This document shows positions 1 to 64,000 of a DNA stretch of 64,000 nt, in pieces. The stretch is from an uncultured Verrucomicrobiae bacterium (GTDB taxonomy: Bacteria; Chlamydiota; Chlamydiia; Chlamydiales; JAFEGQ01). The stretch covers positions 330,713 through 394,712 of the forward strand of contig CAVUAA010000002.1 of the NCBI GenBank assembly GCA_963739345.1, written 5' to 3'. The notes below the pieces were generated by a model, which was not told where the DNA came from, did not search any database, and saw only the letters and a list, made by a program, of their open reading frames with translations. The position numbers were made by a program, and so were the translations under genes. Position 1 is the first letter of the stretch; each line of letters begins with the position of its first letter.

Positions 1-13
1 GATTACGACTACT

Positions 14-511
14 TTGATCGTCTTTAGCGTTCTTTCTCTTGCGTGCGCCAATCTTGTGAATATTTATTTTGGTGCGGCTGGCTGGGGCGCCTTCTATAAA
101 AAGGACACTCTGACTTTCTCGCACCGCTGGAGTAAGGAGCGCCTGGCGGCCACGGGTCTATTGGGTATAGGGCTATTCTCCGCACTGCGCCTGCCTCCAT
201 GGACCTATACTGCCGAAAACTTACTCATCGGTATACTGGGCTGTTTGGTTGTGACCCTTCTCGGAGCAGTCGCAACACAGTTAATATCCAAGCATAGACC
301 TCGTAAGGGTGGGCGGATCGTTAACAATATCGCATGGTTAATAGGGGGGCTGGCGGTTGTCCTTGTAGAGTTTGGAGTCATCCCGACCAAAATAGGAGCT
401 CTTGCCTCAGGGGTCACTACAACCGCGATCTGTCTCTTAGTCATTCTTTTTCTGGAGGAAACTAGCTGGTCCGCAAACAAACTGCTGTCCGGGGAAGGCC
501 AGCGTTACTGA
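14..511 (+). CDS. hypothetical polytopic membrane protein; the frame is open to the window edge, so the true start may lie upstream
   Basis: 165-codon ORF with several hydrophobic helices (LLIGILGCLVVTLLGAVA, IAWLIGGLAVVLVEFGVI, TTTAICLLVILFL). There is no in-frame stop between nt 2 and 14. Confidence 0.45.
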   Translation: MIVFSVLSLACANLVNIYFGAAGWGAFYKKDTLTFSHRWSKERLAATGLLGIGLFSALRLPPWTYTAENLLIGILGCLVVTLLGAVATQLISKHRPRKGGRIVNNIAWLIGGLAVVLVEFGVIPTKIGALASGVTTTAICLLVILFLEETSWSANKLLSGEGQRY

Positions 512-727
512 GTAGACGTTCGGCTCCCTTTGTCTTTATCGCCTGCCATAAGATCCACTACAACAGCCCGGTAGTCGCTATTTTGAGAAGCGCCGCCTAG
601 GACTGCGGATCAGAGGGGAGCAGGGTGAGAAGCCCGCAAGCATCTAGTCTCCTGTTGTTTGTTGATTTTTATCTAGAATTGTGCTAATATAGTTTCGCCC
701 TAATGCTTAGGGGATTAAGGTGGGAGA

Positions 728-1894
728 ATGACTGCGATACTCACAATCGGTGCGCGACCTCAGAAGTCGGCTCATGCGCTCGATCGGTCTCTGCATCCTT
801 TTGGGGAGCAGCTAGTTCCGATTACGGAGTTGATCGCCGGTGGGCAGCAAATCGGTGCTGCTTTAACAGAGTTCTGCTATGAGGCAGTAATTTCGGCATG
901 TCGAGCCTTTTTAGCCGCTCAATATTCGTCCTTTGATGCTCATACTGTCACTAATTGCTGCCATGGTGTCGCCGTACTTGCGCAGGAGGTCTTATGGCAA
1001 TGCTCGACATGCCCGATCGCCGAAATATGTGACCAGGCTTCGGACTTCCTTCGCCGGTGGAAGGATCAGGAACTTCACGTTGAATTTACGAGATGGAGAT
1101 TGCCAGGGCCCATCGTATTTCTTACGAAGCTCTACCTGCTTGCGCAGGCGGCTTCCAAGGAATCAACTGGAGTGCGGATTTCGCGGCCGGAAGAACTGCA
1201 ACGGATTTACTCGCTTGGCACAAAGTTTAGTAGGCGGCTCGTTAAGAATTTGCAGAGAGAGATTTCAAATCTTGTCGCGGCGAGGTATTCGCAGCTTGCT
1301 CGACGAGTGACCGATGCAAACAGCTGTGGCGTGTCAATTGCTAAGTGGGCCGAATATGCTGAACGGTCACATATCAGAGAGGATAAACGAGGGCGGCAAT
1401 ACGCACCGGCGATATTCTCGATGCAAGTGGTATTGGCTTACCTTGCTCGGCTAGGAGCCCCGATAGCGCTCCGCTGTGACCTGGTTGACGAATCGGGTGA
1501 ATTTAGATCACGATACACGAAAATTGTGCGCGGCCATCTGCGAAATCGAACAGGATCCTTAAGGGATCAAGCCGATCCGGTCGTGGTTTTTCATGGATTT
1601 TGTCGCGATAGTGAGCTTAAAGAGGAGCACTTCCAGTTGCGACTCAATTCTTGGTCTCAAAATATTGACAGCCTTATTCTTGCGAATGATCTTCACTATC
1701 CACAGTATCCTAGAGTGATTGATGATCCAGAGTTTGATTGTTCACCTATTTCTCCGCGAGAAAATGAGATCGTTTCTGTGCTCCAGCGTCATAGTGCCCT
1801 TAAGGGTGTATCGGCCGAGGACCCCCACCTCTTCTGTCTTTCGCATGTTTTTGTCGCTAGCTCTCGGGAAATACTCTCCGCAAAGGGAAAATAG
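728..1894 (+). CDS. hypothetical protein with no recognisable domain
   Basis: 388-codon ATG ORF preceded by a GGTGGGAG Shine-Dalgarno-like sequence. GC looks lower than in neighbouring genes. Confidence 0.5.
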   Translation: MTAILTIGARPQKSAHALDRSLHPFGEQLVPITELIAGGQQIGAALTEFCYEAVISACRAFLAAQYSSFDAHTVTNCCHGVAVLAQEVLWQCSTCPIAEICDQASDFLRRWKDQELHVEFTRWRLPGPIVFLTKLYLLAQAASKESTGVRISRPEELQRIYSLGTKFSRRLVKNLQREISNLVAARYSQLARRVTDANSCGVSIAKWAEYAERSHIREDKRGRQYAPAIFSMQVVLAYLARLGAPIALRCDLVDESGEFRSRYTKIVRGHLRNRTGSLRDQADPVVVFHGFCRDSELKEEHFQLRLNSWSQNIDSLILANDLHYPQYPRVIDDPEFDCSPISPRENEIVSVLQRHSALKGVSAEDPHLFCLSHVFVASSREILSAKGK

Positions 1895-1953
1895 GAGCCA
1901 GCAGTTGGGCCTCTGCGCATGCGTATCGGGGGTGCTGAGTTAGGAGCTATTGG

Positions 1954-2161
1954 ATGCACGCAAATTATTCATTGTTGGTGAACATCCGATCAGAGACGGT
2001 CAGGGGAGCGAATCGCTAACAGTCTTGCATGGGTGATCGGAAGCCTGGCGGTGTGCCTGGTGAAGTTGCAGATCATTCCGACGAGCATAGAATTCCGGGA
2101 TATAGGAGTCACTATCACGGCGGTCTGCCCCGTAGTAATTCTTTTTCTGGGGGGAAACTAG
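1954..2161 (+). pseudogene. decayed duplicate of the 3' end of the 14..511 membrane-protein gene
   Basis: Translation RIANSLAWVIGSLAVCLVKLQIIPTSIEF..TAVCPVVILFLGGN* aligns with RIVNNIAWLIGGLAVVLVEFGVIPTKIGA..TAICLLVILFLEETSW of ORF 14..511. There is no start codon, the upstream part is in another frame, and the stop at 2159-2161 is premature. Confidence 0.5.
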
Positions 2162-2306
2162 CTGGTGCGCTAGCCGACTAGTGTTCGTCGGCAAAAACTC
2201 CATTGACTGAGCGCTCAAGCTGTTCGTGCTCCCAGTTGAGGTTTTCTTTGCGGGGGCTTAATGTGGGTGTGCTCCAAATCTACGATGTCTGCAAAGGAGG
2301 ATTTCG

Positions 2307-4760
2307 ATGGTCGATGCATTTTTTCCCAAGTCTAAGGTTGAGGTTCCGTTGAGATGTCGGTTGTGGATCTTGTCGTTTGTGGGTGAGAGGGACTTGGGGG
2401 CGCTTAGGGTGGCATCGAAGGTGTGGAATGAGTTTGGGGGGGAGTATGGGAGAGAGGAGTGGGCCGCGCTGAGGGAAGGGGGCCAGGTGCGAGATATCAC
2501 GGTGCCGCTGTTGAGGTTGGGGCGGGTGGTGAATGTCGACTGTGGGAAGTTGACGGGGCTGAAGGCGCTGGGGGAGCGAGTTAAGGGAAAAATGGTGTCG
2601 GTGACGCTGCGGAACTTGAGGGCGAGAGTTAGTGTTCAGGAGGTTTGCCGATTTTTGGCGGGACTGGGAGGGGTGGAGACGGTCGTGATTGATGGCTATC
2701 CGCTGTTGACAGAAGAGCGGGTTGGGTTGGTGGCGAGATATATTCCAAAAGGGGTGAAGCAGATTTGTTTTTGTGGCTGTCCGGGAGAGGGAATGTTGGT
2801 GGTCTCGCCGGGAGCAACGGACGAGAGGGTGATTGCGCTGGCAGAGGGGCTGAAGCTGAGCAAGAGACGGGTGGAAGTGGTAGACCTGCGGAACTGCTTC
2901 GAGCTGACCGATGAGTGTGCTGGAGCTCTCTGTAGAGCAGTGAGCCAGGCGAGAGTGGTTCGGCTGGGCGGGTGTGCCGGTTTTTCGGTGGATGGGATGC
3001 GCGATATCTTTGATGACCTCTCCCCAGGAATTGAGTCGATTGACGTGAGTGGATGTTCGGGTTTTACAGATGCTGTCGCGATTGGGGTGGCGATGCAGCT
3101 TAGTCAGACGTTGCAGCGGCTTGATGTGAGGCATTGTGAAATCCTGACTAATAAGGGTTTGACTGCGCTAGTGAAGGCGCTGCCAAAGGGATTCTCAGAA
3201 CTTGCGGTGAGAGGCAATAGATTTGGGGATGAGAAGTTAGCGGTGATTTTGGGCATGCTCGAAGGTTCGGGGATAGGGAAGATTACGATTGCTGGAGAGG
3301 TTGGGGCACAGGTCACAGAGGTGCTTAGTAAGCTTGGCCTTCGGCTGGGTCAGGCGGGAGTGGAGGAGTCTGTCTATGAGTGCGATCAGGAAGAGAAGAA
3401 TCCTGGGCAAAGAGAGCCAAACTCTCCACACAGTGCTTCTAATAGTCCTCCGAGAAATGGACTGAAACCGTCGCTTATACTGGTGGAGGAGGAGGCTGAC
3501 TTAATTGAGTTGGCAGAAAAGGGAGACTTAAAGGCTCAGCTGGCTCTGGGAAAGCTCTACCGGGCGAAAGTTAGGAAGGCGAAGGGGCGCGAAGAAAGAG
3601 AAAAAGCAAGGGCAGCTGCAATCAAGTGGCTACGACAGCCAGCGAAGGCTGGAATATTGGAGGGACAGTATCTTCTAGCTTGCTGTCTAGAAGGCTCGTC
3701 AGAAGATGACGCTGCAGAATGGGCTACCTGGCTACACAGGGCGGCTAATGGAGGATATAGGGAGGCTCAATTCGAACTGGCAAATTCCTATCGTTTCGGT
3801 AATCAAAAAGGGGTGCCCAAAAATCTCCAGCTTCGATTCAAGTATCTTCTAATGGCGGCGAGGTTGAACCACGCTGAGGCCCAGCATGAGGTGTCGAGCT
3901 GCTATTCGTGGGGTGAGGGGACTGGGGAGTGTGAGAAATTAGCGAATTATTGGTTAGAGCAGGCTGCGGTCAATGGGTGTTCGGGAGCCCAATGGAGTCT
4001 GGGTCGTTCGCTTCTGACAGGGTCAGGTTTGAAGCGGAATCCAGTGAAAGCTGTTAGGTGTTTCGAAGACGCTGCAGGTCTAGGGGACAGATTGGCTAAG
4101 ATCGACCTAGGTAGGTGTTTAAGAGATGGGGTAGGAACGGGCAAGAATCCGGAGAGGGCGGTCCAGCTTTTCAAAGAAGTCATTAGCGTGTCAGAGACGC
4201 CTCCCTATACTTTTTTAAGCTATAGTGCGCGTGCCAAGCTAGAGCTGGCCAAGTGTTTGGCTAAGGGTATAGGAATTGGCAAGAATATCGACGAGGCCAA
4301 GGAAATGCTCGAGACAATGTATGCAGATAAGAGGCTTCGGGGAAAGAAGGCGCATGGAGATGTGATGATTTACCTCGGGACCTGTTTCGAGACAGGGCTT
4401 CTAGGTGAACAGGACTACACGAAGGCTGTTGCGTTGTATAGAGAGGCGCGCCAGAACCAGAACTGTTATGCAAAGGCTGCTGCTAGGCTTGGGATGTGCT
4501 ACTTCTATGGCCGGGGCGTGCCAGTGGATCGGAAGAAGGCGTACGATTTATTTAAGGATGAATATTGCCATGACCAAGATGCCGCGTATCATGCGGGCCT
4601 CTGTTTTGAAAAAGGCTGGGGCGTGGCCAAGAGCAAGATGTTCGCTAAAATGCGCTATGAGTGGGTCATCAGCGAGAGTCGTAATCACGGCAAATCAGGC
4701 CATCGTGTGGGGGAAGCGCAGGCAGGGCTCAAGCGGCTTGATGAGTGCGTGATTCTGTAA
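2307..4760 (+). CDS. eukaryote-like repeat protein: N-terminal F-box-like motif, Cys-containing leucine-rich repeats, C-terminal Sel1-like repeats
   Basis: F-box-like VPLRCRLWILSFVGERDLGALRVASKVWNEF. FBXL-type LRRs (LRNCFELTDECAGALC, LGGCAGFSVDGMRDIF, VSGCSGFTDAVAIGV, VRHCEILTNKGLTAL). Sel1 repeats (AEKGDLKAQLALGKLY, AANGGYREAQFELANSY, LNHAEAQHEVSSCYSWG, AVNGCSGAQWSLGRSL, GDRLAKIDLGRCLRDGVG). Confidence 0.75.
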   Translation: MVDAFFPKSKVEVPLRCRLWILSFVGERDLGALRVASKVWNEFGGEYGREEWAALREGGQVRDITVPLLRLGRVVNVDCGKLTGLKALGERVKGKMVSVTLRNLRARVSVQEVCRFLAGLGGVETVVIDGYPLLTEERVGLVARYIPKGVKQICFCGCPGEGMLVVSPGATDERVIALAEGLKLSKRRVEVVDLRNCFELTDECAGALCRAVSQARVVRLGGCAGFSVDGMRDIFDDLSPGIESIDVSGCSGFTDAVAIGVAMQLSQTLQRLDVRHCEILTNKGLTALVKALPKGFSELAVRGNRFGDEKLAVILGMLEGSGIGKITIAGEVGAQVTEVLSKLGLRLGQAGVEESVYECDQEEKNPGQREPNSPHSASNSPPRNGLKPSLILVEEEADLIELAEKGDLKAQLALGKLYRAKVRKAKGREEREKARAAAIKWLRQPAKAGILEGQYLLACCLEGSSEDDAAEWATWLHRAANGGYREAQFELANSYRFGNQKGVPKNLQLRFKYLLMAARLNHAEAQHEVSSCYSWGEGTGECEKLANYWLEQAAVNGCSGAQWSLGRSLLTGSGLKRNPVKAVRCFEDAAGLGDRLAKIDLGRCLRDGVGTGKNPERAVQLFKEVISVSETPPYTFLSYSARAKLELAKCLAKGIGIGKNIDEAKEMLETMYADKRLRGKKAHGDVMIYLGTCFETGLLGEQDYTKAVALYREARQNQNCYAKAAARLGMCYFYGRGVPVDRKKAYDLFKDEYCHDQDAAYHAGLCFEKGWGVAKSKMFAKMRYEWVISESRNHGKSGHRVGEAQAGLKRLDECVIL

Positions 4761-4800
4761 TCAGCTTTGCGGTTAGTTCAGGTTCGGAAGGAGGTGAATG

Positions 4801-4845
4801 CTGACTGAATATCGACGGTATGCCGCTATTCAGTCAGCTTTTTCT
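4801..4845 (+). terminator. rho-independent terminator downstream of the F-box/LRR/Sel1 gene
   Basis: 12-bp perfect stem gctgactgaata (4801-4812) / tattcagtcagc (4828-4839), followed by TTTTT. Confidence 0.65.
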
Positions 4846-4936
4846 GTCGAATGGGTGACTCAAAATCGACAGCGTGCTGTTATTTTGGACACGTGATGTG
4901 CTTTTGCTGGCGCGGGTATGGCAAGGAGGATGGGGG

Positions 4937-6115
4937 TTAGAGGATGGCGGTGAGCTGGAAGCCGAGGACGAGGGCGTTGGGGAGGGTGGAGGTGGCGCCG
5001 GGGTTGAGGATGCACTGGGCTAGGGGGGTGAGGTAGAGGCCAGGGCGGATGTAAAACCAGTGGTTGAGCTCGAGGACGGCTTCGTAGGTTAAGGGAGCAG
5101 TGGTGAGCTGGCCAACGAGGCCGCTGCGGACGCGGGAGCTGATCTGGGTGCGGAGCTGGCCACTGAATGATCCGAAAGCAAAGCCGAAGTTGGTGTGGTC
5201 TCTGAGATGTTCAAGGACTAGGCCGGTGGCAAAGAAGTAGGGAAGCTGGTTGCGGTCGTCGTTGGCGACAAGGCCCATGCCCCAAAGATAGAGGGTGTGG
5301 TGGGGAGTCTTTAGAATCTGTTGGTCGCAAACGGTGTAAAAGCCGTAGTTGCCAGTGACGGTGCTGCCGTCAAAGAGGGGATGGCGGCCGGTGATATAGT
5401 AGGCGCCAAAACGGTAGACGCCGCGGCGGTGAGCGAGATCAAGCTGACCCATGAGCATGACGCCGTCAGTCGTGTGAAAGGACCAGTTAAAGCCGTGGTA
5501 GGACTTGTCAAGAACGCCCTCAACGCCGTTATAGACGCCCGCCCTAAAGGTGAGGTAGGGGGTGAGGTCGGTCTGGAAATAGGCAGCCCAGAGGGCAAAG
5601 GGGTCGGCGGGGAAGGGGGTGTCGAAGTAAAAAGAGATGGGATTGTAGTCGATGGCAAGGGTGATGTAGTTGATAAAGAGGGGAGAGTTGGCAAATTCGC
5701 TACTGGCACACATGCGGCCGGCGCGGATGAGGGTGTTGTGATAGGGGAGGGTTTGTTGAAAGTAGAGCTCGTCAAGGTAGTAGGTGGTTGGAGACCACCA
5801 AGCTGCGACGGTGAACTGGTTGCCGATGGTCTGGGAGAGGTTTTGACCGGTCCAGTAAGAGGCGGAGGCGAAGAGGGAGAGGCCAGGCCAGAGGCGACAG
5901 AGGTCGGCGTCGGCTGTGACGTAAAGACAGCCGGCATTAGCAAGGCCTTGGTTGCGGCCGCCGACGGGGTTGCCCTGGACGTCGTTCCAGTAGGAGGCGT
6001 GGAGGTCGAGGTAGGGGAGGCGGTTCCAGTCTCCAAGGAGATGGTCGTCAGGGATAGGAGGATAGGTGGCGAAGAGGGGAAGGGTGAGAAGGAGTAGGAG
6101 GAGTTTAGCTGACAT
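4937..6115 (-). CDS. OprB-family carbohydrate-selective porin
   Basis: Start taken at ATG 6115 (MSAKLLLLLLTLPLFA signal peptide); the longer ORF to 6448 overlaps the ABC gene. It has the OprB-like N-terminal LLGDWNRLPYLDL...VGGRNQG, beta-strand-rich sequence and an aromatic-rich C-terminus. Confidence 0.65.
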   Translation of the reverse strand: MSAKLLLLLLTLPLFATYPPIPDDHLLGDWNRLPYLDLHASYWNDVQGNPVGGRNQGLANAGCLYVTADADLCRLWPGLSLFASASYWTGQNLSQTIGNQFTVAAWWSPTTYYLDELYFQQTLPYHNTLIRAGRMCASSEFANSPLFINYITLAIDYNPISFYFDTPFPADPFALWAAYFQTDLTPYLTFRAGVYNGVEGVLDKSYHGFNWSFHTTDGVMLMGQLDLAHRRGVYRFGAYYITGRHPLFDGSTVTGNYGFYTVCDQQILKTPHHTLYLWGMGLVANDDRNQLPYFFATGLVLEHLRDHTNFGFAFGSFSGQLRTQISSRVRSGLVGQLTTAPLTYEAVLELNHWFYIRPGLYLTPLAQCILNPGATSTLPNALVLGFQLTAIL

Positions 6116-7877
6116 GGGGTGTGTACCGAGAGGCTTGGAGGTTGAAGAGGGTGGCGTAGGGGCCCTGGTTTGTGAGAAGGGTGCGGTGGGGGCCCTGCTC
6201 GAGGATGTGGCCCTCTTTGAGGAGGATGATCTTGTCAGCCATACCGACTGCGCCGAGGCGGTGGGTGACGAAGAGGGTAGTGATGTAGGTCGATACGCGT
6301 GTGAAGGATTCGAAGACTTCGTGTTCGCTGCGGGGGTCGAGGGAGGCGGAGGGTTCGTCAAGGACGAGAAGTTGGGGCTGTTTGCGAAGGAAGGCTCTTG
6401 CCATGGCAAGTTTTTGCCATTGGCCTCCGGAGAGGTCAGTGCCGCCAAATTGGGGGCCTAGGGGGGAGTCTAGTCTTTCGTCGGCGAGCGAGAGGGCGCT
6501 GCTGTTCTCTAGAGCTTGTCGGAGTTCGTTGAGGGTGGCGCGGTTGCCGGCATCGCCAAGCTCAATGTTTTCGCGTAGGGTAAAGTGGTAGCGGCCATAG
6601 TCTTGGAAAAGGGCGCTGCAATGCTTGCGCCATTGCTCGAGATCGAGATCTTTTAGGTCGACGCCGTCGATGGTGATGCGGCCGCCAGTGGGATCGTAGA
6701 AACGGAGCAGAAGCTTGACGAGGGTGGTTTTGCCGGCTCCATTTTCACCGACTAAGGCTACTTTTTCTCCAGGAGCTATGCTGAAGGAGATATTTTGTAG
6801 GGCGAGTCGTCCATCAGGGTAGGCGAAGCTGACGGATTCGAAACGGATGCCTTTGGCTATGCGGGTAAAGGGGTGGGGGGTGGGAGAGCGAGGAAGTTGT
6901 AGGTCGCGACGTGTGAGGAATGCGCGGAAGCGGACAAAGTAGTCGAGGGCTGGATTGAGCATGGCGAGGTCTTGAAGAAGGCCTGCAAGCTGGGCTTGTA
7001 GGAGGGTAAAGCCTTGCAATGCCACAATGAGAGCTGCAGGGGGAAGGGCGTTGGTACGAGCGCGCAGGATGAGCCACAGCAGGACGCCGATGTAGCCGCA
7101 AACGGTGAGAAGGGAGGCGCTCATTGCCGGCAAGATTTCGCGCCAGCAGCGGGCGCTGAAGGCTTGTAGAAATTGAGAAACTGTCTGTTTGTACTGTTGC
7201 ACGAGGAACGGCCCGAAGCCAAAGATCCGCATTTCAGTGACTGAGGGGGTCTTGACACAGAGTGAGGAGAGCCATCGAAGTCGCTGCGCTTCCTTGCCGC
7301 TAAACAGGCTCTGATTCCATCGCAGCTTCTCAAACCACATGATTGCCAGAGAGTGAGGGAGCGAGGCGATGAGTACGACGAGTCCAAGCGACCAGCTGAA
7401 GGTAGAGAGGAGGAAGGTAATGCAGCCGATGGAGATGGCTCCTTGCAGGAGATCTGTCAGGACGTAGACGACGTTCATCGGTCGTCTTGACGATTCGACT
7501 TCTAGGAAGTCGAGTTCAGAGCGTAGGTCTTTGGACTCAAATGGGGAGAGTCCATCGATGCTGTTGCTCTTTTCCATGAGCTTGGTGTTGAAGTGGGCAA
7601 GAGCTTTCTCATTGAGCCGGATGCGAAGGATGGATAGGAGGGGATAGCTCGCTTTTTCACTAAGGAAAACGGTTCCCCAGAGAATGAGAAGGGTGATCGG
7701 CCACGCGGTTGTGGGGCTGATGACCCAATTCACGGTTTGTTGCAGTGCGACGAGCGACACAAGGGGAATTGCGCCAAGCGTAGCAGTGAGAAGCACAAGC
7801 GTTAGGAGCTCCCACCATCCGGCAGAGGCTAGCTGTTTCAAGCCCCAAGTTAAGGCGCGTAGCGAACGGGTTCGCAT
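6105..7877 (-). CDS. ABC exporter, fused permease and ATPase (MsbA/ABCB-like)
   Basis: N-terminal 6-TM region. Walker A GENGAGKTT, signature LSGGQWQKLAMARAF, Walker B LLVLDEPSASLD. Confidence 0.85.
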   Translation of the reverse strand: MRTRSLRALTWGLKQLASAGWWELLTLVLLTATLGAIPLVSLVALQQTVNWVISPTTAWPITLLILWGTVFLSEKASYPLLSILRIRLNEKALAHFNTKLMEKSNSIDGLSPFESKDLRSELDFLEVESSRRPMNVVYVLTDLLQGAISIGCITFLLSTFSWSLGLVVLIASLPHSLAIMWFEKLRWNQSLFSGKEAQRLRWLSSLCVKTPSVTEMRIFGFGPFLVQQYKQTVSQFLQAFSARCWREILPAMSASLLTVCGYIGVLLWLILRARTNALPPAALIVALQGFTLLQAQLAGLLQDLAMLNPALDYFVRFRAFLTRRDLQLPRSPTPHPFTRIAKGIRFESVSFAYPDGRLALQNISFSIAPGEKVALVGENGAGKTTLVKLLLRFYDPTGGRITIDGVDLKDLDLEQWRKHCSALFQDYGRYHFTLRENIELGDAGNRATLNELRQALENSSALSLADERLDSPLGPQFGGTDLSGGQWQKLAMARAFLRKQPQLLVLDEPSASLDPRSEHEVFESFTRVSTYITTLFVTHRLGAVGMADKIILLKEGHILEQGPHRTLLTNQGPYATLFNLQASRYTPHVS

Positions 7878-8201
7878 CAGCTCGCCTCCGGAATCGTAAG
7901 GTGTCGTTTAATGATTTCTATGTTGAAGTCTCTTCGCTCTGGGTTGCGATTGGCGCCTTGTCTCGTCGTTGCATAGCAAAATCTTTGGCCGCTTGGAAGT
8001 CGCAGCTTAAGTCTGGTTGGTGCAGGCGGCGTTGCAGGTAGAGGTAGGACGATGTTTTGCGCATTACACACCTAACTTTAAGCGCAGAAACATTAGTCCA
8101 CCAGTCCTGATCATTAAGGAGATTGTTCCAGGCGGTACTTATTCGACTGTAGATGTAGCAGACTGCTGGTCGACCAGGGAAACCGGCCAGGCGTGTGGCG
8201 A

Positions 8202-9155
8202 TTAATCGATGGAAAGGCTGGAGAGGTAGGCCTGGAGCTGGCCATAGGTAGCGCGATCGGTATCTGTGATGTCGTAGTCGACTGATTGAAGCTTGTGGAG
8301 CTCGGCGAGGGTTGTGTCTAGGTCGATAAGGGCTCCAAGTCGTTTGAAGTGAGACCAAACGATATAGCCTTCGCCGAAGGCAGCGTTATGCTTGAGCTCG
8401 GTATAAGCTTCTGCTGTGGGGACCAATTCAGCCGGTGAGCAATCTAGGGGTTCATCTAGGGGTGGCTGGGTGAGGGCGCCTCCGGAGGCAATGAGTTCTA
8501 TAGTTGCGATGAGGGTAAGGTTAGGCTCAATGAACGATTGTGAGCCGTAGGCCCATTTTGGATGAATGTGCATCTGGCGGATCTCCCCTGGGCGCATGCC
8601 GATTATACCTCTGCGCATCCCAATGATGAGGTCTGTGAGGAAGTGTTCGCGGGGGATGACATCGATGAAGGTATCGGCTAGGCACTCGCCGGTCTCGGAA
8701 GCTGGAAGGCGCCGGATACGATAACGCAATTTTACTGATTCGGTGTTCTCGTGGACGGCGGAGCCACGTCCGGGAGTCAAAGTTTTAACGTATATTTCGT
8801 GCGGTATGATGGAATCAAAGGTGTCGTCATGTGAGACTTCTACGAAGTGTTGTTCGCTAGCCAGCAGATTTGCCACGGCCTGATGGGATAGTCGGCCCTC
8901 GTGATATTTCATCAAGGTAGCGTAGACGTCAGCGTTAGTTAGGCAAGACGAGCCTTTTTCAGCGGCTTTCATTCCACAAACGAGCTCGTTAATGTAGGCT
9001 TGGTCTTTCTCCAACGCACCGTAGAATATTGCGCTGGCGACACTGCGGGCTTTGGACTCTTGGCTTAGGCTTTCTAGGTGAGAGGCTTGGGAAGGGGCGG
9101 CTGCGGCTAGCGGTAGAGAGCAGAGGGCAAGTGTGGTTAGGATTTTCACGAACAC
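8202..9155 (-). CDS. secreted FKBP-type peptidyl-prolyl isomerase (Mip-like)
   Basis: Signal peptide MFVKILTTLALCSLPLAAAAP. FKBP-like core VKLRYRI...LIIGMRRGIIGMRPGEIRQMHIHPKWAYG. Confidence 0.6.
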   Translation of the reverse strand: MFVKILTTLALCSLPLAAAAPSQASHLESLSQESKARSVASAIFYGALEKDQAYINELVCGMKAAEKGSSCLTNADVYATLMKYHEGRLSHQAVANLLASEQHFVEVSHDDTFDSIIPHEIYVKTLTPGRGSAVHENTESVKLRYRIRRLPASETGECLADTFIDVIPREHFLTDLIIGMRRGIIGMRPGEIRQMHIHPKWAYGSQSFIEPNLTLIATIELIASGGALTQPPLDEPLDCSPAELVPTAEAYTELKHNAAFGEGYIVWSHFKRLGALIDLDTTLAELHKLQSVDYDITDTDRATYGQLQAYLSSLSID

Positions 9156-10135
9156 AGCCGACTCACTACTTGATCCAAGAAATCATCTCGTGTGAGCAGC
9201 TCTTCTCCTTGCTTCATTGCCTGAGCATAGTTCGCTATGCGCGCTTTAGTGTCTGGGGATTCCGCGATGCAGCCGAATAAAGGCACGTGATAACCCTCCG
9301 CTAAGGGGTGCTGGGTAGATGAGGTGATATGAGCATCCAGTTGCTTATACTCTGCGCAAAGGGTGCTAAAGCGCGAGCTCAAGCGTGACTCGAGCTTTGT
9401 TGGCGGAACCTCTATCCACATGTGGGTATGGGGGTCGATGCCTATACGGGTTTCAGCGGCTCCTGGCAGGCGTTGGTTACGGGGACGGAGAGGAACCAGT
9501 TCTTGAGACAGCAGAAGGTATCTGATATCCATGTATGCTTTATGTAGAAGGGAGTTCTCTTTTCCGTAGCCGAGAACTAGGCCGATCAGAAAATCGTCAT
9601 CGTTCAGGGTTGCCCTTAAGTCAACACCTGGGGTTGTTAGTCTTGCAAAAAGCTCTTCCGAACTGACCTGGGCCCCTAGAATTCCGCGAAAGACTTCCAA
9701 GTGTTCGTTGAGCACGTCACGAAGGGCGGCGTGGTTTATCCAAAGACAGGCAGAACTTGAGGGATCGTCTACGCAGTGAGTATTCGCGGGTACGAAGGAC
9801 CACCCGGTGCCAGTGAAGTCCAGGTGCTGCCAGATAGCGAGTCCTCTCAGGTATAGCTCGCCATTGGTAAAGGGCCGACGTACGCGACTGAAGTTGGGAG
9901 TTTCCTTGAAGGCGCCTGGCCCATCCCAACACATGGGCTTGTTCCCATACAGTACTGCGGCAAGTTCCGACTCTTTCATAGCCGTTCGAAAGCACGTTTC
10001 CAAAACCTCTCTTTCAAGCGGAGAAAGAGTCAGTGGAGCTGGCACCTGCCGTTCCTGAACACCGTCGGATGTGGAGACGCAAGCTACTATCGCCAGCGCC
10101 AATACAATGAATGGAAGGGCTAGGCCGGGGCGCAT
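9146..10135 (-). CDS. hypothetical lipoprotein
   Basis: Start chosen at ATG 10135 (MRPGLALPFIVLALAIVAC, lipobox-like IVAC). It overlaps the downstream FKBP gene by 10 nt. Confidence 0.55.
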   Translation of the reverse strand: MRPGLALPFIVLALAIVACVSTSDGVQERQVPAPLTLSPLEREVLETCFRTAMKESELAAVLYGNKPMCWDGPGAFKETPNFSRVRRPFTNGELYLRGLAIWQHLDFTGTGWSFVPANTHCVDDPSSSACLWINHAALRDVLNEHLEVFRGILGAQVSSEELFARLTTPGVDLRATLNDDDFLIGLVLGYGKENSLLHKAYMDIRYLLLSQELVPLRPRNQRLPGAAETRIGIDPHTHMWIEVPPTKLESRLSSRFSTLCAEYKQLDAHITSSTQHPLAEGYHVPLFGCIAESPDTKARIANYAQAMKQGEELLTRDDFLDQVVSRLCS

Positions 10136-10142
10136 GCCAGCT

Positions 10143-10493
10143 CTAGTATCTCCCTTTGAGGGGACAATTTGGGTTTTTGCATACGGGACCGAATTGGAGC
10201 TCCCCGCATGCATGACACACAGTAACGTTCTGGACAGGCGCCCCAGACGACGTGTGGTATTGGGGCTCATTATTTACTACCGCAACTAGTCCTCCGTCTC
10301 GATGCTGTAGCTGCGTGACTTTGAAGAGATGGCCACTATGCAGCGCAAAGATGCCCTCATGGGCCACAAGCACATGCTGCGGATCGACAACAAACTCGAG
10401 ATCATCACTGTCAGAAAAGGCAAACGCCTGTTGTGAGCTCGTGAGTAAGAGTACTACGGAGAGGAGAGGGACTAAATATCTAAATGCTTTCAC
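10143..10493 (-). CDS. small secreted protein with a Cys-rich C-terminus
   Basis: 116 codons. Signal peptide MKAFRYLVPLLSVVLLLTSSQQAFA; C-terminal CHACGELQFGPVCKNPNCP. It ends 8 nt before the next gene. Confidence 0.55.
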   Translation of the reverse strand: MKAFRYLVPLLSVVLLLTSSQQAFAFSDSDDLEFVVDPQHVLVAHEGIFALHSGHLFKVTQLQHRDGGLVAVVNNEPQYHTSSGAPVQNVTVCHACGELQFGPVCKNPNCPLKGRY

Positions 10494-10577
10494 GGGGGCT
10501 GCCTCCTTTTACGGATTGAAGTATCTGACGTCGGCTCAGGCAGCAATTTTTGCGGAGAGTCGCCAATAAAGTCAAAG

Positions 10578-11747
10578 CAATGACCCAGATTGCTACCCTG
10601 ACTCGGCTTAAGGGCTAGCGAAGTGGTTCAGATACGACCGGAACGCCGACGGCAAGGGTACTCCCTTGCCGAGAAGTTCCGGGAAGTAGATGGGCCGCTG
10701 CAGCAGCCCTTAAGCCGACGAATTTTCTTAAGTGACTCGAGAGAGACTGTAGGCCGAGGATAGCACTCATGATCCGGATGGAAAATCCGAAGTGCAGTGG
10801 AGGCTCGAATGCTACGAGGTAGCAGTCCCGTGATGCAGCTAAACGCTGTCTCCACGATTTGTCTTCGACTACTAATCGCCTTCTCTGCCTCTTCCGTTCG
10901 CTTTCTTGTCGAATTCGGATGCTTTCTTCTGGCGAGAAGCTCGATGGAAGAATCCTCTGCGAAGAACGTCTTCGAGGTCATAGCAATTGTAGGCTCCGTC
11001 AGCATAGAGCTTCGATTGTGGTGGGAGATCAAGCTCCATCTTCCATAAGACAGCAACGTCATTTCTGCATGCTGGCTCCATCGCCACCTCAACTGGTTCT
11101 CCCGCACATGTCACAACCATATGAACCTTAATGCCGCAGAAATATTTCTGTTTCGACGGAGCGTAGCCGATGTATTCCTTGCCGAGGAAGAACTTTCGTC
11201 GATCAATCCGCTGCTTCTTGCAGCACTCCACTGGAAAACTGTCCACAGCGTACTCAGACGAGGAGTTAGTCTTCCTGAATATCAGAGCTAGAAAGCGAAA
11301 TACTGCCGTCCATATTGGCCATGGAATTTTGTGCAGACGACGATTGAGCCGGCTCTCACTCAAAAGATTGGGGAAGTAGCGAGATTGGCGGCAAAACCAG
11401 CAGGTTTTGCGATGGTTCCCACCAAATAGTTGCCCGGACATGATCGAGAACGTGATGATTTCAGCTGTGCTCATTCGAGCTTGCCGGTCATCTTCAAATC
11501 CCATAGCTTTAATGACTTCATCGCAAACGACGTAGGTGATAATGATTTGCATGTCCATGTGCCTTCTCCTTTTTGGGGCATTCAAAAAGAAAAAATATAC
11601 ACGGTTTACCACAGGACTTCAGTGTTGCACTCATCTGCCACGTATAAGCTCTTGGCAAGGGAGTACCCTTGCCGGCGAGCTGCTACGCGACATCTAAGCA
11701 CAACACTGAAGTCCTGTGGCAAATCAGGGTAGCAATCTGGGTCAATG
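10578..11747 (-). mobile_element. IS982-family insertion sequence (about 1.17 kb)
   Basis: 24-bp terminal inverted repeats ca[a/t]tgacccagattgctaccctga at 10578-10601 and 11724-11747 (1 mismatch). They enclose an IS982-like DDE transposase. Each end also carries a long sub-terminal hairpin. Confidence 0.75.
10628..11558 (-). CDS. IS982-family transposase, split between two overlapping frames (frameshift near 10960-10975)
   Basis: Frame A runs from ATG 11558 (SD AGGAGA) to ...LYADGAYNCYDLEDVL. Frame B continues FAEDSSIELLARRKHPNS...RRQIVETAFSCITGLLPRSIRASTAL. The join lies at gacgttcttcgcagag. Confidence 0.6.
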
Positions 11748-11830
11748 GTGTCCACCGGCTATGCGTGCGGGTTTTTTGTTTAGGGATTTGGCGTTGGTAT
11801 GCTAAGTTTGCGCCTTAAAGAGGTGCGGGT

Positions 11831-12424
11831 TTGGAAGAATATCGGGTTGTTGGCGTTTTTGGAGGGAAGGCGGTTTGCGTTGGAGAGGGGGTTGAGGAGG
11901 TTGAGGTTCGGAAGATGGATGTGGTGGTGGGCGCGGTGGAGGAGGTGTTCGTCAAGGGGATGAGGCTGGGGGTGGGGGCGGAGAAGGAATTGGAGGCGGC
12001 GAGGGATTTCCAGCTCGGGGGCGAGGTGGAGGCGGTTGTTGATCATCAGGTGGTAGCTAGGGACGAGATGGGGGTGCGGTTAAGTGTTTTTTCTGTGCGG
12101 AAAGAGGTGGTTGGGGGCTGTTTGGATTGTGAGCGGTTGAGCTGTGTGCCGGCGGCATTGGCCGAGGTGGGAAAGGCGTTGGGAGGCGAGGGGCGGTATG
12201 GGGTGGTGTGGAAAGATTTTGCGGTGGTTGGGAGAGGGGGTTTGGTGTTGTGGGCAGGGAGAGGGCGGAGGGCTGTGAGGGGGTTGGGAGAAAAGGGGCT
12301 GAAGAGGGTGTTTGGCTGGAGGAGGAGCGCTGGGGCGGGGTGGAATTGGGTGAGTACGGGGTGGCGGTTGGGTTTGCATTGGGGGCGGGGGTTTGGACTT
12401 TCGGCAGGGGGAGTTTGCGTATAG
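11831..12424 (+). CDS. hypothetical soluble protein, first ORF of a coupled operon (possible PilM/GspL-cytoplasmic-domain analogue)
   Basis: G-rich coding strand. TTG start at 11831 (alternative ATG at 11915). The C-terminal third is compositionally odd (G/R/W-rich), so the frame or extent is uncertain. Confidence 0.3.
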   Translation: MEEYRVVGVFGGKAVCVGEGVEEVEVRKMDVVVGAVEEVFVKGMRLGVGAEKELEAARDFQLGGEVEAVVDHQVVARDEMGVRLSVFSVRKEVVGGCLDCERLSCVPAALAEVGKALGGEGRYGVVWKDFAVVGRGGLVLWAGRGRRAVRGLGEKGLKRVFGWRRSAGAGWNWVSTGWRLGLHWGRGFGLSAGGVCV

Positions 12425-12827
12425 GGAGCGGTGGAAGAGGGAGAAGGGGAGGCTGATGGGTTTTGTGGGGGCGTGTGTGGCGGTCTGTTTGGGGGTGGTG
12501 GTCTTGGGGAGTGTGTTGGTGGGGAAGGAGAGGGAGATGATGGGGGTTGCGAAGGGGGAATTGGGGAAGGTGGATGGCTGGGAGTCGTTTGAGCTGTGGC
12601 CAAGGGTTGCAGGGGTGAGCGATGTGATGGCGTGGGTGGGAAGTAGGGTGAAACGGGTGGAGAGCTTTCGGTATCTCTTGGGATCGGATGTGAGAGTGGA
12701 GCTGGTTTTTGAGGCGGAGAGCCCGACGAAGGCGAGAGAGTTTCACGATGAACTGTTGAATTGGGAGGTGACGAGCTGGGGGATGGTGGGTGAAAATATC
12801 GGGTGGTGTTTTCGGTATGATTTCTAA
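12393..12827 (+). CDS. hypothetical bitopic membrane protein (PilN-like architecture)
   Basis: A basic stretch YRERWKREKGRL is followed by TM MGFVGACVAVCLGVVVLGSVLV and a domain of about 100 aa. It overlaps both the upstream and downstream ORFs. Confidence 0.45.
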   Translation: MDFRQGEFAYRERWKREKGRLMGFVGACVAVCLGVVVLGSVLVGKEREMMGVAKGELGKVDGWESFELWPRVAGVSDVMAWVGSRVKRVESFRYLLGSDVRVELVFEAESPTKAREFHDELLNWEVTSWGMVGENIGWCFRYDF

Positions 12828-13389
12828 GCAGCGGATGTTGGTTTATTTGATGGTGGGCTGTTTTGCGGTGGTGGGCTGCGTGGGGTGGTCTGTGGGCGAG
12901 AGGGTGAAGGGGGCGAAGAGGGAGCGGATGGTGGTGGAGCGGATGTTGGGGGCGGCGAGGATAAAGATGGCGCGCCAAGAGGTAAACCGGGCGGTGCGTG
13001 ATGCTTTTGCGGGAGCAGATCACCGGTATGTGGATCGGGAGCTGGAGACGGTGGAGTTGCTTAAGGGAGAGAGGGAGGGGTTGAGGCGCTTGCTGGAGCA
13101 GGAGCCTGGTTTGCCGAGCAAGGAGGTGTTGGGGCGGCTGGAGAAGTTGGAGGGAAACCGGGTGCGGTTTGCTGAGGGGAAGGTGCGGCAAGAGGGGTGT
13201 GTGAGCGAGGTGGAGGAGAAGCTGGCGAAGGGGGTGGAGGTGGACATTGCGGATGTGATGGGGCTGCTGGAGAGGATTGAGGGGGTTGGCGAGGGGAGGC
13301 CGCAGATGGTGGTGACGGAATTCGGGCTTAGGAGGAAGGGGGAGGTGTTTGAAATGGATATGCGGTTTGTGAAGAGGGAATTCGAATGA
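12817..13389 (+). CDS. hypothetical bitopic membrane protein with a coiled coil (PilO/GspM-like architecture)
   Basis: ATG 12817 overlaps the previous stop (12825-12827). TM MLVYLMVGCFAVVGCVGW is followed by a coiled-coil-like segment and a small C-terminal domain. The stop overlaps the next start (ATGA at 13386). Confidence 0.5.
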   Translation: MISKQRMLVYLMVGCFAVVGCVGWSVGERVKGAKRERMVVERMLGAARIKMARQEVNRAVRDAFAGADHRYVDRELETVELLKGEREGLRRLLEQEPGLPSKEVLGRLEKLEGNRVRFAEGKVRQEGCVSEVEEKLAKGVEVDIADVMGLLERIEGVGEGRPQMVVTEFGLRRKGEVFEMDMRFVKREFE

Positions 13390-14558
13390 AGTATCTTTTG
13401 TTGGCTCTGGTGTTAGTGGGATGTGCGCGGGGGGTGAGTGAGCGCGATCTTGTGAAGATCAACATCATCGATCGGAATGGGATGAATGAGACGATTCAGG
13501 CGAAAGACCGCTTGGCGAGGTATCAGGGGGTCGATTTCCTGCGGGCGCAGCCCTATCAGAAGGTGCTGCGAGTGTGCGGACCAAGGGTGGATGGTGCGGT
13601 CCCCTCGTTTGTGACAAGCTACCATGAGAATGGACAGGTGCGGCAGTACCTGGAGGTGGTAGATGGGCGGGCGAGTGGTTGGTATCGAGAGTGGCATCCG
13701 AATGGGGCGCTCAAGTTAGAGGCGTGGGTCGTTGGAGGGGTGGCCGACATCGATGAGCGGGCGCAGGAATCGTATGTGTTTGAGGGGGTAAGTAGAGCGT
13801 GGGATGGAAAGGAAACGCTTGTGGGAGAGATCCCCTATGAAGCGGGTGTGTTGGAAGGGGTGTGTCGTTACTTTAAAGGGGGTGAGCTGGTCCGGTGCGA
13901 GCGGTATGAGAAGGGAGTGTTGGAGGGGGAAGTGATGAGTTTTTGGCCGGGGGGGATGCCGCAGTCAGAGGAGGTCTATGCGAGGGGCTTGCTGGCTGAG
14001 GGGAGATATTTTGATCGGGCGGGTCTCTGTCTTGGCGAGGTGCGCAAGGGACGGGGTGTTCGTGTGGTGTTTGGGGAGGGGCATGCACTTTGGGATGTGG
14101 TGAGGGGAAGTCCGAGGGGGCGGGTGCGGGAGTATGGTGTGCGGGGCGAACTTCATCGTCTCTACCACGTGAAAGGGGGGGTGAAGGAGGGGGAGGAGGT
14201 GGAGTACTGGGAGGAGCCATTTGGACTGGATCCGGTGCAGAAATTGTCGCTTAACTGGCGTGGGGGGGAGATTCAGGGGGTGGTGCGGACCTGGTATGAG
14301 GATGGGCAGCTGGAGAGTCAGCGGGAGATGAGCCACAATAGGCGGAACGGAATGTCGACGGCATGGTATCAAGATGGAAGTTTGATGCTTGTCGAGGAGT
14401 ACCGGGAAGACCGGCTGGTGAAGGGCGAGTATTATGAGAGGGGCGCTTCGCGTCCCGCTTCAGGTGTGAGAGAGGGGGAAGGGATTGCCACTCTCTTTGA
14501 TCCGCAAGGAACCTATTTGGCGCGAGTCAACTATGTGGAGGGAAGTCCAATTGAGTAA
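13386..14558 (+). CDS. MORN-repeat (YwqK-type) lipoprotein
   Basis: Lipobox MKYLLLALVLVGC. Repeated YxENGQ/WYxDG motifs (YHENGQVRQY, WYREWHPNGALK, TWYEDGQLES, AWYQDGSLML). Confidence 0.7.
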   Translation: MKYLLLALVLVGCARGVSERDLVKINIIDRNGMNETIQAKDRLARYQGVDFLRAQPYQKVLRVCGPRVDGAVPSFVTSYHENGQVRQYLEVVDGRASGWYREWHPNGALKLEAWVVGGVADIDERAQESYVFEGVSRAWDGKETLVGEIPYEAGVLEGVCRYFKGGELVRCERYEKGVLEGEVMSFWPGGMPQSEEVYARGLLAEGRYFDRAGLCLGEVRKGRGVRVVFGEGHALWDVVRGSPRGRVREYGVRGELHRLYHVKGGVKEGEEVEYWEEPFGLDPVQKLSLNWRGGEIQGVVRTWYEDGQLESQREMSHNRRNGMSTAWYQDGSLMLVEEYREDRLVKGEYYERGASRPASGVREGEGIATLFDPQGTYLARVNYVEGSPIE

Positions 14559-15057
14559 GGAAAAGATTCGGCAGGAGTTTCGGGAGATTCGGAAGGGGTT
14601 ATCGGAGGAGCGGCGGCGGGGTGCGGCGGAGGCTCTGAGGGGAGAGGTGCTCAGGCTGGTTCCGGAGGGGCTGGTGATGTCGTTTTGGAGTTTGGGGGAT
14701 GAGATTGGGACCGAGTTGTTGAATGAGGCGTTGGGAGAGCGATTGGTGCTCCCGAGGGTTCATGATGGAGGGCTGGAGATGCGGCGCGCCGGTGACCTGG
14801 TGGAGGGACCCTATGGTTTGATGGAACCGTCGGAAGGCTGTGAGCGGGTGGACGAGGTGGGGTGTGTTTTGGTGCCAGGGTTAGCTTTTGATGAGTGGGG
14901 GCACCGGGTGGGCTATGGAATGGGATATTATGATCGCTGTCTAGCTGGGGTGGCTGAGCGGGTGGTGGTGTACGGGGTGGCGTTTAGGGAGCAGCTGGTG
15001 GCCCTTGTGCCGGCGGAGGCGCACGATGTTCCTGTTCACAAAGTTCTAAGTTTCTAA
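14533..15057 (+). CDS. 5-formyltetrahydrofolate cyclo-ligase
   Basis: Motif VPGLAFDEWGHRVGYGMGYYDR. Start taken at ATG 14533; the ORF is open from 14485. Confidence 0.75.
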   Translation: MWREVQLSKEKIRQEFREIRKGLSEERRRGAAEALRGEVLRLVPEGLVMSFWSLGDEIGTELLNEALGERLVLPRVHDGGLEMRRAGDLVEGPYGLMEPSEGCERVDEVGCVLVPGLAFDEWGHRVGYGMGYYDRCLAGVAERVVVYGVAFREQLVALVPAEAHDVPVHKVLSF

Positions 15058-15148
15058 TCACCTGCGCGCAAGTTTTATTAACAAAGTGTGTGTTGAGGAA
15101 GGTGCGGCCGGCTGTGAGGAGCTGGGCGTGCTGTTCGGGGGTGATGGT
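14991..15148. repeat. left copy of the 158-bp direct repeat flanking the phosphoramidate cassette
   Basis: Identical to 21381-21538 except one substitution (15002 c vs 21392 g). It covers the last 67 nt of the cyclo-ligase gene, the spacer, and the 3' end of a GT10-like gene on the opposite strand. Confidence 0.9.
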
Positions 15149-15168
15149 CTTTAGGTAGGGACGATCCG
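15058..15168 (-). pseudogene. orphan 3' fragment of the GT10-like paralogue (duplicate of 21449-21558)
   Basis: The reverse strand encodes ..TPEQHAQLLTAGRTFLNTHFVNKTCAQVIRNLEL, as in ORF 21359..21901. The upstream two-thirds of the gene are missing. Confidence 0.6.
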
Positions 15169-15227
15169 GGTCTAGGTTCGGGTTACCGGGATTGCAGATT
15201 GATAGTAGGTGGGTTAATATTATCGAT

Positions 15228-15725
15228 ATGCAAGACCCTTACCTTTTGTGGATCACAGGTTTGTCAGGGGCGGGTAAAAGCTCGCTGGCCCGGCGCGTCC
15301 GAGACCGTGCTCGGTCGCGTGGAGAGCGTCCCATTCTGCTCGATGGCGATGCGATCCGAGAGGTGTGTGGTGGCGATCTCGGGTATGGGGATGGCGATCG
15401 GCTCAAAAATGCCTATAGGATCGCCCGATTCTCTCATTTAATTGTCGATCAGGGATTCTCGGTCATCTGCGCGACTGTTTCTCTTTATGACGAGATTCAT
15501 GCTTTCAATAGGGAGTCCTTGGCTAACTACCGCGAAGTGTATGTGAGCTGTCCTCTTGCGGTGTTGCGGGGGCGAGATCAGAAGGGGCTCTATTCTGGAG
15601 AAGCCGATTTGGTGGGTATTACGCAGGCGTGCGATTTTCCGAAGAGACCCCACCTGGTGGTGGAGAACGCTTCGGAGGAGCAGCTAGAGGAAAATGTGGA
15701 GCTCATCGATGCCCTTATCTGCTGA
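15228..15725 (+). CDS. APS-kinase-fold P-loop kinase (Cj1415-like; candidate cytidine diphosphoramidate 3'-kinase)
   Basis: GLSGAGKSS Walker A, LLDGD, and RDQKGLY resembling the CysC motif RDPKGLY. About 165 aa from ATG 15228. Confidence 0.7.
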   Translation: MQDPYLLWITGLSGAGKSSLARRVRDRARSRGERPILLDGDAIREVCGGDLGYGDGDRLKNAYRIARFSHLIVDQGFSVICATVSLYDEIHAFNRESLANYREVYVSCPLAVLRGRDQKGLYSGEADLVGITQACDFPKRPHLVVENASEEQLEENVELIDALIC

Positions 15726-18057
15726 AAGCTTAACTTTTGGGACAAAGGCCGATACATTGGCCCGCCTCGAAGGGTGCGTGAAGAAATCGAGAGTATTACC
15801 CCAGGTGGCATTTTCCGTCGCTTCCTACCGGAAGGAACAGGGGAAGCTTCTTTCTAGGGTTCAGGAGAAGTTTGCGAAGGGCAAGGTGATCGTCCGTTCG
15901 TCGGCGATAGGAGAGGATTCGGCAACCTCTTCAATGGCTGGGCAGTTCACCTCTGTGGCGGGCCTTGGGACCGATTCGGAGGAGCTGGCGGCGGCGATTG
16001 ACCGGGTGATTCGCTCCTATGGGGAGGGGGAGGAGCACCAGGTACTGGTTCAGCCGATGATCGGCCAGATCAAGCGGTGCGGGGTCGTCATGACGGCCGA
16101 CATGGAGACGCTCTCTCCCTACTATTTCATCGACGCCGATCTTTCGGGGCGCCACGATGTGGTGACAGGGGGGAGCGGGGGGGAGAGGGTCTCCTACGTC
16201 CACTACAAGAGATCAGAGCTGGAGCCGTCGTTGAGATGGGTGAGAGAGCTGATCGAGGCGTGCCGCGAATGCGAGGTCCTATTTGAGAATGAGGCGCTCG
16301 ACATTGAGTTTGCATTTGACTCGGAGGATCGACTCTACCTCCTGCAGGTCCGCCCAATTGTCCGTCGGCTGGTTCCGTTGATCTCCTGTGAAAGACTCGA
16401 TGATGCCCTTTCTAAGGTGGCAAGTAAGGTCGAGAAGATTTGTGGGCCTCACCCGGAGCTGCTGGGCGAATCGGGGATGCTAGGCGTCATGCCCGACTGG
16501 AATCCGGCTGAGATCATCGGTCTAAAGCCTCGCCCTTTGGCCCTGACGCTCTACCAAGAGCTGGTCACGAATCAGGTGTGGGCTTACCAGCGGGACAACT
16601 ATGGTTATCGCTCCTTGCGCTCACATCCGTTGCTGATCTCCCTGTTGGGTGTCCCCTATATCGATGTGCGGGTCTCTTTCAACTCGTTCGTCCCCGCCTC
16701 CCTCGGTGACCCGATCGCGGAAAAGTTGGTCGATATCTATCTCAAGCGACTAAGGGCCTATCCGGAGAACCACGACAAGGTGGAGTTTGAGATCGTCAGC
16801 AGCTGTTACACGCTCGATCTTCCTGAACGGATGGAGGCCTTACGAGAAGAGGGTTTAAGCGCGGCGGAGACGGACGAGATTTCCCGCTCTCTTTTGGCTT
16901 TGACGCGGAGAATCCTCTGTCCGAGGAGTGGTCTCTGTCGAAGCGATCTCGAGAAGGTGGAGGGGCTAGAGGAGCTCCACAACCGGGTGATGACCTCTTC
17001 CCTTCATCCGATCGAAAAGATCTATTGGCTTGTCGAGCACTGCAAACGGCATGGGACGCTCCCATTTGCAGGGGTGGCTCGCGCTGCCTTTGTCGCCACG
17101 CAGTTTCTCGACTCCCTGGTCACCTCGGATTTGCTTAATCCAACCGAGAGGTCTCAGTTTCTCCGTAGTCTCTCAACAGTCTCTTCCGAGCTGACCCGTG
17201 ATCTTGCCTGGATCAAGAGCGAGGGGGGGAAGGAGCGCTTTTTATTGCGCTACGGTCACCTTCGGCCTGGCACCTATGACCTCCTCTCGTATCGGTATGA
17301 CGAGGCGTTTGAGAGCTATTTTCCAGAAGGGGTAACAGCCGGTGAGGAGAGCGCGCCGTTTGTGTTGCCCGATGAGAGAATGGAGGCGATTTCGATCGAG
17401 CTCCGCCGCCACCAACTGGGGCTCGATGCGAGCGCCCTATTTGCCTTCATGCAGATGGCTATCGTGGGAAGGGAACGGGCGAAATTTCTATTCACCAGGA
17501 CACTCTCTGACGCGATGCAGCTGATCCTTCAGCTGGGGGAGCGGGTGGGGCTTAGGCGCGAGGAGATGGCCTATCTCAACATTGGATCGGTCCTCTCCCT
17601 CTATCACACTCTCGACGCCCGTGATCTCAAGGAGCATTTCCTCCACGAAATCGAGCGCAACAAAGAGATGTATGCCTACACGCAGGCGGTTCACTTGCCG
17701 CTGCTGATCGGCAAGCCACAAGAGGTCTACACATTTGCTAGCTTCTCAGAAGAGCCCACCTATGTGACGCTCAAGCGGATCAGCGCCGAACCGGTGGTGG
17801 TCGATGAGGAGGCAAGTCTCGCTGGAAAAATCGCGTGCATCCGCTCGGCCGATCCTGGTTATGACTACCTCTTCGCTCAAGGGATTTCGGGTCTCGTGAC
17901 GGCCTATGGGGGGGCCAACTCTCACATGGCGATCCGATGCGCAGAGTTGGGAATACCCGCTGTGATTGGAGCGGGGGAGGTCAACTTCACCAAGTGGAGT
18001 GGAGCGGGGCTTCTGGAGATCGATGCAGCAAACAAAACGTGTGCAGTGATCCGATGA
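15694..18057 (+). CDS. PEP-utilising-type enzyme with a C-terminal phosphohistidine domain (Cj1418-like; candidate L-glutamine kinase)
   Basis: 787 codons (alternative ATG at 15709). The swivel-domain motif GGANSHMAIRCAELGIPAVIGAG lies about 40 aa from the C-terminus, leaving no room for a PEP/pyruvate TIM-barrel. The start overlaps the upstream stop. Confidence 0.7.
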   Translation: MWSSSMPLSAESLTFGTKADTLARLEGCVKKSRVLPQVAFSVASYRKEQGKLLSRVQEKFAKGKVIVRSSAIGEDSATSSMAGQFTSVAGLGTDSEELAAAIDRVIRSYGEGEEHQVLVQPMIGQIKRCGVVMTADMETLSPYYFIDADLSGRHDVVTGGSGGERVSYVHYKRSELEPSLRWVRELIEACRECEVLFENEALDIEFAFDSEDRLYLLQVRPIVRRLVPLISCERLDDALSKVASKVEKICGPHPELLGESGMLGVMPDWNPAEIIGLKPRPLALTLYQELVTNQVWAYQRDNYGYRSLRSHPLLISLLGVPYIDVRVSFNSFVPASLGDPIAEKLVDIYLKRLRAYPENHDKVEFEIVSSCYTLDLPERMEALREEGLSAAETDEISRSLLALTRRILCPRSGLCRSDLEKVEGLEELHNRVMTSSLHPIEKIYWLVEHCKRHGTLPFAGVARAAFVATQFLDSLVTSDLLNPTERSQFLRSLSTVSSELTRDLAWIKSEGGKERFLLRYGHLRPGTYDLLSYRYDEAFESYFPEGVTAGEESAPFVLPDERMEAISIELRRHQLGLDASALFAFMQMAIVGRERAKFLFTRTLSDAMQLILQLGERVGLRREEMAYLNIGSVLSLYHTLDARDLKEHFLHEIERNKEMYAYTQAVHLPLLIGKPQEVYTFASFSEEPTYVTLKRISAEPVVVDEEASLAGKIACIRSADPGYDYLFAQGISGLVTAYGGANSHMAIRCAELGIPAVIGAGEVNFTKWSGAGLLEIDAANKTCAVIR

Positions 18058-18635
18058 AACAGATTCTTGTGACAGGCCGCTTGACGTGTGATGATCAGAC
18101 CGGGGAGGTGCGCGACACTCTCGATTCCAAGTGGACACCGTTTCTGCAGCAGGCGGGGCTTTTGCCCATCCTGGTGCCCCACACAGCCGATCTCGACACA
18201 TTTTTGGCTCACCTGAGCTACGATGGATTATTGTTGACGGGGGGAAATGATCTCGGGCTCTTTTCGAATTGTTCTCTTTCAAAGGCAAGAGATGCATTTG
18301 AGCTGGACCTGCTCGCTCGGGTTGAGATGCCAGTTCTTGGCGTCTGTCGTGGGATGCAGTTACTTGGCCAAAGGTATGGGGCAACTCTGCAGGAGGTCGA
18401 TGGGCATGTGGCCGCCCGTCACCTGGTTGGGGGGCGAGAGGTTAACTCTTACCATCGGTACGCGATGACATCGGCGGGCAAGCTGACGGTTTGTGGGCGC
18501 TCTCCCGATGGGGTGATTGAGCACATCGCTCATCCCACAAAACCAATTGTAGGCATCATGTGGCATCCGGAAAGAGAGAGCCCTTTTTGCCAAGAAGATC
18601 TTTCTCTATTTCGCAGACACTTTGGAGGGGCGTGA
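18054..18635 (+). CDS. class I glutamine amidotransferase / peptidase C26-like hydrolase (Cj1417-like)
   Basis: ATGA overlap with the upstream gene. Nucleophile elbow GVCRGMQLL; MWHPE His-Glu motif. Confidence 0.7.
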   Translation: MKQILVTGRLTCDDQTGEVRDTLDSKWTPFLQQAGLLPILVPHTADLDTFLAHLSYDGLLLTGGNDLGLFSNCSLSKARDAFELDLLARVEMPVLGVCRGMQLLGQRYGATLQEVDGHVAARHLVGGREVNSYHRYAMTSAGKLTVCGRSPDGVIEHIAHPTKPIVGIMWHPERESPFCQEDLSLFRRHFGGA

Positions 18636-19354
18636 TGAGAGCGATCATTTTGGCTGCTGGCACAGGGACGAGACTAGGCTCCCTCACAGCGGACCGTCCG
18701 AAGTGCATGGTAGAGTTGCAGGGGGTGCCGCTGATTGATCGGACGCTCGCGGTGCTACGAGCCGCTGGTATTGATGACGTAATTGTCATCACGGGCTACC
18801 GCGACGACTGCTTGCGAGATCATCTCAAAGGGCAGGGGGTGAGGTTTTGTCATAACGGCGACTACGCCTCCACGAACATGGTGGCAAGTCTCCTGACTGC
18901 TCGCGAGTTTTTTGACCAGGAGTCGCTCATCTCCTATGCCGATATCGTCTATACGCCCGCCGTTGTCAAGGCACTGATCCGCGAGAGAGCACCGCTTGCC
19001 CTCACCTACGACACCGACTGGCACACCTTGTGGTCGATGCGGATGGAAGATCCGCTTTTGGACGCAGAGACGTTCAAAACGGATGCGGATGGATATGTTG
19101 AGGTGGTTGGGGGAAAGCCCCGTTCTCTTAGTGACATTCAGGGGCAATACATGGGGCTCATTCGGGCGAATCCTATCGGCTTTGAGTCGCTTGTTGCGAC
19201 CTATGAGAGGTTGGGTCGTCCTCCCAAACTGCAGATGACCGAGCTCTTGCAAGCGGTGACGGCTCCGATCAAGGGTATTGCAGTGTCAGGGGGTTGGGTG
19301 GAGGTCGACACGCCCGAAGACCTGCTAGCCTACAAGGATCTTAGCTGGCTTTAG
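18635..19354 (+). CDS. nucleotidyltransferase (Cj1416-like; candidate cytidylyltransferase)
   Basis: TGATG overlap with the upstream gene. N-terminal MRAIILAAGTGTRLG signature of NTP-transferases. Confidence 0.7.
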   Translation: MRAIILAAGTGTRLGSLTADRPKCMVELQGVPLIDRTLAVLRAAGIDDVIVITGYRDDCLRDHLKGQGVRFCHNGDYASTNMVASLLTAREFFDQESLISYADIVYTPAVVKALIRERAPLALTYDTDWHTLWSMRMEDPLLDAETFKTDADGYVEVVGGKPRSLSDIQGQYMGLIRANPIGFESLVATYERLGRPPKLQMTELLQAVTAPIKGIAVSGGWVEVDTPEDLLAYKDLSWL

Positions 19355-20526
19355 AGATAGTCCGTGGACATCCACCGGTCGCGTGTTTTGCGATGCCTTC
19401 GGCGGGCTCTTGAGTTTGCGATGGCTTCTATCCGCTCCCGTTCCGTTTCGGCTGTGACAAGCGAGTAGGACTTCTCTAACGCCTGTTTGTAGAGTCGCCG
19501 TTTCCTTAGAACCTGAAAGACGCGTGTCAGCGTCTCACACACACCGTAGCTCTCCGTCTCATCCAGGAGTTGCCGAAGCAGCCGGTAGTCGACAAACCGG
19601 CCGTATGTAGCTGCCTGAATGCGGGCCATTGGACGGTCGTGGATCGTTGCACTCCATTCGGCTAAGGTCTGCCCTACTTGGTTGTTGAAGGCCCGCTCTC
19701 CCCATCTTGAGAGAGCCTTGGCAAGTCGCGCCTGGTAGGGGAGAGTTTGCGTTGCGCCAGCCTCCACGTCGTAGCCGAACTTTTGGGCAACAATGGCTGG
19801 CCAGCCGTGAAGAGCCTCCAGGTCTTCTGCGGAGTACAGCATCGCCCCTCACCCACCTGCCCTTTGCGCATGAGCTCGTGAGTTCCCAGCCATTTGACGG
19901 TGGCCGCACGGATGTTGGCGAAAGAGGAGGCCTCAATGGCCGCCTCTATCTCTCCAAGAGGCCTCTCTTCTCCCAAAAACCCTAACGCGCGCAGCACAGC
20001 TGGGAGTGGGTTGGATTTGAGCTCTTCGAAGCTGATTGTCAGTAGTTTCCCCGGTCCGAAGGCATTGGGGATGAGGCTATAGTAGTTCGCCCACTCTTCT
20101 GCCGGGGCATGATGGAGTTGGTGGCTGTAGTGAGGATCGTTTATATAAAGCGGCTCTGTGAGAAATTGGCTGAATGAGAGATGTCCGCCCAACTCTGTGG
20201 TGGCAGCGAATGAAGAACATCACGAATATCCCGGACTACCAGGATCCCCCGTCCTTTGATCTCTTCGCGGTTTGGGAGGAAGTGGGTCGAGGAGCAACGT
20301 GGGGCAGTCGCCAAAGTGGTAGACGGTTTGGTCTTGCAATCTTGGAAATCGGCCGGCAAGCAGCTTCCGCTCCCCCTCATCGATCGTCCACGAGCCATCG
20401 CCATTATTCTTCCAAAAGCATCAAAGTCTCCACGGTAGATGGGAATGCCTAACTCGAAGAGAATGTTTGCGAGGATCGACTCCCGGCGTGCGGGAAAGCG
20501 TAGATCCCGATCGACTCAGCCGCCAT
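19351..20526 (-). pseudogene. sulfotransferase-fold gene interrupted by at least three frameshifts
   Basis: MAAESIGIYAFPHAGSR (PKSGTT-like 5'-PSB position) / ILANILFELG...GILVVRDIRDVLHS / GHLSFSQF...LLTISFEELKSNPLPAVLRALGFLG...ELMRKGQVGEG / MLYSAEDLEALHGW... These lie in codon phases 0, 1, 2, 0. ATG 20526 overlaps the methyltransferase stop. Confidence 0.6.
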
Positions 20527-21250
20527 GGCGGGCGACCCAGATGCGTGTGGTGTAAGGAACCCCCACCTCTGCATCAGGGATAAGCGAGTGAATCTCATCA
20601 CAGATCGTGCTGAAAGCCTCTCCTGCCTGACGGGCCAGCGTCTCGTGTGATCGCCAGGCGGTGACAATCCGCTCTTTGGTCATGGGGACCACAAACGTAC
20701 TCTCCACCTTCTGCGAACTTTCGAAGAGGCCCGATGCTTCAATCACAGCGGTTGGGTCCTGGCGCCTCTTTCCGTAAGAGTAATCGGCAATTTTGGACTG
20801 GATCAGCTCCTCGATCGCCCTTTGCAGCGGGTCGTTTAAGTCTCGGTGATTCCACATGCAGGCAAAGTACCCACCTGGAATAAGTAACCGTGCGGCCTCC
20901 TTAAGTGCTAGGGCCTGATCCACCACGTTGAATGAGGAGCCGAAAAAGACTCCTGCAAACTGATCACTTTGAAGTCCCGTCTCCTCGCCAGAGGCCTTTT
21001 GCCACCGAACATCGAGTCCAGCACTATTTTTGATCCCAAAGTCGCGCATCGCATCGTTGGGCTCTACTGCTTTGACCCTCAGTCCGTATTGGGCGAGGGG
21101 GCCAGAGAGCTTCCCCGTGCCAGCTCCCACATCGGCCACGAGGTCCCCCCTGCTCAGGCCCATCATTTCAAAGCAGCGCGTCAGCGCCTCTTTTGAATAG
21201 TCAGCCCTTTGATCGTATGAGCTCGCACGCTCAGTATAGTCCCACTTCAT
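20516..21250 (-). CDS. class I SAM-dependent methyltransferase
   Basis: Motif I DLVADVGAGTGKLSGPLA, followed by VKAVEPNDAMRDFG. 244 codons. Confidence 0.8.
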   Translation of the reverse strand: MKWDYTERASSYDQRADYSKEALTRCFEMMGLSRGDLVADVGAGTGKLSGPLAQYGLRVKAVEPNDAMRDFGIKNSAGLDVRWQKASGEETGLQSDQFAGVFFGSSFNVVDQALALKEAARLLIPGGYFACMWNHRDLNDPLQRAIEELIQSKIADYSYGKRRQDPTAVIEASGLFESSQKVESTFVVPMTKERIVTAWRSHETLARQAGEAFSTICDEIHSLIPDAEVGVPYTTRIWVARHGG

Positions 21251-21358
21251 CCTAACCTCCCGTAGATTCTAGTTGGCCTGGAACCATACCATACTCATAG
21301 TCTAAGCTGCCACCCAATAATCTAGATTGAGATCATTGGGTGGCAACTATCGGGTGGA

Positions 21359-21901
21359 CTATGATCGCTGTTGAGTGGGGGCAGCTGGTGGGCCTTGTGC
21401 CGGCGGAGGCGCACGATGTTCCTGTTCACAAAGTTCTAAGTTTCTAATCACCTGCGCGCAAGTTTTATTAACAAAGTGTGTGTTGAGGAAGGTGCGGCCG
21501 GCTGTGAGGAGCTGGGCGTGCTGTTCGGGGGTGATGGTGTCTAGGTAGGCGGTGAGGTCGGTGTCTGTGGGGAAGCGGGAAGGGTCGATGTAGCAGGTGG
21601 GGGGGATAGCGGGGGTGCCGCGGTAGATGGGGACGGTGCCGCGGGCAATGGTCTCTAGGAGTTTATGGCAGTCGGATACTTGAGCGAAGCGGGGGGCGGC
21701 GACTCTGTTTTTATTGGCGAGGAGGCGGAAGTGGTCGCTAAGTTTGACGACGACGGCCCCTTCGGGAATGCGTTTGAGCGAGGTGCGGCGGAGGTCGTAG
21801 CCTAGGTCTCGGAGCTTTCGTTGGAGCAACTTCCAGACAGGGTGTCTGGTTTGCGGGGAGTAGTAGGCGATACGAGAGTGGGAGATGCCGAATAGCCGCA
21901 A
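21359..21901 (-). CDS. short, motif-degenerate GT10-like paralogue (possible pseudogene)
   Basis: Aligns with the C-terminal half of the neighbouring GT10 gene (TVPIYRGTPAIPPTCYIDPSRFPT vs SVPIYWGAPNITEYVPADCFIDRTQFPS), but the YENxxxxxYVTEK motif is lost. TTG start; only 180 codons. Confidence 0.45.
   Translation of the reverse strand: MRLFGISHSRIAYYSPQTRHPVWKLLQRKLRDLGYDLRRTSLKRIPEGAVVVKLSDHFRLLANKNRVAAPRFAQVSDCHKLLETIARGTVPIYRGTPAIPPTCYIDPSRFPTDTDLTAYLDTITPEQHAQLLTAGRTFLNTHFVNKTCAQVIRNLELCEQEHRAPPPAQGPPAAPTQQRS
21381..21538. repeat. right copy of the 158-bp direct repeat flanking the phosphoramidate cassette
   Basis: See 14991-15148. The right copy carries a decayed remnant of the cyclo-ligase 3' end (21359-21448, about 41 bp shorter than the intact gene). 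Confidence 0.9.
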
Positions 21902-21960
21902 GGTTTAAGTGCCTCCAGGATGTCCTCGGTTACCTGATCTATAAATCGATCATGGAAAAA

Positions 21961-22902
21961 TTAGCCAGCTTTTTTCAGATCGGCGGTCAATGTCTCTTGG
22001 ATGCCAGCTGTCATCTGATTGATAAAGCTCTCCTCTGAAAATAGCTTTGCTTTTTCGGAGGCTAGATAGCGCTTCGCGGCGGTCAGATAGGGGGCCGGGT
22101 CGAGGGTGAGGAGGTGTTCGTAGAGGGCTTGATCCGAGGGGAACTGAGTGCGGTCGATGAAGCAATCAGCCGGTACGTACTCGGTGATATTAGGTGCGCC
22201 CCAGTAGATGGGGACCGAGCCAGCGCAGAAGCAGTCGAGAATCTTTTCGGTGACGTAGCCGGGCATGCTGTGGCCATTCTCATAGGCGATAGTAAAGCGG
22301 AAGTTAGAGAGAGTAGCCAGCTTGTCGTCGACAGGGCCGCCATAGTTACGATAGCCCAGATGCTCCCAGCCAGTTCCGTAAAAGGTGAAATCAGCCTCAG
22401 GTTGATCTTCGAAAAACTCGATGAGGCGGCGGCGGTGGGTGTAGAGTTCTTGTGGATGGGAAGAGGCCTTGTTGCCCACAACCATGGTGAGAAAGCGATG
22501 CTGGGAGTTTGGAGAGCGGCTTTTGAGTGGGTTAGGGAATAGAAGCTTTTGAAATTTGGGCCCGTGGAGGTCATCGCGGAGGGTGTAGATGCGGGAAAAG
22601 CGGTCGTAACAGGCGGCGGTGTGCTGGTAGGGGATGTATGTGGGGGGCTCGGTCTGAATGAGGTGGTGGGTGGCTGGAGAGCGGTTGCGGAGGAAGTCGA
22701 GCGTCTCAGCAGTGGGCATGATGTCATTGAAGATGACGAGGGGGGCGTCTTGAGGGATTCTCCTAAGGGGAGAGCATTTGAGGCGGTAGGGCTTTACCTG
22801 GTCACGGATGGTGGCCCAAGAGGACCATTTTTGGAAAAAAGGCTCTCGGTGGGTGTGACCGGGGAGAAGGGTGATGTAGGCGGTGGGGGGCTGCTTGAAC
22901 AT
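21961..22902 (-). CDS. GT10-family alpha-1,3/4-fucosyltransferase-like glycosyltransferase
   Basis: Start at ATG 22902; the longer ORF would overlap recA. Signature FRFTIAYENGHSMPGYVTEKILDCFCAGSVPIYWGAP closely resembles the H. pylori FutA-type motif FENxxxxxYVTEKxxDxxxxxxIPIYWG. Confidence 0.75.
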   Translation of the reverse strand: MFKQPPTAYITLLPGHTHREPFFQKWSSWATIRDQVKPYRLKCSPLRRIPQDAPLVIFNDIMPTAETLDFLRNRSPATHHLIQTEPPTYIPYQHTAACYDRFSRIYTLRDDLHGPKFQKLLFPNPLKSRSPNSQHRFLTMVVGNKASSHPQELYTHRRRLIEFFEDQPEADFTFYGTGWEHLGYRNYGGPVDDKLATLSNFRFTIAYENGHSMPGYVTEKILDCFCAGSVPIYWGAPNITEYVPADCFIDRTQFPSDQALYEHLLTLDPAPYLTAAKRYLASEKAKLFSEESFINQMTAGIQETLTADLKKAG

Positions 22903-22957
22903 GTTGACTACTATAGGGTGAAAGGGGGATTCTAGCAGAAACCACAGAGGGAGGTCA

Positions 22958-24016
22958 ATGATGGGAAGAGAAAGCGAGTCAGCTCGAAAAAAGGCGTTAG
23001 AAGCGGCAGTTGCACATATCCATAAACAGTTTGGTGAAGGGGCGATCATGAGCCTCGGCAAGCAGTCCGCCGGCCGCGAGGTAGAGGTGATCTCGACCGG
23101 AGCAATCTCTCTCGACATTGCATTGGGAATTGGCGGAGTGCCACGTGGAAGGATTGTAGAGATTTATGGGCCTGAGTCGTCGGGAAAGTCGACGCTGGCA
23201 ACCCACATTGTGGCCAATGCGCAGAAGAATGGGGGCTTGGCGGCCTACATCGATGCGGAGCACGCCCTCGATCCGAGTTATGCGACGAAAATCGGGGTGA
23301 ATATCGATGACCTTTTGATCTCACAGCCCGACAGCGGAGAGGAGGCGCTCCAGATCACGGAGGTGCTCGCCCGCTCGAATGCGGTCGATGTGATTGTGAT
23401 CGACTCGGTGGCAGCACTGGTTCCCAAGAGTGAGCTAGATGGGGAAATTGGTGACTCGTTCGTCGGTCTTCACGCGCGGCTGATGTCGCAGGCGCTTCGG
23501 AAGCTGACCGCAGCGGTTTCGAGGAGCAACACCTGTGTGATCTTCATCAACCAGATCCGTGAGAAAATTGGGGTGATGTTTGGGAGTCCAGAGACCACGA
23601 CGGGTGGCCGGGCGCTTAAGTTCTACTCGTCGATCCGTCTCGACATTCGCCGGATTGGGAGCATCAAGGGAACGACAGCCGATGCCAATATCTTGGGAAA
23701 CAGGGTGAAGGTGAAGGTGGCCAAGAACAAGATGGCTCCTCCGTTTAGGATCGCCGAGTTTGATATTCTGTTCAACGAAGGAATCTCAAAAGCGGGATCG
23801 CTGATCGACATGGCCGTTGAGTTTGAGGTGATCGATAAGAAAGGGGCGTGGTTCAGCTACAAAGGGGGACGACTCGGCCAAGGGCGCGAAGCGGTCCGTG
23901 AGGAGCTGCGCAACAACCAGGAGCTCTTCGATCAGATTGATGCGGAAGTTCGTGCGAAGAATCCACTTCTGGCCACGAAAGAGACGCCGAAACAAGAGGC
24001 TCCAGCTCCGGCGTGA
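22958..24016 (+). CDS. recA: recombinase RecA
   Basis: [22 protein letters not shown], Walker [47 protein letters not shown]. Confidence 0.97.
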
Positions 24017-24792
24017 TCATCGTCAAAATCCATGGGGGGCTGGGCAACCAGCTCTTCCAGTATGCATTTGGGCGTGCGCGCTCCATCCGGGAGGAGAAAA
24101 AACTCCTCCTCGACATTCGCTGGTATCGCAAAGGTGATCGGGTCCTTGGACTCGATCATTTTTGCATCACCGGCGGCCGCCGTTCGTGGTGGCACTGGAG
24201 AGAAGAAGAGCCCCTTTCCGGCTACTGGCAAAGCGAAAACTATTTCGCCGATCAGGCCGATTTGATTCGGCAGGAGCTACAACCAAAAGTGGCAGTTACC
24301 GGCTGCGAGCCGATGGAGCGGCGTGAGTCGGTCAGTCTTCATGTGAGGCGGGGCGACTATGTCCAGCACAAGACGCGTGCGCCGGTTCATGGCGTCAACC
24401 TCGATCACTACTACAAGCGTGCTGTGGACCTGATGCAGGAGCGGTTGGCCAATCCCCACTTCTTTGTCTTTAGCGATGAGCCGGAGTGGGTGAGAGAGAA
24501 TCTATCTCTTGATGCGCCCATGACTGTGATGGAGGCGGGGGCGCCACATGAGGATCTCATTCGAATGAGCAGCTGCCGGCATCACATCATGGCAAACAGC
24601 TCATTTAGTTGGTGGGGGGCGTGGCTTAATCCGGGCAGTGAGAAGACTGTCACAGCGCCCGATCAGTGGTTCAATGTGCCAGGGCACGACACGAGCGATC
24701 TCCTTCCAGAAGGCTGGATCAAATTGAGCTGTAGCGAGGAAAAGCGCGAATCAGCTTGTCACTCGCCTGTTGCTCAGCTAGGCGCACTCTAA
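24013..24792 (+). CDS. GT11-family alpha-1,2-fucosyltransferase
   Basis: GTG start overlapping the recA stop (GTGA). Motifs [34 protein letters not shown]. Confidence 0.8.
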
Positions 24793-25456
24793 AGTCGCTG
24801 ATCGGATTGGCGTCATTATAGATATAGAGCACTTCGGGGATGAACCGGAAGCGGGGGCCGGCCATCTCGGCGATGGGGAACATGGTGGCCAGATCGCCTG
24901 CTGTGCGAAAATAGTCTCCTGTACGGGGATCGCGCAGGTCTTTGTCCTCAATCTGCCTCCAGAGTAGGTACTTGTAGGTGCGGAGGTGGGAGAAAAGCCA
25001 CGATTTCTTTCTGTAGTGGAGCTTGCGGGTGGTTTTGGACTTGGGAAGGCGGCAGTGGCCGATGGTGCCGGCCCGGTAGTTGAGATATTGGCCGTAGGTG
25101 AAGAGGGCGTCTGAGGAGGAGTAGACGTCGTCTAGTTTTTGCAATACCCACTCGTTGGCGAGCCAGTCATCGCCATCAACCACAATGATCACATCGTCGT
25201 CGGTGCACTTGTGAGCGGCGGTGCCGTCAATGAGGCCGGCGAGGGGGCCGCCGTTTTCTTCGCGGGTGTGGTGGATCCAATTGTTGCGATCGCAGAAATC
25301 TTTGATGACTGCTTTGTGTTGATCATCCGTTGAGGCGTCGTCGACGACGGCAACGTCGAAGTGGGGGTAGTCCTGCGACTCGATAGAGCGGAGGGTCCGC
25401 TCTATCCATGGGTAGCTGTTGTAGGAGGGGACGACGATTTTGAAGTGGGTGGTCAT
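24719..25456 (-). CDS. GT2-family glycosyltransferase
   Basis: Start at ATG 25456 (ATGA overlap with the upstream gene). IVVPSYNSYPWIERTLRSIESQDYPHFDVAVVDDASTD, VVDGDDW. Confidence 0.8.
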   Translation of the reverse strand: MTTHFKIVVPSYNSYPWIERTLRSIESQDYPHFDVAVVDDASTDDQHKAVIKDFCDRNNWIHHTREENGGPLAGLIDGTAAHKCTDDDVIIVVDGDDWLANEWVLQKLDDVYSSSDALFTYGQYLNYRAGTIGHCRLPKSKTTRKLHYRKKSWLFSHLRTYKYLLWRQIEDKDLRDPRTGDYFRTAGDLATMFPIAEMAGPRFRFIPEVLYIYNDANPISDFRVRLAEQQASDKLIRAFPRYSSI

Positions 25457-26289
25457 GGGATGGAGGCGAAGGTTTGAGCGATGGTTTGGAGGTGAGTGTC
25501 GTCGATGGGGAGGGTGCCCAAAGTTTGCTGGAGGGCGCCGAGCTCCTCTTGGTAGCGGGCCATGGCGGCGTCGGGGCCCATGAGGAGGACGGTGTTCATC
25601 TGGGAGTCGTTGGCTCTGTCTTGTTCGAGGTCCTCGAAGTCGTCGGCCATCTGAAAGACGAGGCCAAGGTGTTGAGACATCTTCTTGACGCGGGGGAGGA
25701 GGGTGGGGTCGCCGCCGCCAAAGAGCCAGCCGAGGACAAATGAGGTCTCGAAGAGGGCGCCTGTCTTGCGGGCGATGGTGTCGAAGACGTTGGCTTCTGT
25801 GAGGGCGGAGGGGTGGAGGTCTTGAAATTGGCCTCCTGTGAGCCCTGAGAGGCCCATGTTGGTCGAGACGTTCTCTACGGCCAGCCTGCACATCTTATCA
25901 CCGTGGAGGGGCATCAGGAGGGCGTTATAGGCAAGCTGCTCATAGGCGGCGGCAATGAGGCCGTAGCTGGCGAGAAAAGCGGTCTCCTCATTGAACGCAC
26001 GATGGGTAGAGGGACGGCCGCGGCGCATGTCGTCGTTGTCCATGCAGGGAAGGTCGTCGGCGATGAGGGAGGAGGTGTGGAGGTATTCTACGCAAAGGGC
26101 TGCAGGGCCAACGTCGAGGCCGTTGCCGAGGGCGTCGGCCATCATGAGGACGAGGGCAGGACGGAGCCGCTTGCCTGGACTGTTGAGGGCGTATTTCACC
26201 GCCTGGTGGAGGGGGGTGTTCTCCGACATGAGACTCAGCTCGGCAGTGAGAATCGCCTCGAACCGTTCTTTATAGGGTGTGAGAGGCAA
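25453..26289 (-). CDS. short-chain polyprenyl diphosphate synthase (IspA-like FPP/GGPP synthase)
   Basis: GKRLRPALV, first Asp-rich motif IADDLPCMDNDDMRRGRPS, second FQMADDFED. The start is uncertain (TTG 26289 or ATG 26229). Confidence 0.8.
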   Translation of the reverse strand: MPLTPYKERFEAILTAELSLMSENTPLHQAVKYALNSPGKRLRPALVLMMADALGNGLDVGPAALCVEYLHTSSLIADDLPCMDNDDMRRGRPSTHRAFNEETAFLASYGLIAAAYEQLAYNALLMPLHGDKMCRLAVENVSTNMGLSGLTGGQFQDLHPSALTEANVFDTIARKTGALFETSFVLGWLFGGGDPTLLPRVKKMSQHLGLVFQMADDFEDLEQDRANDSQMNTVLLMGPDAAMARYQEELGALQQTLGTLPIDDTHLQTIAQTFASIP

Positions 26290-35005: not shown

Positions 35006-35999
35006 CGGGCCAAGATGTTGATTGTGTGATTGTGGGGCGAAACTGCGCTCACACGCTGGCACGCTGTATTGAGAGCGTGAAGAGTGTGGAGTACACGCGC
35101 GGAGAGGTGCGGGTGATCTACGTCGATGGGGGGTCGGCCGATGGATCAGTTGCTCTGGCGAAGGGATATGATGGGGTAGAGGTGGTCGAGATGGCCGGCA
35201 CCCCAAATATGGGGGCTGTCGCAACGCGGGTTGGCGAGCGGGAAGCGGATCGCTGGTTCAGTTTGTGGCGGGTGATACGGCGCTTGCGTCTGATTGGTTT
35301 CAGGTGGCGACGAAGGGGATGATGGCGGAAATTGGCGCGACGTTTGGCAGGAGAGAGGAGGTGGATCCGGAGGCGTCACGCTACAACAAAATCGCCGATA
35401 TGGAGTGGAATCCGACGGTGCCGGCAGGCGAGGTGCTCGGGTTTGGGAATGATGTGTTGATCCGGCGCTCTGTTTTGGAGACTGTCGATGGGTACAATGA
35501 GGCGATGAGGATGGGGCATGAGGCCGATCTCTCGCAGCGAATTCGCGATCAGGGGAGTCTGATTTTCTATATCAGTCATCTGATGACGCGGCACGATGTG
35601 AGGCTCAGTCGGTGGGATCAGTGGTGGGGGCACGCCTATCGGCGGGGGTATGGCTTGGCCAATTTCCGCCACCTCCATCCGGCGGCAGAGCTCTGGCGTG
35701 GTTGGGCGGGGCGGGTGTGGATTCACGGGGGACTGGGATTAGGGTTGGCTGTGCTGGGCTTGATCCTCTTTTCGTGGAGTTTTTGGTGGCTCGTTGTGTT
35801 GTGGTTGCCGGCAGCCTATCTCATCCTCAAGCCGCGCATCCGCGAGGTGGAGGAGTGGGCGGAGCGGCTCGAGGTTCCTCTTCAGGATGCGGTCCTCTTC
35901 ACCTGGCACCGCTCGTTTGTGGTGGTGCCGCAATTTTTAGGAATGCTCCGCTGGCGGTGGGCAAAATGGACCGGACGGTCAATGAAAGGGGGCATCTGA
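35002..35999 (+). pseudogene. GT2-family glycosyltransferase with a single frameshift near 35198-35215
   Basis: Frame 1: VDCVIVGRNCAHTLARCIESV...VIYVDGGSADGS...VEMAG. Frame 0 continues PKYGGCRNAGWRAGSGSLVQFVAGDTALASDWF..., with C-terminal TM helices. The junction lies in ggcaccccaaatatggggg. Confidence 0.6.
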
Positions 36000-37558
36000 T
36001 GGATTACTCATTTGTAGGGAGTGCGGCGACTGAAAAGTTGCAGGAACTGGCAGAGAGTCCGTTTGACTTGAGTGACTTAACTGCTGAGCGTCTGGAGAAG
36101 ATGTGCGTAGCGGCGTGCGGCTACAAGTTGGTTTATGGCACCCAAAAAGTGACAGAGGGTGTCTTGGAAGCTCTTTGGGAGCTGGCCGAAGAGGCCGATG
36201 TATTTGCGAAGATGGAGGCGATGCAGTCTGGTGAGACGATCAATTTCATTGAGGGGCACGAGTCGGAGAATCGGGCGGTTCTTCACACGGCGGTGCGTGA
36301 CTTCTTTGGTCGGCCGAAGAATCCGGCTGCAACGGAGCAGGCGAAACAGGAATACGACAAGCTGGGTAGTTTTATCGAGAAGATTGGAGACAAGTTTACT
36401 GACTTGGTCTGCATTGGAATTGGGGGCTCTGAGTTGGGGCCGAAGATGCTCTATTTTGGTCTGCAGGGCCATGCTAAGCCCGATCGACGGATTCATTTTG
36501 TTTCTAATGTTGATCCGGATGATGCGGCGCAGGTGTTGAGGGGGCTGGACTTGGAGAAGACGATGGTGATTACAGTGTCCAAGTCAGGGGGAACGCTGGA
36601 GACGAAGACCAATGAGGATCTGGTCCGCTCCCACTTTGAGAAAGCTGGGGTAAAACCTGAGCAGCATTTCTTGGTGGCGACGGGTGAGGGGAGTCCGATG
36701 GACGATTCCAACCGCTATTTGGAGCGTTTCTACGTTTGGGATTGGATTGGGGGGCGCTATTGCGCCACCAGCGTGATCGGCGGGATAGTGCTTGCGTTTG
36801 CCTATGGGATGGATGTCTACAAGGAGTTTCTCCGGGGCGCTCATGAGATGGACTTAGTGGCGCTCGAGCAGGATCCGAAGAAGAATCTCCCCCTACTGAT
36901 GGCGCTCATTGGGATTTGGAATCGGAATTTTCTCGACTGTCCGACGTTGGCAATCATTCCCTATTCGCAGATGTTGGTCCGGTTCGCGGCTCACATCCAG
37001 CAGCTTGACATGGAGTCGAATGGGAAGCGGATTGATCGGCAGGGAAAGCCGGTTGAATTTCGGACAGGCCCAATCATCTGGGGAGAGCCAGCGACTAACG
37101 CGCAGCACTCGTTTTTCCAGATGATCCATCAGGGGACTGATGTGATTCCGCTTGAGTTCATCGGCTTTCGGAAGACGCAGATGGGTGATGATCTGGAGCA
37201 GGGGGGGATCACCTCGCAGGAGAAGTTAGTCGCCAACATGTGTGCTCAGTCGCTAGCTCTTGCGATGGGGCAGGAGAGCGGAAATCCCAACAAGGTGTTT
37301 CCGGGGGGACGGCCGTCGAGTCTATTACTGGCTGAGCAGCTGACGCCTCATGCGTTAGGGGCTCTTCTCGCTCTCTACGAACATAAGGTGGCCTTCCAAG
37401 GATTCATTTGGAACATCAACTCGTTCGATCAGGAGGGGGTGCAGCTGGGAAAGGTGCTGGCCAACCGATTTATTGAGCGGATTGACTCGCGGAAGAAGGG
37501 GGGGGGCGAGCCTTATCCGTTGGGTGATGCGCTTCTCAACCACCTTGGAATGAAGTAG
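35999..37558 (+). CDS. pgi: glucose-6-phosphate isomerase
   Basis: Start at ATG 35999 (TGATG overlap). IGIGGSELGPK, VSKSGGTLET, DWIGGRYCATS, MESNGK, GEPATNAQHSFFQMIHQG. Confidence 0.92.
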   Translation: MDYSFVGSAATEKLQELAESPFDLSDLTAERLEKMCVAACGYKLVYGTQKVTEGVLEALWELAEEADVFAKMEAMQSGETINFIEGHESENRAVLHTAVRDFFGRPKNPAATEQAKQEYDKLGSFIEKIGDKFTDLVCIGIGGSELGPKMLYFGLQGHAKPDRRIHFVSNVDPDDAAQVLRGLDLEKTMVITVSKSGGTLETKTNEDLVRSHFEKAGVKPEQHFLVATGEGSPMDDSNRYLERFYVWDWIGGRYCATSVIGGIVLAFAYGMDVYKEFLRGAHEMDLVALEQDPKKNLPLLMALIGIWNRNFLDCPTLAIIPYSQMLVRFAAHIQQLDMESNGKRIDRQGKPVEFRTGPIIWGEPATNAQHSFFQMIHQGTDVIPLEFIGFRKTQMGDDLEQGGITSQEKLVANMCAQSLALAMGQESGNPNKVFPGGRPSSLLLAEQLTPHALGALLALYEHKVAFQGFIWNINSFDQEGVQLGKVLANRFIERIDSRKKGGGEPYPLGDALLNHLGMK

Positions 37559-37559
37559 C

Positions 37560-40136
37560 ATGCGTCTTTCGACAAAGCTATTCCTTTTCGTCGGCATTCT
37601 CGTCCTTTTTATCTGTCTGGCGGTCTATTTTGTTCCCGTCTATCTGACTAAACAGGCTGTCAAGGTGAGCGAGAAGGAGTATGTCACTCTGGCTCAGCAG
37701 CGGCGTGCGCGGGAGTGGGAGGTGAACAACCAGTGGCTCAGCATTCAGATTGGCCGCCTTGAGGGTCGGCTCGACTCCCATCTGATGCTGGCGCTTGGCC
37801 ACCCGATCCGCCTCTTCGATGATATCTTTGATCCGAAGGATAGCTGGTTGGTGGCGGCTCAGACGTTGGTGACCACCGCTGAAGTGAGTTTCCTGCAGGC
37901 GGTTCAAGGGGACAGGCTGTCCGCCGGACTGACGCTCTCGCGAGCCCGCCTCTTCGCCGCCAAGCTCCTCCCCATTGAAGAGGAGATCGGCTGGATCGTT
38001 CTCGATGCGGTCCCTCCCTGGTCTGTCGACCGGCGGCAGGTCTACATGGGCATTTGGGTTCCCTCTCGTATGCAGGCGGAGACCGCCGCCTCGCTTAAGG
38101 AGGCACCAAGTGGGGCAAATACGATCTACCTCCTGTTTGACCCCGTTGAGCTGTGGAAAGACCCCACTCGCTACGTGGAGGCGCTAAAAGCAAATCGAGA
38201 GCAGATCGAAAAACTCGATCTGCCCGGCGAAAGCAGGGCGGGCCAGGTGGCCATTGAGATGGTGGCTCGCCTACACCGGGCCGCCCTCCATCTCAAGGAG
38301 ACCTTCCCAACTCTTGAGTCGATGGAGACCTATGCGAATGAGATTAGGGCGCAGCCAGTCACACTCCCTCTCGATAGGCTCCTTGGCCTTACCAAGGCGA
38401 CCGATCAACCCGAGGTTCATGGCTCTCTCTACAGTGGGCAGATCGTCCGCTGGCCCGCAACCTCCGCAACTAGCGCTGGTCTAGCGGGTCGCGAAGCGCT
38501 CCGCCTCAATTTGACCCGCCTGATCATGAGAGATGACGATATTGAGCTGGTTGCTGCCCTTAGCTTTCTCAATGCCACCGGAGTGATGGGTGAGACTCCG
38601 CTTGATCCTCATGCCCCTCGAGGGGCCGCTCGTCTATTGGCAGGGGGCTCGGTTGGAAGCGGGGTGATCAGCAGCGACGTCTTCACAAATAAGATCCTCT
38701 ATGACCCCACGCCGTTCCTCAAGAAGCACCCCGTCGTCAGCGAAGCGGTCCCCCTCGGCTCAGTCTTTGACCTCATCTACAACGAAGAGATTGGTGCCCT
38801 CACCGTCGTCAACACAGCCACAAGGACTCCCTCCGGCAGCGATACCCCCGGCTACCTCACTCTCGGAGGCTCCCTTTTCGAGACCACTATGCGGGTGACT
38901 CACATCACCGGAGACACCGTCATTCTCCTCTTTAACGGTAAGGTGGTTGATAGCATTGAGCGGGGCGACTTCCCAGAGGGACCCGAGGTGCTCAAGGAAA
39001 TCGAAGAGAAGTTCAGGACTCTTGGTCCAAAGACCGGTTTTGTCAATTTCGGCGGGACCGACTACTACTATGGCGCCTTTCAGCCCCGCCCCCACTGGGA
39101 TCTCCACATCTTGACCCTTGAGCCGGCCGCCGACGCCCTCGCTGAGCTCAAGAAGTATGAGGAAAACACCCAGGCGCTGGCCAAGAGGATTACCTGGCAT
39201 GTGCTCGGCGTTGCCATCGGCCTGCTCATCGTCGCTCTTGTTATTCTTGAGCTCATCGCCAGACAGTTCACCAAGCCGATCCGCCAGCTCGCAGACGCTG
39301 CAGGGGTGATCCAGGAGGGGAAATTCGACGAAGTGGTGCTGCCGAAAATCGTCGAACACTCCCGCAACGAGGTCTCACAGCTCACCCGCGCCTTCCACGA
39401 CATGGCCGCAGGACTTCAAGAGCGGGAGAAGATGCGCGATGTTCTCAACAAAGTGGTCTCCCGCGAGATCGCCACCGAGATTCTCTCTGGGAAGGTGCAC
39501 CTGGGGGGCGAGGTGAAGGATGCGACCGTCTTCTTTGCCGACCTGCGCGACTTTAGCGTCCTCACCAGTAACCTTCCGCCAGAAGAGGTGATCACCTTCG
39601 TCAATGGCTACATGAACGAGATGACCAAGGTGATTGAAGTCCACCAGGGTGTCATAGATAAGTACATCGGCGACGCCGTCATGGCCATCTTTGGCGCTCC
39701 CGTCGAGCATCCCAATAGCTCCCTACAAGCGGTTCTCTCCGCTCTGATTATTCAAGAGCGCATCAAAGACTGGAATGACGAGAGAAGAGCGGCAGGACTC
39801 ATCGTCGCAGAGATTGGGATCGGCATCCACACAGGCCCCATGGTCGCCGGTAACATGGGAGCCGAGGATCGCCTCAACTACACCGTCCTCGGCTCCAACG
39901 TCACCCTTGCCGCTAGGCTTTGCGACAAGGCGAGCGCCGCAGAGATTCTCATCACCGAGAACGTCTTGCAAAACCCACACGTAGCAGATACAATTGTTGT
40001 CGAAAAGTGCCCCCCCGTTCAGCCCAAAGGATCGAACAAGCCGGTCGAGATCTATCGAGTGATTGGTCTAAAGCCGGAGCGGGCGATGGAAAAATTAAGC
40101 GAAATCGCAGTGCAGAGACGCCCCGAGGAGAGTTAG
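37560..40136 (+). CDS. membrane sensor with HAMP domain and class III adenylate/guanylate cyclase domain
   Basis: N-terminal TM, an extracytoplasmic region of about 500 aa, a second TM, and HAMP (FTKPIRQLADAAGVIQEGKF). Cyclase core ATVFFADLRDFSVLT...IDKYIGDAVMAIFGAP...GIHTGPMVAGNMGAEDRLNYTVLGSNVTLAARL. Confidence 0.85.
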   Translation: MRLSTKLFLFVGILVLFICLAVYFVPVYLTKQAVKVSEKEYVTLAQQRRAREWEVNNQWLSIQIGRLEGRLDSHLMLALGHPIRLFDDIFDPKDSWLVAAQTLVTTAEVSFLQAVQGDRLSAGLTLSRARLFAAKLLPIEEEIGWIVLDAVPPWSVDRRQVYMGIWVPSRMQAETAASLKEAPSGANTIYLLFDPVELWKDPTRYVEALKANREQIEKLDLPGESRAGQVAIEMVARLHRAALHLKETFPTLESMETYANEIRAQPVTLPLDRLLGLTKATDQPEVHGSLYSGQIVRWPATSATSAGLAGREALRLNLTRLIMRDDDIELVAALSFLNATGVMGETPLDPHAPRGAARLLAGGSVGSGVISSDVFTNKILYDPTPFLKKHPVVSEAVPLGSVFDLIYNEEIGALTVVNTATRTPSGSDTPGYLTLGGSLFETTMRVTHITGDTVILLFNGKVVDSIERGDFPEGPEVLKEIEEKFRTLGPKTGFVNFGGTDYYYGAFQPRPHWDLHILTLEPAADALAELKKYEENTQALAKRITWHVLGVAIGLLIVALVILELIARQFTKPIRQLADAAGVIQEGKFDEVVLPKIVEHSRNEVSQLTRAFHDMAAGLQEREKMRDVLNKVVSREIATEILSGKVHLGGEVKDATVFFADLRDFSVLTSNLPPEEVITFVNGYMNEMTKVIEVHQGVIDKYIGDAVMAIFGAPVEHPNSSLQAVLSALIIQERIKDWNDERRAAGLIVAEIGIGIHTGPMVAGNMGAEDRLNYTVLGSNVTLAARLCDKASAAEILITENVLQNPHVADTIVVEKCPPVQPKGSNKPVEIYRVIGLKPERAMEKLSEIAVQRRPEES

Positions 40137-40137
40137 C

Positions 40138-41892
40138 GTGTTCACCTTCAGACAGAAGCTTTTCTTAAGCTATCTCGTCGCCTTTATCGTCTTTCTTGCC
40201 CTCCTCTTTCCGTTCGCCGACCGGGCGGTGCGAGGCGTTGTCAATAGCACCCTCTCCGACCGGACCACCCAGGTGATCGACAGGATCTCTTCGGCCCCTA
40301 ACGAAGAGGCGCTCGTCCAACGTCTCAAAGCGATTGGCCCCACCTTCTTCTTCCGCGTCAGCCTCATCGACCCCAAAGGGACTGTCCTCTACGACTCTCA
40401 CATCCCCGACAAAGTTGACGACCCAGGCCGCTATCTCAAAGAGCATCCCGAGATCACCCAGGCGATCGCTGATGGGGTGGGCTACCACGAGGGGTTTTCC
40501 TACGCCCTCAATCAGCAGCTCGTCTACGTAGCTCGCCGTTTCCCCTTTCACGGTCAGCTGCTCATCATCCGAACCGCCTTTCCCCTCGACCAGGTCAACG
40601 AGCTGACCGACCACTTTGAGTTTGGCTTCTTCACCCTCGGCTTTGTCGTCCTCCTCCTCTTTGGGATCATGACCACCGCCATCGCCCACCACCTCAGCCG
40701 ACCCATCAAGAAGATCATCACCGCCATCCGCCCCTACCAGGAGGGGAAAGTGGATACTCTCCCCGAGATTGAACTCGGGAAGAAGACCAACCCGCGGGAT
40801 GAATTTGGCCGTCTCGCCGACACCCTCAACTCGCTCAGCCATCGAATTGGTGCGCAGATCGACACCCTCAAAAACGAGCGGAACGACCGGGCCGCCATCC
40901 TCGACGCCCTCCGCGAAGGGGTGGTCGCTGTCGATCGCGACCTCACCGTCACCTACGCCAACGAGACCGCCCTCGCAATGCTTGGCACCCTCCCCGAGCA
41001 GCTCCTCGGCCACCCCTTCGTCGCCGCCGGCCACGACGAGTTCGCCGACCTCCTCGCCCAAGCTCAAGCGCAGGGAGAGATGCTCGCCATCGCCTCTGAG
41101 ATTGGCGACAAGAAGAAGATCTACCTCGACGTCATCGCCCTTCCAATCGGCAAAAAGGCAGGCGCTATCCTCGTCCTTCAGGACAAGTCCATTCACTACG
41201 GCATTTTAGAGATGCGCAAAGCGTTCATCGCCAACGCCTCCCACGAGTTAAAAACTCCCATCACCATCATCCGCGGTTTCGCCGAAGCGCTCGAAGATAA
41301 TCCCGACCTCCCCGTCGAGACCCGCACCGAGATCTCTGGGAAGATTGTCCGCAGCTGCATCCGGATGGACTCCCTCGTCCGCAACCTTCTTCGCTTGGCC
41401 GATATCGAAGACCTTCCACGCGGCAACCTCGAATCGGTCTCCGTCACCCACCTTCTCGAGCACTGCAAGCAGATGACTCTCTCCATCTTTCCCGATGCCC
41501 AGATCAACATCCTCTCTCCTGAGGGGGACCTCTCCATCGTCGCCGACTCCGAGCTTCTCGAGCACGCCTTCACAAACCTCCTCGACAACGCCGCCAAATA
41601 CTCCAACGCACCGGCCCAAATCACCGTCACCCTCACCAAAGACGAAGCGGCCCAAATGGCCATCATCTCCGTCACCGACAAAGGGCTTGGGATTCCCGAC
41701 GAAGATCTCGACCACATCTTTGACCGCTTCTATACCGTTGACAAAGCGCACTCGCGCAAGCTTGGAGGTTCCGGCCTTGGTCTTTCCATCGTCCGCACTA
41801 TCGTTGAAAAACATCTCGGCCGCGTCACCGTCACTTCCGTAGTCGGCAAAGGTTCCACCTTCACCATCAAATTGCCACTAGAACACGCTTAA
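40138..41892 (+). CDS. sensor histidine kinase (PhoR/AtoS-like; TM-sensor-HAMP-PAS-HisKA-HATPase)
   Basis: GTG start 1 nt after the cyclase stop. H-box FIANASHELKTPITIIRG, N-box LLDNAAKY, G-boxes DKGLGIP and GGSGLGLSIV. Confidence 0.88.
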   Translation: MFTFRQKLFLSYLVAFIVFLALLFPFADRAVRGVVNSTLSDRTTQVIDRISSAPNEEALVQRLKAIGPTFFFRVSLIDPKGTVLYDSHIPDKVDDPGRYLKEHPEITQAIADGVGYHEGFSYALNQQLVYVARRFPFHGQLLIIRTAFPLDQVNELTDHFEFGFFTLGFVVLLLFGIMTTAIAHHLSRPIKKIITAIRPYQEGKVDTLPEIELGKKTNPRDEFGRLADTLNSLSHRIGAQIDTLKNERNDRAAILDALREGVVAVDRDLTVTYANETALAMLGTLPEQLLGHPFVAAGHDEFADLLAQAQAQGEMLAIASEIGDKKKIYLDVIALPIGKKAGAILVLQDKSIHYGILEMRKAFIANASHELKTPITIIRGFAEALEDNPDLPVETRTEISGKIVRSCIRMDSLVRNLLRLADIEDLPRGNLESVSVTHLLEHCKQMTLSIFPDAQINILSPEGDLSIVADSELLEHAFTNLLDNAAKYSNAPAQITVTLTKDEAAQMAIISVTDKGLGIPDEDLDHIFDRFYTVDKAHSRKLGGSGLGLSIVRTIVEKHLGRVTVTSVVGKGSTFTIKLPLEHA

Positions 41893-42480
41893 GAATTTGC
41901 TCGCCGCTGCGTCGTAGTAATAGACTTTGGCGTCGGCGATGTCGAACCACCAGCCGTGAACCTGAAGAGTTCCTTTCTCGATCCGTTCGTGAATCTCAGG
42001 ATAGGTAGCAACGTGCTCCATCTGCTGCAACACATTGGCCTGTGAGAGGCGGTCGTGTGCGGGTAGAGAGGGGTCGATCCCATCGAGCTTCTTGTGGGAG
42101 TGCTTGCCGTGCTCTAGCCACCGCCGCAGGTGTTCGGGAAGAGAATCTGTCCCTTCCGTGATCGCCACCATCGCACCGCACCCCGAGTGACCGCAAACGA
42201 TGATGTCTGTGACCTGAAGAGAGGCGGTAGAAAATTCAATAGCCGCCGCCACGCAATCCCCACCCGACTCGGCAGGTGGAACAAGGTTGCCTACGTTCCG
42301 AATCACAAACAGATCGCCCGGATCGGTCGAGGCAAAGACGTTGGGGACCACCCGCGAGTCGGAGCAGCCGATCAGCAGCGCATCGGGCCGCTGTTCTAGA
42401 GCGAGCTGAGCGAAGTGCTTCCGCTGTTCATCGGTCAGCTGCTCGCCAAATTTGACGATCCCTTTAAGGAGATTCTTCAT
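41878..42480 (-). CDS. beta-class carbonic anhydrase
   Basis: CSDSRV, HSGCGA. 200 codons, with a 15-nt convergent overlap with the kinase gene. Confidence 0.88.
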   Translation of the reverse strand: MKNLLKGIVKFGEQLTDEQRKHFAQLALEQRPDALLIGCSDSRVVPNVFASTDPGDLFVIRNVGNLVPPAESGGDCVAAAIEFSTASLQVTDIIVCGHSGCGAMVAITEGTDSLPEHLRRWLEHGKHSHKKLDGIDPSLPAHDRLSQANVLQQMEHVATYPEIHERIEKGTLQVHGWWFDIADAKVYYYDAAASKFLSVF

Positions 42481-42545
42481 AGCTTCCTATTATAGCAGGA
42501 GAGGACTCAGTTGAAAAGTTTCACCATCGGTGCTACCAAAAAGAT

Positions 42546-42983
42546 ATGCGTATTTTAATTTTCACTCTATGCTGCCTCGTTACCACCACCTGGGCCGCCT
42601 CTCCCGAGGCCCGCTACCGCGACTACCGGAACAAGCTCAATCATTATGAAGCGATTGAGGAGGAAGAGCCCTATTATGAGCGGTATGAAGAGCCCTACCA
42701 GCGGCGGGCTCGTCAGGAGGCGATCCACGTGCGGCAAGGTGACAATGAGCGGCCGCGCGATCTCGATTGGCACCTGAGTGAGCAGCACGAGCTCTACCGT
42801 CTAGAGCGCGAAGCGCGTGTAGAGCGGACCCAGATCATGCGTAAGCAGACAGCGCGCAACCGGATGCTTCAGAGACAAGAAGAGCGGAGCTGGCACGACC
42901 TTCCCCACTCTATGCCCTCCTCTCCAGTCAAGCGCTCCCACCTAGATCCGTATAAGCAAGATCCTCGATATAGTCAGCGTTAA
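42546..42983 (+). CDS. secreted, highly charged hypothetical protein
   Basis: Signal peptide MRILIFTLCCLVTTTWA, followed by an E/R/Y/Q-rich sequence. Confidence 0.5.
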   Translation: MRILIFTLCCLVTTTWAASPEARYRDYRNKLNHYEAIEEEEPYYERYEEPYQRRARQEAIHVRQGDNERPRDLDWHLSEQHELYRLEREARVERTQIMRKQTARNRMLQRQEERSWHDLPHSMPSSPVKRSHLDPYKQDPRYSQR

Positions 42984-43104
42984 CCGGCGTTTCTCACACC
43001 CAGATTGCCGCTGCCCCGAGACCCCAGCTCGGTGCAAGGCTTACTCAACACACCTAAACAGGGATCTAAGAAACTCCTTGAGAAAAGTTCGTTGAAGCCT
43101 AGGG

Positions 43105-44169
43105 TTAGTAGACTAATCTGCCGCCAAAGAATAACCCTGAGAACCCGGCGTTTTCACATTTCAACACGAAGCCGCCGTTGTTATGCGCGGTTGGTTGGTT
43201 TTGAAAGTAATCCCCGCCATTGAGGGCTGGAAAAGCAAATACATTCCAGAAGTAGTCCACTTCATAGCCGACTTCTCCGATGAGCGTGAAACAACCACAG
43301 GTGTAGCGGTAGTCCACCCCTATGCGAAAATCGAGCTCTGGAATTACGCAAGATTGAGATGGATAGATCATTGTGCGATTGAGAAAGCCGGGATTCCCAC
43401 CCCAATCACCATATCTCTCGTAACGGGCTGGCATCACCCTTCTCTCACCGATTATACCCAGAATATTGGCGTCGCCGAATAGGCCCAGTCCACACCAGAC
43501 TTCGCGCTGTCCTCCAAGGCCCAGACCGATTGCGGTCCCTTCAAACTTGCTCCGTTCTGCCACTTTCTGGGATATAAATCCGATTGCTGTTGCGACGCTG
43601 GAATATTGTTGGGCCCCACGGGAATAGGAGAGATCGACCCAGCGCACGTTGCCATAGGCGTAGAGTCTGCTTTGGCAGGTGCGGCGAAAGTCAACGCCGA
43701 TCTTTACATCGAAGTTTTGATAGTCAATACTGGTATGTGCGATGACCTTGCTGAGGAAGTTCAAATTGCTATTGCCTCCAGGAAATACCAAATTGAAGCC
43801 TATGGTAGAGGCCACGTTCTTAGCGTTGAGCTGCGCATAGCTTAAGCCGATGAAGAAGCGGTCGATTGATAACTCGCCAAACACTCGGTAGCCCCATTCG
43901 TAATCCGATCCCACCATGTGTATTGGATAAGTATTTTCGCCCGGCTGGGGCTGGGTTGATACAGCGACATTTTCAGCCGCATAGGTATAAGGGCAGACCA
44001 TTGGGGTCCAGTATAGAGCGTGGGCACCAACCTCTAGGTCTATAGCTGGGCAGCACCTGGCGTTGCACTCTGATCGAGTTTGTGGGCAGTGTTGGGCTTG
44101 CGCGATCGCGGGTTGAATCATCACCAGTAGGGAAGCGAATGTTAGTCGAAAGATCGAACCGATTCTCAT
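43105..44169 (-). CDS. MOMP-like Cys-rich beta-barrel outer-membrane protein (paralogue family)
   Basis: Start at ATG 44169 (MRIGSIFRLTFASLLVMIQPAIAQA). Cys-rich N-terminus; alternating beta-strand pattern. The C-terminal GFSGLFFGGRLVY is shared with the genes at 62488 and 63422. Confidence 0.7.
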   Translation of the reverse strand: MRIGSIFRLTFASLLVMIQPAIAQAQHCPQTRSECNARCCPAIDLEVGAHALYWTPMVCPYTYAAENVAVSTQPQPGENTYPIHMVGSDYEWGYRVFGELSIDRFFIGLSYAQLNAKNVASTIGFNLVFPGGNSNLNFLSKVIAHTSIDYQNFDVKIGVDFRRTCQSRLYAYGNVRWVDLSYSRGAQQYSSVATAIGFISQKVAERSKFEGTAIGLGLGGQREVWCGLGLFGDANILGIIGERRVMPARYERYGDWGGNPGFLNRTMIYPSQSCVIPELDFRIGVDYRYTCGCFTLIGEVGYEVDYFWNVFAFPALNGGDYFQNQPTAHNNGGFVLKCENAGFSGLFFGGRLVY

Positions 44170-44330
44170 TGTTTTTATTCCTATGTAGCGGCAACTGGGG
44201 CCGATTCGTATCAACTTAAATGTTGCTTACGCAGTTGATGTGTAGGCGAGCGGGGAAATGATGTCAAGAATGTTGTGTGTTCAGGGGATCTTCATCAACA
44301 AGTAAGTAGCGCGAAGTGCTCGTCACTTAA

Positions 44331-44380
44331 AATCAGCCGGTATGTCGTACAATGCGCGACATACGGGCTGATTTTTTTTG
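44331..44380 (-). terminator. bidirectional-type intrinsic terminator after the last T2SS operon gene
   Basis: Stem of about 17 bp, aatcagccggtatgtcg / cgacatacgggctgatt (one mismatch), flanked by A-rich sequence on one side and T8 on the other. It lies directly after the stop at 44381. Confidence 0.55.
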
Positions 44381-45250
44381 TCAGAGGTCGAAGGAGTGGT
44401 GTTTGCGTAGGGGGAGCCGGTTTTCTGGGGTGGTGACGGTGAGCTCTGAGGGGCGGTAGTAGAGCTGGTAGGTGAGTTCAGGGGTGTAGGTGTCAAGGAT
44501 GTCGGGGCGGGAGGAGAGGAGCTGCTCGACGTAGGTTTTGAGGAGGGTGGATTTTTCGTTTTGGGAGGCGGCGGCGGCGGTGGCTGTGGTCTCGGTGTTG
44601 TAGCTTTCGATGAGGGCTTCACGGCGCGCGATGATGGCGTCGGCGATGGGGGGGGCGTCGAAGATGGCGATGAGGAGGGGGCGGGGAGCATGGGCGATGT
44701 TGATTTGGGGCTCGCCAAAGGTGAGGAGGTCGAGGAGTTGGGTGCGGAGAAGGGTGACCCAGTGGGGATGGAGGTCGCTTAGGTCGATGGTGGCGAGGTG
44801 TTCGGCAAGGGTGGGATGGGTGCCGGGGAGCTTGGCGAGGAGCGCTTCAACAACTTGGCCATTGAGGGTGTGATCGGGATGGAAGGTGTTAAGGAGGTTG
44901 TGGAGGGTTTGGGCGTAGAGGGTTTTGCGGGCAGAGTCGCCCGCTTCGAGGAGGGGATCGAGGTTGAGGCGAGAGGGAAACTGGGGGAGGGGGCGCCGCT
45001 GTTTTACTCGGGGAGCGGAGGGGGCGCCTTTTGTTAAAGGATCGGCGCGGGGAGTGAGTGAGCGGAGTGATTCTTGGAGTTTTAGCTGGTAGAAGGCGGA
45101 TTGGAACTTGGATTCGAGGGTGCGGGCGCTGTCGGAGTGATCGGTGAGGGTGTCGACAGTGAGATCGCGGTCGATGGCCTGGTGGAAGGATGAGAGGCCA
45201 AGGATGGCAAGGAGAAGGAGGAGGGCAATGGTGATGGGGAGGGTGTTCAT
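44381..45250 (-). CDS. membrane-anchored protein, last gene of the T2SS operon (GspK-like position)
   Basis: N-terminal TM MNTLPITIALLLLLAILGLSS. 4-nt overlap with the upstream pseudopilin gene. Confidence 0.55.
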   Translation of the reverse strand: MNTLPITIALLLLLAILGLSSFHQAIDRDLTVDTLTDHSDSARTLESKFQSAFYQLKLQESLRSLTPRADPLTKGAPSAPRVKQRRPLPQFPSRLNLDPLLEAGDSARKTLYAQTLHNLLNTFHPDHTLNGQVVEALLAKLPGTHPTLAEHLATIDLSDLHPHWVTLLRTQLLDLLTFGEPQINIAHAPRPLLIAIFDAPPIADAIIARREALIESYNTETTATAAAASQNEKSTLLKTYVEQLLSSRPDILDTYTPELTYQLYYRPSELTVTTPENRLPLRKHHSFDL

Positions 45251-45798
45251 CGGTGGTACCTCACCGGCTTGTTAGCATTGGGAACGGGGTAGGTGAAGGT
45301 GAGGGGGTCGGTGGTGATCTTGATGAGGGTGGGAAGTTCATCGCGGGACCAGCTGTCGGTCCACCCCTCCTCTCGTTCGTAGAATTCGAAGGATAGCTTG
45401 TTGGTTTTGGTGAGGATCTCGCGCCGCTCTGGTAGGTTGGGACGCTCCCACCTGTTGGGAGAGGGGGTGGTGCGGAGGACGAGGTAGCCATCTTCTAGGG
45501 CAAGCTGACCCACCACTTCTGCGGAGAAGAGGGGGTCGTCGTCCACTTCGTTATGAAAGTGGAAGGTGAGCGAGTGGCCGTCGCTTGTGACGCGTGGATC
45601 GGTGGCGGAGGTGTTGGGGATGAGCTGGGTGAGGCGGGTGTGGAGGGCGTGAGTTTCGATGGCGGGCCACAGCTTTTCGCCGGCAGCAATATGAGCGTTG
45701 GAGGCGCGGAAGTAGGAGGAGAGGAGGAGGGAGAGGAGGCCGGCGGCAAGCGCAAGGGCAACGACGGCTTCTAGGAGGGTGGCGTGACGCTTTTTCAT
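45247..45798 (-). CDS. minor pseudopilin-like protein
   Basis: Start at ATG 45798. Prepilin-type N-terminus MKKRHATLLEAVVALALAAGLL (Glu at +5). Confidence 0.6.
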   Translation of the reverse strand: MKKRHATLLEAVVALALAAGLLSLLLSSYFRASNAHIAAGEKLWPAIETHALHTRLTQLIPNTSATDPRVTSDGHSLTFHFHNEVDDDPLFSAEVVGQLALEDGYLVLRTTPSPNRWERPNLPERREILTKTNKLSFEFYEREEGWTDSWSRDELPTLIKITTDPLTFTYPVPNANKPVRYHR

Positions 45799-45909
45799 GT
45801 GGCCACGTCGGGGTCGATTTGTTTTAAGTTCTTCTGCGGAAGATATTTGCATAAGAGCATCTTACCATGCTTCTATTCGCTTGCCAAGGGTGGGAGGCAG
45901 GGCTAAGAG

Positions 45910-46029
45910 TTTGGGGTCAGGCCTGACATCATGACATTGGTCAAAAAATATTGTTTCGAACGAGTCTTTTCATCTAAATCAGGCAAGATAATATTTGAGA
46001 GATGTCATGATGTCAGGCCTGACCCCAAA
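45910..46029. repeat. MITE-like 120-bp element with perfect 28-bp terminal inverted repeats
   Basis: tttggggtcaggcctgacatcatgacat (45910-45937) and its exact reverse complement (46002-46029) flank a 64-bp AT-rich core. It lies between two pseudopilin genes. Confidence 0.7.
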
Positions 46030-46112
46030 TTTTGCGGCTATCTCGCCATATCCCGCCATTAAAATGGCTGGATTTGGCGGGATATGGCTGGGTTCTTATA
46101 TCTAGTTAATTA

Positions 46113-46523
46113 TTAACTGTTTGCGACAATGTCGGGGTAGATGCGCTCAGCGAAGAGTTGGTATTTGTAGTCTTGGTCGAGGTGGATGGTGATCGCAAGG
46201 AGCCGGTAGGTGGCGCCATCTCGACCAGTATTAGTCCGTTTGCGGAACTTGGTTATCTCGGAAATGGTGTAGGTGCAGTCGTCAAGAGTGCCGGTGTAGT
46301 CTGTCCCTTTGCGCAGAGCGTTCCAGGGGATGGTGTTGTCATAGAGGAGGTCGCGCACTTCAGTGAAGGCTTGTTCTGCGCGGAACTGGGTGTTGAGGGT
46401 GTGGATGTGGGTGGCATCGCGGCGGGCGGCAGCGAAGAGGGGGCGGAGGAGGGGGATGGCGCAGAGGGCAACAAGGGCCATAGCGATCACCACTTCTAAG
46501 AGGAGATAGGGTCTTTTTTTCAT
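46113..46523 (-). CDS. minor pseudopilin-like protein
   Basis: MKKRPYLLLEVVIAMALVALCAIPLL prepilin-type N-terminus. Confidence 0.6.
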   Translation of the reverse strand: MKKRPYLLLEVVIAMALVALCAIPLLRPLFAAARRDATHIHTLNTQFRAEQAFTEVRDLLYDNTIPWNALRKGTDYTGTLDDCTYTISEITKFRKRTNTGRDGATYRLLAITIHLDQDYKYQLFAERIYPDIVANS

Positions 46524-46930
46524 GAGCGGGCAATCCGAGTTGGGTAGCCGGGAAGGGAAATGGTGGCGGTGCGGCCGCGGGTGGAGGTGAGGGTGAGGGT
46601 GCCGTGAGGGAGCTCGTGGCGGCGGTGGGCGGGGAAGTGGAGGGTGTGGTGGGAGAGGGAGGCGATGTTGGTGAGGCGGAGCGGGGGAAGCTGGGCGGGG
46701 GTGAGGTGGACGGAGGTGGGGGTGAGGTGGACGGTGAAGTCGGCGTCGCGGCAGATCATGAGCTCTTGGGCGAGGTTGAGGCGGGAGGCGATGGCATCGA
46801 CGCTCGCCTCAAACCGGCGGTTTGAGACGGCGCGGGCGGTGGAGAGGCCGATGGCGCCCGCCGCAAGGGCGACGAGCGTCATGACGAGGAGGGTCTCAAG
46901 AAGGGTGAACGGTTTTAGCCGAGGTGACAC
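46520..46930 (-). CDS. minor pseudopilin (GspH-like)
   Basis: MSPRLKPFTLLETLLVMTLVALAAGAIGL; canonical FTLLE prepilin motif. Confidence 0.65.
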   Translation of the reverse strand: MSPRLKPFTLLETLLVMTLVALAAGAIGLSTARAVSNRRFEASVDAIASRLNLAQELMICRDADFTVHLTPTSVHLTPAQLPPLRLTNIASLSHHTLHFPAHRRHELPHGTLTLTSTRGRTATISLPGYPTRIARS

Positions 46931-47322
46931 TCGTGGTCCTGGGCGTCGGGGTGCCGCTTCTTGTAGATCTCGGTGTATTTTTGGGAGGTGACGATGAGGT
47001 CGTCGTTATTGCGGTGGTCTTTGCCGACTTCTACGTTGTAGAGCTCGCCCCATCCATCGCGGACGAGCTGTTTGGGTTTGGCGGCGAGGGGGGAGTCTTT
47101 GATCTTCTGTTCCCAGGTGGCTTGGACGTCGGTGATGGTGTTGCCGCGGGCCACCTCAAGGGAGAGGATGTTGTAGACCTGGGCGCCACCTTGCTGGGTT
47201 TTGAAGATTTTGCCCTCTTCGAGGCTGCCCCGCATGTTGTAGGCGACGACCGATCCTATAAGGCCGATGATGACGATGACGATCATCACTTCGATGAGTG
47301 TTAGGTGTCTTTTTTTCTTCAT
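46915..47322 (-). CDS. gspG: type II secretion major pseudopilin GspG
   Basis: MKKKRHLTLIEVMIVIVIIGLIGSVV; DGWGELY resembles the GspG motif DPWGxxY. Confidence 0.75.
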   Translation of the reverse strand: MKKKRHLTLIEVMIVIVIIGLIGSVVAYNMRGSLEEGKIFKTQQGGAQVYNILSLEVARGNTITDVQATWEQKIKDSPLAAKPKQLVRDGWGELYNVEVGKDHRNNDDLIVTSQKYTEIYKKRHPDAQDHECHLG

Positions 47323-47334
47323 GGGGTTCTTCTC

Positions 47335-48489
47335 CTAAAAAAATGAACTAACGTCTGTGAGCGGCAACAAGACCGCGAGCATGATGATTCCTACAATGCC
47401 CCCCATCACAAGGAGGATGGCGGGCTGGGCGAGGGCGGTCAGGCGGGTGAGCGTCCGTTCAACCTCTCCCTCATAGAGGTCGGCGATCTGGGTGAGCATG
47501 GGCTTTAAGTCGCCGCTTTCCTCACCAACGCGGAGCATTCTCCCCACTAGTTTGGGGATTAGGGGATTTTTTTGCAGCTCTGCTGCGAGAGAGCCTCCCT
47601 CAATGACCCGTTTTTCCGCGTGCTTGATGGCGGCGGCGAGGGCGGGATTGGGGATCACCTGGCGGGCGAGCTGGAGGGAGTCGATGAGGGGGAGGCCCCC
47701 CTGTTGGAGGGTGGAGAGGGTGCGGGAGAAACGGGCGAGGGAGCTTTGGATGATGAGGGTGCGGAAGAGGGGGAGGCGGAAGGCGAGGGCGGGTGCGTGG
47801 CGGCGGATGAAAAAACCTCCGATGGCGAGGAGGGGAATGTAGATGGGCCAGGCGCGGGAGAGGAAGTGGCTGACGGCTAGCACGGCGGCGGTGAATGAGG
47901 ATAGCGTGCGCCCTTCGAAAAGGTTTTCGATGGAGGGGATGGCAAAGGTGAGGAGGAGGAAGATGACGAGGGTGCAGAAGGAGGCGATGACGGCGGGATA
48001 GATGAGGGCGGTGATGAGCTGTTTGCGGGCGTGGAGTTGTTTAGAGAGGAGGGAGGCGAGGCGGTCGAGGACGGTGTCGAGGGCGCCAGAGGCTTCGCCG
48101 GCGGCGACCATGGCGCAGTAGAGGGAATCGAAGCTTGTGGGGTGGGCGCGAAGGGCGTCGGAGAGGCTAGTGCCTCCTCGGATCCTCTCACAGAGAGAGG
48201 CAATGATGCGGTGGCACTTCTCGCCTAGCATCTGCTCTTCGAGGGCGGTGAGGCTCTCGAAGACGGGCATCCCTGCTTTAAGAAGGGTGGCGAGCTGTGT
48301 GGTGAAGGTGACGAGCGGTTGCCCTCGGAGGGAGTGTTTGCGGTCGGAGCGCGCTTCGGAGGCGAGGTGGACCACCATGATTCCTTGTGAAAGGAGCTTG
48401 CTCTTGGCTTCGACGAGGGAGAAGGCGTCGATGACGCCGCGGAGGCGGCGGCCGGAGCTGTTGAGGTAGCGGTAGGAGTAGAGGGGCAT
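47335..48489 (-). CDS. gspF: type II secretion inner-membrane platform protein GspF
   Basis: Start at ATG 48489 (1-nt overlap with the gspE stop). Two T2SSF-type repeats (LATLLKAGMPVFESL, LSTLQQGGLPLIDSL). Confidence 0.85.
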   Translation of the reverse strand: MPLYSYRYLNSSGRRLRGVIDAFSLVEAKSKLLSQGIMVVHLASEARSDRKHSLRGQPLVTFTTQLATLLKAGMPVFESLTALEEQMLGEKCHRIIASLCERIRGGTSLSDALRAHPTSFDSLYCAMVAAGEASGALDTVLDRLASLLSKQLHARKQLITALIYPAVIASFCTLVIFLLLTFAIPSIENLFEGRTLSSFTAAVLAVSHFLSRAWPIYIPLLAIGGFFIRRHAPALAFRLPLFRTLIIQSSLARFSRTLSTLQQGGLPLIDSLQLARQVIPNPALAAAIKHAEKRVIEGGSLAAELQKNPLIPKLVGRMLRVGEESGDLKPMLTQIADLYEGEVERTLTRLTALAQPAILLVMGGIVGIIMLAVLLPLTDVSSFF

Positions 48490-49952
48490 TAGATAGACCT
48501 CGTGACGCGGAGCACTTCTGCGTGCGTGGTGAGGCCTTGCTCGACCAGTTCGTCGCCGTTGCTGGCCAGTGTTTGCATGCCGGATTTGAGTGCAGTTTTG
48601 CGGAGAATGAGCGCGTCTGCGCTTTTGACCACCTGCTGGCGGATGGCGTTGTCGACGGGCATCAGCTCGTAGAGGCCGTGCCGCCCTTTGTAGCCAGATT
48701 GGAAGCAGGTGGGGCAGCCGTCGCCACCGCAGGTGGAACAAAGTGTGCGGACGAGCCGCTGAGCGAGAACGCCGACGACGGTAGAAGAGAGGAGGTAGGG
48801 CTCGATCCCCATGTCGACGAGGCGGGTGAGGGCGGAGGGGGCGTCGTTGGTGTGGAGGGTGGCGAGGACGAGGTGGCCGGTCAGAGACGCTTGAATGGCA
48901 ATCTCGGCGGTCTCTTTGTCGCGGATCTCACCCACCATGATGACGTCGGGGTCTTGACGGAGGATGTGGCGGAGACCGGCGGCGAAGGTGAGGCCAATTT
49001 TTGGGCGGACGCCAATCTGAGCGACGCCGGAGAGTTTGTATTCGATCGGATCTTCGATGGTCATGATGTTGATCGCTTCTGAGTCGATCTCGGTCAGAGC
49101 ACTGTAGAGGGTGGTGGTCTTGCCGCTTCCGGTGGGGCCGGTGACGAGGAGAATTCCCTCAGGGAGAGTGATCATATCGCGCAAGCTTGTAGCGGTGGTC
49201 TTGTTCATGCCGAGCTGGTCGAGGCCGACGACGATGTTTCCCCGGTCAAGGATGCGGAGGACGATTCTTTCGCCGCCGGAGACGGGGAGGGTGCTGACGC
49301 GGAGGTCGATCTCACGGCCGCCGGTTCGCAGTTTGATCCGGCCATCTTGAGGGAGGCGGTGTTCGGCGATGTCGAGGCGGGCCATCACTTTGAGGCGGGT
49401 CATCAGCTGCGCTTGATAGCCGCGGGGGGGTGCGTGGCGGATTTGGAGGACGCCGTCGATCCGGTAGCGGACGCGGAGGTCGTTTTCGAGAGGTTCGAAG
49501 TGGATGTCGGAGGCGCCCTGATCAACCGCTTCGCTGAGGATTCGATTGATGAGCTTGATGATGGGGGCGGTGTTCTCCGAATCGTGGAGGTCGAACACTT
49601 CGGCTGCCTCCTCGCCATTTTCGCTCCCCATCTCGGCGAGCAGCTCGGTGGCCGTTCCCCCCGATTGGACATATTCTTGGACGGCGGGGAGGAGAAGCTC
49701 TTTTGGGCAGTATACTGCCTCGACAGGACGGCCAAGAAGGTGGTGGAGCTCTTCTGTCGCTTCGATGTCAAGCGGATCGGCGAGGGCGACGATGAGGGTT
49801 TTCCCCTCCTCGCGAAGCGGTAATAGCGTGTGTTGGTTGAGAAATGAGCGGGGGACGAGGCCTGCGGGAACAGAGGAGGTGGGATAGTCGAGACAGAGTT
49901 CCATCTCAAGCTCACGAGCCACGGCCAGGCGGGGGTCTTCAATTGCCTCCAC
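48489..49952 (-). CDS. gspE: type II secretion ATPase GspE
   Basis: Walker A GPTGSGKTT, Asp/His boxes, Walker B IMVGEIRD, and tetracysteine CSTCGGDGCPTC. Confidence 0.92.
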   Translation of the reverse strand: MEAIEDPRLAVARELEMELCLDYPTSSVPAGLVPRSFLNQHTLLPLREEGKTLIVALADPLDIEATEELHHLLGRPVEAVYCPKELLLPAVQEYVQSGGTATELLAEMGSENGEEAAEVFDLHDSENTAPIIKLINRILSEAVDQGASDIHFEPLENDLRVRYRIDGVLQIRHAPPRGYQAQLMTRLKVMARLDIAEHRLPQDGRIKLRTGGREIDLRVSTLPVSGGERIVLRILDRGNIVVGLDQLGMNKTTATSLRDMITLPEGILLVTGPTGSGKTTTLYSALTEIDSEAINIMTIEDPIEYKLSGVAQIGVRPKIGLTFAAGLRHILRQDPDVIMVGEIRDKETAEIAIQASLTGHLVLATLHTNDAPSALTRLVDMGIEPYLLSSTVVGVLAQRLVRTLCSTCGGDGCPTCFQSGYKGRHGLYELMPVDNAIRQQVVKSADALILRKTALKSGMQTLASNGDELVEQGLTTHAEVLRVTRSI

Positions 49953-49954
49953 GG

Positions 49955-52183
49955 CTAATCTCCTAAGATGGCTTGGAGGCTCCGCGCAAAGAGCTCTTTC
50001 TTCTCTCCATCGCGCGCCTCGCCCAATTTATCGAGGAATTCGGGGATATCTCCCTGCCGCTTCCCGAGATCTTCGGTCCGCATCCGGCGGATCTCGGCAA
50101 CCGGATCTTCGATGATGTGGGGGGTGATGAAGATGTACATGTCATCCTCATTGTCGCGGGAGCGCGACGACGAGATGAGCTTGCCGATGCCAGGAAGTTC
50201 GCTGATGAAGGGGAGGGGCTGTTCGGATTGATCTTCGCGCATTCGGCTTCGGAGGCCGCCGAGGACGATGGTCTCGCCGTCGCGTACTCGCACTTCGTTC
50301 TTGATCCTGCGGCGGATGACGGGTGGGCGGTCGTCCTTCGACGCCTTGGGGGTGTCGAAGAGGACGTCGGCGTCGAGGGTGATGTAGCTGACTGGGTGGT
50401 CGCCGGCAGCCCCCTCCCAGGCGGTGGTGATTGAGGGGGTGAGGGTCATGGTGATCCCGTATTGCTGCCTAGCAAACGACTGACGGTCTTTATACTTTGG
50501 ATCGAGGGAGGCGCCAGTGTCGATGGAGATCTCTTCAACCAGCTGGACCGTTGCTGGGACATGATTAAGGGTGGTGACGGAGGGGTTGGCGTTGATGCGG
50601 ATGTCTTCTTGACCGAGCAAGAAGCTGTAGGCGATGTCGTAGGCGGGGAGCGCTGAGTGGGCCACCCGTTCGATGAAGAACTGGAGGATGCCGGTGCCGC
50701 CGGCGTGGTCGAAGCCGGTGCCGGTCCGGTTGGATTGGTTGTTCGCGCCCGATCCAATTTTCAGAACATCGAGGCCAAATCGACTCCGATCTTCTGTCTT
50801 TCGCTCGAAAAAGAGGACGTCGATTTTCACCATCCGCTTGGGGATGTCGAGTTGGTGGAGGAGGGTTTTGAGTTTGGGCAGCAGCTCTTGCTCTACCACC
50901 ATGATGATGGTGCCGGTCTTTGGGTAGACGACGAAATTGCCCGACACTTCGGCCCTCTCCGACCTTTTCTCCGGTCGCTTGCTGGCGACCATTTGGCTAG
51001 TGACGGCTAGTTGACTATCTTTTTTGGCTCCATTCTTCTTCACTTTCACTAGGTCAGAAGGGCTGGCCTGTGGATTGCATTGGAGGAGGTTATAGACGCC
51101 GCTGAGCGCAGTTGCGAGCTCGGAGGCGTCGGAGTGGCGGGCGACGTAGGTGTAGACGGTCATCTGACGGGGGTCGTCGATCTGTCCCTGCACATCGTCG
51201 ATGATCTGCTTGGCGTACCGAATCTCCTCAGCCGGTCCTGAGAGGAAGATCTGGTTAGCATCCATTGCCAATACCTTGAGGGTTGGCTCCTCGCCAAAAT
51301 AGGCGTGGAGCACCGTTTCCATCTCTTTGGCCGAGATCTTGGTGAGAGGAACCATGCTGTACTCTTTTTCGACCGCACTCACTTCAATGAATTCGTAGAT
51401 CTTGAGAAGTTCACTCACCGCTTCCACTGTGCCGAGGAGGAAGAGGTGGCCCCCCACCTGTTCTAGATGAGTCTTGCGGGGGTTGATGAACTTCTCGAGC
51501 ATCTTGGCCACATTGGCGGTATCGGGAGCTGCGGGCGCGAGGACAAAACAGACGCGCCCCTCTCGCGGATAGGTGTCGAGCATCTGCCTCTCAGAGGTGA
51601 CGTAGGCGGCGCTAAGCGGCTCCTGCTCGAGCACATAGAGTTGGCGGAGATAGGGGTTGAGCTGACGGATGCCAATGCCGTTGTTGGTCAAAATGGCGCA
51701 GAGCATCTCGTTCCAGCTCTCGCGAGGGACGGGAAGGTTGGAGGAGATGGAGAGGCGAACGCCTCCCACCTCGGGGGGAATGAGATAGACGTAGTCGGTC
51801 GAGCCGTAGTCGATGATGATCTGCTCGAGAGAGGTCCACGGCTGGTGCCACAGGGCGTAGGCGCCTCCCTTCGACTCCTCGGTGGCCACCCCACGCCACG
51901 CCTCCTCGACCCAAGCGATCTCCTGCTTCACCTCGCGGATTGAGGCGACCAGCGCCTCATACTCCGCATCGCACGCTCCATCTTCGAGGAGCGCCTCGGA
52001 TTGGGCATAGAGCGCTCGCAGCGTGGCGTGGTACTCTTCGAGCTCATGATTGACCTGGCAGAGCTCTCGATAGGTCTCCGCTTTGAGGCCGGCTGACGCT
52101 TCGGCAAGCCCTTGCCGCTTCTCTTCGATTGTTTGACCAAACAGCTTCGTTGATAGGAAGATGAACAGGAGAATGCGCTTCAT
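49955..52183 (-). CDS. gspD: type II secretion secretin GspD with a long N-terminal coiled-coil extension
   Basis: Signal peptide MKRILLFIFLSTKLFG. Secretin C-domain ...ETIVLGGLRS...LPFISELPGIGKLISS...MYIFITPHII. Confidence 0.88.
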   Translation of the reverse strand: MKRILLFIFLSTKLFGQTIEEKRQGLAEASAGLKAETYRELCQVNHELEEYHATLRALYAQSEALLEDGACDAEYEALVASIREVKQEIAWVEEAWRGVATEESKGGAYALWHQPWTSLEQIIIDYGSTDYVYLIPPEVGGVRLSISSNLPVPRESWNEMLCAILTNNGIGIRQLNPYLRQLYVLEQEPLSAAYVTSERQMLDTYPREGRVCFVLAPAAPDTANVAKMLEKFINPRKTHLEQVGGHLFLLGTVEAVSELLKIYEFIEVSAVEKEYSMVPLTKISAKEMETVLHAYFGEEPTLKVLAMDANQIFLSGPAEEIRYAKQIIDDVQGQIDDPRQMTVYTYVARHSDASELATALSGVYNLLQCNPQASPSDLVKVKKNGAKKDSQLAVTSQMVASKRPEKRSERAEVSGNFVVYPKTGTIIMVVEQELLPKLKTLLHQLDIPKRMVKIDVLFFERKTEDRSRFGLDVLKIGSGANNQSNRTGTGFDHAGGTGILQFFIERVAHSALPAYDIAYSFLLGQEDIRINANPSVTTLNHVPATVQLVEEISIDTGASLDPKYKDRQSFARQQYGITMTLTPSITTAWEGAAGDHPVSYITLDADVLFDTPKASKDDRPPVIRRRIKNEVRVRDGETIVLGGLRSRMREDQSEQPLPFISELPGIGKLISSSRSRDNEDDMYIFITPHIIEDPVAEIRRMRTEDLGKRQGDIPEFLDKLGEARDGEKKELFARSLQAILGD

Positions 52184-53529
52184 TCGATCCCCTCCTTAAC
52201 GAGTCCATGAACCAGGTCGGGGAGATCGGCCAGTGTGTACCCATCTTTGGGTGTGGGCTCCATTGGGGGAGGAGGAGGTGGTGGGGAGCTGGTGTGAGAG
52301 GAGAGGGGAATTTGTCGCTCCTCCATCTCCGAGCGAGTCCGGTTGTAGATCTGTGTGAGCAGCATTCCCTTCCCTTCGTGTCGTCCGAGCCCCTCGATCA
52401 CCATCAGCTCCCCTTCCAGCTCGCCGCTCACAAATGCGTCGATCTCCTCGACCGTCTCCAGCTTGTGAAGACCTGCTTCAACGAAGAGAAGCCAGTCGCC
52501 CGGCGCCACATCCACTCGCTGAGCGCCACATTCGAGGACAAACTGCGACCAGGTTTTTGCCGCAACAAAACGGAGGGCATTTCGCATCCCCGTCGCTCCC
52601 CATCCGCTGCGTGATTTCATCAGGCTAAGAGCCATCTTGCCCCGCCCCTCGGCATCCCACAGATCAAAGACCATCAGCCGCTCGTCAAGTTTCCGCAATG
52701 TGAGCAATGGATAGGCCGTCGTCTCCTCTCCCTCTTTTGGATTGGACCACCGCTCATCTTTCCAGATGAGGCTCTCTCCAAGAGCGATAAAGCAGCAGTA
52801 GCCCTCTGCCTCCTCGCCAAAATCAATTCTTTCTCGCCCACGGGCCAGCGCAAACGTCTCGCCGCCGTGGCGTGCGTAGAAAATATCTTGGCCAAACCAG
52901 CGGCACCGCTGCCGCGCAAGGAGGCTATTGTCAACGCGCAGATCACCCAGCATCCAGGTCATCCGTTGGTGGGCTGAGTAGGGGGCTAGCTTCAGCGTGA
53001 ATGCGGCGTGTTCTTGCGGCTCACTCACCACCGTCCCATCGTGCATCCGGAGGCCAACCGCAAACTGGATCTCTCCTTCGTCCTTTGGTTGACTAGGAGT
53101 GACCCACAGACTAGTCTCTCTGTTTTCTGGCGAGAACTGATATTTGCTCTCTTCCCGGTCGAAAAGGAGGTAGCGTCTCTCGCCAACCGGCGCCGAGACT
53201 ACCTCTCCCGTCCCTCGAATGGCCAGGTGGACCACCGGCGCCTCGCGCGACGCGTCGGGCCGCTGATTGATCCCATAGAACATCAGCTCATCACTTAAAT
53301 TCGGAAGCTGCACAGTTGCCGGCTTCCGATGGACCGCAAAGCCGCCCGTCCCCAATGCGGCGTACGCCTCTTCAGGCTGTTTGAAGGGGGATTGGGGAAG
53401 CTCCGGCTCGCGCTTGAGAAGCGCAACCGTATTCACTTTTGGCGTCGTCCACCAAGCGATCGCCGCCCACATAAAGAGGGCAACCGCCACCACGCTTAAG
53501 ATTCGGCTCATCCACGATAACCAGAACAT
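52180..53529 (-). CDS. membrane-anchored hypothetical protein, first gene of the T2SS operon (possible GspC-like role)
   Basis: Start at ATG 53529 or 53511. TM ILSVVAVALFMWAAIAWW. A poly-Pro linker lies near the C-terminus. 4-nt overlap with gspD. Confidence 0.55.
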   Translation of the reverse strand: MFWLSWMSRILSVVAVALFMWAAIAWWTTPKVNTVALLKREPELPQSPFKQPEEAYAALGTGGFAVHRKPATVQLPNLSDELMFYGINQRPDASREAPVVHLAIRGTGEVVSAPVGERRYLLFDREESKYQFSPENRETSLWVTPSQPKDEGEIQFAVGLRMHDGTVVSEPQEHAAFTLKLAPYSAHQRMTWMLGDLRVDNSLLARQRCRWFGQDIFYARHGGETFALARGRERIDFGEEAEGYCCFIALGESLIWKDERWSNPKEGEETTAYPLLTLRKLDERLMVFDLWDAEGRGKMALSLMKSRSGWGATGMRNALRFVAAKTWSQFVLECGAQRVDVAPGDWLLFVEAGLHKLETVEEIDAFVSGELEGELMVIEGLGRHEGKGMLLTQIYNRTRSEMEERQIPLSSHTSSPPPPPPPMEPTPKDGYTLADLPDLVHGLVKEGIE

Positions 53530-53591
53530 ATTACAAACAAAGAGAATAGGGGGTGACGGAGATTCGGTCAATGCGATAGACTTGCAGTCTG

Positions 53592-54485
53592 ATGAGGATG
53601 TCAATACTTCTCAGCGCTGTTTTGTTGTTCAGTTGTTCCGGAAACGACGCAGATCAATGGCGTGCAGAGGCGGTTGGAGAACCGGTCGATTCCGAAATGT
53701 ATTCCGTTAGTTCTCCGTCTATTGAGAAGGTGGAGCGGGAGCCCTATCCGTGGGAGCAGGGGATGGTAGGTGCGCACGCCCGCATCACCAAGGAGTATTT
53801 TCGGTGTAAGGGATCGTCACTCAATCCAATGAGAACAGTCGCAGTGGAGGGGGCAGAGCCGAAATATTTTCACGACTGCGGCGGCTGCAAGCGGCACGGT
53901 CTCCCCCTCTTTGGCGAAAAGGAGGGGGTCTATCCGATCCTCATCGACCTGCTTAATCACGTGCAGGAGAAGACGAGTAAGCGGGTGGTGATCACCTGCG
54001 GTCACAGATGTCCTGATCACAATGGCTATTCAGATCCGTCCAAGTTTAATGAGAATTCGAAGCACATGGTAGGGGCGGAGGTCGATTTCTACGTTCAGGG
54101 GATGGAAGATCAGACAGAAGAGGTGATCGCCATTGTTCTCGACTATTATAGCGATGCGTCGGAGGGAAGCTACCGGGAGTTCAAGAGATACCACAAGGAC
54201 AACACCGACGTTTCCACCCCTCCCTGGTACAACAAAGAAGTTTTCATTAAACTGTATAAACAGGACGAGGGTAGGGACTACGACAATCGGCATCCCTATC
54301 CCTATGTCGGGATTCAGGTTCGCTACAACACTGAAGCAATCCGCATGGGTTGCCTACACCTGGAAAGCGGCACATTACAACTACCGAAGGGAGTGACTGA
54401 TGGAAGAAGAGAAGGGTTGGTTGAAGAGAGTGGTTGGGTTTTGGAAGAAAGAGGTGATCCCCAACTCCCGCGCCGCGTTCGATGA
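53592..54485 (+). CDS. lipoprotein with a peptidase M15A (YcbK/DUF882)-like motif
   Basis: Lipobox LLFSCSG. ITCGHRCPDHNGYS...SKHMVGAEVDFYV resembles the SGYRxxxxN...SxHxxGxAxD zinc-peptidase motif. Confidence 0.5.
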   Translation: MRMSILLSAVLLFSCSGNDADQWRAEAVGEPVDSEMYSVSSPSIEKVEREPYPWEQGMVGAHARITKEYFRCKGSSLNPMRTVAVEGAEPKYFHDCGGCKRHGLPLFGEKEGVYPILIDLLNHVQEKTSKRVVITCGHRCPDHNGYSDPSKFNENSKHMVGAEVDFYVQGMEDQTEEVIAIVLDYYSDASEGSYREFKRYHKDNTDVSTPPWYNKEVFIKLYKQDEGRDYDNRHPYPYVGIQVRYNTEAIRMGCLHLESGTLQLPKGVTDGRREGLVEESGWVLEERGDPQLPRRVR

Positions 54486-54777
54486 GTTAGGAGAGGGTGC
54501 TAAGTCGATGGTCCCGCCGGTCAAAGGGGCTGGGACGAAGATCAAAGAGTACTCAAAGAAAGTTGGTGAAGAGGTGAAGGATGGCGTCCAAGATGCCAAA
54601 GAGATGACGCATGAGTTGACCGACAAGATGCGGAAGAAGAGAGAAGAGCCAGAAGAAACAGAAGAGCCCGAAGTCGAAGAACCTCCTCCAGTCAAGAAAC
54701 CGCCTCCAGTAAAGAAGGCGCCCGAAGTCAAAAAAGCACCTCCAATCAAGAAAGCGCCCGAACACAAAGAAGAGTAG
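54400..54777 (+). CDS. hypothetical Lys/Glu/Pro-rich protein with C-terminal PPVKK-type repeats
   Basis: ATG 54400 is preceded by GGGAG. The C-terminus is PPPVKKPPPVKKAPEVKKAPPIKKAPEHK. It overlaps the upstream ORF by 86 nt (alternative ATG at 54508). Confidence 0.45.
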   Translation: MEEEKGWLKRVVGFWKKEVIPNSRAAFDELGEGAKSMVPPVKGAGTKIKEYSKKVGEEVKDGVQDAKEMTHELTDKMRKKREEPEETEEPEVEEPPPVKKPPPVKKAPEVKKAPPIKKAPEHKEE

Positions 54778-55769
54778 TGGAAGCTCTTCGTCGTTGGTTT
54801 CTCGCTCATCGGCGCTCGCTACCGTGGCGCGACGACCCTACACCCTACCGGGTGTGGGTCTCCGAGGTGATGCTCCAGCAGACGCAAGTGTCGGTTGTCA
54901 TCCCCTATTTCGAGCGGTGGATGGAGCGTTTTCCCACCATCGAAGCGCTTGCGGACGCATCGGAAGAGGAAGTGGTCAAGATGTGGGAGGGGCTCGGCTA
55001 TTACTCCCGGGCCCGCAACCTTCATGCTGGTGCTAAAGCCGTCGGCAATAAGTTGCCCGCCAACGCGCAGGCGCTCTCTAAGATCAAGGGACTTGGCCCC
55101 TACACGATCGGCGCGATTTTGAGTTTCGCTTTCCACCAAAAGGCGGCAGCCGTCGATGGCAACGTGCTGCGAGTGATCAGCCGCTATCTCGGCATCGAAG
55201 AGGACATCTCAAAGGGGGCGACGCAAAAGCAAATTCTGCAGGAGGTGGAGAAGCTCCTTCCCGACGATGCTCCCTGGGAGGTGATGGAGGGGTTGATTGA
55301 GCTGGGGGCGAAAGTTTGTCGGCGGAAACCCGCGTGTCAGGACTGCCCGCTGCGGGGATCTTGTGTTGCGTACGCCGAGCAGAAGACCGAGCTAATTCCA
55401 TTCAACTCCCGAAAAAGCGTGGTGACAAATCTTCATCGCCTCGTCGCTGTCATCCGCGCCGACGGCGCCCTCCTTGTCCGCCGTGAAGAGGCGGGAGGTG
55501 TGATGGGCGGTCTCTATCAGTTTCCCTTTTTCGAGATGGATGATCAGGAGATCGAGGTGCATGTCGCTCATCTGGGTCTCAATGTGGAGGTGATCGACGC
55601 TCTTCCGGAAGTGAAACACACTTTCACTAGGTATCGTGCTCACCTTTATCCCTGGTTGCTTGAAGGGGAGCAGCGCGATGTTCCCGGATACAGCTGGGTT
55701 GATGCTGCTGACCTCCACGAGCTCCCTTTCTCTTCTGGCCACCGGCGGATTCTCCAACATGCGTGTTAG
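54777..55769 (+). CDS. mutY: A/G-specific adenine DNA glycosylase MutY
   Basis: LPWRDDPTPYRVWVSEVMLQQTQV, GLGYYSRARNLH, 4Fe-4S motif CRRKPACQDCPLRGSC, NUDIX-like C-terminal domain. Confidence 0.92.
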   Translation: MEALRRWFLAHRRSLPWRDDPTPYRVWVSEVMLQQTQVSVVIPYFERWMERFPTIEALADASEEEVVKMWEGLGYYSRARNLHAGAKAVGNKLPANAQALSKIKGLGPYTIGAILSFAFHQKAAAVDGNVLRVISRYLGIEEDISKGATQKQILQEVEKLLPDDAPWEVMEGLIELGAKVCRRKPACQDCPLRGSCVAYAEQKTELIPFNSRKSVVTNLHRLVAVIRADGALLVRREEAGGVMGGLYQFPFFEMDDQEIEVHVAHLGLNVEVIDALPEVKHTFTRYRAHLYPWLLEGEQRDVPGYSWVDAADLHELPFSSGHRRILQHAC

Positions 55770-56625
55770 AATCCTTGATCCGGGTGAGACACAATATGGT
55801 GCCGTCAATCTTTTTGCAGAGCAGCTCGCTGACGCCTATCGGGGGCTCGGCCACTCCCTGGTCGCAGAAGAGGCTGATCTCATCCTCTCCTTCACCACTC
55901 TTCCTAAAGGGTGCAGCGGCATCCAATTGCTTGTCGACCATCCACTCGCCCGTCACATCTCCCCAGGTGCCCTCGTTGGCTGTGTCGATCAGACACATTT
56001 GCCCATCGTCTCCCGCTACTTCGACGCCACTCCCTTTTTCTTTCCCCACGCCGGCTGCTGCCTAGAGGGGCCCGGCGATCCGCACGCTCACCGTGATATC
56101 GACATTCTCTTTACTGGCAGCTTCGAAGATCCCCGTTGCTACCAGCCCGTCCCGTGCGGCGAGCCGTCTGATCTTGCGCACGCCCGCACCCTCTTCCACT
56201 TGCACAATCGGCATGAGCGCTACTCCCGCCGCGAAGCGGTCCTTCGCACCCTCGCTGATGCCGGCCTCACTGTCGATATCTTTGGAAACGGCTGGGAGGC
56301 TCTTCCTGTTCCTCACCGCTTCCACGGTCCCGTCCCATTCAGAGAAGCGCTCGCCCTCTACCGCCGCGCCAAGATCGTCCTCCACATTTGTCCCGGTTTC
56401 CCAGGAGGGAGTCACGAGCGGGTCTACTCTGCGCAGATGGCCGGCGCTGCTGTCGCCACCGACGCTGACCAGATCGCCGCTCTTCTAAAAGAAGAAGGCC
56501 GGCGAACCGCTTTCGCCGCCGCCGACCAAGCTAAGGCGTTTAGGTCACACACCTGGATGGTGCGAACGAATCTGGTGCCAGGTGTTAAAAAAAAAGGCAT
56601 TCCTCTTGAGAGAGGAATGCCCTGA
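55759..56625 (+). CDS. CgeB-like glycosyltransferase (Glyco_trans_1_2-type C-terminal domain)
   Basis: Start at ATG 55759 (11-nt overlap with mutY). DIDILFTGS...VDIFGNGW...ALALYRRAKIVLHI...ERVYSAQMAGAAV. Confidence 0.5.
   Translation: MRVRILDPGETQYGAVNLFAEQLADAYRGLGHSLVAEEADLILSFTTLPKGCSGIQLLVDHPLARHISPGALVGCVDQTHLPIVSRYFDATPFFFPHAGCCLEGPGDPHAHRDIDILFTGSFEDPRCYQPVPCGEPSDLAHARTLFHLHNRHERYSRREAVLRTLADAGLTVDIFGNGWEALPVPHRFHGPVPFREALALYRRAKIVLHICPGFPGGSHERVYSAQMAGAAVATDADQIAALLKEEGRRTAFAAADQAKAFRSHTWMVRTNLVPGVKKKGIPLERGMP
56587..56621 (-). terminator. strong intrinsic terminator for minus-strand transcripts
   Basis: Perfect 11-bp stem ggcattcctct/agaggaatgcc (56596-56621) with a tgag loop. On the minus strand it is followed by U9 (A9 at 56587-56595). 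It is embedded in the last codons of the plus-strand CDS. Confidence 0.7.
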
Positions 56626-57339
56626 TATTTCAGAATGATTTTTCAGATTAGAAGGAGACGGAGAGAGAGCCGCGGACGACCGAAACTCGCTCTTTTCCAA
56701 GTTTGGAAATTGCCTTTGCTTCTTTCGATCGGGGCTGCAGTCCGAAACCAGAATGCGGCTCAGACTTGCTCCCAGAATCGAGATGGCTCTTTTTGAAAGA
56801 GCCATCTCCAAATGGTGATCGGTTACTGTTTTTCACTCTTACTCCTCAATCTGTCCATCGGATGGACAGTGGTGGTAGAACAGCATAGCTGAAAACGCCT
56901 CACACTTGCAACGCCTCCAGGTTGAAAGCAATCCCTTCTAACGGATCGCATGGTGCCACTCCCCCGGCAGTGGAGACAGTAAAGCCATCCACTGCAGGTA
57001 GGTTGTCCGACGGGGCAGGGGATTCCCATGCCGCAGATTAGGACAACATTGAATGACAGCTTGAGCGGTCTGACTAACCCCACTATCCATTGTCGGAAGG
57101 GTCATGAGGTGTGACGGCTTGCTCATCTACCTTAATTTCCAATCTCGCCAAAATAGACGAGTTTTGTTTTCAAACACAAAAGTTTAAATCCCAAGAATAG
57201 TGGTTTCAAGCAATTCACTGTTGCTCTCACCTCCTTCTCTGCTTATCTTTCCACCCATATTGGGACGTCTGGAATCTTTCACGACTCCAAGTTGTTGTGT
57301 AACAATATTATTACAAAATAACAAGGAGAGTGCGTGGGA

Positions 57340-58050
57340 TTACGAAGTGAGGATATGGAGGCGGGCGTCAGCGTAGTCGGCCATCGAGATGGAGCCGGCG
57401 GTGAAGGCCTGCATAAAGAGGGGTTCTGCGCCGCCGCGAGCGAGGTCGTCGAGGAGTTCTTCCCAGGCAAGTTGCTCCTGGTCAGGGGTGCCGAGCTCTC
57501 CCTGCAAAAGGGCTATTCTTAAGAGGTTGTGTGCGCGAAGGAGGGGAGCGTCGACACCGTGGAGACTCTCTTTGAGGGCGATGGCGTGGTCGAGGGCTGA
57601 GCCTAGTTGTCCTTCGGCGACGAGGAGCGATCCCTCTGAGAAGGTAGCGTAGTAAGACGGAGTCGTCCGCTCCAGAAGGGGAGCGGCGATGTCGCGCGCG
57701 GCCGCTGCATCACCCCCATTGATGTGAGCTTGGGCGAGAGGGCCGTCATATTTTGCGTGCAGCTCACTGTGACGTTGCAGCACCTCTTCGAGCTGGGCGA
57801 TTAGGCTTCCCTTCTCTTCTGAGTTGGTCAGGAGGTGATGGAGGTTGACCTGAGCTTGGAGAAAATCGTGCTCCTGGCTTTCACCTTTATTGAAAAACGA
57901 GCGGAAAATGAACGCTGAGGCGACCATCAACATGAGCGCAGCATAGAACAGCTTCTGCTTGTGCTTAATGATCAGCGCCAGGATGAGAGGCACTGGAGCC
58001 TCTTCGGCCTCAGCGGCTTGAGGATAGATTCGGTGTCGCTTCGAGGTCAT
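57340..58050 (-). CDS. N-terminally membrane-anchored helical-repeat (TPR/YfgM-like) protein
   Basis: TM LFYAALMLMVASAFIF, followed by a helical Ala/Leu-rich region. Confidence 0.5.
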   Translation of the reverse strand: MTSKRHRIYPQAAEAEEAPVPLILALIIKHKQKLFYAALMLMVASAFIFRSFFNKGESQEHDFLQAQVNLHHLLTNSEEKGSLIAQLEEVLQRHSELHAKYDGPLAQAHINGGDAAAARDIAAPLLERTTPSYYATFSEGSLLVAEGQLGSALDHAIALKESLHGVDAPLLRAHNLLRIALLQGELGTPDQEQLAWEELLDDLARGGAEPLFMQAFTAGSISMADYADARLHILTS

Positions 58051-58116
58051 AATTTTGTGTACACAATTGTGTAAGAGAGCTCATTATATCCGCTTCTCCA
58101 TTGTTGTAAAGAGTCT

Positions 58117-58869
58117 ATGAACGACTTATTGGTCGAAATCGATCCCAAGCGGATCACCGTGAGTCCTTACCAACCGCGAAAGCTCTTTCGCGATGAAGAG
58201 CTCGAAGAGTTGGCCGCCTCAATCCGGTCAGTGGGTGTGTTACATCCGCCTCTGGTTCGGCCGCTGGGCAACGGCGATTATGAGCTGATTTCGGGAGAGC
58301 GTCGCCTCCGGGCTGCGCAGCTGGCGGGAATGGAGCTAGTGCCGGTGGTGGTGCGGGAGACGGAAGGGGAGGTGGGGGCTCAGGCGACCCTGATTGAGAA
58401 TATTCAGCGGGTCGACCTCAATGCAATCGAGGTGGCGAAGGGGCTTCAGGATCTAATCGACTCTTTTGGCTACAGTCAGTCGGAGCTGGCAAGGAGGGTG
58501 GGGAAGAAGCGATCGACAGTGGCCAACTACCTCCGCCTTCTGGCGTTGCCGGAGGAGGTGCAGAGGAGTGTTGAGCGGGGAGAGATCACGATGGGGCACG
58601 CCAAGGCGGTGCTCGCTCGCGCTGAGAATGAGCGGCTCGGCTTTCATCGCGAAATTGTGCGGGAGCGGCTCACTGTTCGCGAGACCGAGCAGAGATTAAA
58701 AAAACCTGATATCTATGCAGAAGACCTGAAAAGAGGACTCGAGCGGCATCTTGGCACGCGTGTTAGCGTCGGAAGAGGGAAGATCACGCTTGAGTACAAC
58801 GATCTAGATGACCTAGATCGACTGCTGGAGGCGATGGGTTTTGAGTGTGGAGACAACATTCTTAGTTGA
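58117..58869 (+). CDS. parB: chromosome partitioning protein ParB/Spo0J
   Basis: ISGERRLRAAQLAG, ENIQRVDLNAIEVAKG, HTH SQSELARRVGKKRSTVANYLRLL. Confidence 0.9.
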   Translation: MNDLLVEIDPKRITVSPYQPRKLFRDEELEELAASIRSVGVLHPPLVRPLGNGDYELISGERRLRAAQLAGMELVPVVVRETEGEVGAQATLIENIQRVDLNAIEVAKGLQDLIDSFGYSQSELARRVGKKRSTVANYLRLLALPEEVQRSVERGEITMGHAKAVLARAENERLGFHREIVRERLTVRETEQRLKKPDIYAEDLKRGLERHLGTRVSVGRGKITLEYNDLDDLDRLLEAMGFECGDNILS

Positions 58870-60994
58870 AGGGATGCACTGCGCCAGCTGTGTGACAGGC
58901 ATTGAAGAGCGCTTGCTCGGTTTCGAGGGGGTGGAGAGCGTCTCGGTCAATTTTGCGACAGGGAAGGCTGCAGTGACCCATCGAGTGGAGATGATCTCGC
59001 CGGGCGAGATGTTAGCTGCGATCGAGGCGCTCGGCTACAGAGGGGTGATCGAGTCGGCAGAGGCCAGAATTGAGCTAAAAGAAGAGCGGGGTCGAGCTTT
59101 CAAGCGGGACCTGATCATCTGGATCATTTGTTCCCTCTTTGCCCTTCCCCTTCTCGTGCAGATGGTGGTGAATCCCTTTAATCGGGGCTTCGAGATGGCC
59201 GGTTGGCTTCAGTGGACCCTTGGAACGATTGTTCAATTTGGTCTTGGGATTCCGTTCTATCGGAGTGCGTGGCAGGGGCTGAAGGCAAAAACGACCAACA
59301 TGGACTCGCTGGTTGTTCTCGGCACGTCGGCCGCCTATTTCTACAGTTTCATCGTTCTCGCCTTCGACCTGGAGCATCCCCTCTATTTCGACGCAGCAGC
59401 GATCCTCCTGGTGATGATCAGTCTTGGGAAGCTGCTCGAGGCGATGAGTAGTGGGCGGGCTTCAGCTGCGATCGAGAAGCTGCTCCACCTTCAGCCGCAG
59501 ACGGCCCGGGTGGAGCGGGAGGGGGAGCAGGTAGAGATCCCCCTTGCCCAAGTGAGAGTGGGGAACACTCTCTTTGTCCGTCCGGGGGACACGGTTCCGG
59601 TCGATGGGGAGGTGATCGACGGTGAGTCGGACATCGACGAGTCGATGTTGACTGGTGAGAGCATCTCGGTGATGAAACGGTCAGGCGATCGGCTGTTTGG
59701 CGGAACGCGCAACGGACAGGGGGCGTTGCGGCTGCGGGCGACGGCGGTGGGTGCCGGGACGGCGCTCGCCGGCATTGTCTCCCTTGTCGAACAGGCTCAG
59801 AAGTCGAAGGCGCCCATTCAACGGCTGGCCGACAAGATCTCGTCGTATTTTGTTCCGATTGTGATCGCCATTGCGTTGGCGACGTGGGTCCTTTGGTGGT
59901 TGATCGGCGGGGTCTTCTCCACAGCTCTTGTCAACGCGGTCGCTGTCCTTGTGGTCGCCTGCCCATGTGCTCTTGGTCTCGCTGTGCCCACCGTGATGAT
60001 GGTGGCGAGTGGTCTGGGTGCGGAGATGGGAATCTTGATCAAGGATGCCTCTGCGCTCGAGATCTCAAAGCGACTAGACACGGTGATTCTCGACAAGACG
60101 GGCACCCTCACTGAGGGGAAGCCGAGCGTCTCCGCGGTCATCCCTGCGGAGGGGAAGAGCGAGGAGGAGCTGCTTGCGATCGCCCTCACGATCGAGCTCA
60201 ACTCGGAGCATCCACTTGCTCGGGCAATTGTTGCTCGCGCGAAGGAGAGAAATATCTCTCCGAAGAAGGGGAGAGGCTTCAAAGCGACAGCTGGGCGGGG
60301 AGCGGAGATGAAGATCGAGGGGGCGGACATTCACCTCGCAGCGATTCGCTTCTTTGAGGGGATGCTTCCCGAAGAGGTGGAGCGGTTGGAGCTGCGGGGG
60401 AACACGGTGATTGCCGTGTGGAGCGATGCGGGGCCGATCGGATTCATTGGGATCGCCGACCGTGTGCGGGACAGCTCAGCTCGGGCGGTGAGTCAGCTCA
60501 AGGAGCTCGGCCTAAATCCTGTGATGATCACCGGCGACAACCGGGAGACGGCGGCGGCCGTTGCGCAGCAGGTGGGAATCGATCAGTTTCTTGCAGAGGT
60601 GTTGCCAAAAGACAAGGCCGCCAAGGTGGAAGAGTTTAAGGCTCATGGAAAATTCGTTGGAATGGTGGGTGATGGGATCAACGACGCTCCTGCGCTCGCC
60701 GCGGCCCATGTTGGTTTTGCGATTGGGGCGGGCTCGGACATTGCGATTGAGGCGGCCGATATCACCCTGTTGAGAAGTGAGGTGACCAGCGTAGCCGACG
60801 CTGTCCGTCTTGCAAGAGCCACATTTCGGAAGATGAGGCAGAACCTATTTTTCGCCTTCGTCTACAACTGCGTCGGCATTCCGATCGCCGCCGCGGGCCT
60901 TCTCAATCCGGTGATTGCAGGGACTGCGATGGCAGCGAGCAGCATCTCGGTCATTCTAAATGCGCTGACTCTCCGCCGTTTTTCTGGGGATTGA
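58841..60994 (+). CDS. copA: copper-translocating P1B-type ATPase
   Basis: HMA motif GMHCASCV, TGES, CPC (VACPCALGLAVPT), DKTGTLT, GDGINDAP. TTG/GTG start overlapping the parB end. Confidence 0.9.
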   Translation: MSVETTFLVEGMHCASCVTGIEERLLGFEGVESVSVNFATGKAAVTHRVEMISPGEMLAAIEALGYRGVIESAEARIELKEERGRAFKRDLIIWIICSLFALPLLVQMVVNPFNRGFEMAGWLQWTLGTIVQFGLGIPFYRSAWQGLKAKTTNMDSLVVLGTSAAYFYSFIVLAFDLEHPLYFDAAAILLVMISLGKLLEAMSSGRASAAIEKLLHLQPQTARVEREGEQVEIPLAQVRVGNTLFVRPGDTVPVDGEVIDGESDIDESMLTGESISVMKRSGDRLFGGTRNGQGALRLRATAVGAGTALAGIVSLVEQAQKSKAPIQRLADKISSYFVPIVIAIALATWVLWWLIGGVFSTALVNAVAVLVVACPCALGLAVPTVMMVASGLGAEMGILIKDASALEISKRLDTVILDKTGTLTEGKPSVSAVIPAEGKSEEELLAIALTIELNSEHPLARAIVARAKERNISPKKGRGFKATAGRGAEMKIEGADIHLAAIRFFEGMLPEEVERLELRGNTVIAVWSDAGPIGFIGIADRVRDSSARAVSQLKELGLNPVMITGDNRETAAAVAQQVGIDQFLAEVLPKDKAAKVEEFKAHGKFVGMVGDGINDAPALAAAHVGFAIGAGSDIAIEAADITLLRSEVTSVADAVRLARATFRKMRQNLFFAFVYNCVGIPIAAAGLLNPVIAGTAMAASSISVILNALTLRRFSGD

Positions 60995-62249
60995 CGGCTA
61001 CCATTAGGATGAGCCAGGCGAGGGCAGCGCACGAGGCGCCGATGATCGTCGGTAGGCGGAAGTAGTGGGCAATCAGAGGGCCCGAGGCGATCGGGGTGAT
61101 CGCCTGCGCTAGTGATTGCACTGACTGATTGACTCCCATGATCTCACCTTGTTTCTCTTTGCCCGCCAGGTCTGAGACGATGGCGAGAATATTGGGCCAA
61201 GCGAGGCAGACGAAGAGGACAAGGAGGGGGTAGATGAACCAGAGCCAAAATGAGTTGGTGGGGAGGAGAAGAGAGAGGAGGACCAGCGCCATGCAGGGGA
61301 GAGAGACGGCGACGATTGAGCGGGGGCGGAAAATGCTGGAGATCGGAGGGGAGAGCGCCCCTTGGAGCAATGCATACCAGAGAGCAATGTAGGTAAACGT
61401 GTCTCCGATTAGCGTCTGATCGAACGAGAACTCTTGGATGAGATAGACCTGAAAGAACTGGGCGAAGAAGAACCAGGCAAGAGTGAAGAGAAAGAAGACG
61501 GTCATCGCTGCTCGGATCTGTGGTTGCTTGAACGCTCGATAGATGTCGACAAGGCCCGACCAGACGTGGATCTTTACGAAGCTCTTCTCGTGAATCGTTT
61601 CCTGGAACCAGAGCACCATCAGTCCCGTGTTGAGTGCGGCGAAAATTGCAGAGGCCCAAAACGGGGTGTCGTAGCTAAACCAGCTCACAATATCGGGGTC
61701 GGCAAGACGTCCTCCCACCACTGGTCCTAAGATGAAACCCACTCCCATCGCCAATGCGAGGAGGCCAAAGTAGGCCCCCTTTTTCTCGTCGTGGTAGAGG
61801 TCTGCCACTGACGATTGACAGATCGAGCTATTTCCTCCCATGAATCCGCAAACAAAGCGGCCTAAGAAAAGGATGGTGATGCTGTTGGCGAGAACGCCGG
61901 CGGCGGAGATGACGTAGCCAATGGTTGCTCCTCCAAGCGATAGGACTAGCCACAGCTTCCGGCCGTGCCGATCGGAGAGTTTCCCGAGGATCGGCGATCC
62001 GAAAAACTGCCCGATGGGGTAGATTGCCGTCAGAAAGCCGAGGACGATCCCGCGCACCCCGATCGACGTTGTTGCAGACATCACATCCGCACCCGGCATC
62101 GGCTCGAGCAGCATCGGTGCGAAGATTGGCACTACAAGCGCCACGCCAAGAAAGTCAATGAAGACCGTCAGGAAGATCGGCAAAAATCTGAGTGTTTTGA
62201 CCCTAAAAATCACACCTCTATGTTTAGCTATTGAAACAATGCTTGCCAA
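60951..62249 (-). CDS. MFS transporter (DHA1/tetracycline-efflux-like)
   Basis: 12 predicted TMs; motif A GKLSDRHGRK. The start is uncertain. Confidence 0.8.
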   Translation of the reverse strand: MASIVSIAKHRGVIFRVKTLRFLPIFLTVFIDFLGVALVVPIFAPMLLEPMPGADVMSATTSIGVRGIVLGFLTAIYPIGQFFGSPILGKLSDRHGRKLWLVLSLGGATIGYVISAAGVLANSITILFLGRFVCGFMGGNSSICQSSVADLYHDEKKGAYFGLLALAMGVGFILGPVVGGRLADPDIVSWFSYDTPFWASAIFAALNTGLMVLWFQETIHEKSFVKIHVWSGLVDIYRAFKQPQIRAAMTVFFLFTLAWFFFAQFFQVYLIQEFSFDQTLIGDTFTYIALWYALLQGALSPPISSIFRPRSIVAVSLPCMALVLLSLLLPTNSFWLWFIYPLLVLFVCLAWPNILAIVSDLAGKEKQGEIMGVNQSVQSLAQAITPIASGPLIAHYFRLPTIIGASCAALAWLILMVAVNPQKNGGESAHLE

Positions 62250-62487
62250 GAGTTAGCTTGGATCTAGTTTCTCAATGGATGGATGCAGGGGCATGATGAG
62301 CTTCATCAAGCGATGGCCGATGATGAGATCGTTGATTAAAGCCCGAGATTTGGATTGTGCCGGGCTTTGGGGTCGGGGCGATGGCAGACGTGCGTCGCAT
62401 ACTCGGGTGAATAGGGGCGCACGTCTGCCGACGCATCCGGGGCCGAATGCCGGTGCAAGGCGGATTTCGGATTTAATCAACGGTCTC

Positions 62488-63432
62488 ATGATGGTTGGGA
62501 CAGTGGTGCTGTTGCTGTGCGGTCAACCTTTGGTGGCGAAGTGCGGAGAGTGGACAACAGGTGTGCATGCGCTCTACTTCACGCCCATCACTAGTGCCTA
62601 TGGATATGCGAGCACCTTTAACGCGATTGCCCCTGGGACCGACACGCAAACGGGCGAAGCGCAGCTCGTCCCTTGCGCGGCTGACTGGGGATTTCGGGTT
62701 GTAGGCGACTATCTCAATGACTGTATGTTTGCCGGTGTGAGCTACCAGTGGTTTGCGGTGACTACCACCCGTGCGGTCACCGCCGCCAACATAGGGGTCC
62801 TAGGAGCATTGATCACCGGATCCGGCAGGGCAACGGGTCAAGTTGGAATCGAGTACCAGAATGTCGATGCAAGAGTGGGAAAGCACCTGGTGCGCGGGTG
62901 TGTATCTTCTTTCTACCTCTACGGGAACGGCCGTTGGGTAGATCTCTCTTATCGCCGCGGAGCGCGCACCACTCTTACCAACGGCGGGATTGCGAGTTCA
63001 CACGAGAAATCTCAGCTTCAAGGTGGGGCGATTGGAATAGGTGTCGGCGGAGAGTTTGATATCCGGTGCGGCATTGGCGCGTTTTTCGACGGCAATGTCT
63101 TGGGTGTGATTGGGAAACGGTCGCTCAAGAATGTGGAATTCCAGGGATTCAACCCAGGTTTCACCCCACAGATTCGGCGAGCCAAGTATCCAACAGAGAC
63201 GTGTGTTCTTCCAGAAGTCGATTTCCGCATAGGGATCAACTACACCTACATGTGTGGCTGCTGGGAGGTGATCGGTGAACTAGGTTATGAAGTGGACTAC
63301 TTCTGGGACGGGTCGATATTCCCCAACCTCACCGGTGTCGATCTTGGACTTGGTGGTACACGAGAATTTGTCCCTGTCTGCCAAGATCTTGGATTTTCCG
63401 GCCTATTTTTTGGAGCACGCCTTGTTTTCTAG
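62488..63432 (+). CDS. MOMP-like Cys-rich beta-barrel outer-membrane protein, tandem paralogue 1
   Basis: Start at ATG 62488 (MMVGTVVLLLCGQPLVA). GVHALYFTPITSAYGY, ADWGFRVVGDYLNDCMFAGVSYQWF, C-terminal GFSGLFFGARLVF. Confidence 0.7.
   Translation: MMVGTVVLLLCGQPLVAKCGEWTTGVHALYFTPITSAYGYASTFNAIAPGTDTQTGEAQLVPCAADWGFRVVGDYLNDCMFAGVSYQWFAVTTTRAVTAANIGVLGALITGSGRATGQVGIEYQNVDARVGKHLVRGCVSSFYLYGNGRWVDLSYRRGARTTLTNGGIASSHEKSQLQGGAIGIGVGGEFDIRCGIGAFFDGNVLGVIGKRSLKNVEFQGFNPGFTPQIRRAKYPTETCVLPEVDFRIGINYTYMCGCWEVIGELGYEVDYFWDGSIFPNLTGVDLGLGGTREFVPVCQDLGFSGLFFGARLVF

Positions 63433-64000: not shown

Follow-up and report, generated by a model that had tools for sequence, protein, structure and literature searches.

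A Campylobacter-type phosphoramidate gene module on a likely acquired island of a PVC bacterium, with a frameshifted sulfotransferase-fold gene

In Campylobacter jejuni, the MeOPN locus lies inside the capsule locus, with Cj1415–Cj1418 assigned to donor synthesis and Cj1421 and Cj1422 to transfer (PMC11800397, PMC3907429). Cj1419 and Cj1420 are methyltransferases without demonstrated function even in C. jejuni (PMC11800397). The genes run in one direction, in the order methyltransferase, methyltransferase, glutamine kinase, C26 hydrolase, nucleotidyltransferase and small kinase. In C. jejuni 81-176 a MeOPN transferase gene is far from the biosynthesis genes, and some C. coli strains retain orthologues of cj1416–1418 without a transferase, MeOPN being undetected in the C. 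coli isolates examined (PMC3907429). Outside Campylobacter, Cj1416–1418-like genes are reported in a MeOPN-like cluster of archaeal Borg elements; its assignment came from structure prediction, one of its features is a PEP-mutase fusion, and its description leaves the small kinase unmentioned (bioRxiv 10.1101/2024.11.05.622173). PAPS-dependent sulfation, with its CysC APS kinase, sulfotransferase and CysQ pAp phosphatase, follows a parallel logic.

We analysed a 64-kb window (the whole stretch of DNA, within a 469-kb contig) from a bacterium of the PVC group that is probably an environmental chlamydia. We consider it likely that the window carries a horizontally acquired 6.2-kb island with a complete Campylobacter-type phosphoramidate (MeOPN-type) module, in which donor synthesis is kept and the transfer step encoded by the island itself has been inactivated (Table 1). 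As in the C. jejuni locus, the genes follow one another closely, with stop codons overlapping start codons, full-length homologs of Cj1415, Cj1416, Cj1417, Cj1418 and Cj1419 retain their catalytic residues, and a candidate transferase gene is adjacent. Unlike that locus, the module is carried by an island with repeats at both ends instead of lying within a capsule locus, has one methyltransferase instead of two, and is arranged as small kinase, glutamine kinase, C26 hydrolase and nucleotidyltransferase, with the methyltransferase and transferase genes convergent on the other strand. In addition, it has a sulfotransferase-fold pseudogene in place of a DUF2972/NF058596 transferase, and kps capsule export genes were not found near the module.

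Table 1. Features of the island and its surroundings (window coordinates)
Feature	Position	Strand	Basis
Left copy of 173-bp direct repeat, left island junction	14987..15159		repeat search
Segment read as inserted, 6217 bp, entire phosphoramidate module	15160..21376		blastn against relative L082, repeats, GC skew
Cj1415-type small P-loop kinase, predicted cytidine diphosphoramidate 3'-kinase, 165 aa	15228..15725	+	homology
Cj1418-type L-glutamine kinase homolog, 787 aa	15694..18057	+	homology; swivel histidine His744
Cj1417-type class I amidotransferase/C26 hydrolase, predicted gamma-glutamyl-CDP-amidate hydrolase, 193 aa	18054..18635	+	homology
Cj1416-type nucleotidyltransferase, predicted CTP:phosphoglutamine cytidylyltransferase, 239 aa	18635..19354	+	homology
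Sulfotransferase-fold pseudogene of the c31 family (intact length about 390 aa), candidate phosphoramidate transferase	19351..20525	-	three-frame translation and profiles
SAM-dependent methyltransferase, Cj1419/Cj1420 type, 244 aa	20516..21250	-	homology
Right copy of 173-bp direct repeat, right island junction	21377..21549		repeat search
GT10 fucosyltransferase-like gene, ancestral glycan locus, outside island	21988..22887	-	Pfam
GT11 gene, beyond recA	24013..24792		Pfam
GT2 gene, beyond recA	24722..25450		Pfam

An earlier note had described four genes at 15228–19354 as a phosphoramidate-donor cassette in a chlamydia-like genome; that affiliation is plausible, and all the coordinates, product sizes and motifs it gave are present in the sequence. 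Specifically, the first gene starts at ATG 15228, ATG codons at 15694 and 15709 precede its TGA at 15723–25 (the database entry for the large kinase uses ATG 15709, giving 782 aa), ATGA at 18054–57 and TGATG at 18633–37 form the next junctions, and the last stop is at 19352–54. The small kinase carries GLSGAGKSS at residue 11 and LLDGD at residue 37, the large kinase carries the swivel motif GGANSHMAIRCAELGIPAV at residues 739–757 of 787, leaving 30 residues after it, the hydrolase carries GVCRGMQ at residue 96 and MWHPE at residue 169, and the nucleotidyltransferase begins at residue 1 with MRAIILAAGTGTRLG. Pfam assigns APS_kinase (2.8e-30), PPDK_N with PEP-utilizers, Peptidase_C26/GATase and NTP_transf_3, respectively. 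The limits of 15228 and 19354 proved too narrow: the functional unit extends to 21250 and includes a fifth pathway gene that the note lacked, the methyltransferase. The note likewise did not mention the insertion or the frameshifted sulfotransferase-fold gene.

Judged by sequence, the four genes are homologs of Cj1415, Cj1418, Cj1417 and Cj1416, in that order, with end-to-end identities of 39% (over 164 aa), 44% (772 aa), 29% (181 aa, with GxCRGxQ and MWHxE aligned) and 37% (248 aa, full length). The small kinase scores 151.7 bits on NCBIfam NF004041 (cutoff 127; C. jejuni protein 290.6), and the large kinase matches NF004508 over its full length with 931 bits (cutoff 501; C. jejuni 1173). The top model of the hydrolase, NF045546, gives 114 bits, under its cutoff of 250, and the weak top model of the nucleotidyltransferase is the same one as that of the C. 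jejuni protein; for all four, the top NCBIfam model agrees with that of the C. jejuni counterpart. The catalytic residues of all four are retained, including the hydrolase triad Cys98, His171 and Glu173, and all 26 aligned members of the large-kinase family have His744. Family-conserved columns are kept at 93–100% in all five intact genes (18/19 in the small kinase, 160/168 in the large kinase, 26/28 in the hydrolase, 36/36 in the nucleotidyltransferase and 35/36 in the methyltransferase). For the methyltransferase, identity is 41% with the C. jejuni protein at the Cj1419 position (over 247 aa), 33% with the one at the Cj1420 position, and 45% with the in-cassette methyltransferase of Geomonas.

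The large kinase shares its ATP-grasp and swivelling phospho-histidine domains with rifampin phosphotransferase (RPH) and the PEP synthase/PPDK superfamily. In an AF2 model of the 787-aa protein (pLDDT 83.5), these domains flank a central, entirely helical region of 430 residues. The best PDB folds for the model are RPH structures (5hv1/5fbs; E 1e-19), at an identity of only 14–16% and with a different central helical substrate domain. Consistent with the earlier note, Pfam, the AF2 model and the PDB fold search found no PEP/pyruvate-binding TIM barrel in the protein, which is thus neither a PEP synthase nor a PPDK. PEP synthase and PPDK models reach only 15–58 bits against cutoffs of 456–1063, on the swivel domain alone.

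The gene set recurs beside large-kinase genes at 81 loci spread over many phyla, with the C26 hydrolase in 77/81, the nucleotidyltransferase in 75/81, the small kinase in 68/81 and the methyltransferase in 57/81, and the gene order is also recurrent; the adjacency is far beyond chance. Cassettes of, for example, Geomonas sp. RF6 (L001), Sulfuricurvum (L012), Thermodesulfovibrionales (L003) and Planctomycetota contain the same five gene families, and the order of the four donor-synthesis genes in two Planctomycetota loci (L026 and L081) is identical to that of the window. A Methanoperedens-labelled locus (L074) is also among the cassette loci found in the scan. The earlier note was not aware of a description of this chemistry in the lineage, and the implied rarity does not hold: databases list more than 7400 members of the family, the cassette occurs in at least 590 species-representative genomes, other PVC bacteria included, and parts of it are already named in NCBI and JGI annotation.

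Three lines of evidence, namely absence from relatives, direct repeats and a break in GC skew, point to a recent, horizontal insertion of the module. The cassette is absent at the corresponding site of L083 and of the closest relative, L082 (RecA 87% identical), whose positions 1–2866 match window 12356–15159 before the blastn match restarts at window 21406. The two repeat copies are 98% identical at a spacing of 6390, the left one spans the 3' terminus of the gene for 5-formyltetrahydrofolate cyclo-ligase (14485–15057) and the downstream spacer, and a three-way alignment sets both against a single-copy stretch in L082. GC skew lies between about 0 and 0.2 within the segment, against 0.45–0.7 upstream and 0.34–0.39 downstream. 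The difference from L082 could also reflect loss of the segment there instead of its gain in the window. The best matches to the cassette are only 40–54% identical and scattered over unrelated phyla, so that no donor lineage can be named. The proposed island has the folate cyclo-ligase gene on one side and, on the other, a glycan locus with GT10, recA, GT11 and GT2, in agreement with the glycosyltransferase neighbourhood claimed earlier; the glycan-locus genes have L082 counterparts that are 69–70% identical and in the same order, with the island missing.

The start codon of the sulfotransferase-fold gene (ATG 20525–20523) overlaps the stop of the Cj1419-like methyltransferase gene, in a translationally coupled arrangement. 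Three-frame translation reveals that the reading switches frame four to five times. On Pfam Sulfotransfer_1, the longest single ORF scores 29.5 bits and the stitched protein, with the match running through the joins, 39.8 bits. Collinear segments in alternating frames are matched by the c31 HMM, and hhalign aligns the pseudogene to this cassette-linked family over 234 columns spanning all joins (probability 98.3%, E 2.7e-14). At L003, L011, L012, L013 and L068 a c31 gene lies directly next to the cassette; in the window, the gene is frameshifted. Because its family abuts the cassette in other phyla, and given the PAPS-like donor, the gene likely once encoded a phosphoramidate transferase. In Campylobacterales loci, DUF2972/NF058596 MeOPN transferases hold its place.

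By homology to the characterised C. jejuni enzymes, the glutamine kinase would use ATP to convert L-Gln into L-glutamine phosphate. The nucleotidyltransferase, whose closest solved relative is the CTP:phosphocholine cytidylyltransferase LicC, would join this product to CTP to give CDP-L-glutamine, and the C26 hydrolase would remove glutamate to leave cytidine diphosphoramidate. The small kinase would then add a 3'-phosphate, yielding 3'-phospho-cytidine-5'-diphosphoramidate, which resembles PAPS, the donor of sulfate. The sulfotransferase-fold protein would formerly have passed phosphoramidate to an acceptor. The cassette shares with PAPS sulfation an APS-kinase-fold 3'-kinase and a sulfotransferase-fold neighbour; at other loci it also shares phosphatases of the CysQ-like or PHP type. 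Unlike PAPS sulfation, in which sulfate leaves adenosine, it would transfer phosphoramidate from a cytidine nucleotide, and its small kinase belongs to the Cj1415 subfamily, below the cutoff of the CysC equivalog TIGR00455, as is C. jejuni Cj1415 itself.

We weighed whether the four genes could be ordinary housekeeping genes, for CysC, PEP synthase/PPDK, a PuuD-like amidohydrolase and a sugar-1-phosphate nucleotidyltransferase, that are neighbours by chance. The generic Pfam names and the closest solved relatives (APS kinases, PEP synthase fragments, GMP synthase/PuuD and LicC) would fit, but the sub-cutoff scores on canonical models, the missing PEP/pyruvate domain, the full-length alignments to Cj1415–1418, the conserved synteny and the 9 loci in which small kinase and glutamine kinase are naturally fused refute this reading, to which we give almost no credence. 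The four proteins are counterparts of Cj1415–Cj1418, not of CysC, PpsA, PuuD or RmlA. Homologs of Cj1415–1418 might instead make a different activated phospho-amide, from another amide substrate or nucleotide, as the 29–44% identities and the sub-cutoff hydrolase would allow; phosphoramidates without an O-methyl group occur in Xanthomonas and Shewanella LPS (PMC3907429). We regard this as improbable, since the five proteins retain nearly all conserved columns common to Campylobacterales members and the gene set does not vary between phyla.

The transfer step invites two further readings. The sulfotransferase-fold gene might be an ordinary PAPS-dependent sulfotransferase, the non-Campylobacter transferase being another protein such as the PF04464 TagF-like proteins encoded next to the cassette at 6 loci, that of Geomonas among them. 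Profiles of c31 and of a second family, c12, match genuine PDB sulfotransferases at 1e-10 to 1e-14 (c31 at 1e-10), and homology to the proven Campylobacter MeOPN transferases (Cj1421/1422) was undetectable (hhalign probability 1.5% and 14%). However, this rare fold is strongly enriched near the cassette (within 1.5 kb in 29/81 loci, mostly abutting and usually co-directional), the small kinase and its fusions are of the Cj1415 type, the phosphatases accompany the cassette, and the donor has the same 3'-phosphate handle as PAPS (PMC11800397), which makes an ordinary sulfotransferase rather unlikely. The module might also be fully functional and decorate a surface glycan with (methyl) phosphoramidate, if the frameshifts are assembly errors, as they could be in principle, or if another part of the genome encodes a working transferase. 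Five of six genes are intact with their conserved residues, glycosyltransferase genes adjoin the island, the window covers only part of the contig, and strain 81-176 offers a precedent for a remote transferase. Against this stand four to five frame changes within 1.17 kb and none in the adjacent 4.9 kb with five genes; only one join is near a G5 run, nothing like the long poly-G tracts of Campylobacter; the window contains no other sulfotransferase-fold, DUF2972 or PF04464 gene; and C. coli provides the opposite precedent. Full function is possible, with the balance clearly against it.

Taken together, our analysis suggests that donor synthesis is probably intact in this organism. The surface glycan that the earlier note proposed as the likely target was overstated, because the window's sole transferase candidate is a pseudogene with multiple frameshifts, and a working pathway to it cannot be accepted on that basis; transfer to glycan is doubtful unless another transferase is encoded outside the window. 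With the island's own transfer step apparently dead, the modification would be either absent or dependent on such a transferase. The Campylobacter-type phosphoramidate gene set itself is widespread among bacteria.

A PDB sequence search with the four window proteins retrieved generic relatives only and no detectable Cj1415-Cj1418 entries, so the reference C. jejuni locus (L037, C. jejuni GP013) was taken from the species-representative genomes that we scanned. In order and size its ORFs are as expected: two methyltransferases are followed by ORFs of 779, 200, 253 and 170 aa, and these by ORFs of the size of KpsC and KpsS. In pairwise BLASTP comparisons with the C. jejuni counterparts, the glutamine-kinase-type protein (GlnK, Cj1418 type) is 44% identical over 772 aa, the nucleotidyltransferase (NT, Cj1416 type) 37% over 248 aa (full length), the small kinase (KIN, Cj1415 type) 39% over 164 aa, and the hydrolase (C26, Cj1417 type) 29% over 181 aa, with the GxCRGxQ and MWHxE motifs and the Cys/His/Glu triad aligned.

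NCBIfam scores were calibrated on the genuine C. jejuni proteins. GlnK scores 931 bits with NF004508 (cutoff 501; C. jejuni protein 1173 bits), and KIN scores 151.7 bits with NF004041 (cutoff 127; Cj1415 290.6 bits). NT has no curated specific NCBIfam model, its C. jejuni counterpart matching generic models only, and its assignment is supported by synteny and by conserved columns, defined as those at least 90% conserved within the family, of which it keeps 36 of 36. With these results and the full-length BLASTP alignments, KIN, GlnK and NT are established as the counterparts of Cj1415, Cj1418 and Cj1416, as the earlier note had proposed. On its assignment of C26 to the Cj1417 type the evidence is divided: the aligned triad, 26 of 28 conserved columns and synteny in 77 of 81 loci speak for it, but the score with the best model, NF045546 (gamma-glutamyl-CDP-amidate hydrolase), is 114 bits, short of the cutoff of 250 bits (C. 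jejuni protein 331 bits). Overall, the five intact window proteins, which include a methyltransferase, keep 93–100% of family-conserved columns, within the range of other members.

GlnK can be ruled out as a PEP synthase or PPDK, since it lacks the TIM-barrel domain, scores below the cutoffs of the corresponding models and ends 30 aa past the His motif. Specifically, Pfam assigns PPDK_N and PEP-utilizers domains (the latter at residues 711–779 of 787) and no PF02896 (PEP/pyruvate domain) match, and the PEP synthase and PPDK models reach 15–58 bits against cutoffs of 456–1063. The swivel histidine, H744, is invariant in the family, and 30 aa of the 787-aa protein remain after its motif. In an AlphaFold (AF2) model based on 26 family members (pLDDT 83.5), an ATP-grasp region at the N-terminus is followed by an all-helical middle part and, at the C-terminus, by the swivel domain; the best PDB matches found by Foldseek are rifampin phosphotransferases (E 1e-19), with PPDK a partial match at rank 30. 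Pfam, the AF2 model and Foldseek thus agree that GlnK has ATP-grasp and swivel His domains and no PEP/pyruvate barrel, and the last two point to the architecture of rifampin phosphotransferases. KIN is likewise ruled out as a CysC adenylyl-sulfate kinase, because it scores 115.5 bits with the TIGR00455 apsK/CysC equivalog (cutoff 138.7), and genuine Cj1415 also falls below that cutoff. Reciprocal best matches to canonical sulfate enzymes, and to a PEP synthase or PPDK whose barrel is intact, were the contrary outcome named in the earlier note; this outcome did not arise, and the seemingly exotic pathway of the window becomes a well-supported annotation.

The four co-directional ORFs lie exactly where they had been placed, and every motif quoted for them is found in the window sequence. 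The reported overlaps are also present: ATG 15694/15709 precede TGA 15723-25, ATGA lies at 18054-57 and TGATG at 18633-37. All three junctions (15694-15725, 18054-57 and 18633-37) thus have overlapping or abutting stop and start codons, and the four genes are probably co-transcribed. The genes are likewise clustered in the 81 loci. KIN has an alternative start at TTG 15192; the C. jejuni alignment, however, starts at ATG. Pfam identifies KIN as APS_kinase, C26 as Peptidase_C26/GATase and NT as NTP_transf_3. Promoter-like and terminator-like sites within the island, the window-specific segment that carries these genes, are no more frequent than expected by chance, and the window yielded no Rfam or tRNA matches.

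Coordinates of the cassette, its flanking repeats and other features of the window
Feature	Position	Strand	Remarks
KIN, small kinase (gene 1)	15228-15725	+	165 aa
GlnK, large kinase (gene 2)	15694-18057	+	787 aa; database version from ATG 15709
C26, hydrolase (gene 3)	18054-18635	+	193 aa
NT, nucleotidyltransferase (gene 4)	18635-19354	+	239 aa
Putative sulfotransferase-fold pseudogene	19351-20525	-	ATG 20525-20523 overlaps the methyltransferase stop; stop 19351-53
MT, Cj1419/Cj1420-type methyltransferase	20516-21250	-	244 aa
173-bp direct repeat	14987-15159 and 21377-21549		copies 98% identical; edges of the window-specific segment
Type II secretion cluster	43105-53604 region		GspD secretin 49955-52183; GspE 48489-49952; GspF 47335-48741; T2SS-J-like 45247-45852
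Legionella-OMP-family porin genes (two)	43105-44214 and 62275-63432
OprB-family porin gene	4937-6448

Downstream of NT, on the opposite strand, lies a methyltransferase gene (MT) that the earlier note had overlooked. Its product is 41% identical to the Cj1419-position protein (247 aa, full length), 33% to the Cj1420-position protein (252 aa) and 45% to the in-cassette methyltransferase of Geomonas. The function of Cj1419 and Cj1420 is unproven even in C. jejuni, where knockouts have no phenotype (PMC11800397).

Between NT and MT, the minus strand matches the sulfotransferase fold in a reading frame that is broken four to five times before its stop; a PF00685 fold test there gave a domain match and no intact frame. 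With Pfam Sulfotransfer_1, the longest single fragment scores 29.5 bits and the stitched product 39.8 bits, at profile positions 79–234 and across three joins. A database search with the stitched product returned no homolog at E ≤ 0.001, and profile comparison was used to assign the family: hhalign against the alignment of c31, a sulfotransferase-fold family found near cassettes, gave a probability of 98.3% (E 2.7e-14, 234 columns) and covered all five joins, and the c31 HMM matched collinear segments in alternating frames. Phase variation is rejected as the source of the frameshifts, since no G run is longer than 5 nt and the frame changes several times independently. A G5 run lies near only one of the joins, and the adjacent 4.9 kb, holding five genes, contains no frameshift, which argues for a true pseudogene over phase variation or a generalised assembly error. 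We read the region as a true pseudogene of the sulfotransferase fold.

The closest relative found, L082, is a JGI metagenome contig whose RecA is 87% identical to that of the window. It shares the backbone of the window at this site (MORN-repeat protein, 5-formyl-THF cyclo-ligase, GT10, RecA, GT11, GT2, polyprenyl synthase, hexapeptide transferase, MutL and M24 peptidase), and the phosphoramidate cassette is absent from the backbone site. In a DNA alignment, L082 1-2866 corresponds to window 12356-15159 and the match resumes at window 21406; the 173-bp stretch that is repeated at the edges of the window-specific segment is single-copy in L082. GC skew is 0.45–0.7 upstream of the island, about 0–0.2 inside it and 0.34–0.39 downstream. 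In the more distant relative L083 (RecA 76%), the cyclo-ligase gene lies directly beside recA. Given two relatives without the cassette, the repeats and the break in GC skew, insertion of the module into the window's lineage is the simplest reading of the alignment; a deletion in L082 would also account for the absence from that contig, and is a formal alternative that we consider less simple. With insertion as the preferred reading, the source is obscured by the best matches of the five intact proteins, which are only 40–54% identical and scattered over unrelated phyla, so that no donor lineage can be named. The comparison with L082 indicates that GT10, GT11 and GT2, the neighbours of the island, belong to the ancestral gene complement of this site. 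On the insertion reading, the window cassette is recently acquired and partly decayed: a Campylobacter-type donor module reached this organism by horizontal transfer, beside a glycan locus of fucosyltransferase-like type, and the putative transfer gene next to it has since decayed.

Further differences from L082 and irregularities occur around the island. Window 28615-30008, where mutL and the M24 peptidase gene are separated by a DUF4143/AAA_14 ATPase gene (28869-30005), and window 32283-34261, which contains a 626-aa ORF without a family match (32332-34212, minus strand), have no L082 counterpart, and several small insertions specific to the strain seem to be present in this genome. Beyond the right repeat lies a GT10 fucosyltransferase-like remnant (21479-21664, minus strand), 41% identical to residues 216–278 of the L082 GT10; its DNA is conserved in L082 (about 2800-2990), so the remnant is older than the insertion. 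L082 has two tandem GT2 genes (6036-7504; 244 and 245 aa) that are 69% and 81% identical to the single window GT2 (24722-25450), a difference due to tandem duplication or deletion inside the glycan locus. About 3.5 kb upstream of the island, a DDE transposase (DDE_Tnp_1/DDE_Tnp_1_3; 10628-11612, minus strand) is split into two overlapping ORFs, which would be explained by a programmed frameshift or by decay of an IS element. The extreme plus-strand GC skew of 11800-15200 (0.45–0.72) produces a spurious long proline-rich antisense ORF at 12046-13191; the real genes there, for which L082 has homologs, lie on the plus strand.

The description of the host as chlamydia-like is plausible, although RecA labels conflict. 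Among the 120 top relatives of the window RecA, a single protein bears an organism label, Verrucomicrobia, and is 79% identical to it, and a second label, Parachlamydiaceae, belongs to the cluster mate of a match 77% identical to it; the two labelled proteins are 80% identical to each other, so one label or both are unreliable. L083 shares local synteny with the window and encodes a 722-aa GreA, NqrA and paired Tyr/Trp permeases, which we take to be typical of Chlamydiota, and this tips the balance towards Chlamydiota over Verrucomicrobia. The window glucose-6-phosphate isomerase scores above the NF010695 cutoff. A G+C content of 55–60% is unusually high compared with described chlamydiae. Membership of the host in the PVC group is safe.

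MeOPN (O-methyl phosphoramidate) sugars have been stated to be known from Campylobacter only (PMC6429109) and the glutamine kinase has been called C. jejuni-specific (PMC9561416); nevertheless, our scan of species-representative genomes returned at least 600 stretches, 590 of them confirmed, placing the cassette in at least 590 genomes. Carriers among the matches listed include Myxococcota, Desulfobacterota, Bacteroidota, Firmicutes, Planctomycetota, Omnitrophota, Cyanobacteria-related lineages and others. The GlnK family has more than 7400 members in the protein database at E ≤ 1e-10, some already named 'glutamine kinase' by JGI. Unmethylated phosphoramidates have been described in Xanthomonas and Shewanella LPS (PMC3907429), and a similar cluster in Borg elements in a 2024 preprint (bioRxiv 10.1101/2024.11.05.622173). 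An archaeal-labelled contig in our set, from a Candidatus Methanoperedens MAG (L074), carries a GlnK-C26-NT cassette, which fits the published Borg/Methanoperedens MeOPN-like genes. The top-ranked full-text literature matches linked neither phosphoramidates with Chlamydiae nor MeOPN with the sulfotransferase fold. The window cassette is a known type of system in a lineage for which it had not been described; genome databases are rich in it, and NCBIfam and JGI annotate parts of it.

Gene content was counted in 81 loci, the 80 best plus that of Geomonas sp. RF6. GlnK is accompanied by C26 in 77, NT in 75, KIN in 68 and MT in 57, several loci ending at contig edges. The commonest order is KIN-MT-GlnK-C26-NT, and the window order, KIN-GlnK-C26-NT, is that of both Planctomycetota loci. 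KIN is fused to the N-terminus of GlnK in a single ORF of 973–1019 aa in nine loci (L045, L049, L051, L057, L063, L065, L075, L079 and L080), independent evidence that this 'APS kinase' belongs to the phosphoramidate pathway.

We clustered all ORFs in the 81 loci and assigned the neighbours that recur to families. Two sulfotransferase-fold families, c12 (Sulfotransfer_3) and c31 (Sulfotransfer_1), recur by the cassette, and their profiles match solved sulfotransferases at 1e-10 to 1e-14. In 29 of 81 loci, HMM searches detect a sulfotransferase-fold ORF no more than 1.5 kb from the cassette and usually abutting it. In six Campylobacterales loci, its place is taken by DUF2972 proteins, which lie beside the cassette in Campylobacter and Helicobacter and which NCBIfam (NF058596) names 'O-methyl phosphoramidate transferase'; PF04464 TagF-like proteins occur in six of the 81 loci. 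Profile-profile comparison of c31 and c12 with Campylobacter DUF2972, the genetically proven Cj1421/Cj1422 family, was negative or marginal and not significant, and the DUF2972 profile had no PDB match; we do not propose that these families share an origin. Neither tblastn, with queries from C. jejuni and Helicobacter, nor a six-frame HMM search found the Cj1421/Cj1422 family (DUF2972, NF058596) in the window, and, apart from the pseudogene, the 64 kb yielded no sulfotransferase-fold, DUF2972 or PF04464 transferase candidate.

The donor made by Cj1415-Cj1418 is CDP-phosphoramidate 3'-phosphate (PMC11800397), a structural analogue of PAPS. From this PAPS-like donor and the recurrent sulfotransferase-fold neighbours, we infer that, in cassettes outside Campylobacter, phosphoramidate is transferred by the sulfotransferase-fold proteins, and that the now broken copy in the window once encoded such a transferase. 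In its full form, the proposal is that c31 and c12 enzymes transfer phosphoramidate outside Campylobacterales, with 3'-phospho-CDP-amidate as the PAPS mimic and the window as a recently imported, decaying copy; we advance it tentatively, with slightly less than even confidence. Phosphatase genes also occur in or beside the cassette: inositol-monophosphatase/CysQ-like genes (c16) in 11 loci (L008, L014, L015, L020, L027, L044, L047, L055, L059, L064 and L077) and PHP-domain genes (c30) in six (L029, L033, L042, L046, L048 and L053), with none of either type in the window's island. Their products are candidates for hydrolysing cytidine 3',5'-bisphosphate after transfer, as CysQ does pAp.

Donor-pathway activities are known for the C. 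jejuni proteins only (PMC11800397). By homology to these characterised enzymes, GlnK would convert L-Gln and ATP to L-glutamine phosphate through phospho-His744, NT would combine this product with CTP to give CDP-L-glutamine, C26 would release glutamate and cytidine diphosphoramidate, and KIN would phosphorylate the donor at the 3' position. MT may carry out an O-methylation at some stage, and a sulfotransferase-fold enzyme, inactive in the window, would presumably transfer the group to a putative acceptor. The neighbouring GT10, GT11 and GT2 genes suggest that the module may originally have acted on a fucosylated surface glycan, in line with the earlier proposal of a surface-glycan target, but the island's own putative transferase gene is broken.

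The pairing of the cassette with sulfotransferase-fold genes is more worth following than its presence in the window, as it provides a candidate, open to testing, for a transfer step that awaits characterisation. If the proposal is true, the ATP spent on the 3'-phosphate would be explained as the price of a handle for the 3'-phosphate-binding motif of sulfotransferases, and the CysQ-like and PHP phosphatases near the cassette would be explained by the clearing of cytidine 3',5'-bisphosphate. P-N glycan decoration would then be widespread in bacteria and no speciality of Campylobacter.

Follow-up and report, generated by a model that had tools for sequence, protein, structure and literature searches.

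A broken sulfotransferase-fold gene in a phosphoramidate-donor locus: a candidate for the missing phosphoramidate transferase

What is a gene with a sulfotransferase fold, interrupted in its reading frame, doing beside a set of genes that resemble the phosphoramidate-donor pathway of Campylobacter jejuni? The MeOPN loci of C. jejuni bring together a donor pathway (Cj1415-Cj1418), methyltransferases (Cj1419/1420) and transferases (Cj1421/1422), and the donor, 3'-phospho-CDP-amidate, is a structural analogue of PAPS. The attachment and methylation of the phosphoramidate are the least understood MeOPN steps, and the transfer step is not known to have been reconstituted so far, C. jejuni included. 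In August 2025 the Raushel group still described the MeOPN decoration pathway as one to be elucidated (PMC12409886). Here I follow up an initial annotation of one locus in a 64-kb stretch of DNA (the window, meaning the whole stretch analysed), which had put forward a PAPS-binding fold as candidate phosphoramidate transferase; fold and gene neighbourhood now support that proposal on comparative-genomic and structural grounds, and a literature search, with subscription journals outside its coverage, returned no earlier work that connects phosphoramidate transfer with this fold.

The donor genes and their neighbours

Four genes on the plus strand form the donor part of the locus. The first (15192..15725) encodes an APS-kinase-family kinase similar to Cj1415 (APS_kinase, E=4e-30; NF004041, 151.9 bits, cut-off 127), the predicted cytidine diphosphoramidate 3'-kinase; NF004041 describes a subfamily that probably includes Cj1415. 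It is followed by a Cj1418-like L-glutamine kinase of the PEP-utilising family (15694..18057; NF004508, 931 bits, cut-off 501) and by a Cj1417-like glutamine-amidotransferase-type hydrolase (18054..18635; Peptidase_C26, E=4e-23), the predicted gamma-glutamyl-CDP-amidate hydrolase, whose top NCBIfam match, NF045546 (GCDPHdlase), reaches 114 bits and so stays under the cut-off of 250. The last of the four, a Cj1416-like nucleotidyltransferase (18635..19354), has a generic match only (NTP_transf_3, E=7e-20) and keeps its position in all the cassettes described below; its predicted role is that of the CTP:phosphoglutamine cytidylyltransferase. On the minus strand lies an intact class I SAM methyltransferase of 244 aa (20516..21250; Methyltransf_11, E=2e-13), 36-51% identical to its cassette orthologues and a candidate phosphoramidate O-methylase, and the same minus-strand gene string includes a degenerate, internally deleted GT10 (fucosyltransferase-like) paralogue (21359..21901) and an intact GT10-like glycosyltransferase (21961..22911, minus strand), which likely indicates a glycan context for the modification. 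A transposase in the window is also decayed, and the window further encodes T2SS, Legionella-OMP-like, MORN and Sel1 genes, which may hint at a Gram-negative host, possibly of PVC type.

The resemblance to the C. jejuni system is one of gene content: putative homologues of the four donor enzymes cluster with a class I methyltransferase, and the glycosyltransferase neighbours point to a surface glycan. The two differ in the transferase, since the candidate in the window has a sulfotransferase fold and no ORF scanned there was recognised as being of the Cj1421/1422 type. The window ORFs that were scanned hold no Glyphos_transf or other additional transferase family, the roughly 45 of them include no ATP sulfurylase or CysD/N-type gene, and an Rfam scan of the window gave no match.

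Five frame changes in one gene

The sulfotransferase-fold gene occupies 19351..20526 on the minus strand, between the methyltransferase and the nucleotidyltransferase, with a reconstructed product of about 393 aa. Its ATG at 20526 precedes the methyltransferase stop (TGA, 20518-20516), giving the 11-nt overlap that had been noted initially together with the methyltransferase itself. Alignment by tblastn to eight intact relatives and frameshift-aware profile-to-DNA alignment divide the gene into six segments separated by five shifts, all on the minus strand. Segment A (20476..20526; MAAESIGIYAFPHAGSR) is in the ancestral frame and encodes the strand and loop that correspond to the 5'-phosphosulfate-binding (5'-PSB) loop, and a -1 shift at ~20474 leads into segment B (20420..20473; LANILFELGIPIYRGDFD), which ends in a second -1 shift at ~20418 within a T4 run. 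Segment C (20316..20417; FWKNNGDGSWTIDEGERKLLAGRFPRLQDQTVYH) spans 34 codons and closes with a +1 shift at ~20312; segment D (20207..20311; ATAPRCSSTHFLPNREEIKGRGILVVRDIRDVLHS), which carries the R-x7-S motif for 3'-phosphate binding along with the catalytic His, closes with -1 at ~20205; and segment E (19842..20204), which runs from ATTELGG to RKGQVGEGR and carries the FEELK and RKGxxG motifs, with -1 at ~19840, within a G4 run. Segment F (19351..19839) then completes the SULT-like domain (LYSAEDLEALHGWPAIVAQKFGY) and adds the helical C-terminal domain down to the stop codon, and it appears in public data as a separate 163-aa protein (P0001).

The homologous peptides that the initial annotation had seen continuing in other frames are all found at the locus, and its three breaks (near 20470, 20190 and 19845) correspond to real shifts at ~20474, ~20205 and ~19840. 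It had, however, missed the compensating -1/+1 pair at ~20418 and ~20312, because segments B and D lie in one frame, uninterrupted by a stop, and this pair puts the ~34 codons of segment C out of frame. Its description of the frameshifts as running in one direction likewise holds for the three that break the ORF but not for all five, one of which is +1. In total, four 1-nt deletions and one 1-nt insertion fall within 640 bp, where a functional Sulfotransfer_1 member would have an uninterrupted frame.

When all six frames of the 64-kb window were searched with an HMM of the intact relatives, this locus alone matched, in three frames (E=4e-23, 2e-14 and 2e-7), far above what chance would give and without a second copy. 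Are the shifts then in the organism or in the assembly? If they were local assembly or consensus errors, the gene would be intact in its host, and several features would suit such an error: the source is a 469-kb contig, probably from a MAG, short homopolymers occur at two of the sites, the corrected path has no in-frame stop in the frameshift-aware alignment, and the corrected product agrees with 94% of the family columns conserved at 90% or more and 89% of those conserved at 70% or more, as is typical of intact members. This lack of a substitution excess at conserved sites fits a recent inactivation, and a local assembly error as well. However, T4 and G4 are the longest runs at any of the sites and the other three lie outside homopolymers, the five indels in 640 bp stand against none seen in ~45 other window ORFs over 64 kb, which are full length with complete domain matches, and the decay of the GT10 paralogue and the transposase makes local gene decay plausible. 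Bacterial pseudogenes typically show a deletion bias, and the 4:1 ratio here is of that kind. I consider assembly error decidedly unlikely and, because the other checked genes of the window are full length, the gene is in all likelihood a genuine pseudogene of fairly recent origin, inactivated as had been suggested initially.

Phase variation can be ruled out, as a phase-variable transferase would show a single reversible shift in a long homopolymer, whereas the five separate indels are scattered and lie outside any such tract; a programmed frameshift, or a split gene that still functions, is ruled out by the same scatter and by the distribution of the catalytic elements over separate fragments. 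In C. jejuni the MeOPN transferase gene cj1421 is switched by phase variation (PMC8949473), so frameshifting would hit the transferase step in both systems, but through a reversible homopolymer tract in the one and five scattered indels in the other. The 'CGPTase' of the same paper (PMC8949473) is a gene distinct from the MeOPN transferase.

A sulfotransferase fold without its lysine

The initial annotation had staked its reading on a sulfotransferase fold in the corrected protein, and the fold is there. The frame-corrected product passes the threshold for Sulfotransfer_1 (PF00685; 36.5 bits, cut-off 22; E=4.6e-9), a domain that the intact relatives likewise carry, and its AlphaFold2 model has a pLDDT of 90.5 and a pTM of 0.89, with a pLDDT of 90.4 for that of an intact relative (P0002). 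All 50 Foldseek matches listed for the corrected product in the PDB are sulfotransferase-fold structures at probability 1.00, nearly all with PAP or PAPS, and the best matches of both models are sulfotransferases and retinol dehydratase, again nearly all PAP- or PAPS-bound. A profile built from 82 relatives gave the decisive match, to human SULT1A1 at E=5e-23; direct phmmer comparison with PDB sequences is marginal (E=0.23), a word-indexed homology search with the corrected protein gave no match, NCBIfam holds no model for this sulfotransferase-like protein, and a full HMMER scan collected 134 relatives at E<1e-3. In the corrected product the N-terminal ~260 aa form a SULT-like domain, and the C-terminal ~130 aa a domain that is entirely helical.

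The family shares with the cytosolic sulfotransferases (SULT1A1, mouse SULT7A1, SULT1E1) the fold and the profile homology just given, the N-terminal strand-loop-helix, the catalytic His, R-x7-S and RKGxxG(D/E)W. In the 82-member alignment R104 and S112 of the R-x7-S 3'-phosphate site are invariant (82/82), the catalytic H86 is found in 78 members and G19 in 80, and RKGxxGEW is conserved; the corrected window product keeps R99, S107, H82 and G224. The N-terminal loop was initially described as resembling PKSGTT, and its position does match, as the profile alignment sets it against YPKSGTTW of SULT1A1, but the defining lysine is absent. That position is P in 29 members, G in 20, A in 11, H in nine and S in six (75 of 82 together), and K or R in none; the window copy reads PHAGS. 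Other differences from the cytosolic enzymes are the added helical C-terminal domain (~130-500 aa across the family), the genomic partners, which are phosphoramidate-donor and not sulfate-activation genes, and the predicted donor, 3'-phospho-CDP-amidate in place of PAPS.

In sulfotransferases the 5'-PSB lysine matters for stabilising the leaving group, and its absence can be read in two ways. It would match a donor whose transferred group is something other than sulfate, but the loss of a residue with such a role also counts against the transferase reading. Two alternatives can be weighed from here. The protein could be an ordinary PAPS-dependent glycan sulfotransferase, supplied with PAPS by its APS-kinase-like neighbour while the other genes are incidental, as the cytosolic-sulfotransferase fold and Pfam family, the 3'-phosphate site and the retained His would lead one to expect, although the missing Lys/Arg in all 82 members speaks against it, as does the fact that both of two unrelated sulfotransferase lineages in phosphoramidate clusters lack it. 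Or it could belong to the pathway as a carrier or scaffold, as a presenter of the donor to the methyltransferase or as a hydrolase or editing enzyme, with the transferase encoded elsewhere; here the missing lysine is in its favour, whereas the catalytic His in 78 of 82 members and the variable helical C-terminal domain, which looks like an acceptor-recognition module, are not. Retinol dehydratase, among the structural matches, is an example of the SULT fold serving chemistry beyond stable sulfation, but it and similar non-canonical enzymes still use PAPS, and what is proposed for the present family is a change of donor.

A recurring cassette and its possible reaction

Intact relatives, the search for which the initial annotation had suggested, were found as ~130 cluster representatives of 285-771 aa, and 13 genomic contexts were examined, all from the closest subfamily; the genome and metagenome scans, queried with a single narrow peptide pattern, gave five and three loci, and the viral contigs scanned gave nothing. 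As far as each contig reaches, homologues of Cj1415-1418 adjoin the sulfotransferase-like gene in 10 of the 13 contexts (L002, L004, L005, L006, L007, L008, L009, L010, L012 and the P0139 locus), and where the contig suffices these also carry the methyltransferase of the window type; in several of them the six genes are packed into a compact cassette. The remaining three have no donor genes nearby, with no partner gene in L003 and L011 and the methyltransferase alone in L001. Fusions occur between the sulfotransferase-like protein and the methyltransferase (P0005, P0033, P0042) and, in L010, between APS kinase and glutamine kinase, and in the P0139 locus a GT10 gene follows the sulfotransferase-like gene. 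The family occurs in environmental lineages (Planctomycetia, Lysobacterales/Rhodanobacteraceae MAGs and others) and not in Campylobacter. Since the glutamine-kinase family is rare, amounting to at least ~7400 clusters among 5.8 billion (with the best 8000 candidates by common words scored), chance adjacency is negligible; some of these clusters carry the JGI name 'glutamine kinase'.

These contexts bear directly on both alternatives. The initial annotation had named, as what would speak against it, intact orthologues that always accompany sulfate-activation genes and never the Cj1415-1418-like set; the 10 contexts display the reverse, with no ATP sulfurylase or CysD/N gene in any gene-called locus of the relatives. 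Against PAPS-dependent sulfation, the neighbouring kinase always comes with glutamine kinase, cytidylyltransferase and amidotransferase-type hydrolase genes, none of which has a role in sulfation, and ATP sulfurylase and CysDN were seen neither in the cassettes nor in the scanned window ORFs; even with the sulfatase and FGE-sulfatase genes that lie 5-8 kb downstream in L012, I regard it as very unlikely. A role in the pathway short of transfer would also fit the adjacency and fusions to the methyltransferase, which could reflect donor processing, and is favoured by L014 and L017, two loci with neither a sulfotransferase-like nor a Glyphos_transf gene, which imply that transferases can be off-cluster. 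However, L012 is an isolated, self-contained six-gene cassette between unrelated genes, with no other candidate transferase, and in Geomonas sp. RF6 (L013), whose locus has no sulfotransferase-like gene, the same five-gene core (APS-kinase-like gene, methyltransferase, glutamine kinase, hydrolase and cytidylyltransferase, with a methyltransferase 45% identical to that of the window) is followed by one transferase-type gene that is not sulfotransferase-like but a Glyphos_transf (PF04464; CDP-glycerol-glycerophosphotransferase family). This gene stands after the cytidylyltransferase, the position taken by the sulfotransferase-like gene in L002, L008 and the P0139 locus (in the window it is on the opposite strand), which suggests equivalent roles, and I hold the non-transferase reading to be unlikely. 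When the sampling starts from the glutamine kinase, a sulfotransferase-fold gene is present in one of four loci, so the family would be at most one among several transferase solutions; a Bacteroidia cluster (L016) has an independent sulfotransferase lineage together with a CysQ-like nucleotidase.

Added to the observed fold, motifs, gene neighbourhoods and frameshifts, these considerations make the family a strong candidate for the missing phosphoramidate-attaching enzyme, and the gene at 20526..19351 (minus strand) is probably a dead member of a distinct sulfotransferase-fold family of phosphoramidate (MeOPN-type) transferases. The sixth gene of a cassette otherwise made up of the glutamine kinase, cytidylyltransferase, gamma-glutamyl-CDP-amidate hydrolase, 3'-kinase and class I methyltransferase, it would act on the product of the four donor enzymes, presumably 3'-phospho-cytidine-5'-diphosphoramidate, a look-alike of PAPS. 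The protein would bind this donor through its conserved 3'-phosphate site (R-x7-S and R-[KR]-G-x-x-G-E-W), the conserved His may serve as general base, and the phosphoramidate would pass to an acceptor hydroxyl, probably on a fucosylated surface glycan in the case of the window, with release of cytidine 3',5'-bisphosphate; the adjacent methyltransferase would O-methylate the phosphoramidate either before or after transfer. As a broader statement, I lean slightly towards a widespread, lysine-less branch of the sulfotransferase fold that switched its donor from PAPS to 3'-phospho-cytidine-5'-diphosphoramidate and took on the transferase role in a portable six-gene cassette, which is carried by Planctomycetia, Xanthomonadales-like bacteria and other environmental groups.

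In the source genome, with its putative transferase broken, the modification has probably ceased, barring a substitute encoded at another locus, though the five partner genes are intact, and the dead gene, surviving donor genes and decayed GT10 paralogue suggest that a surface modification was lost recently. A phosphoramide has been reported in the lipooligosaccharide core of Xanthomonas campestris (PMC8042644), for which the cassette may offer a genetic lead because it is present in Lysobacterales and Rhodanobacteraceae MAGs. If the proposal is true, it would provide a small soluble candidate enzyme, directly assayable with the already available 3'-phospho-CDP-amidate. Furthermore, the PAPS analogy would reach from the donor to the fold of the transferase, cofactor and fold having been recruited together, and the logic of sulfation (activate, 3'-phosphorylate, transfer and recycle the 3',5'-bisphosphate) would have been taken over in full by P-N chemistry. 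Given the size of the glutamine-kinase family, phosphoramidate-decorated glycans or metabolites would then extend far beyond Campylobacter.

A frameshifted gene beside an intact donor operon

On the minus strand, an intact class I SAM methyltransferase of 244 aa (21250..20516; Pfam Methyltransf_11, E=2e-13) ends with a TGA at 20518-20516, while the ATG of the sulfotransferase-like (ST-like) gene stands at 20526, bearing out the 11-nt overlap reported in the initial annotation. Past 20526, recognisable protein homology runs on to 19351 through successive different frames of this strand. I mapped these frames by tblastn of eight relatives against the locus and by a purpose-written frameshift-aware profile-to-DNA alignment, and the two approaches concur on six collinear segments separated by five frame changes, at ~20474 (-1), ~20418 (-1, T4 run), ~20312 (+1), ~20205 (-1) and ~19840 (-1, G4 run). 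The initial annotation had described three breaks, all of which were placed correctly, but the two others form a compensating pair that restores the frame, and since no stop codon lies between them, ~34 ancestral codons (FWKNNGDGSWTIDEGERKLLAGRFPRLQDQTVYH) had been misread in the wrong frame.

The corrected path contains no in-frame stops, and the full ~393-aa product, helical C-terminal domain included, can be aligned to its relatives. Against Pfam Sulfotransfer_1 (cut-off 22) the frame-corrected translation reaches 36.5 bits (E=4.6e-9), and when an HMM of intact relatives was run over all six frames of the window, three frames of this locus matched (E=4e-23, 2e-14 and 2e-7) and nothing else in the window did, so the feature is real rather than a chance resemblance. 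Scanned in full with HMMER, 1.84 billion representative proteins yielded 134 matches at E<1e-3; the retrieved relatives range from 285 to 771 aa, and identity to the ST-like product is 32-38% for the best intact matches. Public protein collections also hold a 163-aa entry, P0001, that is a stand-alone C-terminal fragment of the pseudogene (19351-19842, minus strand), and its separate listing suggests that the source annotation does not recognise a single pseudogene here.

Two other damaged genes lie in the same region. A 180-aa GT10-like ORF (21901..21359, minus strand), the second decayed gene in the pseudogene's minus-strand string, has the intact GT10-like gene at 21961-22911 (minus strand) as its paralogue, relative to which it lacks ~128 residues through internal deletion and has no ENS/YVTEK-type motifs. 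A DDE transposase (DDE_Tnp_1/1_3; 10628-11612, minus strand) lies ~8 kb from the pseudogene and ~4 kb upstream of the donor operon; it appears split over two overlapping ORFs, and probably belongs to an IS element that has decayed or been frameshifted. The corrected ST-like product agrees with 94% of the family columns conserved at 90% or more and with 89% of those at 70% or more, values typical of intact family members, so the inactivation must be of recent date unless local errors of assembly produced the indels. Although such conservation would also fit an assembly artefact, the family-matching members of ~45 other ORFs scanned in the window were without sign of frame breaks, among them RecA, MutL, an 817-aa Sel1 protein, an 858-aa cyclase, the T2SS D/E/F proteins, a 717-aa P-type ATPase and the five partner genes of the ST-like gene, and the decayed GT10 paralogue together with the transposase remnant makes local gene decay plausible. 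I therefore regard an artefact as unlikely, and a genuine pseudogene as very likely. Separately, GC skew is very strong at ~12000-15000 (0.50-0.67 versus about 0.1-0.3 elsewhere), a stretch with long Pro-rich antisense ORFs, and no Pfam family matches the ORF at 12790-13389.

The other four partners overlap or abut on the plus strand, convergent with the pseudogene: an APS-kinase-family kinase (15192-15725; NF004041, 151.9 bits, cut-off 127), a PEP-utilising enzyme (15694-18057; NF004508, 931 bits, cut-off 501) of a family that some sources call glutamine kinase, a Peptidase_C26/GATase protein (18054-18635) whose best NCBIfam match, under the model cut-off, is gamma-glutamyl-CDP-amidate hydrolase, and an NTP_transf_3 nucleotidyltransferase (18635-19354; Pfam match). 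Judged from their sequences, these genes are the Cj1415-Cj1418 enzyme set of a MeOPN-type donor module, an assignment that is clear for the glutamine kinase, made at subfamily level for the kinase, and at family level only for the hydrolase and cytidylyltransferase. In Campylobacter jejuni, according to work by Taylor, Raushel and co-workers (cited in PMC12096443), Cj1415-Cj1418 make 3'-phospho-cytidine-5'-diphosphoramidate. Upstream of the window methyltransferase lie GT10-, GT11- and GT2-family glycosyltransferases, which suggest a glycan acceptor.

A sulfotransferase fold with an altered loop

AlphaFold2 models built with an 82-sequence alignment reached a pLDDT of 90.5 for the corrected product and 90.4 for P0002, an intact relative from L009, and with either model all 50 PDB matches listed by Foldseek have the sulfotransferase fold at probability 1.00; the listed matches are sulfotransferases for the corrected product, joined by retinol dehydratase for P0002, and nearly all of them were crystallised with PAP or PAPS. 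The family profile also recovers SULT1A1 (E=5e-23). With the Pfam score, AlphaFold2 and Foldseek in agreement, the fold first proposed for the frame-corrected product stands, and both the fold and the family membership are as good as certain.

Across the 82 members, the R-x7-S 3'-phosphate motif is invariant and R-[KR]-G-x-x-G-E-W is conserved, the catalytic His is kept in 78 and the loop glycine in 80, while the position of the PKSGTTW lysine is occupied by P, G, A, H or S in 75 and by K or R in none. Since the lysine of the 5'-PSB loop contacts the sulfate-bridging oxygen, the family has kept the nucleotide 3'-phosphate site and lost that contact, and the active site appears compatible with a 3'-phosphorylated nucleotide donor carrying another transferable group. 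The ST-like protein is homologous to the PF00685 sulfotransferases but without their defining 5'-PSB lysine; it is a divergent branch of the fold, not filed as a sulfotransferase.

The company kept by intact relatives

Thirteen contexts of ST-like relatives, from species-representative genomes (L001-L005), metagenomes (L006-L008) and exact look-up (L009-L012 and the P0139 locus), were scored by tblastn with the window proteins and by precomputed Pfam calls. Homologues of the donor genes directly adjoin the ST-like gene in 10 of them, to the extent of each contig, and the same methyltransferase (36-51% identity) is present in these 10 except for L007 and L008, whose contigs end early. L001 has only the methyltransferase beside the ST-like gene, and in L003 and the divergent L011 neither methyltransferase nor donor genes adjoin. 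The association with a Cj1415-1418-like set on which the initial annotation had built its candidate phosphoramidate transferase is thus found among intact relatives, and no sulfate-activation genes (ATP-sulfurylase, CysD/N-type) were seen in any gene-called locus.

The cassette is at its clearest on the 603-kb contig of L012, where glutamine kinase, hydrolase, cytidylyltransferase, APS-kinase-like, methyltransferase and ST-like genes sit isolated between unrelated genes, with no further transferase candidate found in the cassette, whose ST-like protein is P0138; that of L009 is equally compact. L004-L007, which are MAGs of Lysobacterales / Rhodanobacteraceae together with related contigs from metagenomes, carry the complete cassette on a single strand, its genes running collinearly from the hydrolase through glutamine kinase, methyltransferase, cytidylyltransferase and kinase to the ST-like gene. 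At the P0139 locus, GT10, Wzy_C, GT1 and GT2 genes come after the cassette, much as GT10 genes neighbour it in the window. The parts are further linked by gene fusions: L010 encodes a 962-aa fusion of APS-kinase-like and glutamine-kinase domains (709-3597) and P0005 (771 aa; 5850-8165), which like P0033 and P0042 joins an ST-like domain to a C-terminal zinc-ribbon and a class I methyltransferase of a different type from the cassette's core methyltransferase. Because the glutamine-kinase family is rare, with at least ~7400 of 5.8 billion protein clusters (a lower bound, from scoring the 8000 candidates with the most words in common), its adjacency to ST-like genes cannot be chance. An ordinary sulfotransferase would account neither for the constant company of the glutamine kinase, hydrolase and cytidylyltransferase nor for the lack of sulfate-activation genes and of the loop lysine, and I consider this reading very unlikely.

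Four glutamine-kinase loci chosen without regard to sulfotransferases offer the view from the other side. In Geomonas sp. RF6 (L013, CP087999), the five-gene core is followed by a Glyphos_transf (PF04464) gene (13707-14765) in the position that the ST-like gene occupies in L002, L008 and the P0139 locus. L016 (Bacteroidia MAG JAEUTO010000013) has a gene of another sulfotransferase lineage, beside an APS-kinase-like gene, and also a CysQ-like Inositol_P gene (the two at 7807-8709 and 15584-16327); aligned by hand to the canonical xxKGGTxAL motif, this lineage (N-terminal IIGGTSAGGTSFL) likewise has Ala at the loop-lysine position, and the CysQ-like protein could recycle a nucleoside 3',5'-bisphosphate by-product, which would mirror sulfation pathways. 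Neither a sulfotransferase-type nor a Glyphos_transf gene was found at the Natronincola locus or in the transposase-interrupted cluster of a Sericytochromatia MAG. The sixth gene thus differs among loci and the ST-like gene is one of several alternatives, as is expected for an acceptor-specific transferase.

A candidate phosphoramidate transferase family

In the mechanism proposed here, the four donor enzymes would build 3'-phospho-CDP-amidate, the sulfotransferase-fold enzyme would bind it in the way that a SULT holds PAPS and, His serving as base, move the phosphoramidate onto an acceptor hydroxyl, and the cassette methyltransferase would O-methylate the phosphoramidate before or after transfer. 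That the family acts in a phosphoramidate pathway is likely, and I lean towards the ST-like protein being the transferase itself; a place in the pathway with some role other than transfer is rather unlikely, given the conserved catalytic His and the self-contained cassette. Transfer and methylation in the MeOPN pathway are still presented as open steps (PMC12409886), and full-text searches over 8 million open-access papers and preprints yielded neither a sulfotransferase-fold protein linked to phosphoramidate transfer nor "glutamine kinase" together with "sulfotransferase". The fold and the pathway are each known, and it is their pairing, with the predicted donor, that would be new.

In the window, the putative transferase is dead and its five partners are intact. 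C. jejuni turns off the transferase step by frameshifting of cj1421 (PMC8949473); the same step would be lost here, but irreversibly. The window copy is non-functional, and its value lies in the family to which it points, for which Geomonas sp. RF6, a cultured isolate without the ST-like gene, could be a genetically tractable comparison. Since a phosphoramide group has been reported in the lipooligosaccharide core of Xanthomonas campestris (PMC8042644), the cassettes of Lysobacterales / Rhodanobacteraceae may also provide a genetic lead for that modification.

What the first reader, a model, noticed from the sequence alone, without database searches (positions are those of the whole stretch)
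21359..25456. GT10 and GT11 fucosyltransferases wrapped around recA: a Lewis-type fucosylated glycan locus
Seen in the sequence:
- A GT10-type gene (21961..22902) carries YENGHSMPGYVTEKILDCFCAGSVPIYWG, very close to the H. pylori FutA/FutB motif.
- A short degenerate GT10 paralogue lies downstream (21359..21901).
- recA starts only 55 bp away on the other strand. A GT11 alpha-1,2-fucosyltransferase ([24 protein letters not shown]) has a GTG start overlapping the recA stop (GTGA at 24013-16). A convergent GT2 gene follows.

Established knowledge: the GT10 plus GT11 combination builds Lewis x/y-type epitopes in Helicobacter pylori.

Inference: the organism makes a host-mimicking fucosylated surface glycan. 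Translational coupling of a fucosyltransferase to recA is unusual. The phosphoramidate cassette is inserted at the edge of this locus, so this glycan is a plausible target.
Basis: partly seen in the sequence, partly recalled or inferred. Interest (0 to 1): 0.6.

Follow-up and report, generated by a model that had tools for sequence, protein, structure and literature searches.

The report
Fucosyltransferase genes flanking chlamydial recA
In an uncultured chlamydia-like bacterium, two genuine fucose-adding enzyme genes sit on either side of the DNA-repair gene recA. The layout is shared with close relatives, but a human-like "Lewis" sugar is not shown, and the genome's own gene for making the fucose donor looks broken.

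Summary
A GT10 gene (21961-22902, minus) and a GT11 gene (24013-24792, plus) flank recA. A 180-aa GT10-derived ORF lies downstream of GT10, the GT11 GTG start overlaps the recA stop, and a convergent GT2 follows. HMMs, motifs, catalytic residues and predicted folds place both enzymes in their families.

The arrangement is not unique. GT10|recA occurs in four related chlamydial lineages. recA-GT11 with the 4-bp overlap occurs in three. Closer kin have recA with neither, so these are two separate insertions beside a conserved recA-polyprenyl synthase-LbH backbone. GT10 and GT11 are under purifying selection. The short ORF is a catalytically dead remnant of a second tandem GT10, still open in three lineages.

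The Lewis-mimicry reading is not supported:
- Family membership does not fix the acceptor.
- No GT25, WaaL or Wzx was found, and there are no phase-variation tracts.
- gmd is intact, but fcl (GDP-fucose synthase) carries three 1-nt insertions.
- Another GT2 nearby is frameshifted, and one tandem GT2 is missing.

The most likely function is cytoplasmic fucosylation of LOS or another envelope glycan, in a pathway now eroding or dependent on host GDP-fucose. This is an ordinary new member of known kinds. The scan had already noted the neighbouring island and the frameshifts.

The parts
21359..21901 (-). Short GT10-derived ORF (180 aa). It is a remnant of a second tandem GT10, lacks the YEN...GYxTEK motif, and carries a further 27-aa in-frame deletion relative to its relatives.
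   Evidence: BLASTP to GT10 gives E 2e-11. No Pfam hit. Open homologues exist in L020 (51% identity) and as P0242 (193 aa, 48%). dN/dS is 0.47. G001 has two full-length tandem GT10 genes at this position.
21961..22902 (-). GT10-family fucosyltransferase gene (313 aa) with no signal peptide or transmembrane segment evident.
   Evidence: PF00852 E 4.7e-13. PDB sequence hits are GT10 only. E85, R157, E208, N209, T218, E219 and K220 are conserved in 24 homologues. The AF2 model has pLDDT 96.1, and the top folds are H. pylori FucT and FUT9. dN/dS is 0.21 against L020.
22903..22957 (.). 55-bp divergent intergenic region between GT10 and recA. A promoter-like site (TTGACC-18-TAGAAT, with TG) on the minus strand at 22958-22929 faces GT10.
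   Evidence: Consensus scan only; not evidence of function. The same spacing (58 bp) occurs in L020.
22958..24016 (+). recA.
   Evidence: PF00154 435 bits and PF21096. 87-91% identical to recA of L020 and L037.
24013..24792 (+). GT11-family fucosyltransferase gene (259 aa). Its GTG start overlaps the recA stop (GTGA at 24013-24016). Its N-terminal domain is about 50 residues shorter than in typical GT11 proteins.
   Evidence: PF01531 E 7.6e-37. Motifs I-IV are invariant. The AF2 model has pLDDT 91.7, and the folds found are NodZ, POFUT1 and FUT8. The 4-bp overlap is conserved in L020 and L037. dN/dS is 0.12.
24719..25456 (-). Convergent GT2 glycosyltransferase gene. It is the first gene of the GT2-polyprenyl synthase-LbH minus-strand set, and the counterpart of the distal of the two tandem GT2 genes in L020.
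   Evidence: PF00535 E 1e-17. 78% identity to L020 GT2b and 68% to GT2a.
14991..15148 (.). Left copy of the 158-bp direct repeat that brackets the phosphoramidate island. It holds the true 3' end of the 5-formyl-THF cyclo-ligase gene.
   Evidence: Alignment A3: both copies match the single cyclo-ligase/short-GT10 junction of L020.
21381..21538 (.). Right copy of the repeat. It lies inside the 3' end of the short GT10-derived ORF.
34981..35999 (+). Context: a third GT2 gene, between ppa and pgi. It is split by a 1-nt deletion near 35210 relative to the intact orthologue in L020.
   Evidence: tblastn places it in two frames. DNA alignment shows GT-CGC against GTGCGC.

Best explanation
This is a lineage-specific patch of glycosyltransferase genes that built up on both sides of recA in one clade of uncultured Chlamydiota.

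Anatomy:
- A GT10 enzyme, with catalytic and GDP-fucose-binding residues intact, is transcribed divergently from recA.
- A compact GT11 enzyme of the bacterial alpha1,2-FucT type most likely arrived from outside the phylum. It sits directly behind recA and is probably co-transcribed and translationally coupled through a 4-bp overlap.

Likely function (inferred): both enzymes are soluble cytoplasmic GT-B enzymes. With the neighbouring GT2 enzymes they most likely add fucose from GDP-fucose to a glycan built on the cytoplasmic face, such as an LOS core extension or another envelope glycoconjugate. The genome has the Kdo transferase but no O-antigen ligase or flippase that I could find.

State of the pathway: in this genome it looks partly eroded.
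- The second tandem GT10 is reduced to a catalytically dead short ORF.
- One tandem GT2 present in L020 is missing here (lost here or duplicated there).
- A third GT2 carries a frameshift.
- The GDP-fucose synthase gene carries three 1-nt insertions.

Fucosylation here therefore either depends on host GDP-fucose or has recently stopped.

Shown: families, folds, residues, synteny, selection, insertion history. Inferred: donor, acceptor, cellular location, co-transcription.
For: Families and folds.

Synteny:
- L020 has the same order with 69-72% identical GT10 and GT11.
- L037 has recA(91%)-GT11-GT2 with an ATGA overlap.
- G001 and L038 have recA divergent from GT10.
- G002, G003 and L039-L041 have recA-polyprenyl-LbH without GT10 or GT11.

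Selection: dN/dS is 0.21 for GT10 and 0.12 for GT11, like the housekeeping neighbours at 0.06-0.22.

Origin of GT11: the window, L020 and P0003 form a 100/100 clade inside proteobacterial-type GT11. A 100/100 long branch separates them from the GT11-like genes of other chlamydiae.

Envelope machinery: KdtA is present. Wzy_C/WaaL and Wzx were not found.

Donor pathway: gmd is intact at 565 bits. fcl is split over three frames by three single-base insertions, between intact dnaA and lgt.

Other erosion: GT2c frameshift. GT2a absent.
Against: - No biochemical or glycan data exist, so donor, acceptor and location are inferences from family membership.
- dS between the compared genomes is near saturation, so the dN/dS values are rough.
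- The assembly has scattered single frameshifts in other genes (earlier notes). The GT2c break, and less probably the fcl breaks, could therefore be assembly errors.
- Failure to find WaaL or Wzx by one Pfam model each, in a 94%-complete genome, does not show absence.
- Among 40 relatives, GT10-like and GT11-like genes do not track gmd or fcl. A simple 'own GDP-fucose to own glycan' scheme does not predict this.
Confidence: 0.55

Rival explanations
1. Lewis-antigen mimicry as in Helicobacter pylori. GT10 adds alpha1,3/4-fucose and GT11 adds alpha1,2-fucose to LacNAc-type chains on the bacterium's LPS, producing Lewis x/y-like host-mimicking epitopes.
For: Both families used by H. pylori are present and intact. 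The GT10 C-terminal motif matches H. pylori FucT closely, and its model is closest to 2NZX and FUT9. H. pylori FutA/B are GT10 and FutC is GT11 (PMC4202792).
Against: - GT11 and GT10 acceptors vary widely, and one GT11 member is an alpha1,3 enzyme.
- No GT25 galactosyltransferase, no WaaL and no Wzx were found.
- There are no homopolymer tracts of 8 or more bases like those of the phase-variable fut genes.
- fcl is broken.
- The host of this uncultured chlamydia is unknown and may be a protist that has no Lewis antigens.
Confidence: 0.1
2. Host-dependent or host-directed fucosylation. The enzymes use GDP-fucose made in the host cytosol. It is either imported for bacterial glycans, or used by the enzymes after secretion to fucosylate host or inclusion glycoconjugates.
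For: - fcl appears dead while GT10 and GT11 stay intact.
- No Fkp-type salvage gene was found in this genome or in 40 relatives.
- Of 16 relatives with GT10- or GT11-like genes, 7 have neither gmd nor fcl. Five of those are at least 95% complete.
- The organism belongs to an obligately intracellular phylum.
Against: - The window's GT10 and GT11 have no secretion signal or membrane anchor.
- They sit among other cytoplasmic-type glycosyltransferases.
- No GDP-sugar importer is known to me in chlamydiae.
- Many of the 'GT11' hits in relatives belong to a different, signal-bearing clade, so the co-occurrence count mixes non-orthologues.
- Relatives are not independent samples.
Confidence: 0.15
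3. A dying pathway. The fucosyltransferase genes are still open only because too little time has passed since the pathway was switched off, and no fucosylated glycan is made any more.
For: Several broken or reduced glycan genes occur in one genome:
- fcl with three insertions.
- GT2c with one deletion.
- The short, dead GT10.
- GT2a missing.
- The island's sulfotransferase-like gene, broken according to earlier notes.

The fcl fragments still sum to about 418 bits, against 373-482 for intact chlamydial orthologues. This points to recent inactivation.
Against: GT10, GT11 and GT2 show no stops, no frameshifts and no loss of conserved residues. The short ORF was already reduced in the common ancestor with L020 and P0242, so it is old, not recent, decay. 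The frameshifts could not be verified in reads.
Confidence: 0.15
4. The link to recA is functional. Coupling GT11 translation to recA ties surface-glycan fucosylation to DNA-damage or recombination states.
For: The 4-bp stop/start overlap is kept in three lineages, although GT11 has diverged to 55-72% identity. A conserved AAGAGG lies upstream of the start.
Against: Nearer relatives have recA followed directly by the convergent GT2/polyprenyl operon. G001 has an unrelated 670-aa ORF there. 4-bp overlaps are common in compact genomes, and other gene pairs in this window have them. No LexA/SOS evidence was sought.
Confidence: 0.05

Closest known systems
Helicobacter pylori alpha1,3/4-fucosyltransferases FutA/FutB (CAZy GT10; PDB 2NZW/2NZX/2NZY) and human FUT9 (8D0O-8D0X)
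   Same: - GT-B fold: top Foldseek hits at E 2e-12 and TM about 0.6.
- Shared C-terminal motif ...ENxxxxGYVTEKIxD....PIYWG.
- A conserved Glu in the N-domain aligns to the FUT9 'LESP' Glu.
   Different: - Only 14-23% identical overall.
- No C-terminal heptad repeats or amphipathic tail as in H. pylori, and no type II membrane anchor as in FUT9.
- No poly-C phase-variation tract.
- Acceptor unknown.
- It belongs to a chlamydial GT10 subgroup (35-45% identity to MAG proteins labelled Chlamydiales or Simkaniaceae) that no paper I found describes.
Bacterial GT11 alpha1,2-fucosyltransferases (H. pylori FutC; E. coli WbsJ, WbwK, WbiQ)
   Same: All four conserved motifs are present, including GGLGNQ(L/M)FQYA, HVRRGDY and [11 protein letters not shown]. 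It is 40-45% identical over 92% of its length to proteins annotated as alpha-1,2-fucosyltransferase.
   Different: - About 50 residues of the N-terminal (acceptor-side) domain are missing. L020 shares this, and P0003 shares it in part. The model still folds with confidence.
- It is placed behind recA rather than in an O-antigen cluster.
- It is not related to the signal-bearing GT11-like clade of other chlamydiae.
Variable LOS/O-antigen glycosyltransferase loci flanked by conserved housekeeping genes (e.g. Campylobacter or Neisseria LOS loci)
   Same: Gene content differs between close relatives at a fixed chromosomal site: zero, one or two GT10; GT11 present or absent; zero, one or two GT2. 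GT11 divergence is decoupled from recA divergence.
   Different: - The patch is split by recA rather than forming one operon.
- It is very small (3-5 genes).
- There are no sugar-nucleotide genes in the locus.
- The organism is an obligate intracellular chlamydia whose glycans are unknown.

Membership tests
CAZy GT10 / Pfam PF00852 fucosyltransferase | Score above the curated Pfam cut-off | tested here: met
   49.6 bits against a cut-off of 23.9, E 4.7e-13. It is the only such hit in the genome.
CAZy GT10 / Pfam PF00852 fucosyltransferase | Conserved alpha1,3-FucT nucleotide-binding motif (ENxxxxxYxTEK) and basic residue | tested here: met
   YENGHSMPGYVTEKILD. E208, N209, T218, E219, K220 and R157 are invariant or nearly so in 24 homologues, and they align to H. 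pylori FucT residues 221-307.
CAZy GT10 / Pfam PF00852 fucosyltransferase | Catalytic-base Glu in the N-terminal domain | tested here: met
   E85 (QTEPP) aligns with the Glu of the FUT9 'LESP' motif in the profile alignment. That this Glu is the catalytic base is from my own knowledge of FUT9 and H. pylori FucT.
CAZy GT10 / Pfam PF00852 fucosyltransferase | GT-B fold closest to solved GT10 enzymes | tested here: met
   The model has pLDDT 96.1. Top hits are 2NZX, 2NZW, 2NZY, 8D0W, 9S6A and 7YRO, all GT10.
CAZy GT10 / Pfam PF00852 fucosyltransferase | GDP-fucose-dependent alpha1,3/4 transfer | not testable with these tools
   Needs an enzyme assay.
GT10 (short ORF 21359-21901) | HMM score and catalytic motif | tested here: not met
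   No Pfam or NCBIfam hit. The motif is replaced by ...FAQVSDCHKLLE.... It is a GT10 derivative by pairwise similarity only.
CAZy GT11 / Pfam PF01531 fucosyltransferase | Score above the curated Pfam cut-off | tested here: met
   127.6 bits against a cut-off of 23.9. It is the only hit in the genome.
CAZy GT11 / Pfam PF01531 fucosyltransferase | Conserved motifs (N-terminal GGLGNQ, HxRRGDY, C-terminal SSFSWW) | tested here: met
   All are invariant in a 52-sequence alignment.
CAZy GT11 / Pfam PF01531 fucosyltransferase | Full-length two-domain architecture (about 280-300 aa) | tested here: inconclusive
   259 aa. About 50 residues of the N-domain are absent, and the Pfam match covers only profile positions 126-295. 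The model is still confident (pLDDT 91.7), and the deletion is shared with a relative under purifying selection.
CAZy GT11 / Pfam PF01531 fucosyltransferase | Fold of the GT11/GT23/GT37/GT65 fucosyltransferase superfamily | tested here: met
   Foldseek finds NodZ, POFUT1, FUT8 and AtFUT1 at E 9e-6 to 1e-3. No GT11 structure turned up in the PDB by sequence.
CAZy GT11 / Pfam PF01531 fucosyltransferase | alpha1,2 linkage to Gal | not testable with these tools
   The family also holds an alpha1,3 enzyme, H. hepaticus Hh0072 (PMC4202792).
H. pylori-type Lewis antigen system | GT10 and GT11 enzymes both present | tested here: met
H. pylori-type Lewis antigen system | De novo GDP-fucose supply (gmd + fcl) | tested here: not met
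   gmd is intact. fcl is split by three 1-nt insertions. No Fkp was found. Read-level confirmation was not possible.
H. pylori-type Lewis antigen system | LacNAc-building galactosyltransferase (GT25 type) | tested here: inconclusive
   No PF01755 hit, but a GT2 enzyme could do the same job.
H. pylori-type Lewis antigen system | O-antigen ligase (WaaL) and flippase | tested here: not met
   No PF04932 or PF01943 hit in the 94%-complete genome. KdtA is present. H. pylori's own flippase (Wzk, ABC type) was not searched.
H. pylori-type Lewis antigen system | Phase-variable homopolymer tracts in the fut genes | tested here: not met
   The longest run in 21300-25500 is 7 bases.

The most novel reading that the evidence does not exclude
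Environmental chlamydiae carry fucosyltransferases that run on the host's cytosolic GDP-fucose. In this lineage the bacterium's own GDP-fucose synthase has just been lost while GT10 and GT11 are kept. The enzymes would then fucosylate bacterial glycans with an imported host donor, or act on host or inclusion glycoconjugates. That would be a new form of metabolic parasitism or host modification for the phylum.
Probability: 0.12. Interest if true: 0.7.

Novelty: new member of a known kind. Interest (0 to 1): 0.3.

Why it matters
Almost nothing is known about the surface glycans of environmental chlamydiae beyond the Kdo-lipid A core. I found no paper describing chlamydial fucosyltransferases.

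Intact GT10 and GT11 enzymes in conserved synteny suggest that some lineages decorate a glycan with fucose. The variable gene content beside recA gives a compact marker locus for glycan diversity in these uncultured bacteria.

The mismatch between intact transferases and a broken donor-synthesis gene raises a testable question about host-derived sugar nucleotides. If the frameshifts are only assembly errors, the locus is simply a small, ordinary glycosylation cluster.

Tried and rejected
- Fkp-type salvage (PF07959): not found in this genome or in 40 relatives.
- The 462-aa ORF at 30913-32301 as a GDP-fucose pyrophosphorylase. It has no Pfam or NCBIfam hit. An Atlas feature search does point to PF07959 clusters. 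Its homologues occur in 10 of 40 relatives, with no relation to GT10 or GT11. I rejected it as an explanation of the donor supply.
- Co-occurrence of GT10/GT11 with gmd/fcl across 40 relatives. No association appeared, but the GT11-like hits turned out to be a different clade, so the count is weak evidence.
- Compositional signs of recent transfer. GT10 and GT11 have genome-average G+C, 0.557-0.564 against 0.563, which is uninformative.
- Sequence search for a solved GT11 structure: none.
- Literature on chlamydial fucosyltransferases: nothing relevant.
- Terminator scan: nothing convincing between recA and GT11 or after GT11.
- A complex prediction for GT10 with the short ORF was not run, because I make no binding claim.

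Full report
**What is there**

The window is G000:C2:330713-394712 of a 1.72-Mb, two-contig genome. Two things mark it as an uncultured member of Chlamydiota:
- a CT351-family outer-membrane protein gene next to gmd;
- nearest named recA relatives that are all MAGs labelled Chlamydiae, Chlamydiales or Chlamydiota, at 74-77% identity.

| Coordinates | Strand | Gene |
|---|---|---|
| 21359-21901 | - | 180-aa short ORF |
| 21961-22902 | - | GT10 |
| 22958-24016 | + | recA, 55 bp from the GT10 start |
| 24013-24792 | + | GT11; GTG start overlaps the recA TGA |
| 24719-25456 | - | convergent GT2 |

Pfam confirms GT10 (PF00852, E 4.7e-13), recA, GT11 (PF01531, E 7.6e-37) and GT2. These are the only GT10 and GT11 hits in the genome.

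**Family membership**

GT10:
- PDB sequence searches find only GT10 enzymes.
- The motif YENGHSMPGYVTEKILDCFCAGSVPIYWG aligns to H. pylori FucT residues 221-307.
- A 24-sequence profile aligns almost end to end with human FUT9. It places the nearly invariant E85 on the FUT9 'LESP' glutamate.
- An AlphaFold model (pLDDT 96.1) is closest to H. pylori FucT (E 2e-12), FUT9 and the plant GT10 enzymes.

GT11:
- All conserved motifs are invariant in a 52-sequence alignment.
- About 50 residues of the N-terminal domain are absent.
- The model is nevertheless confident (pLDDT 91.7). It matches the NodZ/POFUT1/FUT8/AtFUT1 fucosyltransferase superfamily.
- No solved GT11 structure was found by sequence.

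Short ORF:
- It aligns to GT10 residues 189-305 and to a short N-terminal stretch.
- It lacks the catalytic motif and has no HMM hit.

**Synteny and history**

| Locus | Arrangement |
|---|---|
| L020 (JGI metagenome contig) | MORN - cyclo-ligase - short ORF (uncalled but open) - GT10 \| recA - GT11 (GTGA overlap) - GT2 - GT2 - polyprenyl synthase - LbH - mutL - M24. GT10 is 69% and GT11 72% identical. No phosphoramidate island. |
| L037 (Logan contig) | recA (91% identical) - GT11 (55%, ATGA overlap) - convergent GT2 |
| G001 (same family) | recA divergent from two full-length tandem GT10 genes; an unrelated 670-aa ORF lies behind recA |
| L038 | recA divergent from one GT10 (44% identical), followed by cyclo-ligase and MORN |
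| G002, G003 and three further MAGs | MORN - recA - (GT2) - polyprenyl synthase - LbH, with no GT10 or GT11 |

The 'wrap' around recA is therefore the sum of two insertions beside a conserved backbone. The older one is a GT10 pair upstream. The younger one is a GT11 directly downstream.

The GT11 clade (window, L020, P0003) has 100/100 support. It sits among proteobacterial-type GT11 proteins. A long 100/100 branch separates it from the GT11-like genes of eight other chlamydiae, which carry an N-terminal hydrophobic segment and lack HxRRGDY. Import from outside the phylum is the simplest reading. The tree is unrooted, so the direction of transfer is an inference.

recA groups the window with L037. 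GT11 groups it with L020. This suggests allelic exchange or uneven rates at the glycan genes.

**Selection**

| Gene (window against L020) | dN/dS |
|---|---|
| GT10 | 0.21 |
| GT11 | 0.12 |
| GT2 | 0.12-0.15 |
| recA | 0.06 |
| mutL | 0.10 |
| cyclo-ligase | 0.22 |
| short ORF | 0.47 |

dS is near saturation, so they are rough. GT10, GT11 and GT2 behave like their housekeeping neighbours.

The short ORF has in-frame indels. It is open in three lineages (window 180 aa, L020 about 191 aa, P0242 193 aa). It is therefore an old, catalytically dead derivative of the second tandem GT10 that is probably still translated. It is not a fresh pseudogene.

**The island**

The 158-bp repeat noted earlier in the scan is real. 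Both copies align to the single convergent cyclo-ligase/short-ORF junction of L020. The phosphoramidate island was therefore inserted exactly at the edge of this gene patch. This shows adjacency, not a functional link.

**Donor and acceptor**

What the genome has:
- gmd, at 565 bits;
- the Kdo transferase.

What I did not find:
- Wzy_C/WaaL, Wzx (PF01943) or GT25;
- an Fkp-type fucose salvage gene.

The GDP-fucose synthase gene fcl (C1:592267-593157) is split over three frames by three single-base insertions, none in a long homopolymer. Its NADP-binding glycines, its Ser and its YxxxK are still present. It lies between intact dnaA and lgt.

Earlier notes report scattered single frameshifts in other genes of this assembly, and one block with very many. 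Three hits within about 270 nt, flanked by intact genes, are hard to explain as uniform error. I rate a real, recent pseudogene at about 75%. I could not verify this in reads.

A third GT2 in the window (34981-35999) carries a 1-nt deletion relative to L020. One of the two tandem GT2 genes of L020 has no counterpart here.

Among 40 relatives, 16 have GT10- or GT11-like genes:
- 4 have clear gmd and fcl;
- 1 (G010) has gmd with a weak fcl-like match;
- 4 have gmd only;
- 7 have neither;
- none has Fkp.

The GT11-like hits are not orthologues of the window's GT11, so this count is only suggestive.

**Interpretation**

The best-supported reading has three parts.
- This is a small, variable glycosyltransferase patch of cytoplasmic GT-B and GT-A enzymes.
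- It fucosylates an LOS-type or other envelope glycan.
- In this genome the pathway is partly eroded or dependent on host GDP-fucose.

The H. pylori-style Lewis reading rests only on the presence of the two families. Acceptors and even linkages vary within GT10 and GT11 (PMC4202792). There are no phase-variation tracts, and the supporting machinery was not found.

The recA coupling is conserved, but it is best explained by the position of the insertion.

I found no literature on chlamydial fucosyltransferases. The finding adds new members to known kinds rather than a new kind.

Noticed in passing
G000:C1:592267-593157 (outside the window; L015-L017, L026:8268-9158): The GDP-L-fucose synthase gene (fcl) is broken by three single-base insertions (frames 0, 1, 2, then back to 0), between intact dnaA and lgt. 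Cofactor and catalytic residues are still present. gmd elsewhere (C1:414449-415441) is intact.
   Followed up: partly
window 34981-35999: The GT2 gene between ppa and pgi is split by a 1-nt deletion (GT-CGC against GTGCGC in L020) at about 35210. It is either a pseudogene or an assembly error.
   Followed up: partly
L002-L010 (genomes G033, G028, G020, G029, G036, G035, G040, G008): Other chlamydiae carry a separate clade of GT11-like genes, with up to six hits in one genome. They have an N-terminal hydrophobic, signal-like segment and HxRxY in place of HxRRGDY. They may be exported enzymes of unknown donor.
   Followed up: partly
window 30913-32301 (-): A conserved 462-aa ORF has no Pfam or NCBIfam hit, but its language-model features match fucose-pyrophosphorylase (PF07959) clusters at 0.97. 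Its homologues are in 10 of 40 relatives, independent of GT10 or GT11.
   Followed up: partly
L037 and L020 against window 22958-24792: recA is closer between the window and L037 (dN 0.054) than between the window and L020 (0.095). GT11 shows the reverse (dN 0.355 against 0.20). This hints at allelic replacement or uneven rates at the glycan gene.
   Followed up: partly
window 19351-20667 and C1:592267-593157: Both the sulfotransferase-like gene and fcl show exactly three frame shifts in the same direction, which return to the original frame. This may be coincidence or a mutational or assembly bias. It is unexplained.
   Followed up: no
G022 (C25:12530-13871; C7:21997-28873; C1:214952) and G036: GT10 is expanded to five and three copies, some in tandem, in two other chlamydial genomes. 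G022 has no gmd or fcl match (88% complete).
   Followed up: no
L021 (GCA_016185065.1) and L023 (GCA_022763045.1): Chlamydial GT10 homologues elsewhere sit in unrelated contexts. One is fused into a GT10-rnc-radA string. Another lies next to two GT4 genes.
   Followed up: no
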